Shown here: piece after piece, positions 1 to 64,000 of the stretch
Numbering within the stretch: position 1 is the first letter of the stretch
Layout of the letters: each line of letters starts with the position of its first letter
Assembly (NCBI GenBank): GCA_041695355.1
Contig: JBGFRB010000002.1
Span: 25,962-89,961, forward strand
Source: Bacillota bacterium
GTDB lineage: Bacteria > Bacillota > Dethiobacteria > Dethiobacterales > Dethiobacteraceae
Reading direction: 5' to 3'
DNA: 64,000 nucleotides
Notes under the pieces: model-generated
What the model was told of the DNA's origin: nothing
The model's input: the letters and a program-made list of their open reading frames with translations, nothing else
Database searches by the model: none
Translations under genes and position numbers: made by a program

Positions 1-1
1 A

Positions 2-1795
2 ACTTTTTTGCAAATGGGTGCGGAACTGGGCAAGAGTGCGGTGCAGGTATTACCCGCCATAAAAGCAGGCTTCAAAGCCAAGGACGCCTTTGAAAAGGCT
101 GTGGAAAAAGCAGGAAAGGAATTCCTCCGGAACTTGTCTCCTGATGAAAAGGCTTTGGTGTTAATCACCAGGCCGTACGGAATTATTGACCGTCACCTGA
201 ATATGCGCATCCCACAGGAACTGGCCAAAATGGGTATCAAAATTATCCCTAAAGATGCTTTGCCCATAGCCGATTATGATGTGTCTGACTTTTGCGGCAA
301 CATGTACTGGCCTTTTGGACAACATATTCTGGCTGCGGTCCAGATTACCAAGGAACGCCCCAATCTTTACCCGGTATTTATTACAAATCACGGATGCGGC
401 CCTGATACCGCTCTTACTCACTATGTGTCGGAAATTATGGGTGACAAGCCGTATTTGCACCTCGAGGTGGATGAACACTCCTCATCGGTTGGCATCATTA
501 CCAGGCTGGAAGCATTTATGAACAGCCTGCATAATCGCCGCCCACCGGCCGCAGGTGCCGGCTTGCCTAAAGTGACAGTGGCTTCAGCTCCCAGCAGCGG
601 CAAACAACTCTTTCTTCCCGCCCTGGGTCCGCATGTGGCTGCTCTTGCCGCTGCACTGAAGCGGTTCGGTTACGACGCGAAACTGCTGGAGCCTCCGCGT
701 GAGGAAGTCGTGGAGTTGGGCCGTTCATTTACCATTACCAAGGAGTACTTCTCCCTGACGGCCTTGCTCGGCAGCGTGGCGGCTACATTATCGAAAGAAA
801 AAGAGCACCTGGCGAGGACTGCGATTTTGCTCCCCGTGCTGGAAGGCGCCGAGGTTGACGGCCAGTATCCCAGACTCCTGAAGACTTTCCTTAACAAACA
901 AGGCCTGACGCAGGTGGAGGTTGTGGCGCCGTTCCTGGAAGATTTGTTTTCTGACAAGTCACCGTTTGGAGCAGAATTGGATACAGCACTGTTCAGAATA
1001 ATTTTTGCGGTAGACGCCTTATCTGAAATGCTGCTTGACACCAGGCCTTATACTGATCATCCGGCAGAGGCCAATGACCTGTTTGCCCGGTATCTGCAAC
1101 ACCTCTCCTCTGCCCCGGACCTCAAGGTAACGCTGGCTGCTGCCGGAGCAGATTTTGCACGGCTGATAACACGGCCTGAGAACAGGCCGGTACTGGCCTT
1201 GGTGGGCGAACCGTACCTGCTTTACAGGCCGGAGTTGAACGCCGGCCTGGTCGAACGGGCTGAGCGGCTCGGGGCTCAAGTCAGGATAGCGCCGTTAGCA
1301 GAAATCATTTATCATTATTTCCTTGAAAAGCAGGCGGAAGCAAAAGCGAAGAAAGAACTGTTCAGCTATCTCAGATACCGTGCAGTGCTCGGCCGGCTGT
1401 TTGCTGAAGCGGATCAGGTTTTCCCAGGGGCCGGCCCGCTCCTGCAATACCGGGCAGAAAAAATAACCCGCCGCAGCAGAGAGCATCTCAGCTGCCTGTA
1501 CGGCGGTTTTGGCACATACCGGATTGGTAAAGCCCTGCTTGCCCGTGAAGAGGGCGCAGACGGCATTATCAACGTGGCGTCATTGTATGAAAACACAGCT
1601 TTGCTGACTAATATCTTTTCTGAGCGGTTTAAAGAAGACGGCGCCTGGCTGAATATTGGAATTGACGGGAAGAAAAACGAAAACGATGAAATTCGATTGC
1701 AGACTTTTGTGCAGAACCTGCTACAGAAAAAAGACAGAGATGTCATAAACAGAGAGGACGGCGTACGGCTAAGCAGCGCCGGCTCCGTGCGATAA
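2..1795 (+). CDS. acyl-CoA dehydratase activase-related protein, C-terminal part (DUF2229-like); 5' end lies outside the window
   Basis: The frame is open to the window edge, with no stop upstream of position 8. The translation (ITRPYGIIDRHLN, ITNHGCGPD, EVDEHSS) recalls the non-ATPase C-terminal region of large BcrAD/BadFG-type CoA-enzyme activase fusions. This is from memory and needs an HMM search. Confidence 0.55.
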   Translation, partial: TFLQMGAELGKSAVQVLPAIKAGFKAKDAFEKAVEKAGKEFLRNLSPDEKALVLITRPYGIIDRHLNMRIPQELAKMGIKIIPKDALPIADYDVSDFCGNMYWPFGQHILAAVQITKERPNLYPVFITNHGCGPDTALTHYVSEIMGDKPYLHLEVDEHSSSVGIITRLEAFMNSLHNRRPPAAGAGLPKVTVASAPSSGKQLFLPALGPHVAALAAALKRFGYDAKLLEPPREEVVELGRSFTITKEYFSLTALLGSVAATLSKEKEHLARTAILLPVLEGAEVDGQYPRLLKTFLNKQGLTQVEVVAPFLEDLFSDKSPFGAELDTALFRIIFAVDALSEMLLDTRPYTDHPAEANDLFARYLQHLSSAPDLKVTLAAAGADFARLITRPENRPVLALVGEPYLLYRPELNAGLVERAERLGAQVRIAPLAEIIYHYFLEKQAEAKAKKELFSYLRYRAVLGRLFAEADQVFPGAGPLLQYRAEKITRRSREHLSCLYGGFGTYRIGKALLAREEGADGIINVASLYENTALLTNIFSERFKEDGAWLNIGIDGKKNENDEIRLQTFVQNLLQKKDRDVINREDGVRLSSAGSVR

Positions 1796-1799
1796 AAAG

Positions 1800-2744
1800 A
1801 TGCAAAACGGCTGTATTGGCTGCGGCGAGTGCCTGTCCGCCTGCCCCCGCCGGGCGATCAGTTATCAGGATGATACAGTTCAATTTCTGGAGGACCTGCG
1901 TCGGGGTAAAGCTATTTCACTTTTAGTCGCGCCGGCTGTTAACAGTCAGTTCGCTTCGCCTGGAAAACTGTTTGGCTTCCTGAAGCAGTCAGGAGTTGAG
2001 TCAGTTTACAACGTCCTCGTTTACGCGGACATAGCCCTTTGGGCTTATGTAGAGGTCTTGCGCCGTAATCCCGGCGCAGGGTTCATTGCCTCGCCCTGTG
2101 CAGCGGTTTCCCGTTATATTCAATGCCACCTGCCCGGGTTACGGCGGCAGCTCATCCCGGTTTTCAGCCCGCTGCATTGCGCGGCAATCTTTCTCAGGAA
2201 ATACAGGAGAGCGGAGGAGAAACTGGCTTTCCTTTCACCTTGCATTGCGAAGCGGGCAGAAATGCGCACCGTCGGCCGCTCAGTGGTCTCTTACAACATC
2301 ACGATTGGGCGGTTGAAGAAACACCTTGGCGAACAGGGTGTGGACCTTAACGCCTGCCCGGCAGCGGACTTTGACGATGCGGCCGGCGGCAACGGCAGAA
2401 CCCTGGGATTTTATGGCGGGTTGCGTGAAAGCCTGCTTCCCCATTTCCCAAACGGGCGCTTCGAGAAAATCAGCGGCCCTGACAGGGTTTACGAATATCT
2501 GGCTGAATTCACGGAAGCAGTGCGGCGGAAGGGTAAGCTGCCGGACTTGCTGGAAGCCTACAACTGCGCCGACCCCTGTGACGGCGGCCCAGGCACCGGA
2601 CAGGTGCCGGCGCCCGACACTCTCCGGAAAGCGGTTGCCGGTCCCGCCGGTCCTGAGGCGGCGGAGAACCACAGAACAGTGCGGGAAATGTTCCACAGAT
2701 TTAAGCGCGAACTGAATTTGTCAGATTTTATGACATTGTACTAG
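1800..2744 (+). CDS. Fe-S protein with an N-terminal 4Fe-4S ferredoxin motif and an [FeFe]-hydrogenase large-subunit C-terminal-like domain
   Basis: N-terminal CIGCGECLSACP motif, then LVAPAV, ASPCAAV and LSPCIAK segments typical of the Fe_hyd_lg_C fold. It starts 5 nt after the preceding gene. Confidence 0.5.
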   Translation: MQNGCIGCGECLSACPRRAISYQDDTVQFLEDLRRGKAISLLVAPAVNSQFASPGKLFGFLKQSGVESVYNVLVYADIALWAYVEVLRRNPGAGFIASPCAAVSRYIQCHLPGLRRQLIPVFSPLHCAAIFLRKYRRAEEKLAFLSPCIAKRAEMRTVGRSVVSYNITIGRLKKHLGEQGVDLNACPAADFDDAAGGNGRTLGFYGGLRESLLPHFPNGRFEKISGPDRVYEYLAEFTEAVRRKGKLPDLLEAYNCADPCDGGPGTGQVPAPDTLRKAVAGPAGPEAAENHRTVREMFHRFKRELNLSDFMTLY

Positions 2745-2767
2745 TCGGTGTCACCGCTAACTCAGCA

Positions 2768-3325
2768 GTGGAGGCGAACAGAGTGGCCGAGGTTATATGT
2801 GTCAGGGACCAGGGAACAGTTATTCAAATAGCCCACCAGGAGATGCTGAAATACCACGGCTGTTCTTTTGTTGCCGGCGTGGCCATGGCGTTTAAAATGC
2901 TGGAACTGGCGCTGTCCTGTCTGGCCGGCGGGGAAATTGTGTCCCGCGATAAAATCAGCATCCTGCTAGGAGTTGACGGTCCGGGAATTATCGACGGCAT
3001 TGAAATGGTCACCAGGGCGAACACCCAAGGCAGGCTGACAGTCGACCCGCAAATCGCCCGGGATAAAGATGCCCCCGATGCTGCCGACGGACGGGGTGGC
3101 AAATATTACTTTGAAGTAAGATGCAACGAAAAGATGATCAGCCTGGCCTTAAAACACGGACTCATCCCATCCGAATTCATTGAACTGTCGTACAAAGTTC
3201 ATGCCGGTACGATTACAGTGGAGGAAGCGATTCAGCTGCAGAAGCTAAAAGAGATGTTAGCTGACTTGTTGATGGCTTCTGACTCAAGTGATTTGTTTAC
3301 GGTCTTTGTTGTCCGTCCAGACTGA
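2768..3325 (+). CDS. hypothetical protein (185 aa); faint FmdE-like HG-x-C segment
   Basis: Long ORF with codon usage like its neighbours. It has a GTG start with a poor RBS, so the start is uncertain. I recognise no firm family. Confidence 0.4.
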   Translation: MEANRVAEVICVRDQGTVIQIAHQEMLKYHGCSFVAGVAMAFKMLELALSCLAGGEIVSRDKISILLGVDGPGIIDGIEMVTRANTQGRLTVDPQIARDKDAPDAADGRGGKYYFEVRCNEKMISLALKHGLIPSEFIELSYKVHAGTITVEEAIQLQKLKEMLADLLMASDSSDLFTVFVVRPD

Positions 3326-3346
3326 TTTACTTCCTAAGTTTGGCAG

Positions 3347-3375
3347 TTGACGCAACAGGTAAAGCTAGCTATAAT
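3347..3375 (+). promoter_or_regulatory. sigma-A type promoter, TTGACG-17 nt-TATAAT
   Basis: TTGACG at 3347-3352 and TATAAT at 3370-3375 with an exact 17-nt spacer, about 50 nt upstream of the ATG at 3426. Confidence 0.7.
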
Positions 3376-3380
3376 GGTGA

Positions 3381-3395
3381 TGAGAAGGATTTTCA
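3381..3395 (+). promoter_or_regulatory. Fur-family 7-1-7 operator candidate (TGAGAAG-G-ATTTTCA)
   Basis: Matches 11 of 14 positions of the Bacillus-type Fur 7-1-7 consensus TGATAATnATTATCA. It starts 6 nt after the -10 element. It is nearly identical to the box at 7876-7890 (ATGAGAAGGATTTTCATT versus ATGAGAATGATTTTCAAT, 16 of 18). Confidence 0.55.
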
Positions 3396-3425
3396 TTCTT
3401 TACATACTGTCCGGGGGTGATAACA

Positions 3426-4124
3426 ATGACAAGTCTCCCCGCTGCTGTTTTTCATGAAGAGCGAACGGTAGCAAAAAAGGAAACGATAGAAGCTTTTATT
3501 GTCCGCGAGGGCATATATATCTTAGAGGAAGAATTGGACTATTTTTTTGCAAATAAGGCAAAGATGCTGGAGTTGCTGGTGCACAGTATCAATTTCAGTA
3601 AAATCAGTTCCGCGGTACTTCAGGAAAAAATAAACCAGATATTGGGTTCAACTCATGACTTAGAAATGATTCTTGCTAAAATTCAAAGGAGAATCGTAAG
3701 GGAGCTGGACAGAGCCAATTACCGGTATGCTTTTTGTTTAAATATTGCCGATCTGGATCAAGAGTTGCCTCGGTTTGAATCAGATATTACAGAGCAACAG
3801 AGAACACTCAAACTTAGCCGTACCATTGCCAGGGGAATTGATATGGCCTGGAGAAAAGCCGGAAGCAGTTTTCTGCCGAAAAACATGACGAGAGTAACCA
3901 ATACGCTACAGGCGGGTAATTACCTTATCTCTGTTTTTGCCGTAAGTCCCAGACAACAGGAAACCGAAATGAAAGCCGGCTGTCTGAAAGCGGCAAGAGC
4001 GACACTGAAACAATTTCAGGCTGAGCTTTACAATACTCTGGTAAAACAGATAGCGGGGCAACTGTTCACACTTCAGGGTTATTATGAACCGGAGCCCGAG
4101 ATGCCCCTGGTAAAATATGCGTAG
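3426..4124 (+). CDS. hypothetical soluble protein (232 aa); low-GC orphan gene behind the Fur-like box
   Basis: ATG at 3426 preceded by GGGGGTGA. The ORF is closed by an intrinsic terminator. I recognise no family. Confidence 0.6.
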   Translation: MTSLPAAVFHEERTVAKKETIEAFIVREGIYILEEELDYFFANKAKMLELLVHSINFSKISSAVLQEKINQILGSTHDLEMILAKIQRRIVRELDRANYRYAFCLNIADLDQELPRFESDITEQQRTLKLSRTIARGIDMAWRKAGSSFLPKNMTRVTNTLQAGNYLISVFAVSPRQQETEMKAGCLKAARATLKQFQAELYNTLVKQIAGQLFTLQGYYEPEPEMPLVKYA

Positions 4125-4152
4125 CGATAATAACAAAATATTTTAATTAGCC

Positions 4153-4176
4153 GCCCGGGAAACGGGCATTTTTTTA
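4153..4176 (+). terminator. rho-independent terminator
   Basis: GCCCG-ggaaa-CGGGC stem-loop followed by A and a run of 7 T, about 30 nt after the stop at 4124. Confidence 0.65.
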
Positions 4177-4203
4177 TATGCTTTTGCATACACAGGAAAA
4201 TTT

Positions 4204-5040
4204 ATGGAAATGATACCAGATAGATTTTATAGGAGGGAAGAACTGGTGACAGACCTTAATCATGCCGATGAAAAAGCTAAAAAAGGTAACGGAGAGGAAG
4301 GATTGGCACCTCCCTTAAACTATAGTGCCCCAGGACCCGTACCTTCGGGGCACTTTAATCCGTGGCAAACGGCTCCGCCTGGTGGATACGGCTACGTAAA
4401 CCCGGGGACATCGGCCGGGGGAGGCTACGTCAATCCGGGACAGACCGGTTTCCCGGGAAGTAATCCGGGCTATCAACAGCAAAGTACAAAAAAAATCAAT
4501 CAGGAGGGTCCCATGAGCTACGCAGGATATCCGGGAATGTACGGCGCTTATTACGGGCAGGGCATCAGAGATCCGCACTACAGATACGCAACCCCAGCGA
4601 ACTACCCGTATCATTATCACCCTCAACATGATCACTCTTGTTACCATCATCCTTATTATTATCGCTATGGATATAATCCTTACTATGGCGGCGCCGGTTA
4701 CGGGATGAATCCGGCCGGACCCGGCTACGGCGATCCGTGCTGCAGCGGCGCCGGGCCAAACATCTTTACTCCTGGATATTTTTCCTACATGCTGCACAGC
4801 CCCAGGGTAAATAATTTCTTCCGCGCCATTGGTATTTTGACGGTGGGTATGTTACTGATTCCATCGGTCGCAAGGGCTTTACGTCCCCTTGCCGTCTCCG
4901 CTGTTGAAGGTGCTTTGACTGTTTCACAGGAAGTAAAAAATATCTTCAACGATGCCAGGGAAGATGTGGAGGATATGTTTGCCGAGGCTAAGTGGAAAGA
5001 TGGAAAAGAAGCGGGAAAAGAAGGTAACCAGGGCAGCTAG
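4204..5040 (+). CDS. membrane-anchored protein with a roughly 200-aa Gly/Pro/Tyr/His-rich low-complexity N-terminal region and a C-terminal TM plus amphipathic helix module (possibly DUF5132-type)
   Basis: Translation read directly. It has GGYGYVNPG / GGGYVNPG repeats and a His/Tyr patch HYRYATPANYPYHYHPQHDHSCYHHPYYYRYGYNPYY. The C-terminus (FFRAIGILTVGMLLIPSVARALRPLAVSAVEGA) is paralogous to the next ORF. Confidence 0.6.
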   Translation: MEMIPDRFYRREELVTDLNHADEKAKKGNGEEGLAPPLNYSAPGPVPSGHFNPWQTAPPGGYGYVNPGTSAGGGYVNPGQTGFPGSNPGYQQQSTKKINQEGPMSYAGYPGMYGAYYGQGIRDPHYRYATPANYPYHYHPQHDHSCYHHPYYYRYGYNPYYGGAGYGMNPAGPGYGDPCCSGAGPNIFTPGYFSYMLHSPRVNNFFRAIGILTVGMLLIPSVARALRPLAVSAVEGALTVSQEVKNIFNDAREDVEDMFAEAKWKDGKEAGKEGNQGS

Positions 5041-5128
5041 TCGCTTTTGCGGCTTTTTGCAGTAGCATCAATATTTACCTCCTTGCGCAGGAATACTAAG
5101 AATAAAGACTGCGTGAGGAGGTTTTGCC

Positions 5129-5377
5129 ATGTTAAGTTTGTATAGAAAGTTGTTTTACACCGCTCCCTTTCGCAGGGGCCTTTGGTGGGGCGCAGGCACC
5201 GCAGGGGTACTGTGGCTCTTTGGCAAGAACCTGCGGCCGCTGGCAGTGGAAGGCGCCAAGAAATTGATTAAACTGGACCAAGGAGTTAAGGACGCTGTCC
5301 GGCAGGCCAGCGAAGGTGTAAGCGGAATTGTAATGGAGGCCCAGGCCAACAGGTTGAAAGATAAGGAGTACCGGTGA
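5129..5377 (+). CDS. small single-pass membrane protein, paralog of the C-terminal module of the 4204 ORF (possibly DUF5132-type)
   Basis: GAGGAGG RBS. It shares the LRPLAV-EGA-V(K)(N/D) segment with ORF 4204-5040. Its stop overlaps the ATPase start (TGAATG), suggesting translational coupling. Confidence 0.6.
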   Translation: MLSLYRKLFYTAPFRRGLWWGAGTAGVLWLFGKNLRPLAVEGAKKLIKLDQGVKDAVRQASEGVSGIVMEAQANRLKDKEYR

Positions 5378-7714
5378 ATGAGTTTTGGCCGGATTGAAGC
5401 GATCCATTGTTTGCCCGGAAGGGTTCGGGTAAAAATACACGGTTTAAAAGGGAACGTCCCCTTTGCAGTTTCACTGGAAAATACCTTGCGCAGAAACGAG
5501 TATGTTTTTCACGTTAAGGCTAATCCGCAAACGGCTAAAGCCTTAATTCTCTTTGACGGAGAAAGGTTGCCTCCGGAAACACTCTTTGCTGAACTAAAGA
5601 CTGATATACACTATATTTCGCAGAGAGTTGCACCCGTTGACGTCAGGCAAAATCGGATTCAGGCGGGAACTGCAATCAGGCGAAAAGATGAAACGTTTGA
5701 GCCGGAAGATATGCCGCTTGCGGTTCAGGTTGCCCAGGTGGCCGTCACCGGCGCTATCCTCCTGGGGCTGATTTTAAAGAGATATTTTTTTAAAACATCA
5801 CTGCCGGTCTCCTCCGGCAGGGTGAATTTTCTGGCTACGATGACCACAATCATAGCCGGCTATCCCATTATCCGAAGCGGCCTGGAGAAACTGATCACCC
5901 GCGGAAAACTGAATAACGACCTGCTTATCAGTACATCAACAATGGTTGCGCTGTTGTTAAAAGAAAATATTACCGGGCTGGTGGTTGTCTGGCTGGTAAA
6001 CCTGAGTACCCTGCTGCAGACACTAACGATGAAAAAATCACGGAAAGCAATCAAAGAAATGTTACAGGGTAAGGAAGAGACAGCCTGGATTGAAATAGAC
6101 GGTACTGTGGTCTCGATTCCCGTTGACAGCATTGAAGTGGGAAACACCATTCTCTGCTTTATCGGCGACCGCGTACCTGTTGATGGTGCAGTTACCGATG
6201 GCGAGGCAACTGTCAGCCAGGCTGTCATTACCGGTGAGTCAGTGCCGGTAATGAAAACCCCGGGAGACAAAATATATGCAGGTTCCATTGTGGAGCAGGG
6301 CACGGTCAGAATCCTGGTGGAAAAGGCAGGACAGAATACTTCCATTGCCAAAATTGCGGCCATGGTAGAGGATGCTTCCTGTGACAGGGCTCCGGTTGAG
6401 AATATGGCGGACCGTTATGCTGATAGAATTGTTCCCTTCTCATTTGGACTGGCCGCGCTGGTATACCTGTTAACCAGGGATTTCAAGCGCAGCATGACCA
6501 TGTTGGTGGTCGCCTGCCCCTGTGCCGCCAGCCTTGCTACGCCCACTGCTATCAGCGCATCCATGGGTAATGCGGCGCGACGCGGTATATTGGTCAAGGG
6601 AGGGAGCTACCTGGAAAGAGTGGGTAAGGCTGACGTGGTCCTATTTGATAAGACAGGTACGTTAACCGAAGGCAAACCCACCGTCAGAGAAATCCTGCCC
6701 ATGAGCAAAACATTCCCTATTGATATGATAGTACAGCTTGCTGCTTCGGTAGAGTATCAGACAAATCATCCCCTGGCCGGCGCGGTGGTAAAGGCTGCTG
6801 AGGAAATGGGGCTTGAATTGCATCCTGTTAGCCGGAAGGAAGTTATTATCGGCCAGGGCGTCAGGGGAAGCATTAAAAATGTGCCTTTGGCTGTGGGCAA
6901 CTCTACTCTGATGAGAGATATGGGGATTAACATTACGTTGGCAAAGGCCAAAGCTTACAGGCTGCATATGCTGGGGCAAACCGTTCTGTATGTGGCCCGG
7001 TACAACAGGCTGATCGGTCTCATTGCCATCGCCGACAACATCCGTCCTGACAGCCTGACAGCTATCCGGAAACTGCGGCAGGCCGGTATAGAACATATTG
7101 GTTTAGTCACAGGCGACAGCAATGGCACAGCTGACCTGGTGGCGCGGGAATTGGGGCTTGACAAGGTATGGTCGGAAACAATGCCGGCTGACAAAGTACG
7201 TATTGTTCAAAAATTCCAGCAGGCTGACAAAACAGTTGTCATGGTGGGAGACGGTATTAATGACTCGCCGGCTCTGGCCAGGGCTGATATCGGAATAGCT
7301 ATGGGTACCGGGGGAACGGACGTGGCTATTGAATCGGCGGATATTGTGCTGGCTGCCGACGATCCCCTGAAAATAGCCTCTCTGATTAGTTTAAGCAAAC
7401 ATACCCTGGAGATCATAAAACAGAATTTCCTGTTTGCGGTGGGGATCAATATCAGCGGACTGCTCCTGGGAGCGGGCAAGGTGATTACTCCGTTAACAGC
7501 AGCCGTCTTACACAATATAAGCACCTTTGGCGTGGTGGCGAACTCATCGAGGCTGTTTCACTTTAATCCTGATTCCGTGAAAGGAAGGCGCGGTAATGCC
7601 GGAATTAAGCGAACTGGAAGGCAAAATGAAAATGGCTATGAAGGAGCTAAAGGAATGCGTAGAGGTAAGTATGCGGATCAGAGCGGAAGACCCCGAAGCA
7701 AAAAAAAGAATTGA
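5378..7714 (+). CDS. heavy-metal translocating P1B-type ATPase with an N-terminal cysteine-less HMA-like (HMA2-type) domain
   Basis: Motifs TGESVPV, ACPCAASLATP (CPC in the TM helix), DKTGTLT, NHPLA, GDGINDSPAL and HNISTFGVVANSSRL. The N-terminus reads IHCLPGRVRVKIHG. Confidence 0.9.
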   Translation: MSFGRIEAIHCLPGRVRVKIHGLKGNVPFAVSLENTLRRNEYVFHVKANPQTAKALILFDGERLPPETLFAELKTDIHYISQRVAPVDVRQNRIQAGTAIRRKDETFEPEDMPLAVQVAQVAVTGAILLGLILKRYFFKTSLPVSSGRVNFLATMTTIIAGYPIIRSGLEKLITRGKLNNDLLISTSTMVALLLKENITGLVVVWLVNLSTLLQTLTMKKSRKAIKEMLQGKEETAWIEIDGTVVSIPVDSIEVGNTILCFIGDRVPVDGAVTDGEATVSQAVITGESVPVMKTPGDKIYAGSIVEQGTVRILVEKAGQNTSIAKIAAMVEDASCDRAPVENMADRYADRIVPFSFGLAALVYLLTRDFKRSMTMLVVACPCAASLATPTAISASMGNAARRGILVKGGSYLERVGKADVVLFDKTGTLTEGKPTVREILPMSKTFPIDMIVQLAASVEYQTNHPLAGAVVKAAEEMGLELHPVSRKEVIIGQGVRGSIKNVPLAVGNSTLMRDMGINITLAKAKAYRLHMLGQTVLYVARYNRLIGLIAIADNIRPDSLTAIRKLRQAGIEHIGLVTGDSNGTADLVARELGLDKVWSETMPADKVRIVQKFQQADKTVVMVGDGINDSPALARADIGIAMGTGGTDVAIESADIVLAADDPLKIASLISLSKHTLEIIKQNFLFAVGINISGLLLGAGKVITPLTAAVLHNISTFGVVANSSRLFHFNPDSVKGRRGNAGIKRTGRQNENGYEGAKGMRRGKYADQSGRPRSKKKN

Positions 7715-7832
7715 TAACTACTGGGAGCAGTTTCTGTTCCACTTCCTCGAGTATGTCAGGCGGCGGGAAAAAGAGAGCGGAGAAGACCTTTTAAAAAGCA
7801 TCTCCCTGTTAAAATTGCTCAAACTGTTTTAA
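7596..7832 (+). CDS. possible small helical protein (78 aa) overlapping the ATPase 3' end by 119 nt
   Basis: ATG preceded by AGGAAGG at a 7-nt spacing. The product is Glu/Lys-rich and looks helical, whereas the overlapping ATPase tail is an Arg/Gly/Lys-rich low-complexity string. No family recognised. Confidence 0.3.
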   Translation: MPELSELEGKMKMAMKELKECVEVSMRIRAEDPEAKKRIDNYWEQFLFHFLEYVRRREKESGEDLLKSISLLKLLKLF

Positions 7833-7840
7833 AAACGCTC

Positions 7841-7869
7841 TTGACATGAGCGGGTAAAATAAATATACT
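7841..7869 (+). promoter_or_regulatory. sigma-A type promoter, TTGACA-17 nt-TATACT
   Basis: TTGACA at 7841-7846 and TATACT at 7864-7869 with a 17-nt spacer, about 47 nt upstream of the ATG at 7916. Confidence 0.65.
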
Positions 7870-7876
7870 AGTATAT
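7863..7876. promoter_or_regulatory. perfect 14-bp palindrome ATATACTAGTATAT overlapping the -10 element
   Basis: Self-complementary by direct reading. A second inverted repeat, TATATGA (7872-7878) / TCATATA (7894-7900), brackets the Fur-like box. Confidence 0.5.
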
Positions 7877-7890
7877 GAGAATGATTTTCA
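7876..7890 (+). promoter_or_regulatory. Fur-family 7-1-7 operator candidate (TGAGAAT-G-ATTTTCA)
   Basis: Matches 12 of 14 positions of TGATAATnATTATCA. The 19-mer GAGAATGATTTTCAATATC (7877-7895) matches 15 of 19 positions of GATAATGATAATCATTATC. Its position relative to the -10 element is the same as for the box at 3381. Confidence 0.6.
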
Positions 7891-7915
7891 ATATCATATA
7901 CTTGGGGTGGAAAAC

Positions 7916-8197
7916 ATGACAGTATTATTGGTTGGCGCGGACAGGCTTGGGAATATGCCGAAAGAACTGGAAGATCACGGCGCCAGAGAAATCATTCATT
8001 GGTCGGGACGCAAGGAAAGAAACAGGGAGATTCCGAGACATGTTGATATGGTTCTCGTTGTTCACGACTATGTTAACCATTCGTTGATGGACAGCGTCAA
8101 AGGACAGGCCAAGCGCCGCCGGTTGCCCATTGTCTTTGCCAAAAGAGGGGTGGCCGACCTGAAACAGGCATTGACAAACGGGAAACGACAGGCGTGA
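7916..8197 (+). CDS. DUF2325-like small protein
   Basis: ATG at 7916 with a GGGGTGG RBS; the track's GTG at 7907 is less likely. The pattern VLLVGADRLG...HW.G...VDMVLVVHDYVNHS...AK resembles DUF2325 from memory. Confidence 0.6.
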   Translation: MTVLLVGADRLGNMPKELEDHGAREIIHWSGRKERNREIPRHVDMVLVVHDYVNHSLMDSVKGQAKRRRLPIVFAKRGVADLKQALTNGKRQA

Positions 8198-8232
8198 AAC
8201 AGTTCTTTCCCCCAGCGGAGGAGAAATCATAG

Positions 8233-8937
8233 ATGATGACCAAAATTGTCAGGTTTTTTCAGCCCGGTGTACAAAAGACCGGTTTCGGCTTTGCCGGGTA
8301 CCGTGAGCAGGCTGAAGCAAATTATCAGGATTTTTTTCACGACATCATTGAGTGTCTGATTGCGGCGCTGGAAGCGAAGGACGTGTATACATGCGGCCAT
8401 TCTTCCAGGGTGGCGGATATGTCCTTAGACCTGGCACGAGCACTGGAAATAAAAGGTGCGGACCTTGACGACGTACATATTGCGGCTCACTTGCATGATG
8501 TGGGGAAAATCGGAATCTCAGAAAATATTTTAACCAAGCCGGGAAAGCTGATTGCTCATGAATGGGCGCAAATGCAGAGGCACCCGGTAACAGGCTATAA
8601 CATCCTGCGTAAATCAAAACTGCTTTATAAGATTGCCAAAATAGTTCTCCACCATCATGAAAGATGGGATGGGACAGGCTATCCCCAGGGCTTGCAGAGA
8701 AACCATATTCCCTTAGGTTCGAGAATAATTGCCGTGGCCGATGCCGTTGATGCCATGACCACGGATAGGCCTTACAGAACGCCTCTGTCTTGGGATGGTT
8801 GTTATCAGGAATTGCAGAAGAACAAAAGTAAGCAATTTGACCCGATAGTGGTCGATGCCGCAGCACAATTCCGGAAAAAATGGGCGGAAATCCGGTATGA
8901 TAAGCAGGTTGCGGATAAAAGACAGCAGAGCGATTGA
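8233..8937 (+). CDS. stand-alone HD-GYP domain phosphodiesterase (c-di-GMP turnover)
   Basis: Motifs HSSRVA, HLHDVGKIGI and HHHERWDGTGYPQGL, with a GGAGGAG RBS. Confidence 0.85.
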   Translation: MMTKIVRFFQPGVQKTGFGFAGYREQAEANYQDFFHDIIECLIAALEAKDVYTCGHSSRVADMSLDLARALEIKGADLDDVHIAAHLHDVGKIGISENILTKPGKLIAHEWAQMQRHPVTGYNILRKSKLLYKIAKIVLHHHERWDGTGYPQGLQRNHIPLGSRIIAVADAVDAMTTDRPYRTPLSWDGCYQELQKNKSKQFDPIVVDAAAQFRKKWAEIRYDKQVADKRQQSD

Positions 8938-8943
8938 AACATA

Positions 8944-9495
8944 ATGAGGAAGTCGGGTGAGATTATGAAGACATTTCTTGGCAGTGTTGTCTTTTCCCTG
9001 GTGAGCGGTGCTATGATGAAAAGTATATGTGCGTTGAACATCCGTGTTTTACACGCTATGCCCGGCAGAATGCGCCTGCAGTGCAATGCCTGGAAAAGTG
9101 AACCCGTTGCGGAAGGGGTGGCTGATTCCCTCCGTAGATATAGCTTTGTGGAGCGAGTAAACATATCTCCGGTTACCGGGAGTTTGCTGCTCCAATTCAC
9201 GCAAAAGCACTTGAGCCGGAAACAGGTTGACAAGGTTATGGATTTGCTGGCGAAACAAACGATGGCAGGTATTGAAAAAGAAGTGTCCAGTTCTACACTG
9301 TTGATGGGCCGGATAGTTAATCACCTGGACAGTCAGGTAAAAGTAGCATCAAATGGGATCTTTGATTTGCTGTCTCTTTTTATTATTGCCCTGACTGCTC
9401 AGGCAGTAAGGGGGTTTAGCAGTAACCGCGGCAATTCACTTCAGCAGTTGTTCTGGGTGTACAGGTTGCTGCGAGGCGGGAGGCAAGTAATTTGA
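8944..9495 (+). CDS. HMA-like (HMA2-type, no CxxC) domain protein with a C-terminal hydrophobic segment
   Basis: LHAMPGRMRLQCNAW...VNISPVTGSLLLQF parallels the N-termini of both ATPases. There is a TM-like stretch GIFDLLSLFIIALTAQAV. Its stop overlaps the TTG start of the next ATPase (TTGA). The start could instead be the ATG at 8965. Confidence 0.6.
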   Translation: MRKSGEIMKTFLGSVVFSLVSGAMMKSICALNIRVLHAMPGRMRLQCNAWKSEPVAEGVADSLRRYSFVERVNISPVTGSLLLQFTQKHLSRKQVDKVMDLLAKQTMAGIEKEVSSSTLLMGRIVNHLDSQVKVASNGIFDLLSLFIIALTAQAVRGFSSNRGNSLQQLFWVYRLLRGGRQVI

Positions 9496-11651
9496 AGAGC
9501 TCTATACAGGTGCTCCATCACCTGCCCGGAAGGGTGAGGATACGAATCGGCAAAGGCCTGGGTCATGCGACACTGATTGAAAGCAAATGCCGTCGCCTGC
9601 CTCAGGTATATGCGGCAAACTACGCTGAGCAAACAGGAACTCTTTTGCTTTACTATGACCCGTTATTTCCCGGGAGCAGGGTCATGCTCTGGGTGAGAGA
9701 GCTGTTTTTGAACGGTAAGAAAACAACTGAGCAGCATGACTACGGGAAAAATGGATCGCCGGCGTTATCATCAGAGATTTTTAAAAACATCCTGGCCATT
9801 GCAGTCTATGCCATTGAACGTTCCCTGACGCCCTCCCGGAAAGCTGAGGAAAGCGGGCTGCGCCGTCTTTTAAGTCCGACGGTTCTGGCCTTGCTGTTTG
9901 CCGCCAAACAGGTTATTCGCAGTGGAATTGACAGTATGATGATAACGAAGCAGGTAAACGCCGTTACTTTAACTGCAGTGGCCGTCCTTGCCGCAGCCGT
10001 AAAGGGGAAGGCCGGTTCTGCATTAATCATCGTTACTCTTTCTAATCTCGGGGAAATACTGACCCAGTACACTGCCAATAAAACAAGAAACTATATCACA
10101 CGTATGCTGAAGCTGGATGTCCCCTACGTGTGGCGGGTGGAGAACGACGGAAATGAGCGTAGTGTTCATATCGACTCAGTGGTTCCGGGAGAAACAATCG
10201 CAGTTTTTATAGGGGAAAAAATATCGGTGGATGGTTGCGTGACTTATGGTTTGGGGACCGTTGACGAGTCTTCGCTTACAGGCGAATTTATGCCCCGGGA
10301 GGTGGTAAAGGGTAGCCGTGTTTATGCCGGCAGCATCTTAAAGTCAGGCTATATTCAGATCCAAGCGGAGAGGGTAGGCGACGACACAGCAATTACCCGT
10401 ATGATAAAACTTATTGAACAGGCCCAAAACAGACGAGCGCCGATCCAGTCACAGGCGGATAAAATGGCCCAGTCGCTGGTTCCCGTGTCATTTGCCATGG
10501 CGGCGGCTGTTTACGCTTTGACCAAGGACTGGAGCCGCGTAATGAACATGCTGTTCATCGATTATGCCTGCGGCCTGACACTTTCTACAACGACCGCCAT
10601 TTCCGCAGCTATTGGTAAAGCGGCCAAACACGGCATTTTAATCAAAGGAGGGCAATACATAGAGTGGCTATCCGGGGTGGATACGGTTGTCTTTGATAAA
10701 ACGGGAACCCTTACTGAAGGAAGGCCGGTAATTCGTAACATTTATTATTTTAATAACCATACAAAAGAGGATGTAATTCGCTATGCGGCTTCTGCTGAAG
10801 AGCATTCCTCGCACCCCTTTGCCGGTACCATTTTGCAGTATGCCAGGGAACAGCAATTATGTATTCCGGAACACGGTGAGGTGTTAAACATCATAGGCCG
10901 GGGCATACAGGCGGAGATAGACGGCAATATGGTACTGGTGGGCAGTGACCTGCTGATGAAGGAGAAGCTTGTTGATCTCAGTTCCCGCCAGACGGAAGAG
11001 CTGAAGGCTGCGGCGGATGAGGCGATGATTTATGTCGCGTGTAACGGCAGGCTTATGGGCATGATCAGCGTTCATGACCCGGTGCGTGCGGGGATGAATC
11101 GCACCGTTAACCAGTTGCGCCGTCAGGGGATTGACGAAATTATCCTTCTTACAGGCGATAAAAAGCGGTTAGCCGGCCATATTTCCAATAAACTGTTTTT
11201 TGATAATTACCACGCTGAGTTGTTGCCGGAAGATAAGGCCAACTTAATTAAATGGTACCGGCAAGGCGGCAGCAGGGTGATGATGGTGGGTGACGGTATT
11301 AATGATGCGCCTGCCCTGGCTTATGCGGATGTGGGAGTTACATTAGGTGGCAAGCGTACAGATATGGCTATGGAAGCCAGTGACGTAATCATCATTGGAG
11401 ATGACCCCCTACAGTTGCCCACACTAATCAGACTTGCTCAGCAGACAATGAAAACCATCCGGCAAAACTTCTTAACTACCATTATGGTTAACAGCATAGC
11501 GATGATGCTGGGAGCAATGGGTACTATCACGCCGGTTCAGGCAGCTCTGATACATAACGCGACCACTATCGGCGTGGTGGTTAACAGTTCCAAGATAATA
11601 TTTGTAAAGCTTCCCGGTAATGGTAACGTTACCGTGCATGAGAGGAGGTGA
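9492..11651 (+). CDS. divergent P1B-like P-type ATPase with an N-terminal HMA2-like domain and no CPx motif
   Basis: Motifs TGEFMPR, DKTGTLT, SSHPFAG, GDGINDAPAL and HNATTIGVVVNSSKI. The position aligned with CPC reads DYACGLTLSTTTAI, which lacks the proline. The N-terminus reads LHHLPGRVRIRIG. Confidence 0.88.
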   Translation: MKSSIQVLHHLPGRVRIRIGKGLGHATLIESKCRRLPQVYAANYAEQTGTLLLYYDPLFPGSRVMLWVRELFLNGKKTTEQHDYGKNGSPALSSEIFKNILAIAVYAIERSLTPSRKAEESGLRRLLSPTVLALLFAAKQVIRSGIDSMMITKQVNAVTLTAVAVLAAAVKGKAGSALIIVTLSNLGEILTQYTANKTRNYITRMLKLDVPYVWRVENDGNERSVHIDSVVPGETIAVFIGEKISVDGCVTYGLGTVDESSLTGEFMPREVVKGSRVYAGSILKSGYIQIQAERVGDDTAITRMIKLIEQAQNRRAPIQSQADKMAQSLVPVSFAMAAAVYALTKDWSRVMNMLFIDYACGLTLSTTTAISAAIGKAAKHGILIKGGQYIEWLSGVDTVVFDKTGTLTEGRPVIRNIYYFNNHTKEDVIRYAASAEEHSSHPFAGTILQYAREQQLCIPEHGEVLNIIGRGIQAEIDGNMVLVGSDLLMKEKLVDLSSRQTEELKAAADEAMIYVACNGRLMGMISVHDPVRAGMNRTVNQLRRQGIDEIILLTGDKKRLAGHISNKLFFDNYHAELLPEDKANLIKWYRQGGSRVMMVGDGINDAPALAYADVGVTLGGKRTDMAMEASDVIIIGDDPLQLPTLIRLAQQTMKTIRQNFLTTIMVNSIAMMLGAMGTITPVQAALIHNATTIGVVVNSSKIIFVKLPGNGNVTVHERR

Positions 11652-11655
11652 AAAA

Positions 11656-11889
11656 ATGTTAGTAAAGTCAGATTTTTGGATTGGTTTGGCAGTGGGTGCG
11701 GTGACCGGAGTGGTGGGATACCGTCTCTATGACCAATACGGGGACCAACTGAGAAGTCTGGTACTGCAATCCTGCGCTCCGGTAGTCCAGACGGTAACAG
11801 GTGGCGCAGAACCAAGCCTGGAAGAACTGGTTGCGCAAAAAGAGCGGCTGGAGGATCTGATAGCAGAAAAAAAGCAGAAAAATATATAA
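11656..11889 (+). CDS. small single-pass membrane protein with a Gly-zipper TM (GLAVGAVTGVVG) and a charged helical tail
   Basis: ATG at 11656 after GAGGAGG. It starts 5 nt after the ATPase stop. No family assigned. Confidence 0.5.
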   Translation: MLVKSDFWIGLAVGAVTGVVGYRLYDQYGDQLRSLVLQSCAPVVQTVTGGAEPSLEELVAQKERLEDLIAEKKQKNI

Positions 11890-12013
11890 ATGGGTACTGC
11901 TCACGGGCGTTGGCGGCAAAAGCATCACCGCCAATGTCCGTGGGACAACGGCGGACAGTGTGTGTAAGTGGCGCTCCTGTAACGTGGAGCGGAAGACATG
12001 TGAGGCGATCGGC

Positions 12014-13369
12014 ATGAGCAAAAATCTGAAAGATGCCATGAAAAATATTTCTGTCAGTTGCCTGGGTTCCATAAAATTCTGGGGTTTCCCGCTGGTAGCG
12101 TGGACGCTGCTGGCTGCCGCTTCATTACTTTGGAATCTTTACTCTCTCAGGCAGAACACGCTTAAAGCCTTTATGTATGAAGCGCAGACACTGGCCGGGG
12201 TAGCGTTGTCTACCATCATGTGGACTGCCCAACATGAACGGGTATATGTCCCGCTTACTGAATGGATTCCTCCGGAACCATTCTTTGCACAGTTGCCTGA
12301 AAGAGAAGTTGTCACTACCGGCGGTTTAAGGTTTGCGCAGGTATCGCACGCTTTAATCAGCCGCCAGGTAGCGGAACAGGCTTTGCTTCATGGCTGGGAA
12401 CAGAAATCTATCCGCATGACCAGCCTGGAACCGTTAAACCCTGTTAATATGCCTGATAAATGGGAAAAAGACGCATTAAAGAGTTTTAAAAATGGGCAAA
12501 CAGAAACATTCGCCCTTACCGGAGAAGGAGCAGGGGCTTTACTAAAATATATGATGCCTCTCAGGGCAAGGCCGGAATGCCTGAAATGCCATCTTGGCTA
12601 CAGAGAAGGGGACGTCCTTGGCGGTTTGTCTGTCAGTGAGCCGGCGGCGTCACGCCTTGCCATGGTTAAACCACAAATTATCAGCATGATTGCTACTCAC
12701 GCAGGTATATTTTTCTTGGTTGCGGTGGCGATGCTCTTTCTTCTGTCGCGCTTGAGGCGGCAGTGGCTTGATCTTGACCGGAGCAACAATGAGCAGAAAA
12801 ATATGATCGTAAAGCTGGCCGAAAGCGAGGCCAAGCTAAAAGAAATGGCCATCACGGACGAACTTACCGGACTAAAAAACAGGCGGGGATTTTTTCTCCT
12901 TGCCGAACAACTGATAAAGGCAGCTAACCGGCAGAAAACAAAGATCTGGTTTATTTTTATTGATGTTGACGGGATGAAATCAGTTAATGATAAGTACGGG
13001 CATAGCGAGGGGGACGTATCCCTGACCGCGACTGCTGTCATCCTTAAGAATACCTTTCGGGAGTCAGATGTAGTCGCGCGCATAGGTGGGGATGAATTTG
13101 CGGCCATTATCGCAGGTGCCGGTGAAAACAGCGGCTGCGCTATTTTGGCTCGGTTGCGTGAAAATCTGGACCTATACAATGCCGGCGTAATAAAACCCTA
13201 TAGATTGTCCTTCAGTGCCGGCATCGTTTATTGCGACCCTGCTGAAACGTCCTGCAGTATTGAAGCGCTGCTAAAAAAGGCAGATGAATTAATGTATGAA
13301 AGTAAGCGGGGAAAAACCCATTACTGCAATGGCTGCAATACAGGCTCATCCGCGTTGGAACCGGCCTGA
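12014..13369 (+). CDS. membrane diguanylate cyclase (GGDEF) with a periplasmic c-type-heme DUF3365-like sensor domain
   Basis: One CxxCH (PECLKCH) lies between two TM segments. A coiled linker follows, then RIGGDEFAAI. The internal ATG at 12014 (MSKNLKD) is the likely start. Confidence 0.8.
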   Translation: MSKNLKDAMKNISVSCLGSIKFWGFPLVAWTLLAAASLLWNLYSLRQNTLKAFMYEAQTLAGVALSTIMWTAQHERVYVPLTEWIPPEPFFAQLPEREVVTTGGLRFAQVSHALISRQVAEQALLHGWEQKSIRMTSLEPLNPVNMPDKWEKDALKSFKNGQTETFALTGEGAGALLKYMMPLRARPECLKCHLGYREGDVLGGLSVSEPAASRLAMVKPQIISMIATHAGIFFLVAVAMLFLLSRLRRQWLDLDRSNNEQKNMIVKLAESEAKLKEMAITDELTGLKNRRGFFLLAEQLIKAANRQKTKIWFIFIDVDGMKSVNDKYGHSEGDVSLTATAVILKNTFRESDVVARIGGDEFAAIIAGAGENSGCAILARLRENLDLYNAGVIKPYRLSFSAGIVYCDPAETSCSIEALLKKADELMYESKRGKTHYCNGCNTGSSALEPA

Positions 13370-13405
13370 CGCTAACTGTCCGAGGCAACAGGTCAGGCTG
13401 ACTTT

Positions 13406-14710
13406 TTATTGAGGCTCGCTTGCTTCCCTGGCGGCAGTTTGCATCTCCTTGGCCAGACGCATGGCCTCCGCCAGAATCAGCAGCGCTTCCCGCGGATTGT
13501 GGAAGCCTTTGCTGTTGGCTGCAAATACCCAGTCATAGCGGAGAAACGCCATGAAATGGAGGCGCTGTGCCCTGGCCAGCGCTTCCGCATCTGCTCCCTG
13601 TTGATTCCTGGCTTCCTGCAGCAGAGAGATTCCCCTGACAAGTTCTTTTTCCACTTCTGTGAGCAGGCCCTGTACCTGTTCCTGTATGGCGGCAATCCTG
13701 TCACGCAGGTAATCTTCGCTTTGGCGGTGGCAGACGCCGCACGATACCGTGACATTGTCGGCGGGGCTGGCAAATTCGTGAGATGTGATTTTCCTGTTAC
13801 CTGTTTTCAGAAAGGGCATGTGGCAGTCGGCACAGCTTACGCCGGCAACGTGGTGGGCGCCGCCGCTAAAAAACTCGAAATCGGGATGACGGATTTTGGG
13901 GATACCGGTACCGGTTCGCTCGTGCGTCCAGGAACGGTACGTTGACTCCGCATAGTAGGCTTCCACAGACTGCAGGGCTGGTGGCTCATCCCAGGGGATT
14001 TTTACCTCGCCTGTGGCCTGGTCCATAAAATATGTGACGTGGCACTGCGCGCAAACCAGTGAGCGCATTTCCTGACGGCCCGCTTTCTTTAGGTCCCCTC
14101 CCGCCCTGCTGTATGCCTGAATAAACGGCTCTCTGGTCAGCTGCAGAGCCATTGTCTCACTGTCATGACAGTCACTGCAGGAAACCGGGTGCTTGACGAG
14201 GGCTCTCGCCTCCGGAAAAGTCATCTCATAAAAATCCAGGCCCATCTCAGCGATACGTAACGGCGCTTCCGCCGACTTGCATGTCAGGCAGCCCGCTCTG
14301 TTGTTCCGGAAAGGGGCCGCACGCTCCACATCCTCCAGGGAACGGGGGTGTCCCCTTCTTTCCCGGATGTCCGGCGCAGCCTCATATCCGGCCCAGAGTA
14401 TTTCAAGGGCGGGCCGCAACTCCACCTTGCGGGGCGGTATTTCGCCGGTGTAGCGGGGGGTATCTCCTCCTTTCAGCCCTTTCAAATACGACTGATAATG
14501 GTCGGGAAACCATTTGCCCCAGCTGGCCGGATTAGTGTCACCGGCTTCAATGTCCCAGCGTATCGGCGGCCGGGACGGCAGAACGTGCCTTTTGTAAAAC
14601 TGCCTGGTTGCCAGTATACCGGCGCCGATGCCTGCGAGTAACAGCACAAAAGCAAAAATAACCGGCCGAAGCCACTTTTCCCAGCCGTTATGTCTGTTTT
14701 TCTTTTTCAT
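13406..14710 (-). CDS. nrfA: pentaheme cytochrome c nitrite reductase (ammonia-forming), catalytic subunit
   Basis: The CLTCK (CxxCK) hallmark plus four CxxCH motifs (CSDCH, CAQCH, CADCH, CGVCH), with an N-terminal TM/signal anchor. Confidence 0.88.
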   Translation of the reverse strand: MKKKNRHNGWEKWLRPVIFAFVLLLAGIGAGILATRQFYKRHVLPSRPPIRWDIEAGDTNPASWGKWFPDHYQSYLKGLKGGDTPRYTGEIPPRKVELRPALEILWAGYEAAPDIRERRGHPRSLEDVERAAPFRNNRAGCLTCKSAEAPLRIAEMGLDFYEMTFPEARALVKHPVSCSDCHDSETMALQLTREPFIQAYSRAGGDLKKAGRQEMRSLVCAQCHVTYFMDQATGEVKIPWDEPPALQSVEAYYAESTYRSWTHERTGTGIPKIRHPDFEFFSGGAHHVAGVSCADCHMPFLKTGNRKITSHEFASPADNVTVSCGVCHRQSEDYLRDRIAAIQEQVQGLLTEVEKELVRGISLLQEARNQQGADAEALARAQRLHFMAFLRYDWVFAANSKGFHNPREALLILAEAMRLAKEMQTAAREASEPQ

Positions 14711-15131
14711 GAGAACCCCCTTGCAACCGGTGCGGCGTCTGCCGGTGACAGTGAATACAGTCCAACGTTTCTTTTGCCGGAAAGTCCCTCAGCAAGACAC
14801 CGTGACAGCGCAGGCAGTTTTCTCTGACAATGCGTTGCGTCGGCGGTTTCGCCCTGTAAAGGTCCGGCGTGTCCCCGATAAAGTACCGGTATACGTCCCT
14901 GATTCCGTAACGCAGCGTATGATATATTCCCCGGATGTCCTGCGGAATATGGCAGGCCTGACAGTTGGTAAACGGCCTGTGGGCGGAGTGGAGCCAGGTT
15001 TCATAGAGAAGTTCCACGCCGTGGCAGAGGTTGCAGAACTCCGGCGTTTCCGTAAACTCATAGGCCCGGAAGCTTAAATATCCTATAGCTATAAAAGAAA
15101 CTGTCAGTGCGATGACGGTAAAACGGCTCAT
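14688..15131 (-). CDS. nrfH: tetraheme NapC/NirT-family quinol dehydrogenase, NrfH
   Basis: An N-terminal TM and four CxxCH motifs (CNLCH, CQACH, CLRCH, CIHCH). It overlaps the nrfA start by 23 nt. Confidence 0.85.
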   Translation of the reverse strand: MSRFTVIALTVSFIAIGYLSFRAYEFTETPEFCNLCHGVELLYETWLHSAHRPFTNCQACHIPQDIRGIYHTLRYGIRDVYRYFIGDTPDLYRAKPPTQRIVRENCLRCHGVLLRDFPAKETLDCIHCHRQTPHRLQGGSHEKEKQT

Positions 15132-15287
15132 TCAACACCTCTGTCGGTTTCCTTCACGTAATTTATTCTGGTGCAGAAAGGGTAAATTTAAACAAAAATA
15201 CTCCTCTTGTAAATCTAATATTGCTTTACTTTTTGAGTTTGTATGACATAATATAAAAATAAAAGGAAATTGCATGGAGGTACCACA

Positions 15288-15530
15288 ATGTCACTTGCCA
15301 AAATATCGGAAAAGGGCCAGCTTACTTTGCCCAAAGAGATTAGGCGAAGATACAACATTAACAAAGCGAGCTATGTGCGCATCATTCCGCTGGAAGACGG
15401 TGTTAAACTGGTTCCTACTAATCAGGGAGGAATATCTTCTTTGCGGGGTGTTGTAAAGGTTGATGGGGAGCAAGACTTCAGGGCCATACGCAATCAGGTA
15501 ATGGAGACCCGCTATCGTGAGAACCATTGA
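15288..15530 (+). CDS. AbrB/SpoVT-type antitoxin (VapB-like)
   Basis: The N-terminus MSLAKISEKGQLTLPKEIRRRYNI is a swapped-hairpin signature. GGAGG lies 7 nt upstream of the ATG at 15288. It overlaps the PIN gene. Confidence 0.75.
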   Translation: MSLAKISEKGQLTLPKEIRRRYNINKASYVRIIPLEDGVKLVPTNQGGISSLRGVVKVDGEQDFRAIRNQVMETRYRENH

Positions 15531-15918
15531 TGCCAATGTTGTCCTGCGCTATTTAACCAACGATGTTCCAGACCAGGCGAGGCAGACCGAGGAATTATTT
15601 AAAAGGGTTGAAGAGGGAAAAGAGGATTTATTCCTGCCGGATATTATTCTGGCGGACATAATATGGATTCTTGAACGGTACTACAAACAAACAAGAGAAG
15701 ATATCCGAGAATGGCTCACTGCAATAATAGGTTTGCAGGGGTTGAGATTATCTGATAAAGATATGTCATTGAATGCTTTGGATATTTATGTGGATAAGAA
15801 AATTGATTGGTCGGATGCGTTTACGGCCAGCCAGATGCTGCAACGGGGGATTACAAAAATATACTCATTTGACAAGCATTTCGACCGGATTGATGGTATT
15901 ATCAGAATTGAACCGTGA
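15517..15918 (+). CDS. PIN-domain toxin (VapC-like)
   Basis: The N-terminal IDANVVLRYL acidic residue and the 133-aa size fit a PIN domain. The 14-nt overlap with the upstream antitoxin is typical type II TA architecture. Confidence 0.75.
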   Translation: MRTIDANVVLRYLTNDVPDQARQTEELFKRVEEGKEDLFLPDIILADIIWILERYYKQTREDIREWLTAIIGLQGLRLSDKDMSLNALDIYVDKKIDWSDAFTASQMLQRGITKIYSFDKHFDRIDGIIRIEP

Positions 15919-15964
15919 AGGAGAATCCACTGACGCAAAATTTGGGGGTACCGTGTTTTATCAA

Positions 15965-16684
15965 ATGCTGGCCGACTATTATGATTTAATTTTCCCTCCG
16001 GAACAAAGCAAAACAGATTTTCTGCACAGGGAATTTGCCGCCGTGGGAGCGCGGCGTGTTCTTGACCTGGCCTGCGGTACGGGCACATACACGATTGAAC
16101 TGGCGCGCCTCGGGTACGAGGCCTGGGGGACGGACCTGGAGCCGGCTTTGCTTGAACTGGCTCAAAGCAAGGCGGCGCACGCCAGGGTGGCGGCCACGTT
16201 CGCCGCGGGGGACATGCGGCAGCCGGAGGCGCTGGGGCTCATGTTTGACAGTCTCCTTTGTATCGGCAATTCTCTGCCTCATTTGCAGGAGAAAAACGAC
16301 TTGGAGTCGGCGCTGGCGGCCATGCGGAGAGTGCTGCGCAGTCCCGGCAGAGCCGTGTTGCAAATTGTCAATTTTGACCGTATCCTGGCTTTGGGAGACA
16401 CGGAGTTGCCGCTGATTGAGCGGGGAGGCTTACGTTTTACCCGTACATACCGTCCGCGGGGAGAGGGGCGCCTGCTGTTTGATTCCGTCCTGGAAGTGGC
16501 CGGGAAGGGTGAGGGCGCTGCCCGCTTTGAAAACCGGGTCATTCTGCGGCCGCTCCGGCGGGCCGACTTGGAGAGGTTTCTCCTGGCGGCGGGATTTGCG
16601 GCTGTCAGGGTGTACGGCGATTTTAAGTACGGGGAATATCGGGCTGCTGATTCACAGGCCACGGTTGCCGTGGCCGAATGCTGA
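15965..16684 (+). CDS. class I SAM-dependent methyltransferase
   Basis: VLDLACGTG motif. The track ORF starts at 15773 inside vapC, so I prefer the ATG at 15965 (MLADYYDLIF). Confidence 0.75.
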   Translation: MLADYYDLIFPPEQSKTDFLHREFAAVGARRVLDLACGTGTYTIELARLGYEAWGTDLEPALLELAQSKAAHARVAATFAAGDMRQPEALGLMFDSLLCIGNSLPHLQEKNDLESALAAMRRVLRSPGRAVLQIVNFDRILALGDTELPLIERGGLRFTRTYRPRGEGRLLFDSVLEVAGKGEGAARFENRVILRPLRRADLERFLLAAGFAAVRVYGDFKYGEYRAADSQATVAVAEC

Positions 16685-16731
16685 GTTCAGACGGGAATAT
16701 GAGTGTCCCTTTAATTTTGGAGGGGAGAGCG

Positions 16732-17424
16732 ATGGAGAAGAAAGCCCTGGTTGTTGATGACGACGCCAATATCAGGGAGGTACTGAAGCTTTATCTGGAG
16801 TTTGAGGGTTTTGCCGTTTCTTTGGCCGGGGACGGCGCCGGCGCATTGGCTGTTTTACGCCAGGGCAAGCCGGACGTTGTTATTCTTGACCTGATGATGC
16901 CGGGCCAGAGCGGGCTTGAGGTTTGCCAGGAATTACGGCGGGAAAGCAATGTGCCGGTGCTGATGCTGACTGCGAGAGACGGGATGGAGGACAAGCTGGC
17001 GGGCTTCAGGTTTGGTGCCGATGATTATGTCGTCAAGCCTTTTGACCCGCTGGAAGTGGTGGCGAGAGTCAGGGCGCTGCTGAGGAGGGCGTCCGGCAAC
17101 AATGTTTTGGCCTCTGCGGTTGCAGTTGATAAAATCGGTGTGCTGGAGGTCAACCCGGAAACTTATGAGGTGCGTCTCGACGGGAAAACGGTTGAGCTAA
17201 AGCCCAGAGAGTTGCAGCTTTTATTTTTTTTCTGGCGGAACCGGAATAAAGTTTTTGACCGCGAGCAGCTGCTGGCAAAGGTCTGGGGGTATGACTATGC
17301 CGGTGAGACACGGACGGTTGACGTGCATATCCAGAGATTGCGCGAAAAACTGGAACATGAGGGCTGTGGCTACACGTTCAGAACAATCCGCGGCGTGGGC
17401 TACAAATTTGAGGTAAGTCCGTGA
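16732..17424 (+). CDS. OmpR/PhoB-family response regulator
   Basis: Receiver domain (VVDDD, ILDLMMPG) plus a winged-helix C-terminus (RTVDVHIQRLREKL, GVGYKF). ATG at 16732 follows GGAGGGGA. Confidence 0.88.
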   Translation: MEKKALVVDDDANIREVLKLYLEFEGFAVSLAGDGAGALAVLRQGKPDVVILDLMMPGQSGLEVCQELRRESNVPVLMLTARDGMEDKLAGFRFGADDYVVKPFDPLEVVARVRALLRRASGNNVLASAVAVDKIGVLEVNPETYEVRLDGKTVELKPRELQLLFFFWRNRNKVFDREQLLAKVWGYDYAGETRTVDVHIQRLREKLEHEGCGYTFRTIRGVGYKFEVSP

Positions 17425-18821
17425 AGAGCATTTTTAGCCGGCTGTTGCTGACCTATGTGCTGATTATCGCTGTTGCCATCATTTTGTTTTCCGTTTTGCT
17501 TTCCGTATTTTTGAAAGAACATCTGTTCAGGGCAAAGCAGGAAGCGTTGCTGGAAACGGGCTATTACCTGAACACCCTGCTGGTCAGGAGCAGGCGGGGT
17601 CTGTTGACGGAAGCCGAGCTTACTTTGGCTGCCAATGTTGCCGGCGAAACTGCCAACGCCAGGGTTGTGCTGCTGGATACTCCTGGGGGAGCCTTGCCGG
17701 AACATGCTGTCTGGCGGGAAACGCTGCCTGACGAGTGGCTGGCCGGGCTGCTGGAAGGTATTTTGCGGGGTGAAACTGTGGTCAGGAGACGTCAGTTTGC
17801 TCCGGAAATCGGTACCTATGTGGTGGCGGTAGGAGTGCCTTCGCTGTCAGGCGAACAGGTCACGGGCGCGGTAATTTTGTTTTCGCCGTTAAACGAACTG
17901 GAGGGATTGTTAAGGCAGGGCCGGAGGGTTGTCTGGCTCAGCGGGACGGTTTTGCTGGCTCTTGCTTTTATTGTGGTTTACTTTGTTTCGCACCGCCTTA
18001 CCCGCCCGATTATCCGCGTGAGCAACGCCGCAGAGGCCATGGCCGGCGGCAGGGAAGTGGCAGACCTGGTTGAGAACGGAAGCGATGAAATAGGTCGTCT
18101 GGTCCGCTCATTTAACGACCTGAAAAATAAACTGCACAGGATGGAAGAGATGCGCCGGGAACTGATTGCGGGCGTCTCCCATGAATTGCGCACGCCGCTG
18201 GCGGCCATCAGGGGCTTTGTCCAGGGAATGCGGGACGATGTTATTCCTCCCCGTGAGCGGCCCAGATGCCTGGAGCTGGTCTTGCAGGAGACCGGCCGGC
18301 TTACCGCCATGACCAACGATTTGCTGGATATGGCGAGACTGGAAGCAGGCGGTATTGTTATGCAAAAAAGCGAGTTTGATTTATGTCACCTGGCCAGAGA
18401 TGTGGCTGAGTTTTTCGCCGCTCAGGCAAAAAACAGAAACATTGAACTGAGTGTCTGTGGCTGCGGTAGTGAAGTTCCTGTCTGTGCCGACAGAGAGCGA
18501 ATCAGGCAGGTAATCGGCAATTTGTTGTCCAACGCCATTAAATTTACGCCTGCCGGCGGCACGGTGGGAATCAGCGTGTCCGGGGAGAAGGGTAAGGTAA
18601 TGGTGGAAGTGCGGGATACGGGCCCCGGCATCCCCTCCGGGGAGTTGCCCCTGGTCTTTGAAAAGTTTTACCGCGTTGAGAAGTCGCGGGATGTAACGAC
18701 AGGCGGTACAGGACTCGGCCTTTCTATTGCCAAAAGCATTGTCGAACTGCACGGGGGGCGCATTGAACTGGAAAGCGGCGAAAAGGGGACAGTGGCAAGA
18801 GTGTCTTTGCCCGGGAAATAA
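17421..18821 (+). CDS. sensor histidine kinase (2 TM, HAMP, HisKA, HATPase_c)
   Basis: SHELRTPL H-box plus N, G1 and G2 boxes (NLLSNAIKFT, DTGPGI, GGTGLGLSI). GTGA start/stop overlap with the response regulator gene. Confidence 0.88.
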   Translation: MKSIFSRLLLTYVLIIAVAIILFSVLLSVFLKEHLFRAKQEALLETGYYLNTLLVRSRRGLLTEAELTLAANVAGETANARVVLLDTPGGALPEHAVWRETLPDEWLAGLLEGILRGETVVRRRQFAPEIGTYVVAVGVPSLSGEQVTGAVILFSPLNELEGLLRQGRRVVWLSGTVLLALAFIVVYFVSHRLTRPIIRVSNAAEAMAGGREVADLVENGSDEIGRLVRSFNDLKNKLHRMEEMRRELIAGVSHELRTPLAAIRGFVQGMRDDVIPPRERPRCLELVLQETGRLTAMTNDLLDMARLEAGGIVMQKSEFDLCHLARDVAEFFAAQAKNRNIELSVCGCGSEVPVCADRERIRQVIGNLLSNAIKFTPAGGTVGISVSGEKGKVMVEVRDTGPGIPSGELPLVFEKFYRVEKSRDVTTGGTGLGLSIAKSIVELHGGRIELESGEKGTVARVSLPGK

Positions 18822-18823
18822 TT

Positions 18824-18879
18824 TGTTTACAAACTGTTTACATGCGGGTTGTCAGCCTGTTACATGCTTAGAGTAGAAT
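18824..18879 (+). promoter_or_regulatory. candidate response-regulator boxes plus promoter
   Basis: TGTTTACA at 18824-18831 and 18835-18842, spaced 11 bp apart. A third TGTTACA at 18858-18864. TTGTCA at 18849 and TAGAAT at 18874, separated by a long 19-nt spacer. Confidence 0.4.
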
Positions 18880-18920
18880 AAAGGCAAGCAAGACGGGGGA
18901 GCGGAAACCGGAGAGGAGGT

Positions 18921-19367
18921 GTGCTGTTGCGGAACGCAAAAACAAAGTTGCTGGCTGCGGTTTTACTGGGGGCAGTCCTGGTTACCGGTTGTGCTGCGGG
19001 AGGCTCCGGATCGGCGGACCGGGTGCCCGGCCGGACTGAAGACGGCAGGGCGGCTGAGACGGGACAGGATGGAACGCAGAAAAAGCCAGAGATTGAAACT
19101 GCGACAGACGACCAGGGAAAGCCGGCAACAGAAACCACTGCAGCCGAAAAGCAACCCCAACCCCAGGTGCAGGTGCAGGAGCAGTCAGCCGGCGCACCGG
19201 CTAAGCAGCCCCCGGCCGCTCAGGAAAGGCCACTGGTGATTGTTTCGGAAAACCCGGTCCTGGCAGATACCGGACAACTGTTGGTAGAGCTGGACAAGGA
19301 ACTGGAGCAGTTGCTGGGCACGCTTGGAGCGGCGGACGATATCCCGGAAGAAGAGTTGAATTTCTAA
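18921..19367 (+). CDS. lipoprotein with a Gln/Pro/Glu/Thr-rich low-complexity region
   Basis: Lipobox LVTGC after a signal peptide. The start may be the TTG at 18927, because GGAGG abuts the GTG at 18921. Confidence 0.6.
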   Translation: MLLRNAKTKLLAAVLLGAVLVTGCAAGGSGSADRVPGRTEDGRAAETGQDGTQKKPEIETATDDQGKPATETTAAEKQPQPQVQVQEQSAGAPAKQPPAAQERPLVIVSENPVLADTGQLLVELDKELEQLLGTLGAADDIPEEELNF

Positions 19368-19391
19368 GCTAATTAAGGAGGCTGATAACCT

Positions 19392-20060
19392 GTGTTTAAA
19401 AAAGTTATGTCAGTCAGTATGGCAGTGATAATTTTGCTGGCATCCGGCGCGTATTTCCCGGAGAATGCGGAAGCCAGAGGTCAGGGACGGATGCTGCGTG
19501 AAAAAGCCAGGGAACAGGTTAGCATTGAAATATACAAGCGGCGCACCGCTGGCCAGGTCACGGCTGAGGTGTATGGCGGAAGACAAGGACGGGAACAGGT
19601 TGCCGCTGACGTTTACGGGCAACGGAGGCGGGTTGCGGATGCGGTTTACAATCGGGTTTACACACAGCGCGAATTTGCCCGGATAAGAGTGGCGGAAATA
19701 AAGAGAAACCAACAAATTATCAAAGCGTTGAATCGCGAACTGCAGGAAAAAATGAAGCTTGTCCGGGAGACAATCAGGGAACTGAGGGAGAGTCCCGAAT
19801 CGTTCCCGGAGGAAAAAGCGGCCGCCGTGCGGGAGCAGCTGCGTCTGATCAGGGAGAACAGGGCCAGATTTGCGGAAACTTTGGGGCAGATCCGGGAAGA
19901 GCTCGCGTCGCTGAAAGAAAACAGGAAAAAACAGGACGCTCCCGGGCTGCGGGGCAATACGGACAATATCTTCGCGGTGCAGGAGGCCAGGATTCGCGTC
20001 TTAAGAGAGATGATAGCCGATACTGACGAATTGCTGGCACTGTTAAAGACGACTGACTAA
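19392..20060 (+). CDS. secreted coiled-coil protein with internal (Q)VxA(E/D)VYGxR repeats
   Basis: AAGGAGG RBS and a signal-like N-terminus. Repeats QVTAEVYGGRQGRE / QVAADVYGQRRR / VADAVYNRVY, followed by Arg/Glu-rich helices. Confidence 0.6.
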   Translation: MFKKVMSVSMAVIILLASGAYFPENAEARGQGRMLREKAREQVSIEIYKRRTAGQVTAEVYGGRQGREQVAADVYGQRRRVADAVYNRVYTQREFARIRVAEIKRNQQIIKALNRELQEKMKLVRETIRELRESPESFPEEKAAAVREQLRLIRENRARFAETLGQIREELASLKENRKKQDAPGLRGNTDNIFAVQEARIRVLREMIADTDELLALLKTTD

Positions 20061-20088
20061 GCTAATACTACAGATCTTCCACCCGAGA

Positions 20089-20120
20089 CAGAGGGGCGGC
20101 AGTTAACTGCCGCCCCTCTG
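20089..20120 (+). terminator. strong GC-rich hairpin; probable terminator with a displaced T tract
   Basis: Perfect 14-bp arms CAGAGGGGCGGCAG / CTGCCGCCCCTCTG with a TTAA loop. The T5 run begins 10 nt downstream. Confidence 0.45.
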
Positions 20121-20137
20121 TTGCCGGGTATTTTTGC

Positions 20138-20167
20138 TTGACAAGAGACGAACGAAAGAAGTACAAT
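20138..20167 (+). promoter_or_regulatory. sigma-A type promoter candidate, TTGACA-18 nt-TACAAT
   Basis: Both hexamers read directly from the sequence, upstream of cysK. Confidence 0.5.
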
Positions 20168-20219
20168 AAAACCAATTAAACATATAGGTTTATAAATATT
20201 TATGAAAGCAGGGAAGGAA

Positions 20220-21143
20220 ATGGGCCGAATCTACAACAATATTGCGGAGTTGATTGGCGGGACACCACTGCTCAGACTGCACAGAATAAACGATGGTTAC
20301 GCGGAGGTACTGGCCAAGCTGGAATCGTTTAACCCCGGTGGCAGTGTCAAGGATCGCATCGGCATTTCCATGATTGAGGCGGCCGAGAAACAGGGACTTA
20401 TCCACAGCAAGACGGTTATCATTGAACCGACCAGCGGCAATACCGGCATAGCGCTGGCGCTGGTCTGCGCCGGCAGGGGATACCGCCTGATTCTGACTAT
20501 GCCGGAAACAATGTCGGTGGAGCGGCGCAGCCTGCTCAAGGGATACGGGGCTGAACTGGTGTTGACTCCCGGCACTGAGGGGATGAAAGGCGCCATCCGC
20601 AAGGCCGAGGAACTGGCACTGGAAATTCCGGACTCCTTTATCCCCCAGCAGTTTAAAAACCCGGCAAACCCGCAGGTTCACCGTGAAACCACGGCTGAAG
20701 AAGTCTGGCGTGACACGGACGGGCGGGTGGATATTTTTGTCGGCGGTGTGGGCACGGGTGGGACAATCTCCGGTGTGGGCCAGGTGCTGAAGCCAAGGAA
20801 GAAGAGTTTACGCATCGTGGCGGTGGAACCGGCCGCCTCGCCGGTGCTTTCCGGCGGGATGCCGGGACCGCATAAAATCCAGGGGATCGGCGCCGGATTT
20901 GTCCCGGAAATCCTGGATGTCGATGTTATCGACCAGATTATCCGGGTCAGCGAACAGGATGCTTTCGTTACCGCGCGCCGTCTGGCGCGGGATGAAGGGC
21001 TGTTGGTCGGTATTTCCTCCGGAGCGGCGGCTTACGCTGCCCTGTCTCTTTCCAGGCTGGAGGAGAACCGGGGTAAAACTATCGTGGTGGTTTTGCCGGA
21101 TACCGGCGAGCGCTATCTGTCCACTGTTCTGTTTCAGGAGTAA
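20220..21143 (+). CDS. cysK: cysteine synthase A (O-acetylserine sulfhydrylase)
   Basis: PLP-lysine motif [11 protein letters not shown], plus [10 protein letters not shown] and [11 protein letters not shown] at 20220 follows GGGAAGGA. Confidence 0.88.
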
Positions 21144-21148
21144 AAACA

Positions 21149-23122
21149 GTGAAATACAAATACAACGTTCCTCTGCTGAACGCGGAGATGCCGGGCAAGG
21201 AAGACGTGCAGAAGCTGACGCCAAACCCGGCTACGCGTCAACTGATGGAGAAAATGTCCTTTGAGGGCTGTGAAACATGTTTTGACCGTTTTGAGCGCCA
21301 GCAGCCTCAATGCAGCTTCGGGCTGCGGGGAACTTGCTGCCGCATGTGCCAGTGGGGTCCGTGCCGCATTTCAGAGAAGAATCCGACCGGTATCTGCGGC
21401 AAAGACCAGGCTTCCGTTATTATCGGCAATCTCCTGCGGGCGCTTGTGGCCGGGCTGTCGGCTCATGCCCGCCATGCCCATGAGATTTATCTCTCGATCC
21501 GGGCGGCGGCTACCGGGAAAGCTAAAATCCCGCTTAAAGGCACGGAACGGCTTTTGGACCTGGCCGGCAGGTTTGGCCTGGACATTACGCGGCCGGCGGC
21601 AGACCTTGCCGACCAGGTGGCCGGCATAATGCTTGCCGACCTGTCGCGGATGGAAGCCGAACCGATGGCCATGCTGGCTGCCTTTGCGCCGCGTGAGCGC
21701 CGGGAAACCTGGGAGCGTCTGGGCGTGATGCCTCGCTCGGCCGCTTACGAGGTGATGGAAGCGCTGCACATGACAACACTTGGCGGCTGTACGGACTGGC
21801 GGGCGCTGGCCGCTCAGGAGCTGCGGGCGGCGTTGGCTTACTGTTACAGCACGCTGTTTGGCTCCTCACTTGCCACAGAAATTCTTTACGGTATCCCTGC
21901 GCCGCGGGTGACGACCGTTAATTACGGTGTGCTAAAAAGCGACCACGTCAACATTTTGGTGCACGGACACTCGCCGGTCATGGTCGAAAAAGTCCTGGAA
22001 AAGTTAAATTCAGCGGAAATCCAGGCCCGCGCCGTGGAACTCGGCGCCGCCGGGATTGTCATCGGCGGCCTGTGCTGCACCGGGGACGAGCTGCTGGCCC
22101 GCTACGGCATTCCGACCGTGACCAATATTATGGGGCAGGAACTGGTGCTTGGCACCGGGGCGGTGGATGCCGTGGTGGTCGATATGCAGTGCGTGCTGCC
22201 CAGCCTGCAGCAGGTGGCCGCCTGCTACGGCACCCGGATTATCACCACCTGCGCTTCCAACCGCATTCCCGGTGCCGTCCATATCCCCTTTGACCCGGAA
22301 ACCCCTGAGCGGCTGGAGGAAGACGCGCTGGAACTGGCCCGCCTGGCTGTGGAAGCTTACGCGACGCGGGACCGGAAGCAGATACGCATTCCGGAGACGA
22401 CCACTGCCGCCGTCAGCGGCTGGAGCTGCGAGGCGATTATGGAGCGTTTCGGCGGGCCGGAGCAGGTGGCCAGGCTTTTGCAGGAAGGGCGGATTAAAGG
22501 AATTGCAACGGTGGTAGGCTGCAACAATCCTAAAGTGCCCTACGAGTACAACCATGTGACCATCGCCAAAAAACTGATTGCCGGCGGCATCCTGGTGACG
22601 ACGACCGGTTGCTCCTCTCACGCCCTGTTAAATGCCGGCCTTTGCGCGCCGGCGGCCGCTGATATGGCCGGCCCGGCTCTGGCCGAGGTTTGCCGTGAGC
22701 TGGATATTCCGCCAGTGCTGGCCGTGGGAGGTTGTGTTGACAACGCACGCACCTTGCGCCTGTTTATTGACGTCGCGGAAGCTGCCGGGAAGTCCATCCC
22801 GGAGATGCCTTACCTCTTCGTCGGCCCGGAGCCGGGCAACGAAAAAACGGTGGGGCAGGGTGTCAGTTTCCTGGCTCATGGAGTCAGCAACGTCATTGGT
22901 TTTCCGGCGCCCATACCGGTCCCGCTGCCGCGCAAAGTCGAGGGAGCCGCGGCGTATGACGACCTGGAGCGCGGCAGCAACGAGATAGCTGACTTTTTTG
23001 CCGGGGAAGGATTGCGGGAAAAAGTGGGAGCTAAGGTTTACACGGAGCCCTACCCGGAACTGGCCGCCCAGACAGCCAGGTTGCACATTAAGCGCAAGCG
23101 GCAGGCGCTCGGCTGGGATTAG
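21149..23122 (+). CDS. cooS: anaerobic Ni-Fe carbon monoxide dehydrogenase, catalytic subunit
   Basis: D/B-cluster cysteines CETCFDRF...CSFGLRGTCCRMCQWGPCRI. C-cluster ligand contexts VHGH, GGLCCTG, DMQCV, GCNNPK, TTGCSS and GGCVDN are all present. Confidence 0.88.
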   Translation: MKYKYNVPLLNAEMPGKEDVQKLTPNPATRQLMEKMSFEGCETCFDRFERQQPQCSFGLRGTCCRMCQWGPCRISEKNPTGICGKDQASVIIGNLLRALVAGLSAHARHAHEIYLSIRAAATGKAKIPLKGTERLLDLAGRFGLDITRPAADLADQVAGIMLADLSRMEAEPMAMLAAFAPRERRETWERLGVMPRSAAYEVMEALHMTTLGGCTDWRALAAQELRAALAYCYSTLFGSSLATEILYGIPAPRVTTVNYGVLKSDHVNILVHGHSPVMVEKVLEKLNSAEIQARAVELGAAGIVIGGLCCTGDELLARYGIPTVTNIMGQELVLGTGAVDAVVVDMQCVLPSLQQVAACYGTRIITTCASNRIPGAVHIPFDPETPERLEEDALELARLAVEAYATRDRKQIRIPETTTAAVSGWSCEAIMERFGGPEQVARLLQEGRIKGIATVVGCNNPKVPYEYNHVTIAKKLIAGGILVTTTGCSSHALLNAGLCAPAAADMAGPALAEVCRELDIPPVLAVGGCVDNARTLRLFIDVAEAAGKSIPEMPYLFVGPEPGNEKTVGQGVSFLAHGVSNVIGFPAPIPVPLPRKVEGAAAYDDLERGSNEIADFFAGEGLREKVGAKVYTEPYPELAAQTARLHIKRKRQALGWD

Positions 23123-23166
23123 CACAGTTCTGCCGGTCAGAATCAGGCAACAAGAAGGCAAAAAGC

Positions 23167-23242
23167 CAATAATTAAGTATGGTGTCCCTTAAATTCAATA
23201 ATTAAGTATGGTGTCCCTTAAATTACTGGTGTCCCTTAAATT
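23167..23242 (+). repeat. perfect 29-bp tandem duplication plus a third partial copy in the leader of the ABC transporter operon
   Basis: CAATAATTAAGTATGGTGTCCCTTAAATT at 23167-23195 and again at 23196-23224. The core TGGTGTCCCTTAAATT recurs at 23227-23242. Confidence 0.9.
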
Positions 23243-23264
23243 ACACGGGGAGGAAGAGACACGA

Positions 23265-24245
23265 ATGAATAAGAAGAATCTGTGGCTGTTGTTGCCGGTC
23301 GTGGCGGCAGCAGTACTGGCGGTTGTCTTTGCCGTCAGCCGCCGTACAGAGGCGCCTGCACCGGCTGCTCCTGTCAGCCAGGAAAAGCCGGTGCTGAAAA
23401 TCGGTTACCTGCCTATTACTCATGCCACAGCCCTGGTCATGGCTCATCAGGAGCGTGACGGCAAGTTTACCAACTTTGATATGGAAGTCGTTAAGTTTGG
23501 ATCCTGGCCTGAACTGACTGAGGCATTGTTCGCCGGGCGTATTGACGGCGCGGTGATGCTGTTTGAGCTGGCGCTGGCCGGCAGGCAGAGGGGCATCCCG
23601 CTGCAGGCGGTGGCACTTGGCCACCGGGACGGCAATGTCATGGTGGCCCGGCCTGAAATCTCATCCGTAGCTGATTTGTCAGGCAGGAGGGTGGCTATCC
23701 CCAGCCGCTTTTCCGTCCATCACATCCTGCTCGCCAAAGCGTTGCAAAACGCGGGACTCCGCTACCAGGACATCGAGATCGTGGAAATGGCGCCTCCGGA
23801 CATGATGGCGGCACTGGCCCGCGATGAAATTGCCGCTTACCTGGTGGCGGAACCGTTTGGGGCGGTTGCGGAAGTGCAGGGCGTGGGGAAAGTCCTGTAC
23901 TCGTCTCAGGAAATCTGGGAAAATTCCACCTGCTGCGTTCTGGTGCTGCGTGAGGAAGTGGTGCGTGAGCACCCGGGGGCTGCGTCGGAACTGACTGTTG
24001 CGCTGCTGGCGGCGGGCGAGGCGGCGGAGGATGATCCGGCAAAAGCCGCTGCCGTCAGCCGCCAATATTTCGGTCATGCGGAAAATATTCTGGTTCCCGG
24101 GTTGGCCAGGACGAACTTTCGCGGACTCGCGCCCAGCATCAATGAGTTTGCCGAACACCAGCAATACCTGCTTGACCTCGGAGTGTTGCAGCAGCCCGTT
24201 GACCTGCGGGAACTGATTAACGAAGAACTGGCCAAGGAAAGATAG
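23265..24245 (+). CDS. ABC transporter substrate-binding protein, NMT1/SsuA/TauA-like (NitT/TauT family)
   Basis: ATG at 23265 follows GGGGAGGAAG. Signal/TM N-terminus. LKIGYLPITHA and FGSWPE patterns are typical of the family. Substrate unknown. Confidence 0.7.
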   Translation: MNKKNLWLLLPVVAAAVLAVVFAVSRRTEAPAPAAPVSQEKPVLKIGYLPITHATALVMAHQERDGKFTNFDMEVVKFGSWPELTEALFAGRIDGAVMLFELALAGRQRGIPLQAVALGHRDGNVMVARPEISSVADLSGRRVAIPSRFSVHHILLAKALQNAGLRYQDIEIVEMAPPDMMAALARDEIAAYLVAEPFGAVAEVQGVGKVLYSSQEIWENSTCCVLVLREEVVREHPGAASELTVALLAAGEAAEDDPAKAAAVSRQYFGHAENILVPGLARTNFRGLAPSINEFAEHQQYLLDLGVLQQPVDLRELINEELAKER

Positions 24246-24278
24246 CCGGCTTTCGCCCGGGAGGAGTTGCCACAGAGT

Positions 24279-25043
24279 ATGAGAAGGACAGAACGTCTAT
24301 TCCTGTCGATGGCCGGATTTTTGACGCTGCTTACAGTTTGGCATTTGATCAGCCGGGCCGGCATTTTTCCGCCGGGACTGCTGCCTTCCCCGCTGACGGT
24401 GGCCGCTGCTGTTCGGGAATTGTGGGTGCGCGGGGTGCTGCTAATGTCTATTGCCGACAGTTTATACCGGTTTACCGCCGGTTATGCCCTGGCGGTGTTT
24501 CTCGGGGTGCCTTTCGGACTGCTGACAGGCTGGTCCCGCCGCCTTGAAGCGTTTGTGGAGCCGCTGCTGCAGACGCTTCGCCCCATTTCCCCCATCGCCT
24601 GGTTGCCGCTGGCCGTCCTATGGTTTGGTATAGGCAACCGGCCGACCATTTTTATCATTTTTCTGGCGGCTTTTTTCCCGGTAACGCTTTCAGCGATTGC
24701 TGCCGTTAAAAGCGTTGACCCCCTGCTGTTGCGCGTAGCCCAAAACTTTGGCGCCACGCCCGGACAAATGCTTTCAAAGGTTGTGGCGCCGGCGGCGTTT
24801 CCATACCTGGCGAGCGGGCTGCACATGGCGCTGGGGACGGCCTGGGTTTTTCTGGTGGCCGGTGAAATGGTGGGTGTGCGTTCCGGGCTGGGGTTCCTAA
24901 TTATTGACGGCCGCAACCAGGTGCGTTACGACCTGGTCATGGCCGCCATGGTGATTATCGGATTGCTGGGCCTCTCCATTGACCGGCTGATGCGCGCCGT
25001 GGAACTGCTGGCCCTCGGCCGCTTTGGTGCGCGCCGCAGTTGA
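24279..25043 (+). CDS. ABC transporter permease (NitT/TauT family)
   Basis: Multi-TM protein with a BPD_transp_1-like loop. The start is ambiguous between TTG 24267 and ATG 24279. Confidence 0.75.
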   Translation: MRRTERLFLSMAGFLTLLTVWHLISRAGIFPPGLLPSPLTVAAAVRELWVRGVLLMSIADSLYRFTAGYALAVFLGVPFGLLTGWSRRLEAFVEPLLQTLRPISPIAWLPLAVLWFGIGNRPTIFIIFLAAFFPVTLSAIAAVKSVDPLLLRVAQNFGATPGQMLSKVVAPAAFPYLASGLHMALGTAWVFLVAGEMVGVRSGLGFLIIDGRNQVRYDLVMAAMVIIGLLGLSIDRLMRAVELLALGRFGARRS

Positions 25044-25056
25044 AAGGAGCTTGCCG

Positions 25057-25872
25057 ATGCTGGAAATCAAGCCGCGTGTAAAAATAAAGGTATCTTCCGT
25101 CAGTAAACAATGGTCTGTGGCGGCAGGGAAACAGGGATTGCATGAGGGGCAGAGGTTTGCCGCCCTCGAAGATGTCAGCCTTGAAGTTTACGAAGGCGAG
25201 TTCCTTTGTCTGCTTGGTCCAAGCGGCTGCGGCAAAACAACCCTGCTTAATATCCTGGCAGGTTTTGAACGCCCTACCTCCGGAAGCGTGCTGATTGACG
25301 GTGCGCCTGTCGAGAAGCCGCATCCCAGGCGCATTACCATTTTTCAGGAATACGCCCTGCTGCCTTGGCGTACTGTGCTGGGCAACGTAGAGTTTGGCCT
25401 GGAGATGGCGCGGGTACCTAAACAGCAGCGGCGCCGCAAGGCGAAAGAGTTGCTTGATCTGGTAGGGTTGACGGGCGCGGAGGGCAAGATGACGTGGGAA
25501 CTTTCAGGCGGTATGCGCCAGCGGGTGGCGGTAGCGCGTTCGCTGGCTGTTGACCCCGATGTTCTGTTTATGGATGAGCCGTTCGGAGCTTTGGACGCAC
25601 TGACACGGATCAGGATGGAGGAAGAGTTGGTCCGCATCTGGCTGCAGAAAAAAAAGACGATTGTTTTTGTCACCCACGACATTGACGAAGCGGTGTACCT
25701 TGCCGACCGGATAGTCGTCTTTACCGCCCTGCCCGGGCGTATCCGGGAAATTATCCCGGCTTCTGCCGGCCGGCCGCGGGACAGGACAGGCTTTGATTTT
25801 GTCCGGCTGCGGGAAAAAGTGTTTGCGGCGCTTTCGCTAGGGCATAAAGAGGCGGTCGAATACTACCTCTAA
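25057..25872 (+). CDS. ABC transporter ATP-binding protein (NitT/TauT family)
   Basis: Walker [10 protein letters not shown], signature LSGGMRQRV and Walker B LFMDEP. Confidence 0.85.
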
Positions 25873-26996
25873 AATTTCCAGATGTCGGCCACTTTTTTCA
25901 ACTCTGTGGAAACGGCCATCAGCTCCTGCACCAGCACGCTGGTTTCCTGGGAACTGGCAGCGGAGTTTTGAGCAACTGCCGAGATGGACTGTACATTGCC
26001 AAGCATCCCGCCCGTGTCGTCTGACTGTTGCTGAGACGCTTCCGCGAGACGGTTAATGGTGGCCGCGGTTGCATCCATTTGCCCGGTAATGGAGCTAAAC
26101 GCTTCTGCCGTATCCCTGGTCAGGTTCGTGCTGGTCTGGATGGCCTGAACTGTGCCTTTAATGGCCAGTTGAATTTCCGCGATAATGGCCGCCACTTTCT
26201 GGGTGGCGGCGCCGGAGTTTTCCGCCAGGCGGCGCACTTCCTCCGCCACCACGGCAAAGCCGCGTCCCTGCTCCCCGGCGCGGGCGGCCTCTATGGCCGC
26301 GTTTAGGGCCAGCAAGTTGGTTTGTGAAGCAATATCTTCAATAACCTGCATGAACTCTCCGATTTTGGCGGAGCTTTGCTGCAAAACGGCCATCTGTTCC
26401 CCTACACGGGTCATGCTCCGGCTGACATTTTCCACCGCTTCTCCGCCGTGCCTGGCTGTACGGCCGGTATCGTTAACTGCCTGGGCAGCCTCGTGGGCCT
26501 GCCTGGCGGACTGTACCGATGAGGCAGCCATCTTCTCAATACTTTTCAGCAGTTGCCCAACCTGCACAGCCTGCTCACTGCTGCCGCTGCGCACCTGCTC
26601 TGTTCCGGCCATAATTTGGCCGGCGGCGGCAGCCAGTTTGTCGTTAATGTCCCTTACCAGGCCGAACCACTTGCGCGTGCCCTTGACCATCCGGCGGATA
26701 TTCTCGGCCAGTTCATTAATCTGGCCCCAACCATAATCTTGCTTTTCAGTCACATCGGAGAGGTCGCCCCTGATAGCTCTGGCGGTGTTATTTATAGAAG
26801 TACTGACTGCTGAATCCACAGAGGCCAGGACAAGATAGCAGGTAGTCAGCGCAACTGCCATGCCAAGGAGCAGCGCCGGCAGCAAACCGGCCCAGGCGCC
26901 CCAATGCCACCCGGCGGTGGCAAACACGGCGGCAATTAAACTTAGTAAGGCGGCAAGTATCATTATCCTGACCCGAAACTGCTGCAAAAGAGTCAA
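25869..26996 (-). CDS. methyl-accepting chemotaxis protein with a minimal extracytoplasmic loop
   Basis: Two N-terminal TM segments, a HAMP-like segment and the conserved signalling hairpin ([31 protein letters not shown]). The start may be the ATG at 26963. Its stop overlaps the convergent ABC gene stop. Confidence 0.85.
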
Positions 26997-27098
26997 CTCC
27001 TTAGTAAAATTGTAAAGCCGTGAACTGCTTATTTTTTCACCAAGAACCGTTTATCTCCTGCTGGTAATTGGCAGAAAAATTAAAAAAGGAGGCCGGAT

Positions 27099-28229
27099 AT
27101 GACGGAACAAAAAGGATTTGGCAGCGGGCGAGGGCGCGGCGGGGAGTTCCCCACGCGCCTGGTCCAGAGCGGCGTGCGCTTTGACACGGTTACCGGGGCC
27201 ATCAGCGTGCCCATTTACCAGTCGGCCACTTTTGCCCATCCGGGACTGGGCGCTTCCACCGGCTACGACTATACCCGCTCGGGCAATCCCACCAGGCAGG
27301 CGCTGGAGGAGGCGCTGGCCGACCTGGAAGGAGGTTACGCCGCCTGTTGTTTCTCCTCCGGCCTGGCGGCACTGACGGCTGTCTTTTTGTTATTCAAGTC
27401 CGGAGATCACCTGCTGCTCGGAGAGGATTTGTACGGCGGCACTTACCGCCTGCTGGACCGCATTTTTACCCGCTTTGGCCTGACGGCCAGCTATGTCGAT
27501 ACCACTGACCCTTCGGCGGTAGAGTCATCTTTGCGGCCTGAGACTAAAGCGCTCTTGCTGGAATCGCCGTCTAACCCCATGCTGAAAACAAGTAACCTGG
27601 CAGGGCTGGCCCGTCTTTGCCGGGAACGGAGTGTGCTCAGCGTGGTGGACAACACTTTGCTGACGCCTTACCTGCAGCGGCCGCTGGAGTTGGGCTGTGA
27701 CCTTGTCGTACACAGCGCCACCAAGTACCTGGGAGGCCATAATGATTTACTGGCCGGCGTGGTGGCAGCCGGTAACAAACAGCTGGCTCAGGAAGTGGCC
27801 TTTGTACAAAACGCCGCCGGCTCTGTACTGGCACCGCATGACTGCTGGCTGTTGCTGCGCGGGTTAAAGACGCTGGCCGTCAGGCTTGACCGGCAGCAGC
27901 AAAATGCGGCTATGCTGGCCGCCTGGCTGGGCAGTCACACGCTGGTGGAAGAGGTTTATTATCCCGGAGTCGGGGCCATGCTCTCTTTTCGCCTTAAGGA
28001 GGCGGCCCTTGTCGCGCAGGTTCTTGGGAAGGTGCAGGTAATTTCCTATGCGGAGTCGCTCGGCGGGGTGGAGTCGCTGATTACTTACCCGCTGCTGCAG
28101 ACCCACGCCGATGTGCCTGAAGCAACACGCCGGCGCCTTGGCATTGACGACCGGCTGCTGAGGCTTTCCGTAGGCATTGAGCATGTCGCCGACCTGCGCG
28201 CTGATTTGGAGCAAGCGCTGCGCAGCTGA
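27099..28229 (+). CDS. PLP-dependent trans-sulfuration enzyme (cystathionine gamma-synthase / beta- or gamma-lyase family)
   Basis: YTRSGNPT, the PLP-lysine context [10 protein letters not shown], and [18 protein letters not shown]. Confidence 0.85.
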
Positions 28230-28234
28230 CAAGT

Positions 28235-28984
28235 TTATCTTTTAAAGATTTCAGTTATGCTTAATTCCAGTCCGGCAAAAAAATAGGACCTCAAAATATC
28301 GCCCTGCCTGTAGGCGATGTATTCATCAACGGCAAAGTCTTTGAAGCCGTAGACTAACACCGACTGCTTATCGGGATCAACCACCCAGAATTCCCTTACC
28401 CCGGACAGCATAAACGTGTTGAGCTTATCCACCATGTCTTTGGAGCGGGTGCTTTTGGAGAGGATTTCAATGCACATGGCGGGTGTTCCCATGTATCGCC
28501 CTTTTTCGTTGACCGCCCTCTCCAGATCACAGGCAATAAGCAAATCCGGCTGCATCACATCGGGTGTCTGGAAATCTTTTTTGTGGAAATGCACATCAAA
28601 AGGCGCGTAAAAAACCTTGCATTTACCGTCCTTCAGAAAGGCCCGCAAGCTTACAAACAGGTTGCCGGAAATATCCTGATGGAAGGTATCGGGCGAAGAT
28701 AAGAGAACGATTTCGCCGTTGATATATTCCATTCTGAGTTCACTTTTTTCGTAAATATCCATGAACTCCTCGTAGGAAACCTTCTTGCCGCCGTACACGT
28801 AATCCAGCGCCTGCTCTTTGACCGTAAAATAGCGCTCGATTTCCGTGATATAAGGCGTAAGCCGCACCGCCTTTTTGCCGTTCTTGGTAATAATAACTTC
28901 GTGGTCGGCCATTACATAGTCCAGGTACAATCCCAGGTTGGTCTTAAACTCAGTGGCTGTAATCACCTTCGTGGTGTCGTTCAT
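28235..28984 (-). CDS. fusion protein: N-terminal Phd/YefM-like antitoxin domain plus C-terminal Uma2 (DUF820) family endonuclease domain
   Basis: N-terminus ITATEFKTNLGLYLDYV...VIITKNGKKAVRLTPY (Phd/YefM pattern). C-terminus EYINGEIVLLSSP...H...APFDV...PDLLIAC...IEILSKSTRSKDMVDKLNTFMLSGVREFWVVD (Uma2 pattern). Confidence 0.65.
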   Translation of the reverse strand: MNDTTKVITATEFKTNLGLYLDYVMADHEVIITKNGKKAVRLTPYITEIERYFTVKEQALDYVYGGKKVSYEEFMDIYEKSELRMEYINGEIVLLSSPDTFHQDISGNLFVSLRAFLKDGKCKVFYAPFDVHFHKKDFQTPDVMQPDLLIACDLERAVNEKGRYMGTPAMCIEILSKSTRSKDMVDKLNTFMLSGVREFWVVDPDKQSVLVYGFKDFAVDEYIAYRQGDILRSYFFAGLELSITEIFKR

Positions 28985-29088
28985 TATTCATCACCACCGT
29001 ACGATATTTATGATAACCATAACATATAGCACGAAATATGGCAAGGCCAATATTAACGTACGATATGCTGCAATTTAATTGACAAACA

Positions 29089-29125
29089 CGCCCCCCTGTA
29101 TTACTGTATGTAATACAGGGGGGCG
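29089..29125. promoter_or_regulatory. 37-bp palindrome (16-bp perfect arms) overlapping a TTGACA box in a divergent intergenic region; candidate operator
   Basis: CGCCCCCCTGTATTAC-tgtat-GTAATACAGGGGGGCG read directly. TTGACA lies at 29079-29084. The palindrome ends 5 nt before the ATG at 29131. Confidence 0.6.
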
Positions 29126-29130
29126 GAAAA

Positions 29131-30510
29131 ATGTTTAGTGTGCGACTGCCAAAAGAACTGGAAGAAAAACTGGCCTTGGTGTCTGCCCGGCGGCGGGTAA
29201 GCAAATCAGACCTTGTCAGGGAAGCGCTCCAGGATTATCTTGGTAAGAATAAGTCAACAGCAAATCCCTATGCGCTGGGGGAAGATCTTTTCGGCAGGCA
29301 AGGCAGCGGGTTGGGAGACGATACGGTAACGTATAAAAAAAGAGTCAGGGAAAAAATCAATGACTTGGACTGGGAGACGAAACTGATTCATGCCGGACTG
29401 GACCCTGATGAGCACTACGGCGCGCTGAGTGTCCCGGTGTACCATTCCTCGACCTACCGGCAGCGTTCCGTAGAGGAGCCGGGACGCTACGAGTACGGCC
29501 GCTCGGGCAATCCGACCCGTAACGCGCTGGAAACGCTGATTACTGAACTTGAAGGCGGTCAATGCGGCTTTGCCTTTGCCTCAGGGGTGGCAGCCATTGC
29601 TTCGGCGCTCAGCCTGCTGGAAACGGGGCAGCACGTCCTGGCTTGCCGGGATATCTACGGCGGCACGTACCGGCTGCTGACCGGTCTTTTCCCGCGCTTT
29701 GGCATCACGCACAGTTTTGTGGACGCCAGCGACCCGGAGGCGGTGGCCCGTGCAATCCGCCCGGAAACAAAGGCGTTATTCCTGGAGACGCCGTCCAACC
29801 CACTGCTGAAAATAACCGACCTGGCGGCCTGCGCCAGGCTTGCCCGGGAACGCGGCCTCTTCACCATTGTTGACAATACTTTTATGACGCCGTACCTGCA
29901 GCGCCCGCTTGAACTTGGCTGTGACGTGGTCGTTCATTCCGCCACCAAGTTCCTGGGAGGCCACAGCGATGTGGTGGCCGGCCTGACGGTGACGGCCGAC
30001 AGGGAACTGGCGGCCCGTCTGCGTTTTGTGCAGACCGCTTTTGGCGCCGTACTCGGACCGCAGGACAGCTGGCTCGTAATGCGTGGCATCCGGACACTGA
30101 AAGTGCGGATGGACGCCCAGCAGGAAACGGCCCAAAAACTTGCGGAATGGCTGAGCTCGCACCCGACGGTCAGGAAGGTTTACTTTCCCGGCTTGCCCGG
30201 TCATCCCGGCGCCGGGCTGCACACCGCCCAAAGCAGCGGTCCGGGTTGCGTGCTGAGTTTTACGCTGGCTGACGGCGAATCAGCCAGACGCTTTTTACGT
30301 GCCGTGCACCTGCCGGTGCCGGCTGTCTCCCTTGGCGGAGTGGAAAGCATCTTAACCTACCCGGCCACTATGTCCCACGCCGCCCTGCCCGCTGCCTGGC
30401 GGGAGGAGCTTGGAGTGGGAGACGACCTGGTAAGGCTGTCGGTCGGCCTGGAATCGTTTGCCGACTTAAAAGCGGGACTGGAGCGGGCACTGATGGCCGG
30501 TAAATCATAA
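29131..30510 (+). CDS. in-frame fusion of a ribbon-helix-helix (CopG-like) domain to a PLP-dependent trans-sulfuration enzyme
   Basis: Residues 1-40, MFSVRLPKELEEKLALVSARRRVSKSDLVREALQDYL, fit an RHH pattern. From about residue 80 (WETKLIHAGL) onward it is a full paralog of 27099-28229 (GRSGNPT, HSATKFLGGH). No stop separates the two parts. An internal TTG just before DWETK could also start an enzyme-only product. Confidence 0.7.
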   Translation: MFSVRLPKELEEKLALVSARRRVSKSDLVREALQDYLGKNKSTANPYALGEDLFGRQGSGLGDDTVTYKKRVREKINDLDWETKLIHAGLDPDEHYGALSVPVYHSSTYRQRSVEEPGRYEYGRSGNPTRNALETLITELEGGQCGFAFASGVAAIASALSLLETGQHVLACRDIYGGTYRLLTGLFPRFGITHSFVDASDPEAVARAIRPETKALFLETPSNPLLKITDLAACARLARERGLFTIVDNTFMTPYLQRPLELGCDVVVHSATKFLGGHSDVVAGLTVTADRELAARLRFVQTAFGAVLGPQDSWLVMRGIRTLKVRMDAQQETAQKLAEWLSSHPTVRKVYFPGLPGHPGAGLHTAQSSGPGCVLSFTLADGESARRFLRAVHLPVPAVSLGGVESILTYPATMSHAALPAAWREELGVGDDLVRLSVGLESFADLKAGLERALMAGKS

Positions 30511-30598
30511 CAAGATTAAAATGCTGTAATCTTGCTCTTGCAAAACATTGTTAAACAGATATATTTAAGATAAGAAATATATTTAAGGAAGTGAGCAG

Positions 30599-31834
30599 AT
30601 GTTTGACTTTTTGCTGACGGAGGAACAGTTGCGGTTGCGGGAGCAGGTGCGGACTTTTGTGCGGGGAGTTGACCGGCAGTTAATCCTGGATATGGACGCT
30701 GACAAAGTTACATACCCGGCTGACTATGTGCGCGGACTGGCTGCTGAGCGGCTGCTCGGCCTGCGCTTCCCGGAAAATCTGGGAGGCCGGGCCCTGGGAT
30801 GGGCGGATGAAATCGTGGCGCTTGAAGAAGTGGGGGTGCTGGGCACCTCTCTAGGCTGCCTGTATTCCCTGCCAAGCATTGTCGGTGAGGCGATCCACCG
30901 CTTCGGTACGGCAGAACAACGGGAGAAATACCTGAAAGGCACACTTGCCGGAAGGCTCTTTACGGCTGAGGCTCTGACCGAGCCGCGCGGCGGGTCGGAC
31001 TTTTTCGGCGCCACCACCGTGGCCTGCCGGGAGGGGGACGAGTACGTTTTAAACGGGCAGAAACGCTTTATTGTCGGCGCGGAAGGCGCGGACTATTTTC
31101 TTGTTTATGCCAAGACCGACCCGGCGGCGCCGCCGCACGAGTCAATGAGCGCCTTCCTGGTGGATCGCGGTCCCGGTGTGGAAGTAAAGCATCTGTACGG
31201 CCTGATGGGTACAAGGGGCGGAGGCGCCGGCAGAGTCCTCTTCCGCGAGGCGCGTGTTCCTGCCGCCAATCTGGTGGGCCGGGAGAACGGGGCGGCGGAA
31301 ATTTTTTACCAGATGATGATTCCGGAACGGATGACCAGTGCCGCCGCGGCGCTCGGGATGGCTAGGGCGGCGCTCGAAGTGGCCGTGGACTATAGCAGCA
31401 AGAGAAAGGCTTTTGGCCGGAAAATCAAAGATTATCAGGCGGTCAGCTTTAAGATAGCCGACAGCATTACCAAGCTGGATGCGGCGCGCTCGCTGGTTTA
31501 CACGGCAGCCGCGGCGGTCGACCGTGGTGTGCCTCCCGCCCTGCAGCGCCGTCTGGTTTCAGAGGCAAAGAAGTTTGCCACGGAAACGGCCTGGGAAGTA
31601 GTCAACCACGCCATGCAGGTGCTGGGCGGCATCGGCTATACCAATGTTTACCCGGTAGAGCGTATGCTGCGGGACGTCCGACTGATTATGATCTGGACCG
31701 GCACCAATGAAATCATGGATCTGATTATCCAGCACGAATTTTACAAAGAGCAGCTGGCGGCAGGCCCGCGGGGCAGAAATATCGAAAAAGACGCCCCGGA
31801 AGCCGACAATCTGGAGGAAAAAGTGTACGAGTAA
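30599..31834 (+). CDS. acyl-CoA dehydrogenase family protein
   Basis: TEPRGGSDF and QVLGGIGYT motifs. It is about 70 percent identical by eye over 240 aa to the partial ORF at 63275. Confidence 0.85.
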
Positions 31835-31931
31835 AAAATAATCAACACAAGAAAAATTTGTGCAGGGAAATTTAATCCGGCAGCGAATTTCAGACAATTG
31901 AAAATATTTTTAGCAGAAAGGGGAACTGCGT

Positions 31932-32246
31932 GTGAGTTTGCGGGAACTTTTCTTAGGGTTGCAACAAAAGCTGGCCGGCCGGCAGATGAAAGGGTTAAAC
32001 GCCATTTACCAGTTTGAGCTGGATGGTGAGGAAACAGGTGTTTATCACCTTGCCTTTACTGACGGCGCCGGAAAAGTAGGTGAAGGTCCTGTCGCAGACC
32101 CGAACCTGACGGTGACCATGAACAGCGGGGATTTTCGCGCTATGCTGGCCGGTGAACTTAACCCGGCGGCGGCATTCATGGGCGGGAAGCTGAAGATCAA
32201 AGGCGACATGAGCTTGGCCATGAAATTACAGTCTTTCCTGAGTTAA
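31932..32246 (+). CDS. SCP2 sterol-carrier-like domain protein
   Basis: 104 aa, ending in the pattern AAFMGGKLKIKGDMSLAMKL typical of SCP2. Confidence 0.7.
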   Translation: MSLRELFLGLQQKLAGRQMKGLNAIYQFELDGEETGVYHLAFTDGAGKVGEGPVADPNLTVTMNSGDFRAMLAGELNPAAAFMGGKLKIKGDMSLAMKLQSFLS

Positions 32247-32259
32247 GGAGGATGAGAGA

Positions 32260-33084
32260 ATGCTGAACGGAAGAGTTGCTGTTGTAACCGGCGGTTCCAG
32301 GGGGCTGGGCCGGGCGGACGCGCTGGCTCTGGCGCAGGCCGGCGCCGATGTGGTAATCACCGATATTTTGCTGGAAAGTGACGGCAGTGCCGCGGCCGCG
32401 GCTGAGAAGTACGGCGCCTTAAACCAGTTTCTGCAAAGTTCCGGGGCGGTGTACGCCGAACAGACAGCAGCGGAAATCCGGGCCATGGGACGTCGCTCCG
32501 TGGCTTTGCGGCTGGACGTTACCGACCGGGAGGAAGTCAGGCAGGTGATGGCCCGGGTTAAGGAGGAGTTTGGCTCGCTGGATATAATGGTGAACAACGC
32601 TGCTACCCTGGATCATACGGCGCAGCTGGAAAACCAGCGCGACGATCTGTGGGAGAGAGACCTGCGGGTCAACCTGACCGGCACTTACAACTGCTGCAAG
32701 GCAGTCTGGCCGTATATGAAGGAGCGGGGCTGGGGGCGGATTATTAACATGGCTTCCGTGGCCGGAACGCTGGGTGGCTTCGGCCAGGCCAGCTATTCAA
32801 CCACCAAGGCCGGCGTTTTGGGACTGACCCGCAGTCTGGCCCTGGAAGGCGCTCGGCACAACATTACAGTCAACGCTATCGTGCCGGGCATTATCAATAC
32901 CGAAGCATTCCGCATGGGCAATCCCAAGATGAACGAGCGCATGATTAACCGCACCGCCTTCCGGCGTCCGGGCGAGCCGGAAGACATCGCTAACGCCATT
33001 GCCTTTCTGGTGTCCGACAACGCGAAGTACATCACCGGCATTTCCTTAAACGTTTCCGGAGGAATTGAGCTCTTTACCTTCTAA
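32260..33084 (+). CDS. SDR-family oxidoreductase (3-hydroxyacyl-CoA / 3-oxoacyl reductase type)
   Basis: TGGSRGLG, NNAA and YSTTK motifs. Confidence 0.85.
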   Translation: MLNGRVAVVTGGSRGLGRADALALAQAGADVVITDILLESDGSAAAAAEKYGALNQFLQSSGAVYAEQTAAEIRAMGRRSVALRLDVTDREEVRQVMARVKEEFGSLDIMVNNAATLDHTAQLENQRDDLWERDLRVNLTGTYNCCKAVWPYMKERGWGRIINMASVAGTLGGFGQASYSTTKAGVLGLTRSLALEGARHNITVNAIVPGIINTEAFRMGNPKMNERMINRTAFRRPGEPEDIANAIAFLVSDNAKYITGISLNVSGGIELFTF

Positions 33085-33108
33085 ATTTTTGGCGGGAGGT
33101 CATACCTG

Positions 33109-34260
33109 TTGCGTGAAGTTGTGATCGTGGAAGCCGTCCGCACGCCCATCGGGCGGCGTGGGGGCCTGCTTTCCGGCCTGCGGGCCGAGGAACTGGCGGC
33201 AGTCCCGTTGCGGGAAGTAGTGCGGCGGGCCGGCATTGATGCGGCTCTGGTGGAAGACGTGATTATGGGTTGTGTCTCGCAGGTCGGCGAGCAGGCCATG
33301 GATGTCGGCCGCGTGGCGGCGCTGGTGGCCGGTTATCCGGTTCACGTGCCGGCGGTGACTATTGACCGGCAGTGCGGCTCCAGCCAGCAGGCCGTCCATT
33401 TTGCCGCGCAGGCGATTATGGCCGGCGACATGGAAGTGGTGGTCGCGGCCGGTGTGGAAAGCATGAGCCGCGTGCCGATGGGTTCTTCACTGCTAAATGC
33501 GGGGGTAAGCCCGGCACTGTGCTCCAGGTATGAAATTGTGCCGCAGGGAGTATCAGCCGAGCTGATTGCCCGCCAGTGGCAACTTTCCAGGGAGGAACTG
33601 GACAGCTTCAGTCTGACCAGCCACCGCCGGGCTGTGGCTGCCGTAGCGGAAGGGCGCTTCCGCAAGGAAACCGTGCCGGTGGAAGCTCCCCAGGCCGATG
33701 GCACGATAAGGACAGTTGATGCGGATGAAGGCCCCCGGCCGGCAACCTCACTGGAGAAGCTGGCCGCGCTGATGCCGGCGTTTAAACAGGACGGGGTGGT
33801 AACGGCGGGCAACTCCAGCCAGATCAGTGACGGGGCGGCTGCAGTGCTCCTGATGTCGGCCGACAGGGCCAGGGAGCTTGGCCTGAAAGCCCGGGCGCGT
33901 CTTGTCTGCAGGGTTGTGGTCGGCTCCGACCCGACGCTGATGCTGACCGGGCCTATTCCGGCAACGGAAATGGCCCTGGCCAAAACGGGGCTGAAGATGA
34001 AAGACATTGATCTCTTCGAAGTAAATGAAGCGTTTGCGCCGGTACCGCTGGCCTGGGCCAGGGAGCTTGGGGCTGACCATACAAAAGTCAATCCGAACGG
34101 CGGCGCCATTGCCCTCGGCCATCCGCTCGGCGCGAGCGGCGCACGCCTGATGGCCACCATGCTGCACGAGCTGGAGCGGACCGGAGGGCGCTACGGCCTG
34201 CAGACCATGTGTGAAGGGTACGGGATGGCCAATGCCACTATTATTGAACGCCTTGACTGA
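33109..34260 (+). CDS. thiolase (acetyl-CoA C-acyltransferase family)
   Basis: Active-site contexts DRQCGSSQQA, NPNGGAIALGHP and CEGYGMA. TTG start after GGGAGG. Confidence 0.88.
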   Translation: MREVVIVEAVRTPIGRRGGLLSGLRAEELAAVPLREVVRRAGIDAALVEDVIMGCVSQVGEQAMDVGRVAALVAGYPVHVPAVTIDRQCGSSQQAVHFAAQAIMAGDMEVVVAAGVESMSRVPMGSSLLNAGVSPALCSRYEIVPQGVSAELIARQWQLSREELDSFSLTSHRRAVAAVAEGRFRKETVPVEAPQADGTIRTVDADEGPRPATSLEKLAALMPAFKQDGVVTAGNSSQISDGAAAVLLMSADRARELGLKARARLVCRVVVGSDPTLMLTGPIPATEMALAKTGLKMKDIDLFEVNEAFAPVPLAWARELGADHTKVNPNGGAIALGHPLGASGARLMATMLHELERTGGRYGLQTMCEGYGMANATIIERLD

Positions 34261-34295
34261 TAACAAGCCCGTCAGGCGGGCCGGGAGGGACGCTG

Positions 34296-35438
34296 ATGCT
34301 TTCATTTAAATTAAGCCCGGAGCAGGAATCGCTGCGCACACTGGCCAGGGAGTTTGCCCGTTCGGTAATCCTCCCGGTGGCGGCGGAATATGACCGCAGC
34401 GGAGAGGTGCCTTGGCCGGTGATAAAGAAGGCCTGGGAAACAGGCTTTCTGAACATGGGGGTGCCGGAGGAGTACGGCGGAGGAGGGCAGGGTGTTTTGG
34501 CCGGCTGCCTGGTTTCCGAGGAGCTGGCTGCGGCCTGTGCCGGCATCTCGGCCACACTGGCCCTGACCGACCTGGCCTGCACCCCGCTAGTCCTGGCAGG
34601 CACAGCCGAACAGAAGGAGCGCTGGCTGCGTCCTGTCTGCCGGGAAATGAGAATGGTTTCCCTCTGCGTTACCGAGCCGGAGGCGGGTTCGGACGTGGCC
34701 TCGCTGGCCACCACCGCTGTACGCAACGGGGACAGCTACGTTTTAAGCGGCAGCAAGCAATTTATTACCAACGCCAGCATTGCCGACTATTTCGTGGTCT
34801 TTGCCTCTACTGACAGGAAAAAAGGACACCGCGGTATCAGTGCCTTTGTGGTCGAACGCACCGCGCCGGGCCTCTCGGTCGGAAAAAAGGAAGACAAGAT
34901 GGGGCAGCGCGCCTCGGATACGGCCGCTGTTTCTCTGGCAGAAGTGGTCGTCCCGGCTGAGAACCGCCTGGGAGAAGAAGGGGACGGCTTTCACCTGATC
35001 ATGCAGACGTTTAACCGGTCCAGGCCCGGGGTGGCGGCGGCGGCAGTCGGTCTTGGCCGGGCGGCCATGGAGCATGCCGTCCAATACGCCAAAACGAGGG
35101 TACAGTTTGGCGTGCCGATAATCCTGCACCAGGCTGTAGGTTTTATGCTCGCCGATATGCAGAAGGACCTGGATGCCGCCCGCCTGCTGGCCTGGCGTGC
35201 CGCCTGGCTGGCAGACCAGGGAGAGAAAAACTCCCGGGAGAGCGCCATGGCTAAGGCGTTTGCCGCAGACGTGGCCATGCGGGTCACGACCGAGGCGGTG
35301 CAGATTTTCGGCGGCTACGGCTACAGCCGGGAGTATCCGGTGGAAAAGCTGATGCGCGACGCCAAGGTAATGCAGATATACGAAGGGACCTCGCAGATTC
35401 AGCGCCTGCTGCTTACCAGGTCGCTGCTTGACCACTGA
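34296..35438 (+). CDS. acyl-CoA dehydrogenase (short/medium-chain type)
   Basis: TEPEAGSD and QIFGGYGYSREYPVEKLMRDAK motifs. Confidence 0.88.
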   Translation: MLSFKLSPEQESLRTLAREFARSVILPVAAEYDRSGEVPWPVIKKAWETGFLNMGVPEEYGGGGQGVLAGCLVSEELAAACAGISATLALTDLACTPLVLAGTAEQKERWLRPVCREMRMVSLCVTEPEAGSDVASLATTAVRNGDSYVLSGSKQFITNASIADYFVVFASTDRKKGHRGISAFVVERTAPGLSVGKKEDKMGQRASDTAAVSLAEVVVPAENRLGEEGDGFHLIMQTFNRSRPGVAAAAVGLGRAAMEHAVQYAKTRVQFGVPIILHQAVGFMLADMQKDLDAARLLAWRAAWLADQGEKNSRESAMAKAFAADVAMRVTTEAVQIFGGYGYSREYPVEKLMRDAKVMQIYEGTSQIQRLLLTRSLLDH

Positions 35439-35458
35439 TAACCAAAGGAGTGCAAAGT

Positions 35459-36670
35459 ATGAGCGAAATGAGCCGGGCCGCCAATTATTTGCTCGGTCTG
35501 ACCATGCTTTATTATTCCGCTCCCAGACAGGCTGACAGGAAGAAAAACCCGGTGGCCTGGTGTTCATCCATTGCGCCGGTGGAGTTCCTGCGCGCCCTTG
35601 ATGTCCTGCCACTCTTTCCGGAGAACCACGCCGCCCTGATCGGCGCCAGGAAAATGGGCGTGGAACTGGCCGAAGCGGCGGAGGCCATCGGTTATTCCAA
35701 CGACATCTGTTCCTACGCCCGGGCGGACATCGGCCATATCCTGACCGGCAAAAGCCCGGTGGACGGGCTGGCCAGGCCCGACTTTCTGGTCTGCTGCAAC
35801 AACATTTGCGGTACGGTTGTCAAGTGGTATGAAAATCTGGCGCGACATTTTCAGGTGCCGCTTTTTCTGCTTGACACTCCTTTTAACCATGAGCGGGAAA
35901 TACCGGAATTCAGCCTGCGGTATGTGGAGGCGCAGCTGCGGGAACTTATCCCCTGGCTGGAAGGGGTCACCGGCAGGGAGTTTGACTTTGAGCGTTTCAG
36001 AGAAATCTGCCTGCTGACAAACGAGACCTCGCGCCTCTGGAGGGAGGTGCTGGACCTGGCTAAGCACAGGCCGGCTCCCTTTACCGCTTTCGACACCTTT
36101 AACTACATGGCGCCGATAGTTACGATGCGGGGGACGCCGGAGGCCTTGGAATATTACCGCCTGCTCCTGGAAGAACTGCGGCAGAAGGTAAACGAGGGCG
36201 CCGCCGCCGTCGGAGCAGAGAAATACCGGCTGCTGTGGAACGGGATTCCGGTTTGGTTTGCGCTGCGCCCTATGCTGCAGTTAATGTCCAGACATGGGGC
36301 CAATCTGGTTTGCTCCACCTACACCAGCGCCTGGGTACTGGAGTTTGACCCGGATAACCTGCTCGGCAGCATGGCGGAAGCGTACACGGCAATCTTGATT
36401 AACCAGAGCCTGGGGCTGAAACTGGACAACCTGGAAAAGCTGCTCCGTGAATACGGCCTGGACGGCATTATCCATCACTCCAACCGCAGCTGCAAACCCT
36501 ATTGTTTCGGGCTTTATGACCTGAGCCGCCAGTTGCAGGCGGGCAGTCATCCCGTGCCGGAAATGATTTTTGACGGAGACCAGACTGACCCGCGCCATTT
36601 TTCCTGGGCGCAGTTTGAGACCAGGTTCCAGTCTTTTATGGAAACTTTGGCGGCATCAAGTTCAGGTTGA
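35459..36670 (+). CDS. 2-hydroxyacyl-CoA dehydratase family subunit (HgdB/BcrB-like)
   Basis: HGD-D family pattern CSSIAPVEFLRALDVLPLFPENH...ICSYAR. ATG at 35459 follows AAAGGAG. Confidence 0.75.
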   Translation: MSEMSRAANYLLGLTMLYYSAPRQADRKKNPVAWCSSIAPVEFLRALDVLPLFPENHAALIGARKMGVELAEAAEAIGYSNDICSYARADIGHILTGKSPVDGLARPDFLVCCNNICGTVVKWYENLARHFQVPLFLLDTPFNHEREIPEFSLRYVEAQLRELIPWLEGVTGREFDFERFREICLLTNETSRLWREVLDLAKHRPAPFTAFDTFNYMAPIVTMRGTPEALEYYRLLLEELRQKVNEGAAAVGAEKYRLLWNGIPVWFALRPMLQLMSRHGANLVCSTYTSAWVLEFDPDNLLGSMAEAYTAILINQSLGLKLDNLEKLLREYGLDGIIHHSNRSCKPYCFGLYDLSRQLQAGSHPVPEMIFDGDQTDPRHFSWAQFETRFQSFMETLAASSSG

Positions 36671-36691
36671 AGGTTGCAGGAGGGATGACAG

Positions 36692-37828
36692 ATGGAACAT
36701 GTGCTGCAAAGTTTGCTGGAGGCGGCCCGGAATCCGGCACCGGCGATAGCCGGGTGGAAGCAGGCGTCGGGAGGCAAGGTGGTGGGCTGGCTGCCCATCT
36801 ACGTGCCCGAGGAGTTGATCCACGCCGCCGGTGCCCTGCCGGTCAGCCTGTGGGGCGGCAAAACGGAAATTGCCAGGGCCGACGCACACCTGCAGGGTTT
36901 TGCCTGCTCGGTGGTGCGGGCGGTGCTGGAATACGGCCTGAAAGGCACGTATAACATGGTTGACGGCTTTATCTTTCCGTCCACGTGTGACCATATCCAG
37001 AATACCTCTGATATCTGGGCCGCTGTCTTTCCTGACCGGCCCAAATTCGACCTTGTCTATCCGGCCAACAGGCGAAGCAGCGCCTCCGCTGCTTACCTGG
37101 AGCAGCTTTTTACCGCGCTGCAGGAGTGGCTGGAGGGGCTGACCGGCTGCCGGCCAAGCGAAACGAAGCTGCGGGAAAGTATCGGCACCTACAACCGTTA
37201 CCGCTCTCTTAGCGCTGAATTGGCTTCTTTGCGTTCGGCCCGGCCGGAGTGCCTGACCGGGCTGGAGTTTGCGCTGATTACCAAGGCGGCGCTGTTCATG
37301 GAAAAGGAGGAGTATAACCGGCGCTTGGCGGAATTGCTGCCGTGGCTGGCCAACAGGACGGTCAGGCCGCAGCCGAAAGTGCGCCTGGTTGCTTCCGGGA
37401 TCATGGCCGAGCCGGAGGAAATCCTGGAAATCCTTGATGAACTGGGAGGCGTCGTGGTGGCTGACGACCTGGCGCTGGGGGCCAGGACCCTGCGTGCGCC
37501 GTCCGACGAGAGGTTGCCGCCGCTTTCCGCCCTGGTGGACAGGCACCTTCGCCTTGGGCCGTGCTCCACGCTGTATGACTGCCGGAAAGAACGGGGCGCC
37601 CATTTATTGGGGCTGGCTGCCAGGCACAATGCCGACGGCGTCCTGTTCCTGAGCATGAAATTTTGTGAGGCTGAAGAATTTGACTACCCGGTCGTGAAAG
37701 CGGAACTGGAGGCGGCCGGCCTCCCCCACCTGTTCCTGGAAGTGGAGCAGCAAATGTCGGCGCTTGGCCAGGTACGGACGAGGCTGCAGGCCTTCCTAGA
37801 AATCCTGGCGCAGGGACCAAAGCTATGA
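36692..37828 (+). CDS. 2-hydroxyacyl-CoA dehydratase family subunit (HgdA/BcrC-like)
   Basis: GWLPIYVPEELIHAAGALPV, FACSVVR and MKFCEAEEFDYP patterns. Confidence 0.75.
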   Translation: MEHVLQSLLEAARNPAPAIAGWKQASGGKVVGWLPIYVPEELIHAAGALPVSLWGGKTEIARADAHLQGFACSVVRAVLEYGLKGTYNMVDGFIFPSTCDHIQNTSDIWAAVFPDRPKFDLVYPANRRSSASAAYLEQLFTALQEWLEGLTGCRPSETKLRESIGTYNRYRSLSAELASLRSARPECLTGLEFALITKAALFMEKEEYNRRLAELLPWLANRTVRPQPKVRLVASGIMAEPEEILEILDELGGVVVADDLALGARTLRAPSDERLPPLSALVDRHLRLGPCSTLYDCRKERGAHLLGLAARHNADGVLFLSMKFCEAEEFDYPVVKAELEAAGLPHLFLEVEQQMSALGQVRTRLQAFLEILAQGPKL

Positions 37829-38649
37829 CCTTAACCATGGGCGTTGACCTGGGTTCCATTACGGCCAAGTGTGTACTTCTGCAGGACGGCTGCCGGGTGC
37901 TGGCCGACCGTGTCGTTAAAGGCGGTATGGTCGGGGACGGAGCTGAGAAGGCGGTGAGGGAAGCGCTGGAACAGGCAGGGGTTTCCCAGACAGATGTTGC
38001 TTATATCGTGGCCACCGGCTACGGGCGGGTAATATTTTCAGGTGCCCGTGAGGAAGTGAGCGAGATAGGCTGTCACGGTAAAGGCGCCTTTTTTCAGGAT
38101 CCGAGAGTGCGCACCGTTATCGACATCGGCGGCCAGGATGCCAAGGTTATCCGTCTGGGCACCGGGGGCCGCGTGCTGAACTTTGCCATGAACGAGAAGT
38201 GTGCCGCCGGCACCGGGCGGTTCCTGGAAGTAATGGCTCAGGCTCTTTCGGCCCCGGTAGCGGAACTGGCACGCCTTGGCGGACGGCCCGCGGGAAAAGT
38301 GAATATCAGCAGTACCTGCACGGTATTTGCGGAATCAGAGGTAATTTCCCACCTTGCTGCCGGCCGGCCGGTCGCCGATATTGCGGCCGGTATCCATGAA
38401 TCAATTGCCAGGCGGATTGCCGGCCTCGCCTATCGCGTCGGGCTGGAGGAGAAAGTGATGGTCACCGGCGGTGTGGCCCAAAACGAAGGGGTGGTGGCGG
38501 CGCTTGCGGAAAAGCTGGGCTGCGAACTGCTCGTCCCGCGCTTTGCCCAGACCAACGGCGCTCTGGGGGCCGCAATTTTCGCTTTTGAAAAAGTAAGTAA
38601 ATCATCCGGGGAGACTGGAGCAGCTGATGTTAAGAAGACAGAGGGTTAA
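37825..38649 (+). CDS. BcrAD/BadFG-type ATPase, (R)-2-hydroxyacyl-CoA dehydratase activase (HgdC-like)
   Basis: GVDLGSITAK and CAAGTGRFLE (cluster cysteine context), about 270 aa. ATGA overlap with the upstream subunit. Confidence 0.85.
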   Translation: MTLTMGVDLGSITAKCVLLQDGCRVLADRVVKGGMVGDGAEKAVREALEQAGVSQTDVAYIVATGYGRVIFSGAREEVSEIGCHGKGAFFQDPRVRTVIDIGGQDAKVIRLGTGGRVLNFAMNEKCAAGTGRFLEVMAQALSAPVAELARLGGRPAGKVNISSTCTVFAESEVISHLAAGRPVADIAAGIHESIARRIAGLAYRVGLEEKVMVTGGVAQNEGVVAALAEKLGCELLVPRFAQTNGALGAAIFAFEKVSKSSGETGAADVKKTEG

Positions 38650-39625
38650 TGCAACGGAATGCGGAGCAGAACCGTTTTGCTGGCAAAGGCTGTCTTTGCC
38701 GACACCTTTTCCGGTTGGGCCGGTAAATGTTTACCTGTTGGCCGGCGAGCCGCTGACGTTGATCGACACCGGCCCCGACACACCGGAAGCAAGGGCGGGG
38801 CTGACCGCTGCACTGAACGCGGCAGGCTTTGCCCCGCAGGATATAGCACGGGTGGCAATTACACACGGGCACAGCGACCACGCCGGCCTGTCCGCCTGGT
38901 TTCGGGAAATGGGGGCGGAGGTACTGCTGCACCCTCTCGAAGCGGAAAAATTGTCCGGACTGGACTTTTGGCCGGCGCGTCGCGAGTATCTGCGGCAGCT
39001 TGGTGTTCCCGACGAACTGTTGGAGGCGGCGCATTCCCTGGCGCGACGGACGGCGTCCTTCCGGGGAGGTTGCCTGACTGACTTCCGGCCGCTGCAGGAG
39101 GGAGACACGTTGGAGTTTAACGGTTTTTCCCTGTCGGTCCTGGCAGTGCCGGGTCACACCGGCGGGCATCTGGCCTTTTATCAGGAGGAAAACGAGGTGT
39201 TGCTGTGCGGCGATACGCTGCTGAATAAAATCAGCCCCAACCCGCTGGCGGAAGTGCACCCCGCCAGGCCGGGCGAAAGGTCCGGGAGCCTAAGCCAGTT
39301 TTTATCAACCATGGACAGGGTTATAGAACTGGCGCCGGAGCTGGTCTTGCCCGGTCATGGCGAGGCTTTGCGGGAGGCGGGGCAGCGCGTCGCAGAAATA
39401 ACCAATCACCATCGCCAGCGCCTGCAGCACATCAGAGGAATGGTCCAGGCACGCGGGCCGTGTTCTCCTTTTGAACTGGCCAGCCAGCTTTACGGCCGTT
39501 TGAGCGGCTGGGACGTGTTGCTGGCCGTTTCTGAGGTCAGCGCTCACCTGGACTGGCTTACCGCCCGCGGGGACCTCGAAGAAACCGCTGATTATAGCGG
39601 CCGGCAGACCTATCAAACACTATAA
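38627..39625 (+). CDS. MBL-fold metallo-hydrolase
   Basis: HGHSDHAG (HxHxDH) motif plus downstream PGHTGGH. Confidence 0.8.
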   Translation: MLRRQRVNATECGAEPFCWQRLSLPTPFPVGPVNVYLLAGEPLTLIDTGPDTPEARAGLTAALNAAGFAPQDIARVAITHGHSDHAGLSAWFREMGAEVLLHPLEAEKLSGLDFWPARREYLRQLGVPDELLEAAHSLARRTASFRGGCLTDFRPLQEGDTLEFNGFSLSVLAVPGHTGGHLAFYQEENEVLLCGDTLLNKISPNPLAEVHPARPGERSGSLSQFLSTMDRVIELAPELVLPGHGEALREAGQRVAEITNHHRQRLQHIRGMVQARGPCSPFELASQLYGRLSGWDVLLAVSEVSAHLDWLTARGDLEETADYSGRQTYQTL

Positions 39626-39642
39626 ATAAGGGGAGTTGTGGC

Positions 39643-40416
39643 ATGGATTATCTGAAACTGGCTGTGGAAAAAGAGAACGGATATGTTGTGGCCGCCATCA
39701 GCAATCCTCCGGCCAATGCCTTGAGTCAGGCGGTGCTAGTGGAATTGCACAGCCTGCTCGACCAGTGCCTTGCTGACAGCGAAGTCAGGGCTATTGTTAT
39801 TGCCGGTTCGGGAGAAAAGCTGTTCAGCGGCGGGGCCGACATTACCGAATTTGCTTTTATGCAAGCCGGCGGCAGTCCCTTAATCGACGGCAACACGGTG
39901 TTTTCCAGGATTGAAAATTTTCCAAAGCCGGTCATTGCCGCCATCCAGGGTAGTGCCTTTGGCGGCGGCTGTGAACTGGTTCTGTCCTGTCACCTGAGAA
40001 TCATGTCGGCCTCCGCGAAAATTGGGTTGCCGGAGGTAAGGCTCGGCATTATCCCTGGATGGGGAGGGACGCAGCGGCTGCCCAGGCTGATCGGCAAGAC
40101 CAGGGCCATGCAAATGATTTTAACCGGCGACCCGCTGGCTGCTGAGGAAGCGCTTGCCTGCGGCCTGGTAAACAGCGTGCTGCCGGCGGAGGAAGTGCTG
40201 GCCGGAGCCAAAGCTTTGGCCGCCAGGCTGGCCGGTGGGGCGCCGCTGGCGATACGGGAAATTGTCAGGGCTGTTACCATGGGTCTTGATACCGGCATTG
40301 AGGAGGGACTGAAAATAGAAGCAGACGGCTTTAAAACGGTTTTCGCCAGCGAAGACGCCAAAGAGGGTCCCATGGCCTTCTTTCAGAAACGACCGGCCAA
40401 TTTTCAAGGCAGATAG
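39643..40416 (+). CDS. enoyl-CoA hydratase/isomerase (crotonase) family protein
   Basis: FSGGADI, GSAFGGGCEL and GLPEVRLGIIPGWGGTQRL motifs. Confidence 0.88.
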   Translation: MDYLKLAVEKENGYVVAAISNPPANALSQAVLVELHSLLDQCLADSEVRAIVIAGSGEKLFSGGADITEFAFMQAGGSPLIDGNTVFSRIENFPKPVIAAIQGSAFGGGCELVLSCHLRIMSASAKIGLPEVRLGIIPGWGGTQRLPRLIGKTRAMQMILTGDPLAAEEALACGLVNSVLPAEEVLAGAKALAARLAGGAPLAIREIVRAVTMGLDTGIEEGLKIEADGFKTVFASEDAKEGPMAFFQKRPANFQGR

Positions 40417-40457
40417 TTTGCTTGCCGGCATAATTATCCGGTAAGGGAGGCTTAAAA

Positions 40458-41912
40458 ATGAAAACAGCGGCCGAGTACACCGACAGTTTAAAAAAGCGGC
40501 GTTTAACTGTCTATATGTTCGGAGAGCTGGTGGAAAACCCGGTGGAAAACCCGGTGATCCGCCCATCCCTCAATTCAGTGGCCAAAACCTATGAATTGGC
40601 TGAAGACCCGCGCTACGCGGAGCTGATGACTGTCACCTCCAGCCTGACGGGAAAGAGAATTAACCGCTTCACTCATTTGCACCAAAGCTGTGCCGACCTG
40701 GTGGACAAAGTGAAAATGCTGCGGCTGCTGGGTCAGAAAACCGGTTCCTGTTTCCAGCGCTGTGTCGGCTTTGACGCTTTCAACGCTGTGGACAGCACCA
40801 CCGCGGAAATGGACGGGGCGCTTGGCACCTGTTACAACAAATTATTCCGCAAATTTTTGCAGTACGTCCAAGACGAGGACCTGGTCTGCACCGGTGCCAT
40901 GACCGATCCCAAAGGTGACCGCTCTCTTAAAAGCCCCAGCCAACAGGCTGACCCGGACCTGTACCTGCGGGTGGTAGCCAGGGAAGCTGACGGAATAGTG
41001 GTGCGCGGCGCCAAGTGCCACCAGACCGGGGCGCTGAATTCCCACGAAATTCTCGTCATGCCTACTATGGCCTTAAGCAGCGAGGAAGACAGGGACTATG
41101 CCGTCTGTTTTGCCCTGCCCAGTGACAGCAAGGGGCTGGTTTATATTTACGGGCGCCAGGCCAGCGACACGCGCAAGCTGGAGGGCGGCGGCATGGATGT
41201 GGGCAATTGCCGCTACGGCGGACACGAGGCAGTAATTATCTTTGATGATGTTTTTGTGCCCTGGGAGCGGGTGTTCATGTGCGGCGAATATAAATTTGCC
41301 TCGCTGCTTGTGGAACGCTTCGCCGGCTACCACCGCCAGAGTTACGGGGGCTGCAAGGTTGGCGTCGGCGACGTGCTGATTGGGGCGGCGGCCCAGGCCG
41401 CGGAATATCAGGGCACCGACAAAGCCTCGCACGTCAGGGATAAACTTATTGAAATGGTGCACTTAAACGAGACGCTGTATGCCTGCGGGATTGCCTGCTC
41501 GTCCCAGGGGAGCGTGACAGCCTCGGGGACCTACCTGATTGATTTGCTGCTGGCTAACGTCTGCAAGCAGAACGTGACGCGCTTTCCCTATGAGATTGCG
41601 AGGCTGGCCGAGGACATTGCCGGCGGGCTGCTGGTTACGATGCCCGCGGAAGCCGATTTCCGGCACCCGCAGGCAGGCAGGTACCTGGAAAAGTACCTGA
41701 AGGGAGTTGCCTCCGTGCCGACTGAGCATCGGCTGCGCATGCTCCGCCTGATTGAAAACCTGACTATCGGCACGGCAGCGGTGGCGTACAGGACCGAATC
41801 AATGCACGGTGCCGGCTCCCCGCAGGCGCAGCGGGTAATGATTGCCCGCCAGGCCGATATGGAGTGCAAAAAGCGGCTGGCGCGGGTGCTGGCCGGGATT
41901 GAGCCGGAATAA
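40458..41912 (+). CDS. 4-hydroxybutyryl-CoA dehydratase / vinylacetyl-CoA isomerase family (AbfD-like; 4-HPA hydroxylase fold)
   Basis: TGSCFQRCVG (CxxxC cluster ligands) and the later GGHEAVIIFDDVFVPWERVFMCGE (His and Cys ligand context). Confidence 0.75.
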   Translation: MKTAAEYTDSLKKRRLTVYMFGELVENPVENPVIRPSLNSVAKTYELAEDPRYAELMTVTSSLTGKRINRFTHLHQSCADLVDKVKMLRLLGQKTGSCFQRCVGFDAFNAVDSTTAEMDGALGTCYNKLFRKFLQYVQDEDLVCTGAMTDPKGDRSLKSPSQQADPDLYLRVVAREADGIVVRGAKCHQTGALNSHEILVMPTMALSSEEDRDYAVCFALPSDSKGLVYIYGRQASDTRKLEGGGMDVGNCRYGGHEAVIIFDDVFVPWERVFMCGEYKFASLLVERFAGYHRQSYGGCKVGVGDVLIGAAAQAAEYQGTDKASHVRDKLIEMVHLNETLYACGIACSSQGSVTASGTYLIDLLLANVCKQNVTRFPYEIARLAEDIAGGLLVTMPAEADFRHPQAGRYLEKYLKGVASVPTEHRLRMLRLIENLTIGTAAVAYRTESMHGAGSPQAQRVMIARQADMECKKRLARVLAGIEPE

Positions 41913-41925
41913 AGAGAGAGCCGGG

Positions 41926-43233
41926 GTGTTGGCTGTGACAAAACCGGTTGTTTCACTGGTCACCTTTGATGACCCTTACCGCTCGCTGCGCAAAGCGCTG
42001 GAGCTGTGCGACGGGTTTGCCGGGCTGGACAGAAACGACAGAATTCTCATTAAACCGAACCTGGTGTCCTGGGACTTTGATCTGCCCTTCCCTCCCTACG
42101 GCGTGGTCGTTACCTCGGCCGTAATGGCTGCCCTGGTCAGCATACTGTACGAAGAAGGGTTCCGCCGGCTGACCATCGGGGAGGGACCGCTGATGATTCC
42201 CAAAACGCGGGGCAGGGCGATGTTTACCGTCTTGGGCTACGACATCCTGCGGGAAAAGTACGGTGTACAGCTGGCGGACTTTAATGAAGAAAAGTTTGAG
42301 CCGGTTGATTTTGGCGGACTGAAGCTTTCCGTGGCCCGCAGGGTACTGGAGGCAGATAAGATTATCAATCTGCCGGTGCTGAAGACCCACAACCAGTGCC
42401 AGGTTTCCCTGGGCATTAAAAACCTGAAGGGCTGCCTGGACAGAAAGTCCAAAACCGTCTGCCACGGCAAAGAACTTGACCTAGACCACACCTTCCCGCA
42501 CATCACGGAAAAGCTTCCGGTCGCCCTGACCGTGACAGACGGCGTGTTTGCCTTGGCCAGGGGTCCGGGGCACACCGGGGAGGCGGTCAGAAAAAACCTG
42601 CTGCTGGCCTCAAGAAATGTCCTGGCCTGTGACATAGCGGGAGCCGAGCTGATGAGCTTCAGTGCCGGCAAAATCAAGCACCTGGCTTATTACGCCGCTC
42701 TGACCAATGGTGCTGCGGGCCTTGAGGAGATTGAAATCAGAGGGGAGCCTTTGGAAAAGCACCGTTTTCCCCTGGAGCATGACTGGGAGTGGACGTCCGG
42801 GAACACCGGGCCGCTTGCCTTTCAGAAAAAGGGCATTACCGGTCTTGCCGTCAGGAAGTATGACAGCTCACTTTGCACCGGCTGCTCCATGATGTACAAC
42901 CCCATGCTGATTTTGCTGATGTCGGCCTTTCAGGGGGCACCCTTTCCCAACGTGGAAGTAATCACCGGTAAAAGACAAAAAGCCTCGCCCGGCTTTGACT
43001 ATTCGGTGTTGTACGGCCAATGCGCCTGCTCCCTGAACAGGGACAACCCTGCTGTCAGGCAGGCCATTCCCATCGGCGGCTGCCCGCCGGATTTGGAGGA
43101 ATTTATGGCGGCGCTGCGGGAGGCAGGGATTAACTGCGACTATAAGCAATACATTGCCTTCCGGCACTATCTGTTTAATCGCTACAGAAAGGAAGACGGC
43201 TTTGACCCGGCGTTGTTTTCGCTTGGCGGATGA
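41926..43233 (+). CDS. DUF362 domain protein with a Cys-rich C-terminal region
   Basis: VSLVTFDDPYRSLRKALELC...ILIKPNL is a DUF362-like N-terminus. The track start at 41842 overlaps the previous gene, so I prefer the GTG at 41926. Confidence 0.6.
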   Translation: MLAVTKPVVSLVTFDDPYRSLRKALELCDGFAGLDRNDRILIKPNLVSWDFDLPFPPYGVVVTSAVMAALVSILYEEGFRRLTIGEGPLMIPKTRGRAMFTVLGYDILREKYGVQLADFNEEKFEPVDFGGLKLSVARRVLEADKIINLPVLKTHNQCQVSLGIKNLKGCLDRKSKTVCHGKELDLDHTFPHITEKLPVALTVTDGVFALARGPGHTGEAVRKNLLLASRNVLACDIAGAELMSFSAGKIKHLAYYAALTNGAAGLEEIEIRGEPLEKHRFPLEHDWEWTSGNTGPLAFQKKGITGLAVRKYDSSLCTGCSMMYNPMLILLMSAFQGAPFPNVEVITGKRQKASPGFDYSVLYGQCACSLNRDNPAVRQAIPIGGCPPDLEEFMAALREAGINCDYKQYIAFRHYLFNRYRKEDGFDPALFSLGG

Positions 43234-43287
43234 CAGGCCGCTTCCGGTCCTGACTGACGAACCAAATTAACTGTTGGAGGAATAGGC

Positions 43288-43818
43288 GTGCTGATTGAGT
43301 ATAACGGTAAAAAGCCGCGGGTTTCGGAAAAGGCCTTCCTGGCGCCTGATACCACACTGATTGGCGACGTGACGGTGGAGGCGGGGGCCAGCATCTGGCC
43401 CGGCGCCCGTCTGCGCGGGGACTTTGGCAAAATCGTGGTGGGCGCCTGCAGCAGCATCCAGGACAACGCCGTAATCCATGTGCTGCCGGGCGGCGCTACC
43501 ATCGTAGAGGAGCATGTCACCGTGGCGCACGGCGCGGTGTTACACAACTGCACTCTGAAAAAGGGGAGCGTGGTGGGAATGAACGTGGTGGTGATGGATA
43601 ATGCCGTGGTCGGCGAGCAGGCGATGATTGCCGCCGGCAGCGTTGTTGCCGGCGGAGCGGAAATTCCGGCCCGCCACCTGGCGGCCGGTACGCCGGCCGT
43701 GGTAAAAAAAGAACTTTCCGGCCAGGCGCTGTGGTGGGTGGAGGCCAGTTCCGCCGCTTACGTCCAGCTGGCGGAAAGCTACCTGGCGCAGGGGATAGGG
43801 CGGGTTAAGCAGACATAG
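43288..43818 (+). CDS. gamma-carbonic-anhydrase-like hexapeptide-repeat protein (PaaY/YrdA type)
   Basis: Left-handed beta-helix repeats such as IGDVTVEAGASIWPGARLRGD. GGAGGA RBS and a GTG start. Confidence 0.8.
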   Translation: MLIEYNGKKPRVSEKAFLAPDTTLIGDVTVEAGASIWPGARLRGDFGKIVVGACSSIQDNAVIHVLPGGATIVEEHVTVAHGAVLHNCTLKKGSVVGMNVVVMDNAVVGEQAMIAAGSVVAGGAEIPARHLAAGTPAVVKKELSGQALWWVEASSAAYVQLAESYLAQGIGRVKQT

Positions 43819-43851
43819 CCGGTTATACATAGAGATGATGCCGGACGCTGA

Positions 43852-43867
43852 CGGTGTAAAACTTGCT
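43852..43867 (+). promoter_or_regulatory. candidate sigma-54 (-24/-12) promoter CGGTGTAAAACTTGCT
   Basis: GG at 43853-54 and TTGC at 43863-66, with the canonical spacing. It lies 54 nt upstream of the ATG at 43921 and resembles the element at 48054. Confidence 0.4.
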
Positions 43868-43920
43868 GCCGCCGTGCCCTAAAACGAGGGAAGAAAGATT
43901 TATGAATGAGGTGAAATGGT

Positions 43921-44781
43921 ATGGCTTACGAGACAATCTGTTACGAAAAGGCAGGCAGGATTGCAACGGTGACTCTTAACCGCCCTGAAAAACTTAATGC
44001 AATTAGGCCGCCGATGCCGGAAGAAATTGAGAAGGCTTTGGCTTTGGCCAATGCTGACGATGAAGTTCGCGTGATAATAATGCAGGGAGCAGGAAAATCA
44101 TTTTGTGCCGGGTTTGATTTTTCGGAAAATCTGACGCATTTTGAGGGGTGGGGCATGGAAGAGGCTACGGTGAATTGGGATCCGGGCAGGGATTTAATGG
44201 GGGTGGTAAATCCTTTTACGGGGCCAATTCCTAATTTTATGAGCATCTGGCGTAGCAGCAAGCCTGTTATTGCAAAGGTCCACGGCTGGTGCGTGGGCGG
44301 AGGGTCGGAGATGGCATTACTCAGTGATATTGTGATTGCGGCAGACGATGCCAAGTTTGGTACGCCCTATGCAAGAGTGTGGGGATGCCACCTGACTGGG
44401 ATGTGGATTTACCGGCTTGGTTTGACCAGAGCCAAAATGTTTGCTTTGACAGGTGATTCTGTGAGCGGCAAAGAAGCTGCGGAGATAGGGCTGATCAACA
44501 GGTCTTACCCTGCAGATGAATTGGACGGGAAAGTGCGCTACTGGGCGGAACGAGTGTCGCTTATTCCCTCAAGCCAACTCGCGGCGATGAAACTGATAGT
44601 AAACCAAGCTTATGACAATATGGGCTTGCAGACAACACAGTACCTTGGGACAATCTTAGACGGCTGCATGCGCAATACTCCAGAAGGAAAGCAGTTTGTG
44701 CATACAGCCTTGGAAAAAGGAGTAAATGCTGCCGTGACTTTGCGCGACAGGCCGTTTGGCGATTACAGCCAGGGAAAATAG
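43921..44781 (+). CDS. enoyl-CoA hydratase/isomerase family protein (long form)
   Basis: IATVTLNRPEKLNA, FCAGFDF and VHGWCVGGGSE motifs. Confidence 0.85.
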   Translation: MAYETICYEKAGRIATVTLNRPEKLNAIRPPMPEEIEKALALANADDEVRVIIMQGAGKSFCAGFDFSENLTHFEGWGMEEATVNWDPGRDLMGVVNPFTGPIPNFMSIWRSSKPVIAKVHGWCVGGGSEMALLSDIVIAADDAKFGTPYARVWGCHLTGMWIYRLGLTRAKMFALTGDSVSGKEAAEIGLINRSYPADELDGKVRYWAERVSLIPSSQLAAMKLIVNQAYDNMGLQTTQYLGTILDGCMRNTPEGKQFVHTALEKGVNAAVTLRDRPFGDYSQGK

Positions 44782-44861
44782 CGCACTATTTGCCTTAACA
44801 AGACGTACCCCATTTATCGACATTTTCGGTCATTACAATTAGCTCAGAAATAATAAGGGGA

Positions 44862-45653
44862 GTGGGTATCTTGAAGACGGTGTTGTTTGAAGTGACGGGT
44901 AGCGTTGCCAGAATCACACTGAACCGGCCGGAGATGTTCAACGCTCTGAACGGGCTGATGGGAGAAGAACTGGCTCAGTCAGTTAAAAAATGTTTTGCAC
45001 CGGAAATTAGGGCTGTGGTACTGACCGGGGCGGGTAGGGCGTTCTGTTCGGGTGGAGACTTAAAGGCGATGCAGGAGGCGGGCAGGGAAAAGTTGCCGCA
45101 ACTCCTTAGCGATTTAACCAAACTGTTCCACCGCGTGATAATGGATATCCGGCTGCTGCCAAAGCCGGTGATAGCTGCCGTGAATGGCTCTCTGGGAGGC
45201 GGTGGGTTCAGCCTGGCTCTGGCTTGTGACCTGCGTTTCGCTGCGGAACAAGCCCGTTTTAAGCAAGCCTATACCAGTGCCGCGCTTTGTCCCGATGGCG
45301 GTTTTACCGCGTTCCTTCCGGTAATGGTCGGCCTTGCCAAAGCTTCTGAGCTTCTTTTCCTGGATTCTGTGCTTGACGCCCGGCAGGCGGCGGAACTAGG
45401 CATTGTCAATGAGGTGTTCAGTGAGGACGAGTTTCGGGAGAGGGTGGCTACCATTGCCTCAAATCTGGCCGCAGGGCCGACTCAATCTTTTGCCCGAGTT
45501 AAAGCTCTGCTTAATCAGTCTCTATTGACGCAACTCGAAAGACAACTTGAATTGGAGCGTCAAGGGATGATCGCAGCTAGTCGGACGGAGGATGCTTACG
45601 AGGGAATTGCGGCTTTTTTTGAAAAGCGCCCTCCAGCGTACCAGGGAAAGTAG
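44862..45653 (+). CDS. enoyl-CoA hydratase/isomerase family protein
   Basis: ARITLNRPEMFNAL, FCSGGDL and VNGSLGGGGFSLALACD motifs. The start codon is uncertain (GTG 44862 or TTG 44871). Confidence 0.85.
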   Translation: MGILKTVLFEVTGSVARITLNRPEMFNALNGLMGEELAQSVKKCFAPEIRAVVLTGAGRAFCSGGDLKAMQEAGREKLPQLLSDLTKLFHRVIMDIRLLPKPVIAAVNGSLGGGGFSLALACDLRFAAEQARFKQAYTSAALCPDGGFTAFLPVMVGLAKASELLFLDSVLDARQAAELGIVNEVFSEDEFRERVATIASNLAAGPTQSFARVKALLNQSLLTQLERQLELERQGMIAASRTEDAYEGIAAFFEKRPPAYQGK

Positions 45654-45785
45654 CGGAGCGTAAATTGCAGGAGTTATTTTTTTGTTGTCGAAGATTTAAC
45701 ACAGCAAATATTCTGATTTTTCAAAACTCTTAGATTTTGCTTGAATAACTGAAACGGAACAAGCTCCTGCAAAGGAGGGCAAGTC

Positions 45786-47924
45786 GTGCCCAAGGGCAAA
45801 GAAATTACAAAAATACAGGATATCATGACAACCGACTTCGTGCGGCTGCATCCCGATGATACTATTGAAAAGGCGATCCGTTCTTTTCGGTCAACTAGGC
45901 TTGAGGGTTTGCCCGTACTTGACAAGAAGGGCACACTCCTTGGCATCTTCACCAAGGCAAACCTCTACGACGCACTACTTCTGGGAATCGGCCTTGATAA
46001 AAGTATAGAACCATACTTCAACTTGCGTGTGGCGAAAATCAATGAAAACGTTTCTTATGAAGAGTTCATTTTCATAATCAAAAGCAGTCCCGTAGGGCTA
46101 GGCGTTGTGGTGGACGATTATGATCGTACGGTTGGCATGATCACAAAAGTCGATTTAATCCTAGCTGTTGTCCGTAAGGGAGAAATGCTAAACGCTGAGC
46201 TGCGTGCCATCTACAATACCATGCAAAGCGGCATCGTCTCATTTGACAAGCGGAGTATTATCACGTTCGTCAACAAGGCGGTTGAAAAAACTTTTGAGGT
46301 CAAAGAAAAAGATATTGTCGGCACGCTATTAGTTCAGCATTTCCCGGAACTGAACGTGGAGAAGCTGCTGGCCTGCGGAGAGACGGTTAATAGCGAAAAA
46401 TATGAATACCGGGGGAAAACGACCATTGTCAACGCCAACCCGATTATTGAGGAAGGCAGCATCGCTGGCGGCGTGGCTGTTTTTCAGGACATAACCGAGT
46501 TAGAAAGTGTGGCTATGGAACTGGAGGGAACGAAACGGCTGAACAAAACACTGGAAACGATCCTGGAGATGGCGTACGATGGGATTGTGGTTGTTGACGA
46601 GTACGGGAGAGTCATCCTTGTCAACCATGCCTTTCTTAACTTTTTTGGTATGAACCACGAGCAAATAGTGGGTAGAAAGCTTGAGAATTTTATTGAAAAC
46701 AGCCGCCTTCACCTTGTGGCGAAAACGGGCACTCCTGAACTCAATGATATTCAGTTTATTAAGGGCAAGCCGTATGTTGTCAGTCGCCTGCCAATCGTCA
46801 GGGATGGAAGGATTATCGGCGCCATCGGCAAGATTGTTTTCAGCAGGGTGGAGGAAGTGCAGGAGATAGCCCGCAAACTTGACGCCATGGCGAGTAAGCT
46901 TTCCTTTTACAAGAGCGAACTCAGTAAGTTTGCCAGGCATACTCCCGATATGGCAAGCTTTGACGATATAGTGACAATCAACACGGTGTTTATCAAACTT
47001 AAGCAGGAGGCTTACCGGGTTTCCCAGGGTAACTCAACAATTCTTCTTACCGGAGAAAGTGGCACCGGCAAGGAACTGTTCGCGCAGGCGATTCACCTGA
47101 GCAGCCCGCGCCGCAAAGGTCCTTTCATTAAGGTAAACTGTGCTGCGGTCCCGGAAAATCTACTGGAAAGTGAATTTTTTGGTTACATGCCCGGGGCTTT
47201 TACCGGCGCTCACAGGGAGGGGAAACCGGGAAAATTTGAACTTGCCGACGGTGGTACGATATTCCTGGATGAAATCGGCGATATGCCTCTGTCACTGCAA
47301 GCAAAAATCTTGCGTGTCCTGCAGGACAGAACCGTGGAGAGGTTGGGTGCCACCAAGTCAAAAAAGGTGGATGTCCGCGTTGTCGCTGCCACCAATCAAA
47401 ACCTGGAGAGAAAGTTCAGGGATGGAAATTTCCGGGAAGACCTTTACTACCGGCTAAACGTTATTTCCCTGGAGCTGCCTCCTTTGCGGGAAAGAAAAGA
47501 AGACATAATCCCTCTTTCCTATGTTTTTTTGCAAAAATACAATCACATCTTCTCCCTGAATATTAAGGAACTATCGCCTCAGGCTATGTTCATACTACAG
47601 AATTACGACTGGCCCGGCAACGTTCGTGAATTGGAAAATGTGATTGAGAGGGCTGTTAACTTTGCGAGTCAGGAAATTATTGAGGAAAGCCATCTTCCGG
47701 CAAAGCTGTTCCCGGGACAGGAACCGTCCGCTGATCAGCCCGGTGAAGGAGAAACAGGGACGCGAGTAAATGTAGATATTTTTGAAAAAAAGGTCAACGA
47801 AGCGGAACACGAGATTATCCTCTCCGCACTCCGAGCTGCAGGAGGGAATAAAAGTAAAGCTGCGGCGCTTCTGGGGAAAAGCCGCTCTTGGCTATACGAC
47901 AGGTTAAGGAAAACAGACCTTTAA
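45786..47924 (+). CDS. sigma-54-dependent transcriptional activator with a CBS pair, PAS domains, an AAA+ domain and a Fis-type HTH
   Basis: CBS-like N-terminus ([19 protein letters not shown]...GLPVLD). [28 protein letters not shown], and the C-terminal [15 protein letters not shown]. Confidence 0.88.
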
Positions 47925-47944
47925 ATTGGCTTAACGGAAGTGTC

Positions 47945-47989
47945 AGAATATTTGTACACATGAAACCGATTGTGCAGAAATATGTACAC
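47945..47989 (+). promoter_or_regulatory. candidate enhancer (UAS): two AGAA(T)AT(T)TGTACAC repeats
   Basis: Palindromic TGTACA cores at 47953-58 and 47983-88, 30 bp apart and 65-100 bp upstream of the -24/-12 element. Confidence 0.4.
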
Positions 47990-48053
47990 CCGCGCTGACC
48001 GTCGGGCTACAACAGAGCCTATCGGGCAGGCTTAATATGTTGTTTTTCAAGGC

Positions 48054-48069
48054 TGGTATGTTTCTTGCA
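48054..48069 (+). promoter_or_regulatory. sigma-54 (-24/-12) promoter TGGTATGTTTCTTGCA
   Basis: Fits TGGCAC-N5-TTGCW at the invariant GG and GC positions with correct spacing. It lies 46 nt upstream of the atuA-like gene and directly downstream of the activator gene. Confidence 0.65.
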
Positions 48070-48114
48070 TTGTAATTTAAGACAGGTGAATCCAGCCGGA
48101 GGAGAGATGGAAAT

Positions 48115-49482
48115 TTGAAAACGGTACGGATAGGAGCAGGCCAGGGGTTTCTGGGAGACAGCCCCTTCCCTGCGCTGGATGTGGTGCGATACGGCGGTGT
48201 CAGTTATTTATGCTGTGATGCGTTGGCCGAACTTACCTTGGCAATTCTGCAGAAATTGAGAACGCGCGGAGCCGGCGCCGGCTGGACACCAGACCTCAGG
48301 ACTTATATGAATCTTTTGCTGGAGGAATGCAGACAGCGCAATATCCGAATCATCACTTCAGCCGGAGGCCTCAACCCCCGGGGAGCAGCGACAGAAATAG
48401 CAGAGGCGGCCAGAGTGCTGGGTATTCGGGGCCTGCGTGTCGGGATAGTGGAAGGTGATAATATCAGCGGCTGTCTGGATGATCTTATACAGCGGGGCAT
48501 CTCGCTGGACAATCTGGAGACAGGAGAGCCTTTCTCGTCCCTGAACAGGGAAGAGGTACTTTTCGCTAACGTTTATCTTGGCGCCGGGCCGATTGTTGAA
48601 GCCCTGAACAAAGGCGCCGACGTAGTTGTTACCGGGCGCTGTGCGGACACAGCACTGTTTCTTGCGCCGCTTATTCATGAATTCGGCTGGTCAATGACCG
48701 ACTGGAACCGCCTCGCTGCCGGAGTCGTGGTGGGGCATTTATTGGAATGTTCGGCGCAATCGACCGGTGGAAATTTCAGTGGCGAGTGGTGGAATGTCCC
48801 GGATATGCACCGTCCGGGGTACCCTATCGCCGAAGTAGATGAAGACGGCAATGCCGTACTGACCAAGCCTGAACAATGCGGCGGCTTGGTTACCCGGGAA
48901 ACGGTGGCCGAGCAGCTTGTCTACGAGGTGCATGACCCGGCTCGATACCTGACACCGGACGTGACGGCCGACTTCACCAGCGTACGATTGGAGGACTTGG
49001 GCGACAACCGCGTTGCCGTGACGGAAGTCAGGGGAGGTCCCCGACCTGAAAAATTGAAGGTTTCTATCGGATACGGGAGTGGCTGGTGCGGTGAAATGAC
49101 TGTGCGCTACGCTTGGCCCGATGCTTTGCAGAAAGCGCACAAAGCCGAGGAGATTATCCGCAGGCAAATGGCCTTGCTGCAGATCAAGCCGCAGGAAATG
49201 ATTGTGGAATATTTGGGTGTTAACTCTTTGCTTGGGCCCGCGGCCGACGGGCGGTCTGAGGACCTGGACGAGGTGGGCCTGCGCATGGCCATCAGGACCA
49301 GGAATCGCAGGGAGGCGGAGTTGTTCCCCCGTCTTTTCCCGCCGCTTGCCCTGAGTGGCCCGCCGGGCCTTGGAGCAGGTAGTTTCGGCGACAATCGGGC
49401 GCGCGAATTGGTCTGCCTCTGGTCCGCCCTTGTTCCAAGGGAAGAAATTAAGCCGGTAGTGGAAGTTCTGGAGGTGGATTAA
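48115..49482 (+). CDS. AtuA-family protein (DUF1446, acyclic terpene utilisation-like)
   Basis: The VRIGAGQGF N-terminus and overall pattern resemble AtuA from memory. It is followed by the usual small DUF4387-like partner. Confidence 0.65.
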   Translation: MKTVRIGAGQGFLGDSPFPALDVVRYGGVSYLCCDALAELTLAILQKLRTRGAGAGWTPDLRTYMNLLLEECRQRNIRIITSAGGLNPRGAATEIAEAARVLGIRGLRVGIVEGDNISGCLDDLIQRGISLDNLETGEPFSSLNREEVLFANVYLGAGPIVEALNKGADVVVTGRCADTALFLAPLIHEFGWSMTDWNRLAAGVVVGHLLECSAQSTGGNFSGEWWNVPDMHRPGYPIAEVDEDGNAVLTKPEQCGGLVTRETVAEQLVYEVHDPARYLTPDVTADFTSVRLEDLGDNRVAVTEVRGGPRPEKLKVSIGYGSGWCGEMTVRYAWPDALQKAHKAEEIIRRQMALLQIKPQEMIVEYLGVNSLLGPAADGRSEDLDEVGLRMAIRTRNRREAELFPRLFPPLALSGPPGLGAGSFGDNRARELVCLWSALVPREEIKPVVEVLEVD

Positions 49483-49815
49483 ATGGCAATGAAAATCCGG
49501 CTTAAAGAACTGGCGCGAAGTAGGTCAGGCGATAAGGGAAATACATGCAACATTGGTCTAATTGCAAAAAAATCGCAATATTACCCCGTGTTGCTGCGAG
49601 AGGTTACGGCAGATAAGGTAAAAGATCACTTCGGTGACTTTGTCAGGGGTAAAGTGGTTAGGTACGAAATGGTTAACATTGATGCGCTGAACTTTGTACT
49701 GTACGAGGCTTTGAACGGCGGCGCAGCCAGCTCCATACGCAGCGACAACTTGGGCAAGTGTTTCGGTAGCGCGTTGCTGAAAATGTGGGTGGAAGTTGAC
49801 GAGAACGAACTTTAA
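49483..49815 (+). CDS. small AtuA-associated protein (DUF4387-like)
   Basis: 110 aa with an SRSGDKGN motif. Its ATG immediately follows the atuA-like stop. Confidence 0.55.
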   Translation: MAMKIRLKELARSRSGDKGNTCNIGLIAKKSQYYPVLLREVTADKVKDHFGDFVRGKVVRYEMVNIDALNFVLYEALNGGAASSIRSDNLGKCFGSALLKMWVEVDENEL

Positions 49816-49833
49816 TCCGGGGAGGTATGGACT

Positions 49834-50616
49834 TTGCACGAAGATATTTTATATGAAAAAACAGACAGGGTGGCAATAGTAACTTTGAACCGTCCACAGG
49901 TAAGAAACGCGCTAAGCAACAGGATGGTGATGGAAATGATTGCCGCGCTTAATGAGGCGGACAGCGATGAAGGAGTCGGCGCCATCGTTATCAGAGGCAG
50001 CGGCAAAGCTTTTTGTGCCGGGGGTGATATCGGGGAGTTTGCCGCCGTTGTACAAAAAGACCCGGTTGAGGTTTATCTGGAGGGCGTTGAAACGACAGAG
50101 CTGTTTCAACTGGGAGACATTGTAAAAAAGCCGCTGGTCGCCGCTGTAAACGGCTTGGCTATGGGTGGTGGTGTGGGCCTGACGGCCATGTGCCATATTG
50201 CTATCGCTGCGGAAGATGCCCGGTTCGGCCTGACGGAAATTAACCTGGGGTTTTTCCCCTTTGTAATCATGCCGCTGGTGGTCAGAGCTATCGGCTATCG
50301 CAAAGCGCTTGAACTGAGCCTGACCGGAGAACAATTTAGTGCGGCCGCAGCAAAGGATATGGGCCTAGTTAGCGATACTGTACCGGCAGGGGAACTGGAA
50401 GAAAAAGCCTTCAATCTTGCCGCCGGACTCGCTGGAAGGAGTCCCCTTGCGCTTAGGATGGGCCTCTTCTCTGCGTTGCAGGCGGAGAAAATGCCGGTGC
50501 CTGAAGCCACGGCTTATCTGAATATCCTGCGCACCATATCTTTTAAAAGTGCCGACCTGGCTGAAGGCGCCCGGGCTTTTCTGGAAAAAAGACAGCCCGT
50601 TTGGCAAGGCAAGTAG
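49834..50616 (+). CDS. enoyl-CoA hydratase/isomerase family protein
   Basis: VAIVTLNRPQVRNAL, FCAGGDI and VNGLAMGGGVGL motifs. Confidence 0.85.
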   Translation: MHEDILYEKTDRVAIVTLNRPQVRNALSNRMVMEMIAALNEADSDEGVGAIVIRGSGKAFCAGGDIGEFAAVVQKDPVEVYLEGVETTELFQLGDIVKKPLVAAVNGLAMGGGVGLTAMCHIAIAAEDARFGLTEINLGFFPFVIMPLVVRAIGYRKALELSLTGEQFSAAAAKDMGLVSDTVPAGELEEKAFNLAAGLAGRSPLALRMGLFSALQAEKMPVPEATAYLNILRTISFKSADLAEGARAFLEKRQPVWQGK

Positions 50617-50639
50617 ACTACAGGAGAGGTGAGAGAGGA

Positions 50640-50852
50640 ATGAAGGCGGTTTGTTCAAACATCGACGGCGTGATAGCCGAGGTTAAAGTCAGCGTGGGTG
50701 ACGTTATCGTACGTGGGCAAGAAGTGGTCAATGTAGAGTCAATGAAAAGCATCATTTCCGTGGTCAGCGAAATAGGAGGCGTGGTCAAGGAAATTAAGGT
50801 AACCGAGGGTGATTTTATCAGCGAGGATGACCCTCTCATTTTCTTGGAGTAG
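50640..50852 (+). CDS. minimal biotin carboxyl carrier protein (biotinyl domain only, 70 aa)
   Basis: Biotinyl-lysine context VESMKSI inside a lipoyl-like fold (GVIAEVKVSVGDVI...GVVKEIKV). ATG at 50640 follows GAGAGGTGAGAGAGGA. Confidence 0.7.
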   Translation: MKAVCSNIDGVIAEVKVSVGDVIVRGQEVVNVESMKSIISVVSEIGGVVKEIKVTEGDFISEDDPLIFLE

Positions 50853-50861
50853 CGAGAAACG

Positions 50862-52199
50862 ATGTTTAAGAAAATTCTCATTGCCAACAGAGGTGAAATA
50901 GCCGTCAGGGTTGCCAGGACATGCAGACGGCTTGGCATTGCGGTTGTCGCCGTCTATTCAGATGCCGATGCAACTGCCCTTCATGTCCAAACCGCTGACG
51001 AAGCCTATCCTCTTGGTGAGCCTCCGGTTTCAAAAAGCTACCTGAATGCGGAGAAAATTATCCGGGCCGCCCTGGAAAGCGGCGCAGAAGCTATTCACCC
51101 GGGTTATGGTCTGCTGTCGGAAAACCCACAGTTCGCCCGACTTTGCCGGGAAAACAAACTGACTTTTATTGGCCCTTCACCGGAGGCTATTGAACTGATG
51201 GGAGACAAACTGGCCGCTCGCAGGCTGCTGGTCAGCAAAGGGGTGCCTGTGGTTCCCGGATACAACGAACCGCTGTCGAATGAGGAAGAGGCGCTGCAAA
51301 CGGCCGCGGAACTGGGCTACCCGGTGATGCTGAAAGCCGCTGCGGGCGGTGGTGGTATAGGTATGGCCTCTGTACACGGTCCTGATGAACTGGTACGGCT
51401 TTACAAAGAGTGCTGTTTCCGGGCCAAGTCCAGTTTTGGCAATGAAACTGTCTACTTGGAAAAGCTGGTCATCAACCCGAGGCATATCGAAGTGCAGATT
51501 CTGGGTGACAAAAGCGGGACCATAATCCACCTGTATGAAAGGGAATGCTCTGTGCAGCGCAGGCATCAGAAGATTATCGAAGAGGCTCCTTCGCCTTTTG
51601 TTGATGACCTGCTACGTGAAAAGTTGGTGCAGGCGGCCGTGCGCTCTGCCGAGGCAATCGGCTATGAAAACGCGGGCACGGTGGAATTCATCGTAGGGGA
51701 GGACAGAGAACCATATTTCCTGGAGATGAATACTCGACTACAGGTTGAGCACCCGGTCACGGAGATGATTACAGGTTTGGATTTGGTTCATGAGCAACTG
51801 AAAATCGCCTGCGGGGGACTTCTGTCTGGAAAGGATATGCCCAAGCCCAAGGGGTGGGCTGTGGAGTGCCGGGTATATGCTGAAGACCCGGAAACGCTTC
51901 GCCCTTCACCAGGGCTGATCACTGACCTGTCTCTGCCGGAAGCGGATGGGCTCCGCATAGACCACGGGCTGCTGCCGGGATATAAGGTATCCGCGTTTTA
52001 CGACCCGCTCTTGGCCAAGGAGATAACTTGGGGTGAAAACAGGGAACAGGCTTTGGGAAAGATGACCGTTGCCCTGATGAAAACACGGATTGACGGGATT
52101 AAGACCAACATCCCGTTGCTTTTGAAAATTCTTGGTGACAGCCGATTTCGTGCCGGAGCCTACGATACCAATTTGGTGTCCCGCCTATTAGTGCCATAA
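50862..52199 (+). CDS. accC: biotin carboxylase subunit of an acyl-CoA carboxylase
   Basis: KILIANRGEIAVR, GYPVMLKAAAGGGGIGM and EMNTRLQVEHPVTE motifs. Confidence 0.9.
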   Translation: MFKKILIANRGEIAVRVARTCRRLGIAVVAVYSDADATALHVQTADEAYPLGEPPVSKSYLNAEKIIRAALESGAEAIHPGYGLLSENPQFARLCRENKLTFIGPSPEAIELMGDKLAARRLLVSKGVPVVPGYNEPLSNEEEALQTAAELGYPVMLKAAAGGGGIGMASVHGPDELVRLYKECCFRAKSSFGNETVYLEKLVINPRHIEVQILGDKSGTIIHLYERECSVQRRHQKIIEEAPSPFVDDLLREKLVQAAVRSAEAIGYENAGTVEFIVGEDREPYFLEMNTRLQVEHPVTEMITGLDLVHEQLKIACGGLLSGKDMPKPKGWAVECRVYAEDPETLRPSPGLITDLSLPEADGLRIDHGLLPGYKVSAFYDPLLAKEITWGENREQALGKMTVALMKTRIDGIKTNIPLLLKILGDSRFRAGAYDTNLVSRLLVP

Positions 52200-52222
52200 A
52201 TCAGTTTCAGGGAGGTCGAAAA

Positions 52223-53365
52223 ATGAGCATTTATTTTACAAAGGAACATGAGGCAATCCGTAAAGTTGTTCGCGAGTTTGTGGAAAAAGAAGCAGCGCCT
52301 TTTGTGGAGGAGTGGGAAGAGGCAGGGGAATTTCCCCGGGAAATATTCAAGAGGCTGGGAGACCTGGGGATATTGGGCATCCGTTGTCCCGAGAAGTACG
52401 GCGGCAGCGAAGCCGACTATTTCAGTTCTTTGGTGATTGGCGAGGAACTAGCCCGCTGCGGTGCTGGCGGCATGCCCATGGGAGTAGAGGTGCAGATGGA
52501 GATGGTCATCCCGACCATTTTACAGTTCGGGAACGAGGAACAGCTTGATAAGTACCTGACGCCAGCGGTGAAAGGGGACATCATCACGGCACTGGCCATC
52601 ACTGAACCGAACGCGGGTTCCGATGTGGCCGGAATTCAGACATATGCCGTGCGGGATGGTGACCACTGGGTGCTGAACGGCAGTAAGATGTTCATCACCA
52701 ATGGCACCAGGGCCGATGTGGTCATAGTTGTGGCAAAAACCGAGCGGGCGAAAGGCTACCAGGGAGTGACGCTTTTCCTGGTGGAAAAGGGCACACCTGG
52801 GTTTACCGTCTCCAAAAAGCTGGATAAGCTAGGCATGCGCAGTTCTGACACAGCCGAGTTAAGTTTCAGCGACTGCCGTATCCCCCACGGCAATGTACTC
52901 GGCAAGGTGGGCCAGGGCTTCTACCATATCATGTGGGAGCTGCAGGGCGAAAGAATCATTGCCGCCGCCAGCGCCGTTGCCTTTGCCCAGCAATGCCTGG
53001 AAATGGGCATCCGTTATGCGCAGGAAAGAATCCAGTTTGAAAGACCCATCGCCAAGTTTCAGGTGATTCGCCACCGCTTTGCTGAACTGGCGGCTCAGAT
53101 TGAGGCCGTGCGCCAACTGGTCTACCATATCGGCTATCGTGTGCAGAACAAGGATTACCCGGTAAAAGAAATCTCCATGTGCAAGTTGTTGTCCTCTAGG
53201 GTGGCCTTTGACACGGCTGATTTTGTCCTGCAGGTTCACGGCGGATATGGTTACATGACAGAGTATCCCATCCAGCGGATCTGGCGTGATGTCAGGCTTT
53301 ACAGGATCGGCGCCGGCACGGATGAAATCATGAACGAAATCATCGCCAAGCAACTAAATATTTAG
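52223..53365 (+). CDS. acyl-CoA dehydrogenase (isovaleryl/short-branched type by context)
   Basis: TEPNAGSDV and QVHGGYGYMTEYPIQRIWRDVR motifs. It sits between the carboxylase subunits. Confidence 0.85.
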   Translation: MSIYFTKEHEAIRKVVREFVEKEAAPFVEEWEEAGEFPREIFKRLGDLGILGIRCPEKYGGSEADYFSSLVIGEELARCGAGGMPMGVEVQMEMVIPTILQFGNEEQLDKYLTPAVKGDIITALAITEPNAGSDVAGIQTYAVRDGDHWVLNGSKMFITNGTRADVVIVVAKTERAKGYQGVTLFLVEKGTPGFTVSKKLDKLGMRSSDTAELSFSDCRIPHGNVLGKVGQGFYHIMWELQGERIIAAASAVAFAQQCLEMGIRYAQERIQFERPIAKFQVIRHRFAELAAQIEAVRQLVYHIGYRVQNKDYPVKEISMCKLLSSRVAFDTADFVLQVHGGYGYMTEYPIQRIWRDVRLYRIGAGTDEIMNEIIAKQLNI

Positions 53366-53379
53366 AAGGGAGCGTCGAT

Positions 53380-54918
53380 ATGACGGACAGAAATACTGAT
53401 CTGCGAAGCAAAAAGGAAACTGCCCGGCGAATGGGCGGTCCGGACAAAACCGCGCAGCAGCACCAGCAAGGCAAGCTGACTGCCCGGGAAAGAATAAATT
53501 TCCTATTTGACCAAGGCACGTTTTATGAAACAGGTGTCCTTGCCCATTCCAATCATCCCAGCCTGAAAGCGCACAATACCCCGGCGGACGGCGTCATCAC
53601 CGGTTTTGGCCGGATTGACGGCCGCCTGGCGTGTGTTGCCGCGTATGATTTCACGGTGCTTGCCGGCTCCATGGGCGAGGTCGGGGAGAGAAAGGTCACG
53701 CGCATACGGCAATGGGCGCTGAACAATAGGGTTCCCATGATTTGGCTGATTGACTCTGCGGGCGCCCGCATCCAGGAAAGCACCGGATCCCAGTTCGCTG
53801 AGTCGGGAAACCTGTTCTTCGATCAGGTCATCATGTCCGGCGTAGTCCCGCAGGTTGCCGCCATGATGGGTCCAGGCGCGGCGGGCACGGCCTACATTCC
53901 GGCGCTGTCCGACTTCGTTCCCATGGTCAGGGGTACCAGCAGCATGGCCCTTGGTGGTCCCCATCTGGTAAAGGCGGCCATCGGAGAGGACATTTCCGAA
54001 CAGGAACTGGGCGGCTCACAGGTCCACTGCACGAAGAGCGGCGTGGCCGACCTGGAGGTGGAAAATGACGAGGAGTGCATCCGAAGCGTCAAAAGGTTTC
54101 TGAGCTACCTCCCATCACACAACCGGGAGGCGCCTCCCGTGCTTAACTCGGGCGACCCCCCAGACCGGCTGTGTGAAGAGCTAAACTCGATTGTCCCCGA
54201 TAACCCTAAAATACCTTACAATATGTATGATGTTATCTACAGTATCGTAGACAGGGACAGTTTTTTTGAAATTAAACCGGGCTGGGCGAAAAATCTGATT
54301 ACCGGCTTTGCCCGTTTCGGCGGTATGTCCTGTGGGATTCTGGCCAACCAGCCCATGGTCAGGGGTGGTATCCTAGATATCGATTCGGCCGACAAGGCGA
54401 CGAGATTCATGCAACTATGCGACGCGTTCAATGTGCCCTTAGTCTTCCTGCAAGATGTGCCGGGGTTCATCATCGGTTCTCGAGTGGAAAAGCTAGGAAT
54501 CATCCGCCATGGGGCGAAAATGCTTTTTGCCGTTTCTGAAGCGACTGTGCCAAAAGTCACGGTGGTCCTGCGCAAAGCCTATGGCGCCGGGTATTTTGTG
54601 ATGTGCGGCAAGCAATACGAGCCCGACCTGATTGTGGGCTGGCCCACCGCGGAGATAAGCGTGATGGGACCGGAAGGAGCGGTTAACATCATTTTCCGCA
54701 AGGAAATTGCTGAGGCGGAAAACCCGGAGGAACTGAGAAATGAACGCTGTGCATCTTTCAGAAAGTTGATTAGCCCTTACCTTGCTGCTTCCAACTATTT
54801 CATTGACGATATCATTGAGCCATCCGAGACAAGGAAAGTCATCATTCACGGGCTGACGCTGGCCGGGAACAAGAGGCGCGAGCGGCCGTGGAGGAAGCAT
54901 GGTATAATGCCGGTTTAG
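53380..54918 (+). CDS. acyl-CoA carboxylase carboxyltransferase (beta) subunit
   Basis: Carboxyl_trans pattern GKLTARERI..., GFGRIDGR and AYGAGYFVM. Confidence 0.88.
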   Translation: MTDRNTDLRSKKETARRMGGPDKTAQQHQQGKLTARERINFLFDQGTFYETGVLAHSNHPSLKAHNTPADGVITGFGRIDGRLACVAAYDFTVLAGSMGEVGERKVTRIRQWALNNRVPMIWLIDSAGARIQESTGSQFAESGNLFFDQVIMSGVVPQVAAMMGPGAAGTAYIPALSDFVPMVRGTSSMALGGPHLVKAAIGEDISEQELGGSQVHCTKSGVADLEVENDEECIRSVKRFLSYLPSHNREAPPVLNSGDPPDRLCEELNSIVPDNPKIPYNMYDVIYSIVDRDSFFEIKPGWAKNLITGFARFGGMSCGILANQPMVRGGILDIDSADKATRFMQLCDAFNVPLVFLQDVPGFIIGSRVEKLGIIRHGAKMLFAVSEATVPKVTVVLRKAYGAGYFVMCGKQYEPDLIVGWPTAEISVMGPEGAVNIIFRKEIAEAENPEELRNERCASFRKLISPYLAASNYFIDDIIEPSETRKVIIHGLTLAGNKRRERPWRKHGIMPV

Positions 54919-55017
54919 TTTTTAAAAGGCATATCGCGTTGACTAATTAAGGAGGGAGGAGCTAAGAAGGAATTCAGAATAGTACGAAAATATTAAATCA
55001 GAGGAGGGTAAAAGTAA

Positions 55018-56334
55018 ATGAAAGGTAAAAAGTGGTTAAATCGCAGAGTCTTCGTTGCAGCGACAATCCTGACGGCAATGCTTGTTTCCTTGGCGGCGGG
55101 GTGTCCCAGAAGGCAGCCGGCTCCGGCTGTTCCCCCGGCCGCGCCGATTCGCGTCGCCGTGGCAGGACCGATGGCCTTCATCCACGGAGACCATCAGTGG
55201 AAAGGCGCCGTTATGGCGGCGGAGGAAATCAACGCTGCGGGGGGTGTCACGGTCGGCGGCCAGAAGCGTCCTCTGGAGCTGGTCAAGGTTGACACTAATG
55301 AACTGCTGAGCGTTCCTGATGCGGCCAGCGCCATTGAGCGGGCAATCACTGTGGACAAAGTGGACGTGATTGTCGGCGGGTTCAGGTCGGAGGCGGTGCT
55401 CGCTATGATGGACGTAGCCATGGACCACAGAGTGCTTCACTTGGGTGTTGGCGCCATCAGCCCGGATATCACCGCCAGGGTATACAACGACTACAATCGC
55501 TACAAGTATTATTTCCGTGTCTTCCCCTACAGTGCCGTCCACGTGGTGCCGACCTCTTTTCTCCTGCTCCAGGAAGCGGCGGCGGTGGTAAGGGAAGAAT
55601 TGGGGATAGCAAAACCGAAGGTCGCAGTCGTGGTGGAAAAGGTGCTGGGCTTTGACCCGGTGGCTGCAGCTGCGCCCAAAGCCATCCCTACCATGAACAT
55701 GGAGGTTGTCGGCCTGTGGCGGCCGTCTGCAACCGCCACCGATTTGACGGCGGAACTGACGGCAATCCGCAAGTCAGGCGCCCACATTATTTTTTCCATC
55801 CTTTCCGGCCCTGTGGGGATTGCTTATGCGAGGCAGTGGGAAGAAATGCAGATTCCCGCCGTTTCCGTTGGCGTCAACGTGGAAGCTATGGGTGGAAAAT
55901 TCTGGCAAGCTACCGGCAACAAGGGTAATTACGAAGCCACCCTGGCCTTCCTGGCCAACGTGCCTGTAACGGAAAAATCAGTCCCCTTCTTCAAAAGTTT
56001 CGTGGAAAAGCACGGCGAGTACCCCATTTACCTGGCCGGCACCTATGACGCCGTCTACATTCTTGCCGAAGCTATCGAAAGAGCCGGTTCCATGGACGCG
56101 GATGCGCTGGTAACGGCAATGAAAGCCACCGATTACAAGGGCGCCGCCGGCCGCTTTGTTTTCAATGAAAGGCATGACCCGCTGTGGGGGCCGGAACACT
56201 TGACCGGACTGGGCATCCAGTGGATTGACGGTGTGCCCACAGTCTTCTGGCCGAACGGCTGGAAGGGCCTTCGCTATGAGGGAACCCAACGCTTCAGAAT
56301 TGCCCCGTGGGTGCTTGAGTACTGGAAAAATTAA
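55018..56334 (+). CDS. ABC transporter substrate-binding lipoprotein, LivK/branched-chain-amino-acid type fold
   Basis: Lipobox LAAGC and a periplasmic-binding type I pattern. The ligand cannot be inferred. Confidence 0.75.
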   Translation: MKGKKWLNRRVFVAATILTAMLVSLAAGCPRRQPAPAVPPAAPIRVAVAGPMAFIHGDHQWKGAVMAAEEINAAGGVTVGGQKRPLELVKVDTNELLSVPDAASAIERAITVDKVDVIVGGFRSEAVLAMMDVAMDHRVLHLGVGAISPDITARVYNDYNRYKYYFRVFPYSAVHVVPTSFLLLQEAAAVVREELGIAKPKVAVVVEKVLGFDPVAAAAPKAIPTMNMEVVGLWRPSATATDLTAELTAIRKSGAHIIFSILSGPVGIAYARQWEEMQIPAVSVGVNVEAMGGKFWQATGNKGNYEATLAFLANVPVTEKSVPFFKSFVEKHGEYPIYLAGTYDAVYILAEAIERAGSMDADALVTAMKATDYKGAAGRFVFNERHDPLWGPEHLTGLGIQWIDGVPTVFWPNGWKGLRYEGTQRFRIAPWVLEYWKN

Positions 56335-56346
56335 ATTGTATGAGGC

Positions 56347-56397
56347 AAGGCGGCGCCGCCTTCAGCACGGACTGTGTTCTAAGGCGGCCCGCCGCCT
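56347..56397 (+). repeat. two GC-rich hairpins built on the same AAGGCGGC/GCCGCCT arms, between the SBP and permease genes
   Basis: AAGGCGGCGCCGCCTT at 56347-56362, and AGGCGG-cccg-CCGCCT at 56382-56397. Confidence 0.7.
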
Positions 56398-56456
56398 CCA
56401 TCTATGTTTGGGAAACCGTCATGCGAAGGATTGCTGAAAGGGGTATTTATTGGAAA

Positions 56457-57326
56457 ATGTTGGAGCAAGTTTTTATTAATGGTCTGATCAGCGGCGGAAA
56501 GTATGCTTTGCTGGCCGTAGGTTTCTCCCTGATTTACGGCGTGGCCAGGATTATGAATCTGACGCACACTGCGTTTTACATGCTGTCCGCCTTCTTAATT
56601 TTCTACTTGCACCAGAGCTTGGCCCTGCCGCTGGCCGCCAGCCTTCCGCTGTCCATCGTGGCGGTTACCCTGATTGGACTGGTATGTTACAAGTTCATAA
56701 TTGCCCCTGTCAGGGAACGGTTTACCACGGTAATGATTCTGACATTGACCTTGGCCATCGCCATCCAGGAAGTCATCCTAATCTCTTTTGGCGGTTTCTT
56801 TCGCACTTTGCCTAAGGTCATCCCAGGTATGATACAACTGGCCGGCATCCGCATGACAAGCCAACATTTGCTTACACTGGTGACGGTGTCAGTTGTTCTG
56901 GTATGTTTCTGGATGTTACTTTTTAAAACAAAGACGGGAATAGCCATTCGTGCCATGGCGATGGACCGTGAAGCGGCCAACCTGATGGGTATGCCTGAAA
57001 GCCGTATTGCTATGCTCACCGTGGGGATTTCCGTAGGACTGGCGGCGCTGGCTGGTGCTGTGGTTGCGCCGCTGTATATTCTGGAACCCGTCATGTGGAT
57101 GCACCCTCTGGTTGTGGTTATGGCCGCTGTTATCCTCGGCGGCTTGGGCAGCTTGAAAGGAAGTATCCTGGGAGCTTTTATCCTGGCTTTCGCGGAAGTG
57201 GGGCTTATTTTCCTGTTCCCGCATTTGTCATTCCTACGCGGAGCCATCTCCATGGCAGTGATGCTTGTTATCCTGATGATTCGACCTGAAGGTCTGTTCG
57301 GCGTATTCATGGAGGGAGAAAGGTAG
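56457..57326 (+). CDS. ABC transporter permease, LivH type
   Basis: MLEQVFINGLISGGKYALLAVGFSLIYG is a typical LivH N-terminus. I consider the track's start at 56340 an over-extension. Confidence 0.8.
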   Translation: MLEQVFINGLISGGKYALLAVGFSLIYGVARIMNLTHTAFYMLSAFLIFYLHQSLALPLAASLPLSIVAVTLIGLVCYKFIIAPVRERFTTVMILTLTLAIAIQEVILISFGGFFRTLPKVIPGMIQLAGIRMTSQHLLTLVTVSVVLVCFWMLLFKTKTGIAIRAMAMDREAANLMGMPESRIAMLTVGISVGLAALAGAVVAPLYILEPVMWMHPLVVVMAAVILGGLGSLKGSILGAFILAFAEVGLIFLFPHLSFLRGAISMAVMLVILMIRPEGLFGVFMEGER

Positions 57327-57334
57327 GTGCGAGC

Positions 57335-58405
57335 ATGATCAGCTACTGGGCGAGGAAGGTATTCAGGGATTTTCGGGGGGAAATTCTGGAGCTGCCGACC
57401 CGCACTATACTGTTCGCGGCGGGAATCCTACTTTTTGTCCTGCCGCTTTTGACCCAGGATCTTTACCTGCTGCGAGTCATGACCTTGGCTGGAATATTCG
57501 CTGTGTTTGCGGCCAGCTGGGACCTCCTGGCGGGAGTCTGCGGCCAGTTCAGCTTCGGCCACACTTTGTTTTTCGCAATTGCGGCTTACAGTTCGGCCAT
57601 GCTCAATATCCACTCCGGGCTTCCCCCCGTTGTAACAATACCTGTGGGCGCTATTTTGGCCGTCCTCGCCGGTTTGCTGCTGGGACTGCCCGGCCTAAGG
57701 CTCAAAGGTCCCTATTTTAGCCTTGCTAGCCTAGCTTTCCCCGCGATTTTGCTGGGAGTCATCATTACCTTTCCCCGCTTTACCGGCGGCGAACTGGGCT
57801 TGTCCGGCATCAGCCGTTTGGGTGCAACACGGCTTACCGAGTATTATATTAGCCAGTCGGCGATGCTCATCCTGGTGCTGGCGATCTGGAAAATAGCCAC
57901 GTCCAAGACGGGCCTCATTTTCCATGCTATCCGGGAAGATGAAATTGCGGTCCGCGCCTCGGGAATCAACACTAATTTCTACAAAATGCTTGCGTTCAGC
58001 TGCAGCGGTCTATTTGCCGGCTTAGCCGGCGGGATGTACGCGCACTTTATGCGAATCGCAGGACCGTCCACCCTTGACCTGATCCTGTCGCTGCAGATTA
58101 TTGTCTGGACCATTGTCGGCGGGATTGCCACAATTTACGGTCCGGTAATCGGAGTGTATCTCCTGTACCCCTTGGTGGAGTTTCTGCGGGTAGTACCCCA
58201 ACTGAGGACACTGACCTTTGCGTTGATCGTTATCGTCGTACTGCGGGTCATGCCGGAGGGTATTTCAAGCTGGGTCCAGGACATAGTTGAGAGGGAATGT
58301 CCGAGATGCAAGGAGCGCAACTCCTTATTCCGCCCTTACTGCAGAATCTGCAACACGGAACTGGAGCATGGCAAAAGATTCAGGCTAATGAAGAGAGGTG
58401 CATAG
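57335..58405 (+). CDS. ABC transporter permease, LivM type, with a C-terminal zinc-ribbon extension
   Basis: Multi-TM LivM pattern (GQFSFGH) plus a CPRC-x13-CRIC tail. Confidence 0.8.
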   Translation: MISYWARKVFRDFRGEILELPTRTILFAAGILLFVLPLLTQDLYLLRVMTLAGIFAVFAASWDLLAGVCGQFSFGHTLFFAIAAYSSAMLNIHSGLPPVVTIPVGAILAVLAGLLLGLPGLRLKGPYFSLASLAFPAILLGVIITFPRFTGGELGLSGISRLGATRLTEYYISQSAMLILVLAIWKIATSKTGLIFHAIREDEIAVRASGINTNFYKMLAFSCSGLFAGLAGGMYAHFMRIAGPSTLDLILSLQIIVWTIVGGIATIYGPVIGVYLLYPLVEFLRVVPQLRTLTFALIVIVVLRVMPEGISSWVQDIVERECPRCKERNSLFRPYCRICNTELEHGKRFRLMKRGA

Positions 58406-58409
58406 TAAA

Positions 58410-60107
58410 ATGGGGTGGTACGCTGATAAGCCATGGCTGGCTAACTACAGCCAACACATGAAAAAGGAACTGGATATCCCCGAAATATCCATAGCGGAGC
58501 TATTTCGGGATGTATGCGGCAAATACGGTAAAAAGCCAGCCATTATTTTTTATGGCAAACAACTATCCTACCATGAACTGTACAAACAGGCGGGTAGTTT
58601 GGCGGCTTCTCTGTCTGCGATGGGCATCGGCACTGGAGACGTGGTGGCGCTGTATTTGCTTAACAGCCCCCAGTACATCATCGCCTACATGGCCATATTG
58701 ATGACGGGCGCCACAGTTACACCGGTCAGCCCTGTTTTCACCAGCCATGAACTCAAATATCAGTTGATTGACAGCGACGCAAAAGCCATCGTCTGCCAGG
58801 ATATTCTCTTTGACAATCTCGCAAAGAGCGATGTAAAGCTTGAGCAGGTGATAATCACGGGCATTGATGAATACCTGCCTCCGCTGAGAAAAATCTTGGG
58901 GAGGACTTTATTGAAGAATTTTTCACGTGAAATGGACCTGCCTACACCTATAATCCCTGATGAACCCTGGATTCATCGCTTCCAAGACCTGCTGAAGAAT
59001 TCCAGTCCGCCGCCAAGCCCGGCAATTAAGCCGAAAGAAACCTTGGCATCCATCACCTATTCTGGCGGCACGACCGGCCCTCCCAAGGGAGTCATGCTGA
59101 CTCACTACCAGCTAATTGCAGGGGCGATGCAGTTCAGGGCTTTCATGCCCAAACTGCAGCCAGGCAATGAGGTTTTTCCCGCTTACCTGCCGCTATACCA
59201 TGCCTACGGGCAACTAGTTGTCATGATTAGCGGCTTTACATTGGGAGCCACACTCGTCATATTCACCACGCCTGACATTGACAGCATTCTGGATGCGGTG
59301 GAACGCCATGGCATCACTGTCTTCTTCGGTGTGCCCACCTTCTATGACTACCTCAAGGAGTACGACAAAACCAGCCGGGTGAACTGGCGCAGGTTGAAAC
59401 TGCTGGTTTGCGGCGCGGATACGTTGCATGAGCGGACTGCCAGTGAATGGGAAAGGCGGACAGGGACAAAAATCACTGAAGGGTACGGCCAAACAGAGAG
59501 CAGCGGTGCGTGCATGGCCAACCCGGTCCACCGAATGAAGCAGGGCAGCATCGGGATTCCTGTTGCCAACGTGGTCGCTGCTATACTGCATCCCGACCGC
59601 GATGAGTTTTTACCCCAAGGCGAAGTAGGCGAAATCACCATTCAGGGACCGAACGTGGCAGCGGGTTACTGGAGGAAACCGGAGGCCACGGCGGAAGTGT
59701 TTATCGAGTTTCTAGGGGAGCGGTGGTTGAGGACGGGAGACATGGGCTACATGGATGAGGAAGGCTATTTCCACTTCGTTGACCGCAAGAGAGACTTAAT
59801 TAAATATAAAGGCTACTCCGTCTTTGCCCGTGACGTGGAAGAAGTGCTTTACAAAAACCCGCATATCAAGGCGGCGGGTGTGATTGGTGTACCGGACCCG
59901 AAGGTCGGACAGCTCGTCAAGGCGTATGTTGTCCTGCAACCCGAAGCACGCGGGAAGGTGTCGGAGGAGGAGATTATCGAGTTTTGTCAGCAGCATCTAG
60001 CTCACTATAAAGTGCCGAGAATTGTGGAGTTCCAGGGAGAAATACCTAAAACAGATGTGGGTAAAGTATCCCGGCGAGAACTTCGTGAACAGGATGAGGC
60101 GGTGTAA
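58410..60107 (+). CDS. AMP-dependent acyl-CoA synthetase/ligase embedded in the ABC transporter operon
   Basis: TYSGGTTGPPKGV, GYGQTE and GDMGYMDEEGYFHFVDRKRD motifs, and a C-terminal GKVSRREL. Confidence 0.88.
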   Translation: MGWYADKPWLANYSQHMKKELDIPEISIAELFRDVCGKYGKKPAIIFYGKQLSYHELYKQAGSLAASLSAMGIGTGDVVALYLLNSPQYIIAYMAILMTGATVTPVSPVFTSHELKYQLIDSDAKAIVCQDILFDNLAKSDVKLEQVIITGIDEYLPPLRKILGRTLLKNFSREMDLPTPIIPDEPWIHRFQDLLKNSSPPPSPAIKPKETLASITYSGGTTGPPKGVMLTHYQLIAGAMQFRAFMPKLQPGNEVFPAYLPLYHAYGQLVVMISGFTLGATLVIFTTPDIDSILDAVERHGITVFFGVPTFYDYLKEYDKTSRVNWRRLKLLVCGADTLHERTASEWERRTGTKITEGYGQTESSGACMANPVHRMKQGSIGIPVANVVAAILHPDRDEFLPQGEVGEITIQGPNVAAGYWRKPEATAEVFIEFLGERWLRTGDMGYMDEEGYFHFVDRKRDLIKYKGYSVFARDVEEVLYKNPHIKAAGVIGVPDPKVGQLVKAYVVLQPEARGKVSEEEIIEFCQQHLAHYKVPRIVEFQGEIPKTDVGKVSRRELREQDEAV

Positions 60108-60110
60108 TCC

Positions 60111-60878
60111 ATGGCCAATGAATTCCTGGTGGTCGAGAATCTGTCGAAACGCTTCGGCGGCCTCCATGCTGTCAACAATGTCAGTTTCCATGTGGCGCGT
60201 AACGAGATGGTCGGGCTGATAGGCCCGAACGGCGCAGGGAAAACCACGCTTGTCCGCTTGCTGATGGGTATCATCCGCGCTGATTCCGGTAAGGTTCTGC
60301 TCAGGGGACAGAACCTGCTCGGCAAGAAAACGTGGAAAATCGTGGAACACGGTATAACCGGCACTTTCCAAAACGTCCGTCCGTTCGCACACTTGCCCAT
60401 TATCGCCAATGTCATGGTACCCTGTCTCAGCCCCAGAGCCTCTAAGCGCGGTGAATGGGTGAAGAAAGTTGAAGCCAGGGCTATGGATGCCTTGGAGTTT
60501 GCGGGCATCGCCGATTTGGCCCGGGAGCCTGCTTCACGTCTGTCTGAGGGCGACCTGAAGCGGCTGGAAGTGGCCAGGGCCATTGCCTGCGAGCCGGAAC
60601 TGCTGATTCTTGACGAACCTTTCGGAGGCCTGAACCCGGCTGAAACTAACCTGATGGCCAAGTCTCTGCAGCGCCTGCACAAAGGAGGCCGTTTCGGACG
60701 TCTGCATAGTGAAGGGCCGGCAATGGTGATTATCGAGCATAAGTTGTCCGAACTGATGAGAATCGTTAACAGAGTTATTGTGCTCAATTTCGGTCAGGTG
60801 ATAGCGGTGGGCAAACCGGATGAAATTATCAGCAATGCCGAGGTTATTGAAGCCTACATCGGCAAAGAGGTGGTATAA
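60111..60878 (+). CDS. ABC transporter ATP-binding protein, LivG type
   Basis: GPNGAGKTT, LSEGDLKRLEVARA and ILDEP motifs. Confidence 0.85.
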   Translation: MANEFLVVENLSKRFGGLHAVNNVSFHVARNEMVGLIGPNGAGKTTLVRLLMGIIRADSGKVLLRGQNLLGKKTWKIVEHGITGTFQNVRPFAHLPIIANVMVPCLSPRASKRGEWVKKVEARAMDALEFAGIADLAREPASRLSEGDLKRLEVARAIACEPELLILDEPFGGLNPAETNLMAKSLQRLHKGGRFGRLHSEGPAMVIIEHKLSELMRIVNRVIVLNFGQVIAVGKPDEIISNAEVIEAYIGKEVV

Positions 60879-61625
60879 ATGCTGCTGGAAGTTGAAAACC
60901 TTGCCGTAAGCTATGACACCGCCACCATCATCAGCGATGTCAGTATCCGTGTCGAAGAAAACGAGCTGGTCGGACTGGTGGGCCCTAACGGTGCGGGGAA
61001 GACCACACTTCTGCGCGCCGTTACCGGGCTGGTGAAATGGGAGAAGGACAACAAACAGGGACTGCGCCAGGGCAGAATAAAACTGGATGGTAAGGTCAGG
61101 TTCGTGGGTGAAGACCTGAGCCCGCTGACCGCACACGAGATTGTCCGCCGCGGCCTGATTCATTGCCCTGAAAGAAGAAGGCTGTTTAGCGAAATGACGG
61201 TCTATGAGAATCTGCTTGCGGGCGCTTATCTGCTGGAGAAGAAAAAATTCAGCCGGATTCTCGAGGAAGTTTATCATCTTTTCCCCATTCTCAGAGACCG
61301 GGCAGGGCAGGTGTCCGGAACGCTTTCCGGCGGTGAACAGCAGATGTTGGCCATCGGCAGGGCACTTATGCTCAAGCCGAAGCTGCTGTGCATAGATGAG
61401 CCGTCCATTGGGCTGGCTCCTATCATAAAGCGTAATCTGTTTGAAAAAATTGCCAATATTGCCCGGTCGGGCATAGCTATTCTGCTTATTGAGCAGGATG
61501 TAGTAACCACTTTTTCCATGTCCAGCCGTAACTATATCCTCTCCCATGGGAGACTGGTGGGCGAAGGGAAGAGTGAAGATCTGATAAAAGATGAAAGTAT
61601 CCGTAAATCTTATCTCGGCCTGTAA
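60879..61625 (+). CDS. ABC transporter ATP-binding protein, LivF type
   Basis: GPNGAGKTT, LSGGEQQMLAIGRAL and CIDEPS motifs. Confidence 0.85.
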   Translation: MLLEVENLAVSYDTATIISDVSIRVEENELVGLVGPNGAGKTTLLRAVTGLVKWEKDNKQGLRQGRIKLDGKVRFVGEDLSPLTAHEIVRRGLIHCPERRRLFSEMTVYENLLAGAYLLEKKKFSRILEEVYHLFPILRDRAGQVSGTLSGGEQQMLAIGRALMLKPKLLCIDEPSIGLAPIIKRNLFEKIANIARSGIAILLIEQDVVTTFSMSSRNYILSHGRLVGEGKSEDLIKDESIRKSYLGL

Positions 61626-61651
61626 CAGGGCCTAAAACTGGAGGGAAAAAG

Positions 61652-62104
61652 ATGCTACAGAACTTTGTATGTTTTGAAGACTTCTCTGTGGGCATGCGCC
61701 TGTCTTCCCACGGCAGAACGGTTACCGAAGCCGATATCGTCAACTTTGCCGGGATCAGCGGCGACTGGTACCCACTCCACACCGACGAGGAGTACGCCGC
61801 AAAAACGCCTCCATTTTACCGCCGGGTCGCCCACGGGATGCTGGTACTATCCATCGCTTCCGGCCTGTTGCAAATCCCGCTGGGGTTGCTAATTGCTTTT
61901 TACGGCATAGAAAAACTCCGTTTTGTCAGGCCCACTTTTATCGGCGACACACTGAATCAGGACTTGGTGGTCCTTGAACTGGAGAAGAAAGAATTGGGCG
62001 GTCTGGTCGTGTTCGAGCAAAATATTTTCAACCAGCGCAGCGAACTGGTTGTCAAAGCTGTGGTCAAGGTCCTGCTGAAAAGCAAATCGGACATATCCGG
62101 ATGA
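61652..62104 (+). CDS. MaoC-like (R)-specific enoyl-CoA hydratase hot-dog protein
   Basis: FAGISGDWYPLHTDEEYA and RVAHGML motifs. Confidence 0.8.
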   Translation: MLQNFVCFEDFSVGMRLSSHGRTVTEADIVNFAGISGDWYPLHTDEEYAAKTPPFYRRVAHGMLVLSIASGLLQIPLGLLIAFYGIEKLRFVRPTFIGDTLNQDLVVLELEKKELGGLVVFEQNIFNQRSELVVKAVVKVLLKSKSDISG

Positions 62105-62200
62105 ACAAGCGCCATGTTCAGCCGGCAGGGTCCTGGCTGAAGAAGCCGTATAGAGATAGGGGAGCGTCAGAAATAGAAACTTTGAAAAGGAGATGTCACC

Positions 62201-63232
62201 ATGTTCCGGGAAGCGAGATGCGACTATTGCGGTGAGTGCCTGAAGAGCTGCCAATACCTGTCTTTCGCGGCGGAAACGGAAGGCGAAGAGATTAGGCGCC
62301 TGGCCGCGGGTGAGGAAAGGGAATGGATTTACAGCTGTATCACCTGCATGGCCTGCAACGAGTACTGTCCTAACGGCGCCAGGCCGTTTGACCTGATCCT
62401 GCGGCGGCAGGAAGAAGGAGGCAGGTACGCCGATCCTAAGACGGTGGACGCTCTTGTCAATCTTTTTTCCGCCAGAAGCGAGCCGCGACCCGTGGAAGCA
62501 GCGAGCCGGGCGATGTCGCTTTGCGTGATGTCGTCATCTATGCCTTGGGCGCTTGAAGGACAGTTGTTTTCCGGAATGACGCTGCTAAAGGGGCTTCCCT
62601 ATTTCTGTAATGTGCTTTTCGCGCACCTAGCCAACGAAGCTCTGATTAAATCACGCTTGGCCAGGCTGGTCGATAACCTGGCCCAGAGCGGCGCAGGTGA
62701 AATCATTTTTCTACATGAGGACTGCTACGCCTTGTTCCACGGCATGGCTCCCGAATACGGCGTCAGCCTGCCATTCAGGCCCATACATTTTTTTGAATAT
62801 CTCCGCGACTATCTGAAAGAACACGAAAATGAACTGGTTAAGCTGAATATCAAAGCGGCTTACCAGAGGCCCTGCGCCTCTCGGTACACCCCTCCGGAAG
62901 TGGAGTCAGTGCTGGATGAAATTTTCGCCCTGACCGGCGTGAAACGTGTGGAAAGGAAATATGACCGCCGGGAGGCGCTCTGCTGCGGAGTCGAGGAAAT
63001 AGGTGTAAATATTGCACCCATGAAACGGGGTGGGCGCGATTTAACACCCTACCGTGAAAAGAATATCAGCGACGCCGTGGATTCCGGCGCCGAGGCCATG
63101 GTTTATTTCTGCGCCATGTGCTTCCGAACTCTGAGCAGCCAGGCTAATTCTGCCGGGTTGCTCAATTATATGCTTAGCGACCTCTGTCGCCTGTCTCTCG
63201 GTGAAAATCTGTCTGAAAACCGGCCGCTGTAG
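62201..63232 (+). CDS. Fe-S oxidoreductase with a 2x[4Fe-4S] N-terminus and a CCG (HdrD/GlcF-like) domain
   Basis: CDYCGECLKSC and CITCMACNEYCP motifs, then PCASR and ALCCG segments. Confidence 0.7.
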   Translation: MFREARCDYCGECLKSCQYLSFAAETEGEEIRRLAAGEEREWIYSCITCMACNEYCPNGARPFDLILRRQEEGGRYADPKTVDALVNLFSARSEPRPVEAASRAMSLCVMSSSMPWALEGQLFSGMTLLKGLPYFCNVLFAHLANEALIKSRLARLVDNLAQSGAGEIIFLHEDCYALFHGMAPEYGVSLPFRPIHFFEYLRDYLKEHENELVKLNIKAAYQRPCASRYTPPEVESVLDEIFALTGVKRVERKYDRREALCCGVEEIGVNIAPMKRGGRDLTPYREKNISDAVDSGAEAMVYFCAMCFRTLSSQANSAGLLNYMLSDLCRLSLGENLSENRPL

Positions 63233-63274
63233 TACGCAAACTCTATAAGCAGTGTCTGAAGGAGGTTCGTGCAT

Positions 63275-64000
63275 ATGTTTGAATATTTAATGACGAAAAA
63301 GCAACTCAGCCTCAGGGAAGAAGTCCGGGATTTTGTCAAGTCAGTCGACCGAAAGCTGATTCTTGATATGGACGCTGAACAAATCAACTACCCTACATCT
63401 TATGTGCGCGATGCCGCATACAGAAAACTCCTCGGGCTTCGCTTTCCAAAATCCTGCGGAGGCAGGGCGCTGGGTTGGGCCGAGGAGGTGATTGCCTTGG
63501 AGGAGGTTGGTACACTCGGTGCTTCCTTGGCCTGTCTTTATTCACTGCCGACCATCGTCGGCGAGGCCATCAACGTTTTTGGCACAGCAAAGCAAAAACA
63601 AAAATACTTGGCCGGCACCCTGGCCGGAGAGCTTTTTGCGGCCGAGGCACTAACAGAACCACGGGGTGGTTCCGACTTTTTTGGTGCTACGACAACTGCC
63701 CGGCGCGAAGGTGACCATTACGTGCTCAACGGGCAAAAACGTTTCATTGTCGGGGCTGAAGGCGCCGACTATTTCATGGTCTACGCCAGAACTAACCCGG
63801 AAGGTGTGCCTCACCAGGCACTAAGCGCCTTCCTGGTGGACAGAGGTGAAGGCGTGGACGTCAGGCATATCTACGGCTTGATGGGCACCCGGGGAGGCGG
63901 AGCCGGAAGAGTAGTTTTCCGGGATGTGAAAGTCCCGGCCGAAAATATTCTGGGCAAGGAGAACGACGCTGCTGAGATCTTTTATCGCATGATGATTCCT
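63275..64000 (+). CDS. acyl-CoA dehydrogenase family protein, 3' end outside the window; paralog of 30599-31834
   Basis: Not in the ORF track because it runs off the edge. ATG at 63275 follows GAAGGAGG. My own translation ([21 protein letters not shown]...[14 protein letters not shown]...[13 protein letters not shown]) aligns colinearly with the 30599 ORF. Confidence 0.8.

Follow-up and report, generated by a model that had tools for sequence, protein, structure and literature searches.

The closest described relatives of the locus reported here are two clostridial radical dehydratases. HadBC of C. difficile with its activator HadI (PDB 3o3m, 4eht) consists of two HGD-D subunits served by one HgdC-type ATPase activator. 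AbfD of C. aminobutyricum (PDB 1u8v) holds its cluster through Cys/Cys/His/Cys ligands, with a catalytic Tyr, Lys and Glu. The clostridial glutarate route through 2-hydroxyglutaryl-CoA and the 4-aminobutyrate route through 4-hydroxybutyryl-CoA converge at crotonyl-CoA (Vital et al. 2014, PMC3994512). Our locus resembles this hub, where 2-hydroxyacyl-CoA dehydratase and AbfD routes share a common crotonase, Hbd, thiolase and Bcd-type enzymes. In the known hub, however, the routes lie in separate loci with CoA-transferases and glutaconyl-CoA decarboxylase, whereas in the window, the 64,000-nucleotide stretch from an uncultured Dethiobacter-like anaerobe that we analysed, both oxygen-sensitive dehydratases lie in one gene string. 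As the original prediction had it, two ketyl-radical dehydratase systems of different type are present, a HadBC-like enzyme with its activase and a true AbfD, and the block as a whole fits no described route.

The block, which had been predicted to be operon-like, is indeed a tightly packed co-directional string on the + strand, and a near-identical arrangement with the same gene order is found on the sister contig L095 of a second assembly. It begins with the acyl-CoA dehydrogenase ACAD1 (30599..31834, +; Pfam acyl-CoA_dh N/M/C domains), which is 97% identical to the L095 copy and 94% identical to the copy on L001, a contig of the closest named relative, MAG HKB214. The leader of ACAD1 (~85 nt) is conserved with L095 and contains a TTGCAA-16-TATATT element. 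From 31932 to 43818 all genes are co-directional with intergenic spacing of at most 54 nt; the spacings from SCP2 to PaaY range from -23 to 54 nt, each gene has a Shine-Dalgarno sequence, and no terminator-like site was found in any intergenic gap of this string. Such packing fits one transcription unit. The SCP2 lipid-binding or carrier-like protein (104 aa; 31932..32246, +; PF02036 at 2.9e-23) is also encoded in the HadBCI module of L001, L002, L003, L095 and L096. It is followed by an SDR (32260..33084, +; adh_short_C2 at 2e-60), probably a 3-hydroxyacyl-CoA or 3-oxoacyl reductase-type dehydrogenase, whose FabG and acetoacetyl-CoA reductase-like NCBIfam matches are below or near the cut-offs, and by a degradative or acetoacetyl-CoA-type thiolase (33109..34260, +; Thiolase_N, Thiolase_C; TIGR01930 with 451 bits, above cut-off). 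Directly upstream of the dehydratase lies ACAD2 (34296..35438, +; Pfam), an acyl-CoA dehydrogenase or enoyl-CoA reductase with AcrC (400 bits) and cyclohexane-1-carbonyl-CoA DH (375 bits) as best NCBIfam matches, both below cut-offs. All neighbours named in the prediction (thiolase, SDR, SCP2, two ACADs, DUF362, PaaY-like protein, MBL hydrolase and crotonase) are present.

The HadB-like alpha subunit of the 2-hydroxyacyl-CoA dehydratase (35450..36670, +; PF06050 at 1.2e-83) starts with a GTG at 35450, 9 nt ahead of the 35459 assigned before; the domain call stands and the start is corrected. It aligns with HadB (3o3m_A) at 2.4e-90 and retains the Cys motifs DxC, CCNNIC and NRSCK. The HadC-like beta subunit (36692..37828, +; PF06050 at 2.8e-81) matches 3o3m_B at 3.3e-75. 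A single gene encodes the HgdC/HadI-like ATP-dependent activase (37825..38649, +; BcrAD_BadFG at 4e-58), which scores 260 bits against TIGR00241, above the 125-bit cut-off, and matches 1hux at 2.6e-78 and 4eht at 5.4e-78. Full-length alignment, conserved Cys motifs and an adjacent ACAD are thus shared with C. difficile HadBC, but both subunits reach only about half the NCBIfam equivalog cut-offs (alpha, NF052455 HadB, 367 bits versus 750, with BCR-B at 183 bits; beta, NF052456, 308 bits versus 700). The phylogeny proposed with the prediction, a tree without reference HgdA, FldB and LcdA sequences, places the alpha subunit not inside the C. difficile HadB clade but as its sister; on this sequence evidence the window HadBC clade is an uncharacterised sister clade. 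Unlike in C. difficile, HadA-type CoA-transferase, LdhA and EtfAB are not nearby in the window, and the usual CoA-transferase is lacking from the clade. The partners are instead an MBL hydrolase, SCP2, SDR, thiolase and an AMP-forming ligase. The MBL-fold hydrolase (38627..39625, +; PF00753) shows the binuclear-metal motif HGHSDH in its translation. Its gene follows the activase immediately in four of the seven clade members with known flanks, being directly 3' of it in L001, L095 and L097. The protein matches 2zo4 (4.5e-39) and 8zxg, a Bacillus paraoxonase (3.6e-36); glyoxalase II and PqsE matches are weak. It is a candidate thioesterase or lactonase that recurs beside the HadBCI genes of this clade.

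ECH1, a crotonase of the short-chain enoyl-CoA hydratase type (39643..40416, +; ECH_1 at 2.7e-61), leads over to AbfD, a 4-hydroxybutyryl-CoA dehydratase / vinylacetyl-CoA delta-isomerase (40458..41912, +; HpaB_N, HpaB) present as one copy in the genome. AbfD aligns over its full length with the C. aminobutyricum enzyme at 6e-210. The predicted cluster ligands are confirmed, with C99, C103, H292 and C299 (1u8v numbering) all identical, and identity extends to Y296, K300 and the YRTESMHG block, which contains E455. In contrast to C. aminobutyricum, AbfH (4-hydroxybutyrate dehydrogenase) and AbfT (CoA-transferase) are missing, and AbfD is flanked by the crotonase, a LarA-fold DUF362 protein and a PaaY-like protein, with a ligase within a Liv-type importer. 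The PaaY/CaiE/gamma-carbonic-anhydrase-like hexapeptide protein (43288..43818, +; Hexapep) scores 163 bits against TIGR02287 PaaY (cut-off 320), and a copy with 91% identity comes after AbfD in the second HKB214 contig, L012.

The DUF362 protein (41926..43233, +; PF04015 at 6.6e-38), for which a GTG start at 41926 is likelier than 41842, has the fold of lactate racemase (LarA) and a Cys-rich C-terminal part. With its AF2 model (pLDDT 75.8) as query, the top 19 Foldseek matches in the PDB all belong to the LarA superfamily. DUF362 and LarA are placed in the same Pfam clan (PMC11770544). The invariant pattern H155-x9-K165-x14-H180 resembles a trio of LarA residues, namely a catalytic His, the Lys that tethers NPN and the His that binds Ni; in the LarA homologue encoded by this genome the spacing is H-x9-K-x15-H. 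LarC and LarE are encoded in the genome, as in LarA systems. On the other hand, the protein lacks a PF09861 match, and a profile alignment with the LarA encoded in this genome gives weak statistics; nothing in the protein corresponds to the first catalytic His of LarA, and the extra Cys-rich part contains five invariant Cys. It is a putative LarA-like hydroxy-acid enzyme.

Downstream, ECH2 (43921-44781, +; Pfam crotonase family, above the NF009125 cut-off) and the PaaG/isomerase-like crotonase-family protein ECH3 (44862-45653, +; Pfam), whose best matches are oxepin-CoA hydrolase/PaaG models below their cut-offs, lie in a stretch of lower GC (43921..45653; 0.47-0.50). A CBS-PAS sigma-54 activator (45786..47924, +; Pfam) is followed by a sigma-54 promoter, TGGTATGTTTCTTGCA, at 48054-48069 ahead of an Atu-like operon. 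A Liv-type ABC importer (55018..61625, +; Pfam) has an AMP-forming acyl-CoA ligase embedded among its genes (58398-60107, +; Pfam), and together these probably take up the acids and activate them. L012 carries this importer and ligase in the same order at 51-81% identity, straight after AbfD-PaaY.

The order of the block is kept in L095, but other relatives carry HadBCI and AbfD as separate modules. HKB214 has them on two contigs with differing neighbours. L001 reads ACAD-SCP2-SDR-thiolase-ACAD-HadBCI-MBL and continues with AOR, a second SCP2 protein, Fe-ADH, thiolase and a PrpR-type activator; L012 reads crotonase-AbfD-PaaY, with DUF362 divergent. Five other HadBC-clade members (L005, L006, L092/L107 and L097) have no AbfD within 10 kb, and an HGD gene within 10 kb is absent from 79 of the best 80 AbfD loci. 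In a phylum sample, 24 of 45 AbfD genomes have a HadB-like gene, and in only one of these 24 do the two lie within 10 kb, on opposite strands. HGD-type dehydratase, crotonase and thiolase genes are found beside AbfD in L106 and in the Negativicutes MAG locus L051, which also has Hbd and holds HGD alpha/beta/activase, crotonase, thiolase, Hbd and AbfD in one same-strand run. A D-2-hydroxyacid dehydrogenase gene adjoins the related clusters in L097 and L051. The crotonase type (67-69% identity) accompanies either dehydratase, with copies beside AbfD in L012 and beside HadBCI in L005 and L092/L107; the same holds for the DUF362 type (61-79% identity).

Since relatives keep the 2-hydroxyl and 4-hydroxyl dehydratases in separate modules, the most likely reading, to which we give an even chance, is a mosaic island whose two radical dehydratases act in parallel on different hydroxy acids and feed a shared trunk. 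Two separable modules would have been joined head to tail in the window lineage. Module 1 would comprise ACAD1-SCP2-SDR-thiolase-ACAD2-HadB-HadC-activase-MBL. The activase would prime the HadBC-like enzyme with ATP and a low-potential electron, and this enzyme would convert an (R)-2-hydroxyacyl-CoA to the 2-enoyl-CoA, removing water through a ketyl radical; the simplest fits would be substrates of C4 to C6, among them 2-hydroxybutyryl-CoA and 2-hydroxyisocaproyl-CoA. Lactyl-CoA dehydratase of C. propionicum reportedly converts (R)-2-hydroxybutyryl-CoA to crotonyl-CoA. Module 2 would be crotonase-AbfD-DUF362-PaaY, served by the Liv-type importer with its embedded CoA ligase, and AbfD would convert 4-hydroxybutyryl-CoA to crotonyl-CoA. 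The crotonyl-type 2-enoyl-CoAs from both enzymes would pass through the shared crotonase, SDR and thiolase to acetyl-CoA, with the ACADs taking saturated acyl-CoAs as substrates or acting as enoyl-CoA reductases. Several points count against parallel modules. The HKB214 module 1 lacks its own crotonase; SCP2 and two ACADs hint at substrates larger or more hydrophobic than C4; and neither a CoA-transferase nor a clear D-2-hydroxyacid dehydrogenase is found in the window, the genome having only one, distant, 2-Hacid_dh-type gene. The sole promoter-sized space between the two systems, in the window and in L095, is a 41-nt gap; as the two are contiguous, they are probably expressed together, and that would suit a single pathway too.

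Such a pathway had been predicted: one substrate needing alpha- and gamma-hydroxy eliminations, that is, an acid with 2-OH and 4-OH or its lactone. Candidates would be 2,4-dihydroxybutyrate derived from homoserine or 2-oxo-4-hydroxybutyrate, or else 2-hydroxy-gamma-butyrolactone, whose ring the MBL protein would open. After formation of the CoA ester, HadBC would take the 2-OH, ACAD2 would reduce the 4-hydroxy-2-enoyl-CoA and AbfD would take the 4-OH, with crotonase, SDR and thiolase completing the route. The contiguous ACAD2-HadBCI-MBL-ECH1-AbfD order in the window and L095 agrees with this, as do a paraoxonase/lactonase among the top named structures matching the MBL protein and two Cys/Met-family PLP enzymes (homoserine-type compounds) just upstream. 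Yet comparative genomics does not support it, given the split in HKB214, the five AbfD-free HadBCI neighbourhoods and the linkage in one of 24 genomes; moreover, MBL in relatives comes after HadBCI, not AbfD, and the block has no sugar-acid or homoserine-deaminating genes. With the same-strand L051 run beside a D-2-hydroxyacid dehydrogenase in its favour, the sequential route is weakened, not refuted, and we regard it as unlikely.

The separability of the modules would also allow HadBCI and AbfD to be functionally unrelated neighbours, with HadBCI running reductively, which we consider quite improbable. In this Stickland-type scheme reduction of a 2-oxo acid would give the (R)-2-hydroxy acid, which would be activated and dehydrated, and ACAD2 would form the saturated acyl-CoA as electron sink; MBL would be the releasing thioesterase and AbfD would serve a separate 4-hydroxybutyrate oxidation. 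The AcrC/AcdB-like ACAD2 directly adjoins hadBC, as its counterpart does in the C. difficile had operon, and the MBL metal motif is of the type found in glyoxalase II, which cleaves 2-hydroxyacyl thioesters. But etfAB, CoA-transferase and 2-hydroxyacid dehydrogenase are missing from the block, ATP would be wasted if an AMP-forming ligase made a thioester that was then hydrolysed, and the conserved core includes SDR and thiolase, which indicate oxidation. Very improbable, in our judgement, is other ketyl-radical chemistry of the HadBC-like enzyme on a bulky CoA ester of alicyclic, isoprenoid or other branched type, with the whole 30.6-64 kb island (Atu-like carboxylase module, SCP2, four ACADs) degrading one branched-lipid class and AbfD acting mainly as a delta3-delta2 enoyl-CoA isomerase. 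SCP2 does lie within the conserved core, an Atu/Liu-like carboxylation module follows downstream, together with further beta-oxidation genes, under the sigma-54 activator, HadB falls far under its equivalog cut-off in a clade of its own, and AbfD is known as a vinylacetyl-CoA isomerase (PDB 6vjr). However, the subunits are much nearer HadBC than BCR or double-cubane reductases, the relatives' loci lack the Atu-like module, AbfD retains every dehydratase residue checked, and the LarA-fold partner and the D-2-hydroxyacid dehydrogenases near relatives' clusters indicate 2-hydroxy acids.

A further point against parallel modules on a shared trunk is that the genome contains no Fe-ADH-type 4-hydroxybutyrate dehydrogenase, so that 4-hydroxybutyrate has to come from outside. 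The host is a probable anaerobic respirer, and flux through the block would probably be oxidative.

Every gene between 30.6 and 45.7 kb is on the + strand. The series begins with an acyl-CoA dehydrogenase (ACAD1, 30599-31834), an SCP2 protein (31932-32246), an SDR (32260-33084), a thiolase (33109-34260) and a second acyl-CoA dehydrogenase (ACAD2, 34296-35438). These are followed by the HGD-D alpha (35450-36670) and beta (36692-37828) subunits of an ATP-activated dehydratase and its activase (37825-38649), a metallo-beta-lactamase-fold (MBL) hydrolase (38627-39625), the crotonase ECH1 (39643-40416), the 4-hydroxybutyryl-CoA dehydratase AbfD (40458-41912), a DUF362 protein (most likely start at 41926, end at 43233) and a PaaY-like protein (43288-43818). 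Two further crotonase-family genes (ECH2 and ECH3, 43921-45653) and a CBS-PAS sigma-54 activator (45786-47924, +) come next. Farther downstream the window encodes a carboxylase module resembling Atu/Liu, a Liv-type importer in which an acyl-CoA ligase is embedded, a MaoC hydratase, an Fe-S/CCG protein and one more acyl-CoA dehydrogenase. From SCP2 to PaaY the genes are separated by -23 to 54 nt, each is preceded by a ribosome-binding site, and no terminator-like hairpins were found in these gaps. The spacing would fit one transcription unit for the dehydratase string. Its start is probably marked by the ACAD1 leader (30511-30598, ~85 nt), which is conserved at 5050-5137 of L095, a Logan contig from a close relative, and contains a sigma-70-like TTGCAA-16-TATATT element and the direct repeat ATATATTTAAG. 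The leader is also a putative regulator-binding site.

The only good sigma-54 promoter is located at 48054-48069, before the Atu-like operon and outside the dehydratase block. The activator's repeat AGAAWATWTGTACAC, a putative UAS, likewise occurs only before the Atu-like operon, with zero occurrences in the 30-45 kb block, so there is no evidence that the sigma-54 activator controls the dehydratase genes. A candidate sigma-54 promoter before abfD (40407-40422) was rejected: it carries two mismatches, it lacks a conserved counterpart in the AbfD locus of MAG HKB214 (L012), and its -12 element is altered in L095.

Base composition was discarded as a sign of horizontal transfer of the block, as its GC content of 57-61% is not distinctive against a genome mean of ~55-57%. 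The stretch 43921-47924, which holds ECH2, ECH3 and the activator, has 47-50% GC versus 57-61% in the dehydratase block. Close homologues of ECH2 and ECH3 were not found in the related loci examined, and the L095 contig stops just past the PaaY-like gene. This stretch may be a separately acquired piece. ACAD1 and ACAD4 (63269-64000, cut by the window end) are paralogues that bracket a 33-kb island; ACAD4 is 72% identical to the ACAD1 copies of HKB214 and L095. Directly upstream, at 27099-30510, there are two Cys/Met-family PLP enzymes of the cystathionine or methionine gamma-lyase type, one fused to an RHH DNA-binding domain, in the same order as in L001, the second HKB214 locus. Enzymes of that type yield 2-oxobutyrate, a possible precursor of 2-hydroxybutyrate.

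Both HGD-D reading frames match PF06050 over their full length at about 1e-82 and form an adjacent alpha/beta pair. The alpha subunit aligns end-to-end with chain A (2.4e-90) and the beta subunit with chain B (3.3e-75) of 3o3m, the 2-hydroxyisocaproyl-CoA dehydratase of C. difficile. The activase is a single 274-aa gene that scores 260 bits against TIGR00241 (cut-off 125 bits) and finds HgdC (1hux) and HadI (4eht) as its best PDB matches (~1e-78). Class I benzoyl-CoA reductases (BCR) have the two subunits BcrA and BcrD in this role, whereas the window has this one separate HgdC/HadI-type ATPase. The alpha subunit reaches 367 bits with HadB, 183 with BCR-B and 82 with the double-cubane family, the beta subunit 308 bits with HadC and 167 with BCR-C, and in the PDB search alpha scores 306 bits with 3o3m versus 147 with MbdO. 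Judged by these scores, which differ about twofold, the pair is nearer to the dehydratases than to the BCR and double-cubane reductases. The alpha cysteines of DxC(A/S)YAR, CCNNIC and NRSCK are identical to those of HadB in the alignment with 3o3m_A, and we take the [4Fe-4S] cluster ligands of this subunit to be among them.

The NCBIfam equivalog cut-offs for HadB and HadC are missed, the scores being about half of what is set (367 vs 750 and 308 vs 700). An alpha-subunit tree was rooted on the beta subunit, with C. difficile HadB from the PDB alignment as the sole named reference and without HgdA, FldB and LcdA. It resolves three groups: a large clade of environmental sequences (48-50% identity), one that unites C. 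difficile HadB with gut and Negativicutes homologues (L007-L011, L051, L106) and, sister to this second group, the clade of the window enzyme with Dethiobacter MAGs, a Metallumcola-like genome, the loci L005 and L006 and a few metagenome proteins. Membership in the 2-hydroxyacyl-CoA dehydratase family, as originally predicted, is upheld against this one named reference; HadBC orthology is not, because the window enzyme branches as sister to the HadB clade. The reaction predicted for it is dehydration of an (R)-2-hydroxyacyl-CoA; 2-hydroxyacyl-CoA dehydratases of this type are specific for the (R)-enantiomer. Neither a CoA-transferase nor a D-2-hydroxyacid dehydrogenase was found among the genes at 27-64 kb, where an AMP-forming ligase is present instead of the CoA-transferase. 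D-2-hydroxyacid dehydrogenase (2-Hacid_dh) genes adjoin the related clusters in L097, from a Dethiobacter sp., and L051, from a Negativicutes MAG.

AbfD matches the C. aminobutyricum enzyme (1u8v) at 6e-210 and contains PF11794 and PF03241, the domains of the HpaB-type fold. The [4Fe-4S] ligands Cys99, Cys103, His292 and Cys299 (1u8v numbering) are all identical, as are the blocks GYHRQSYGGCKVG and YRTESMHGAGSPQAQR from the region of Tyr296, Lys300 and Glu455, residues which we presume to have active-site roles. The genome has one AbfD copy. In contrast to the C. aminobutyricum abf genes, neither AbfH, the Fe-ADH-type 4-hydroxybutyrate dehydrogenase, nor the CoA-transferase AbfT is encoded in the window, and tblastn of the whole genome returned no Fe-ADH homologue at E < 1e-15. 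With the matches to 3o3m, 1hux, 4eht and 1u8v, the retained ligands and the short gaps, the original prediction of two radical dehydratase systems in one gene string is borne out. A second HpaB/AbfD-family gene, an uncharacterised AbfD-like variant ~43% identical to AbfD, is found in relatives near AbfD or the HadBCI module (HadB-like alpha, HadC-like beta and activase), at 7194-8951 (-) of L012 and 1-1301 of L095; the window's genome lacks it.

The window covers positions 25962-89961 of contig C12 in a genome (2.04 Mb, 23 contigs, 97% complete) whose nearest public relatives are the Dethiobacter CROMO MAGs, the Bacillota MAG HKB214 and other Bacillota MAGs. In L095, with HadB 89-90% identical, the order from ACAD1 to PaaY is exactly that of the window; upstream of ACAD1 the genes differ, though the ~85-nt leader is common to both. 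HKB214, the closest named relative, divides the genes between two loci on two contigs. L001 carries ACAD1-SCP2-SDR-thiolase-ACAD2-HadB-HadC-activase-MBL and continues with an aldehyde:ferredoxin oxidoreductase, a second SCP2 protein, an Fe-ADH, a thiolase and a PrpR-type sigma-54 activator. L012 carries crotonase-AbfD-PaaY and then directly SBP-LivHM-ligase-LivGF, with DUF362, the AbfD paralogue and a sigma-54 activator as divergent genes. AbfD was not found within 10 kb of a HadB of the same clade in L005, L006, L092/L107 or L097; in L092/L107, a complete 3.7-Mb genome with the NCBI name Metallumcola ferriviriculae, the nearest AbfD is ~100 kb off. Among the 80 AbfD loci with the best matches, L051 alone has HGD genes within 10 kb; in it a transporter, a sigma-54 activator, HGD alpha, beta and activase, a crotonase, a thiolase, Hbd and AbfD are on one strand and a D-2-hydroxyacid dehydrogenase is nearby. 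In a phylum sample of 401 genomes, a true AbfD is encoded by 45, of which 24 additionally encode a HadB-like alpha subunit; the two enzymes lie within 10 kb in only one of the 24 (genome G254, locus L106), on opposite strands. Co-occurrence in the same genome is therefore common and physical linkage sporadic. The CROMO Dethiobacter contigs (L002, L003, L096, L108) say nothing on linkage, because they stop right after hadC. Within 36692-39625, identity to L095 is 81-88% for HadC, activase and MBL, clearly below the 93-97% of the flanking genes, and the MBL is only 69% identical to that of L001. Together with the break of four related contigs right behind hadC, this points to a segment that is prone to recombination or varies between strains.

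In the window, L001, L095 and L097 the MBL gene comes immediately after the activase; L005 and L006 have more distant MBL genes elsewhere in the locus. The window's MBL protein retains the canonical HxHxDH site. In structure it comes closest to an uncharacterised protein from Thermus and a paraoxonase/lactonase from Bacillus, and it matches glyoxalase II and the PqsE thioesterase weakly. We regard it as a candidate thioesterase or lactonase. An AMP-forming ligase accompanies this HadBC clade in L005, L092 and L097. ECH1-type crotonases (67-69% identical) and DUF362 proteins (61-63%) are present in L005 and L092, and L012 has a crotonase (67%) and a DUF362 protein (79%) of the window types beside AbfD. 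In the Liv-type ABC importer at 55018-61625, an AMP-forming acyl-CoA ligase sits between the permease and ATPase genes, and the same arrangement is found at 12701-19100 of L012, immediately behind AbfD-PaaY. With the ligase embedded in the importer and so placed in L012, organic-acid uptake and CoA activation look coupled.

The DUF362 protein is predicted to have a LarA fold. Its AlphaFold model, built from nine homologues, has a pLDDT of 75.8 and a pTM of 0.81, and all 19 significant PDB matches in Foldseek belong to the LarA superfamily (E 1.5e-6 to 4.6e-4, with TM-scores of only 0.26-0.37). A Pfam clan unites DUF362 and the LarA N-domain (PMC11770544). His155-x9-Lys165-x14-His180 is invariant in nine aligned DUF362 proteins, and the LarA homologue encoded in this genome shows His-x9-Lys-x15-His in the equivalent position. 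We assume that the LarA equivalents of these three residues are the second catalytic His, the Lys that tethers the NPN cofactor and the Ni-binding His. LarA's first catalytic His has no counterpart in the DUF362 protein. At the level of sequence, searching the PDB with a profile returned chance matches only, and hhalign placed His155 on the LarA His with a probability of only 1.7%; support for the link to LarA comes from the fold and the motif. Five cysteines, invariant among the nine aligned proteins, suggest an Fe-S site. The NPN biosynthesis proteins LarC (230 bits) and LarE (331 bits) score above their cut-offs on contig C5 of the genome and are no specific evidence for DUF362, because the genome also has a true LarA.

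DUF362 genes are found beside either radical dehydratase, at 41926-43233 in the window, 16502-17806 of L095, 4935-6227 (-) of L012, 3785-5077 of L005, 299-1591 of L092 and 1601-2926 of L097. These dehydratase-linked proteins are candidates for a new nickel-pincer or Fe-S enzyme. In L097 the DUF362 gene is upstream of HadBCI-MBL, and a few kb downstream, at 16173-17800, there are an AIRC (LarB-like) and a PP-loop NAD_synthase-like (LarE-like) gene, which hint at a local supply of nickel-pincer cofactor. A 2-hydroxy-acid racemase fold next to a dehydratase would fit a 2-hydroxy-acid substrate.

No described route that combines both dehydratases was found in the literature. Most simply, the block can be read as a mosaic island that arose by the joining of two independent modules, each dehydratase feeding its own hydroxyacyl-CoA into a shared trunk. 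AbfD would convert 4-hydroxybutyryl-CoA to crotonyl-CoA, the HadBC-type enzyme would convert an (R)-2-hydroxyacyl-CoA to a 2-enoyl-CoA, and the shared crotonase, SDR and thiolase would take both 2-enoyl-CoA products to acetyl-CoA. We hold the chances of this reading to be evenly balanced. Hofmeister and Buckel reportedly found in 1992 that the lactyl-CoA dehydratase of C. propionicum turns 2-hydroxybutyryl-CoA into crotonyl-CoA. The routes from 2-hydroxyglutarate and from 4-aminobutyrate meet at crotonyl-CoA (PMC3994512).

The original prediction had favoured one substrate needing both eliminations; a 2,4-dihydroxy acid or the lactone of such an acid would be an example. The contiguity of the genes in the window, L095 and L051 speaks for such a sequence, but the modular distribution in relatives speaks against it, and we consider it unlikely. 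The original interpretation is thereby upheld in part. A more elaborate proposal makes ACAD2-HadBCI-MBL-crotonase-AbfD-DUF362 a single undescribed anaerobic pathway, in which the two radical dehydratases would remove the two hydroxyls of a small di-hydroxy acid or its lactone one after the other and the Fe-S-bearing, LarA-fold DUF362 protein would be a new kind of nickel-pincer enzyme preparing the correct isomer of the hydroxy acid; this we rate as quite unlikely. Equally doubtful is a reductive, Stickland-like HadBCI unit with ACAD2 as the enoyl-CoA reductase. That HadBC acts on bulky CoA esters, branched or alicyclic, which would tie it to SCP2 and the Atu-like module, seems very unlikely.

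The enzyme families themselves are known. The novelty lies in an uncharacterised sister clade of HadBC, whose partners are unusual and which is joined here to an AbfD module, and in a DUF362 protein of LarA fold found repeatedly with either type of dehydratase. To our knowledge, work on ketyl-radical dehydratases has been confined almost entirely to amino-acid-fermenting clostridia. Dethiobacter-like bacteria, with related MAGs from serpentinite sites, carry this ATP-activated clade, and its new partners are the MBL hydrolase, SCP2, a ligase replacing the CoA-transferase and the LarA-fold DUF362 protein. If the two modules do feed a shared trunk, anaerobic respirers would oxidise 2- and 4-hydroxy acids via crotonyl-CoA; if both eliminations take place on one substrate, this would be a new deoxygenation route. 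Either way, the recurrent DUF362 partner can be tested as a candidate nickel-pincer enzyme that lies outside the LarA family in the strict sense.
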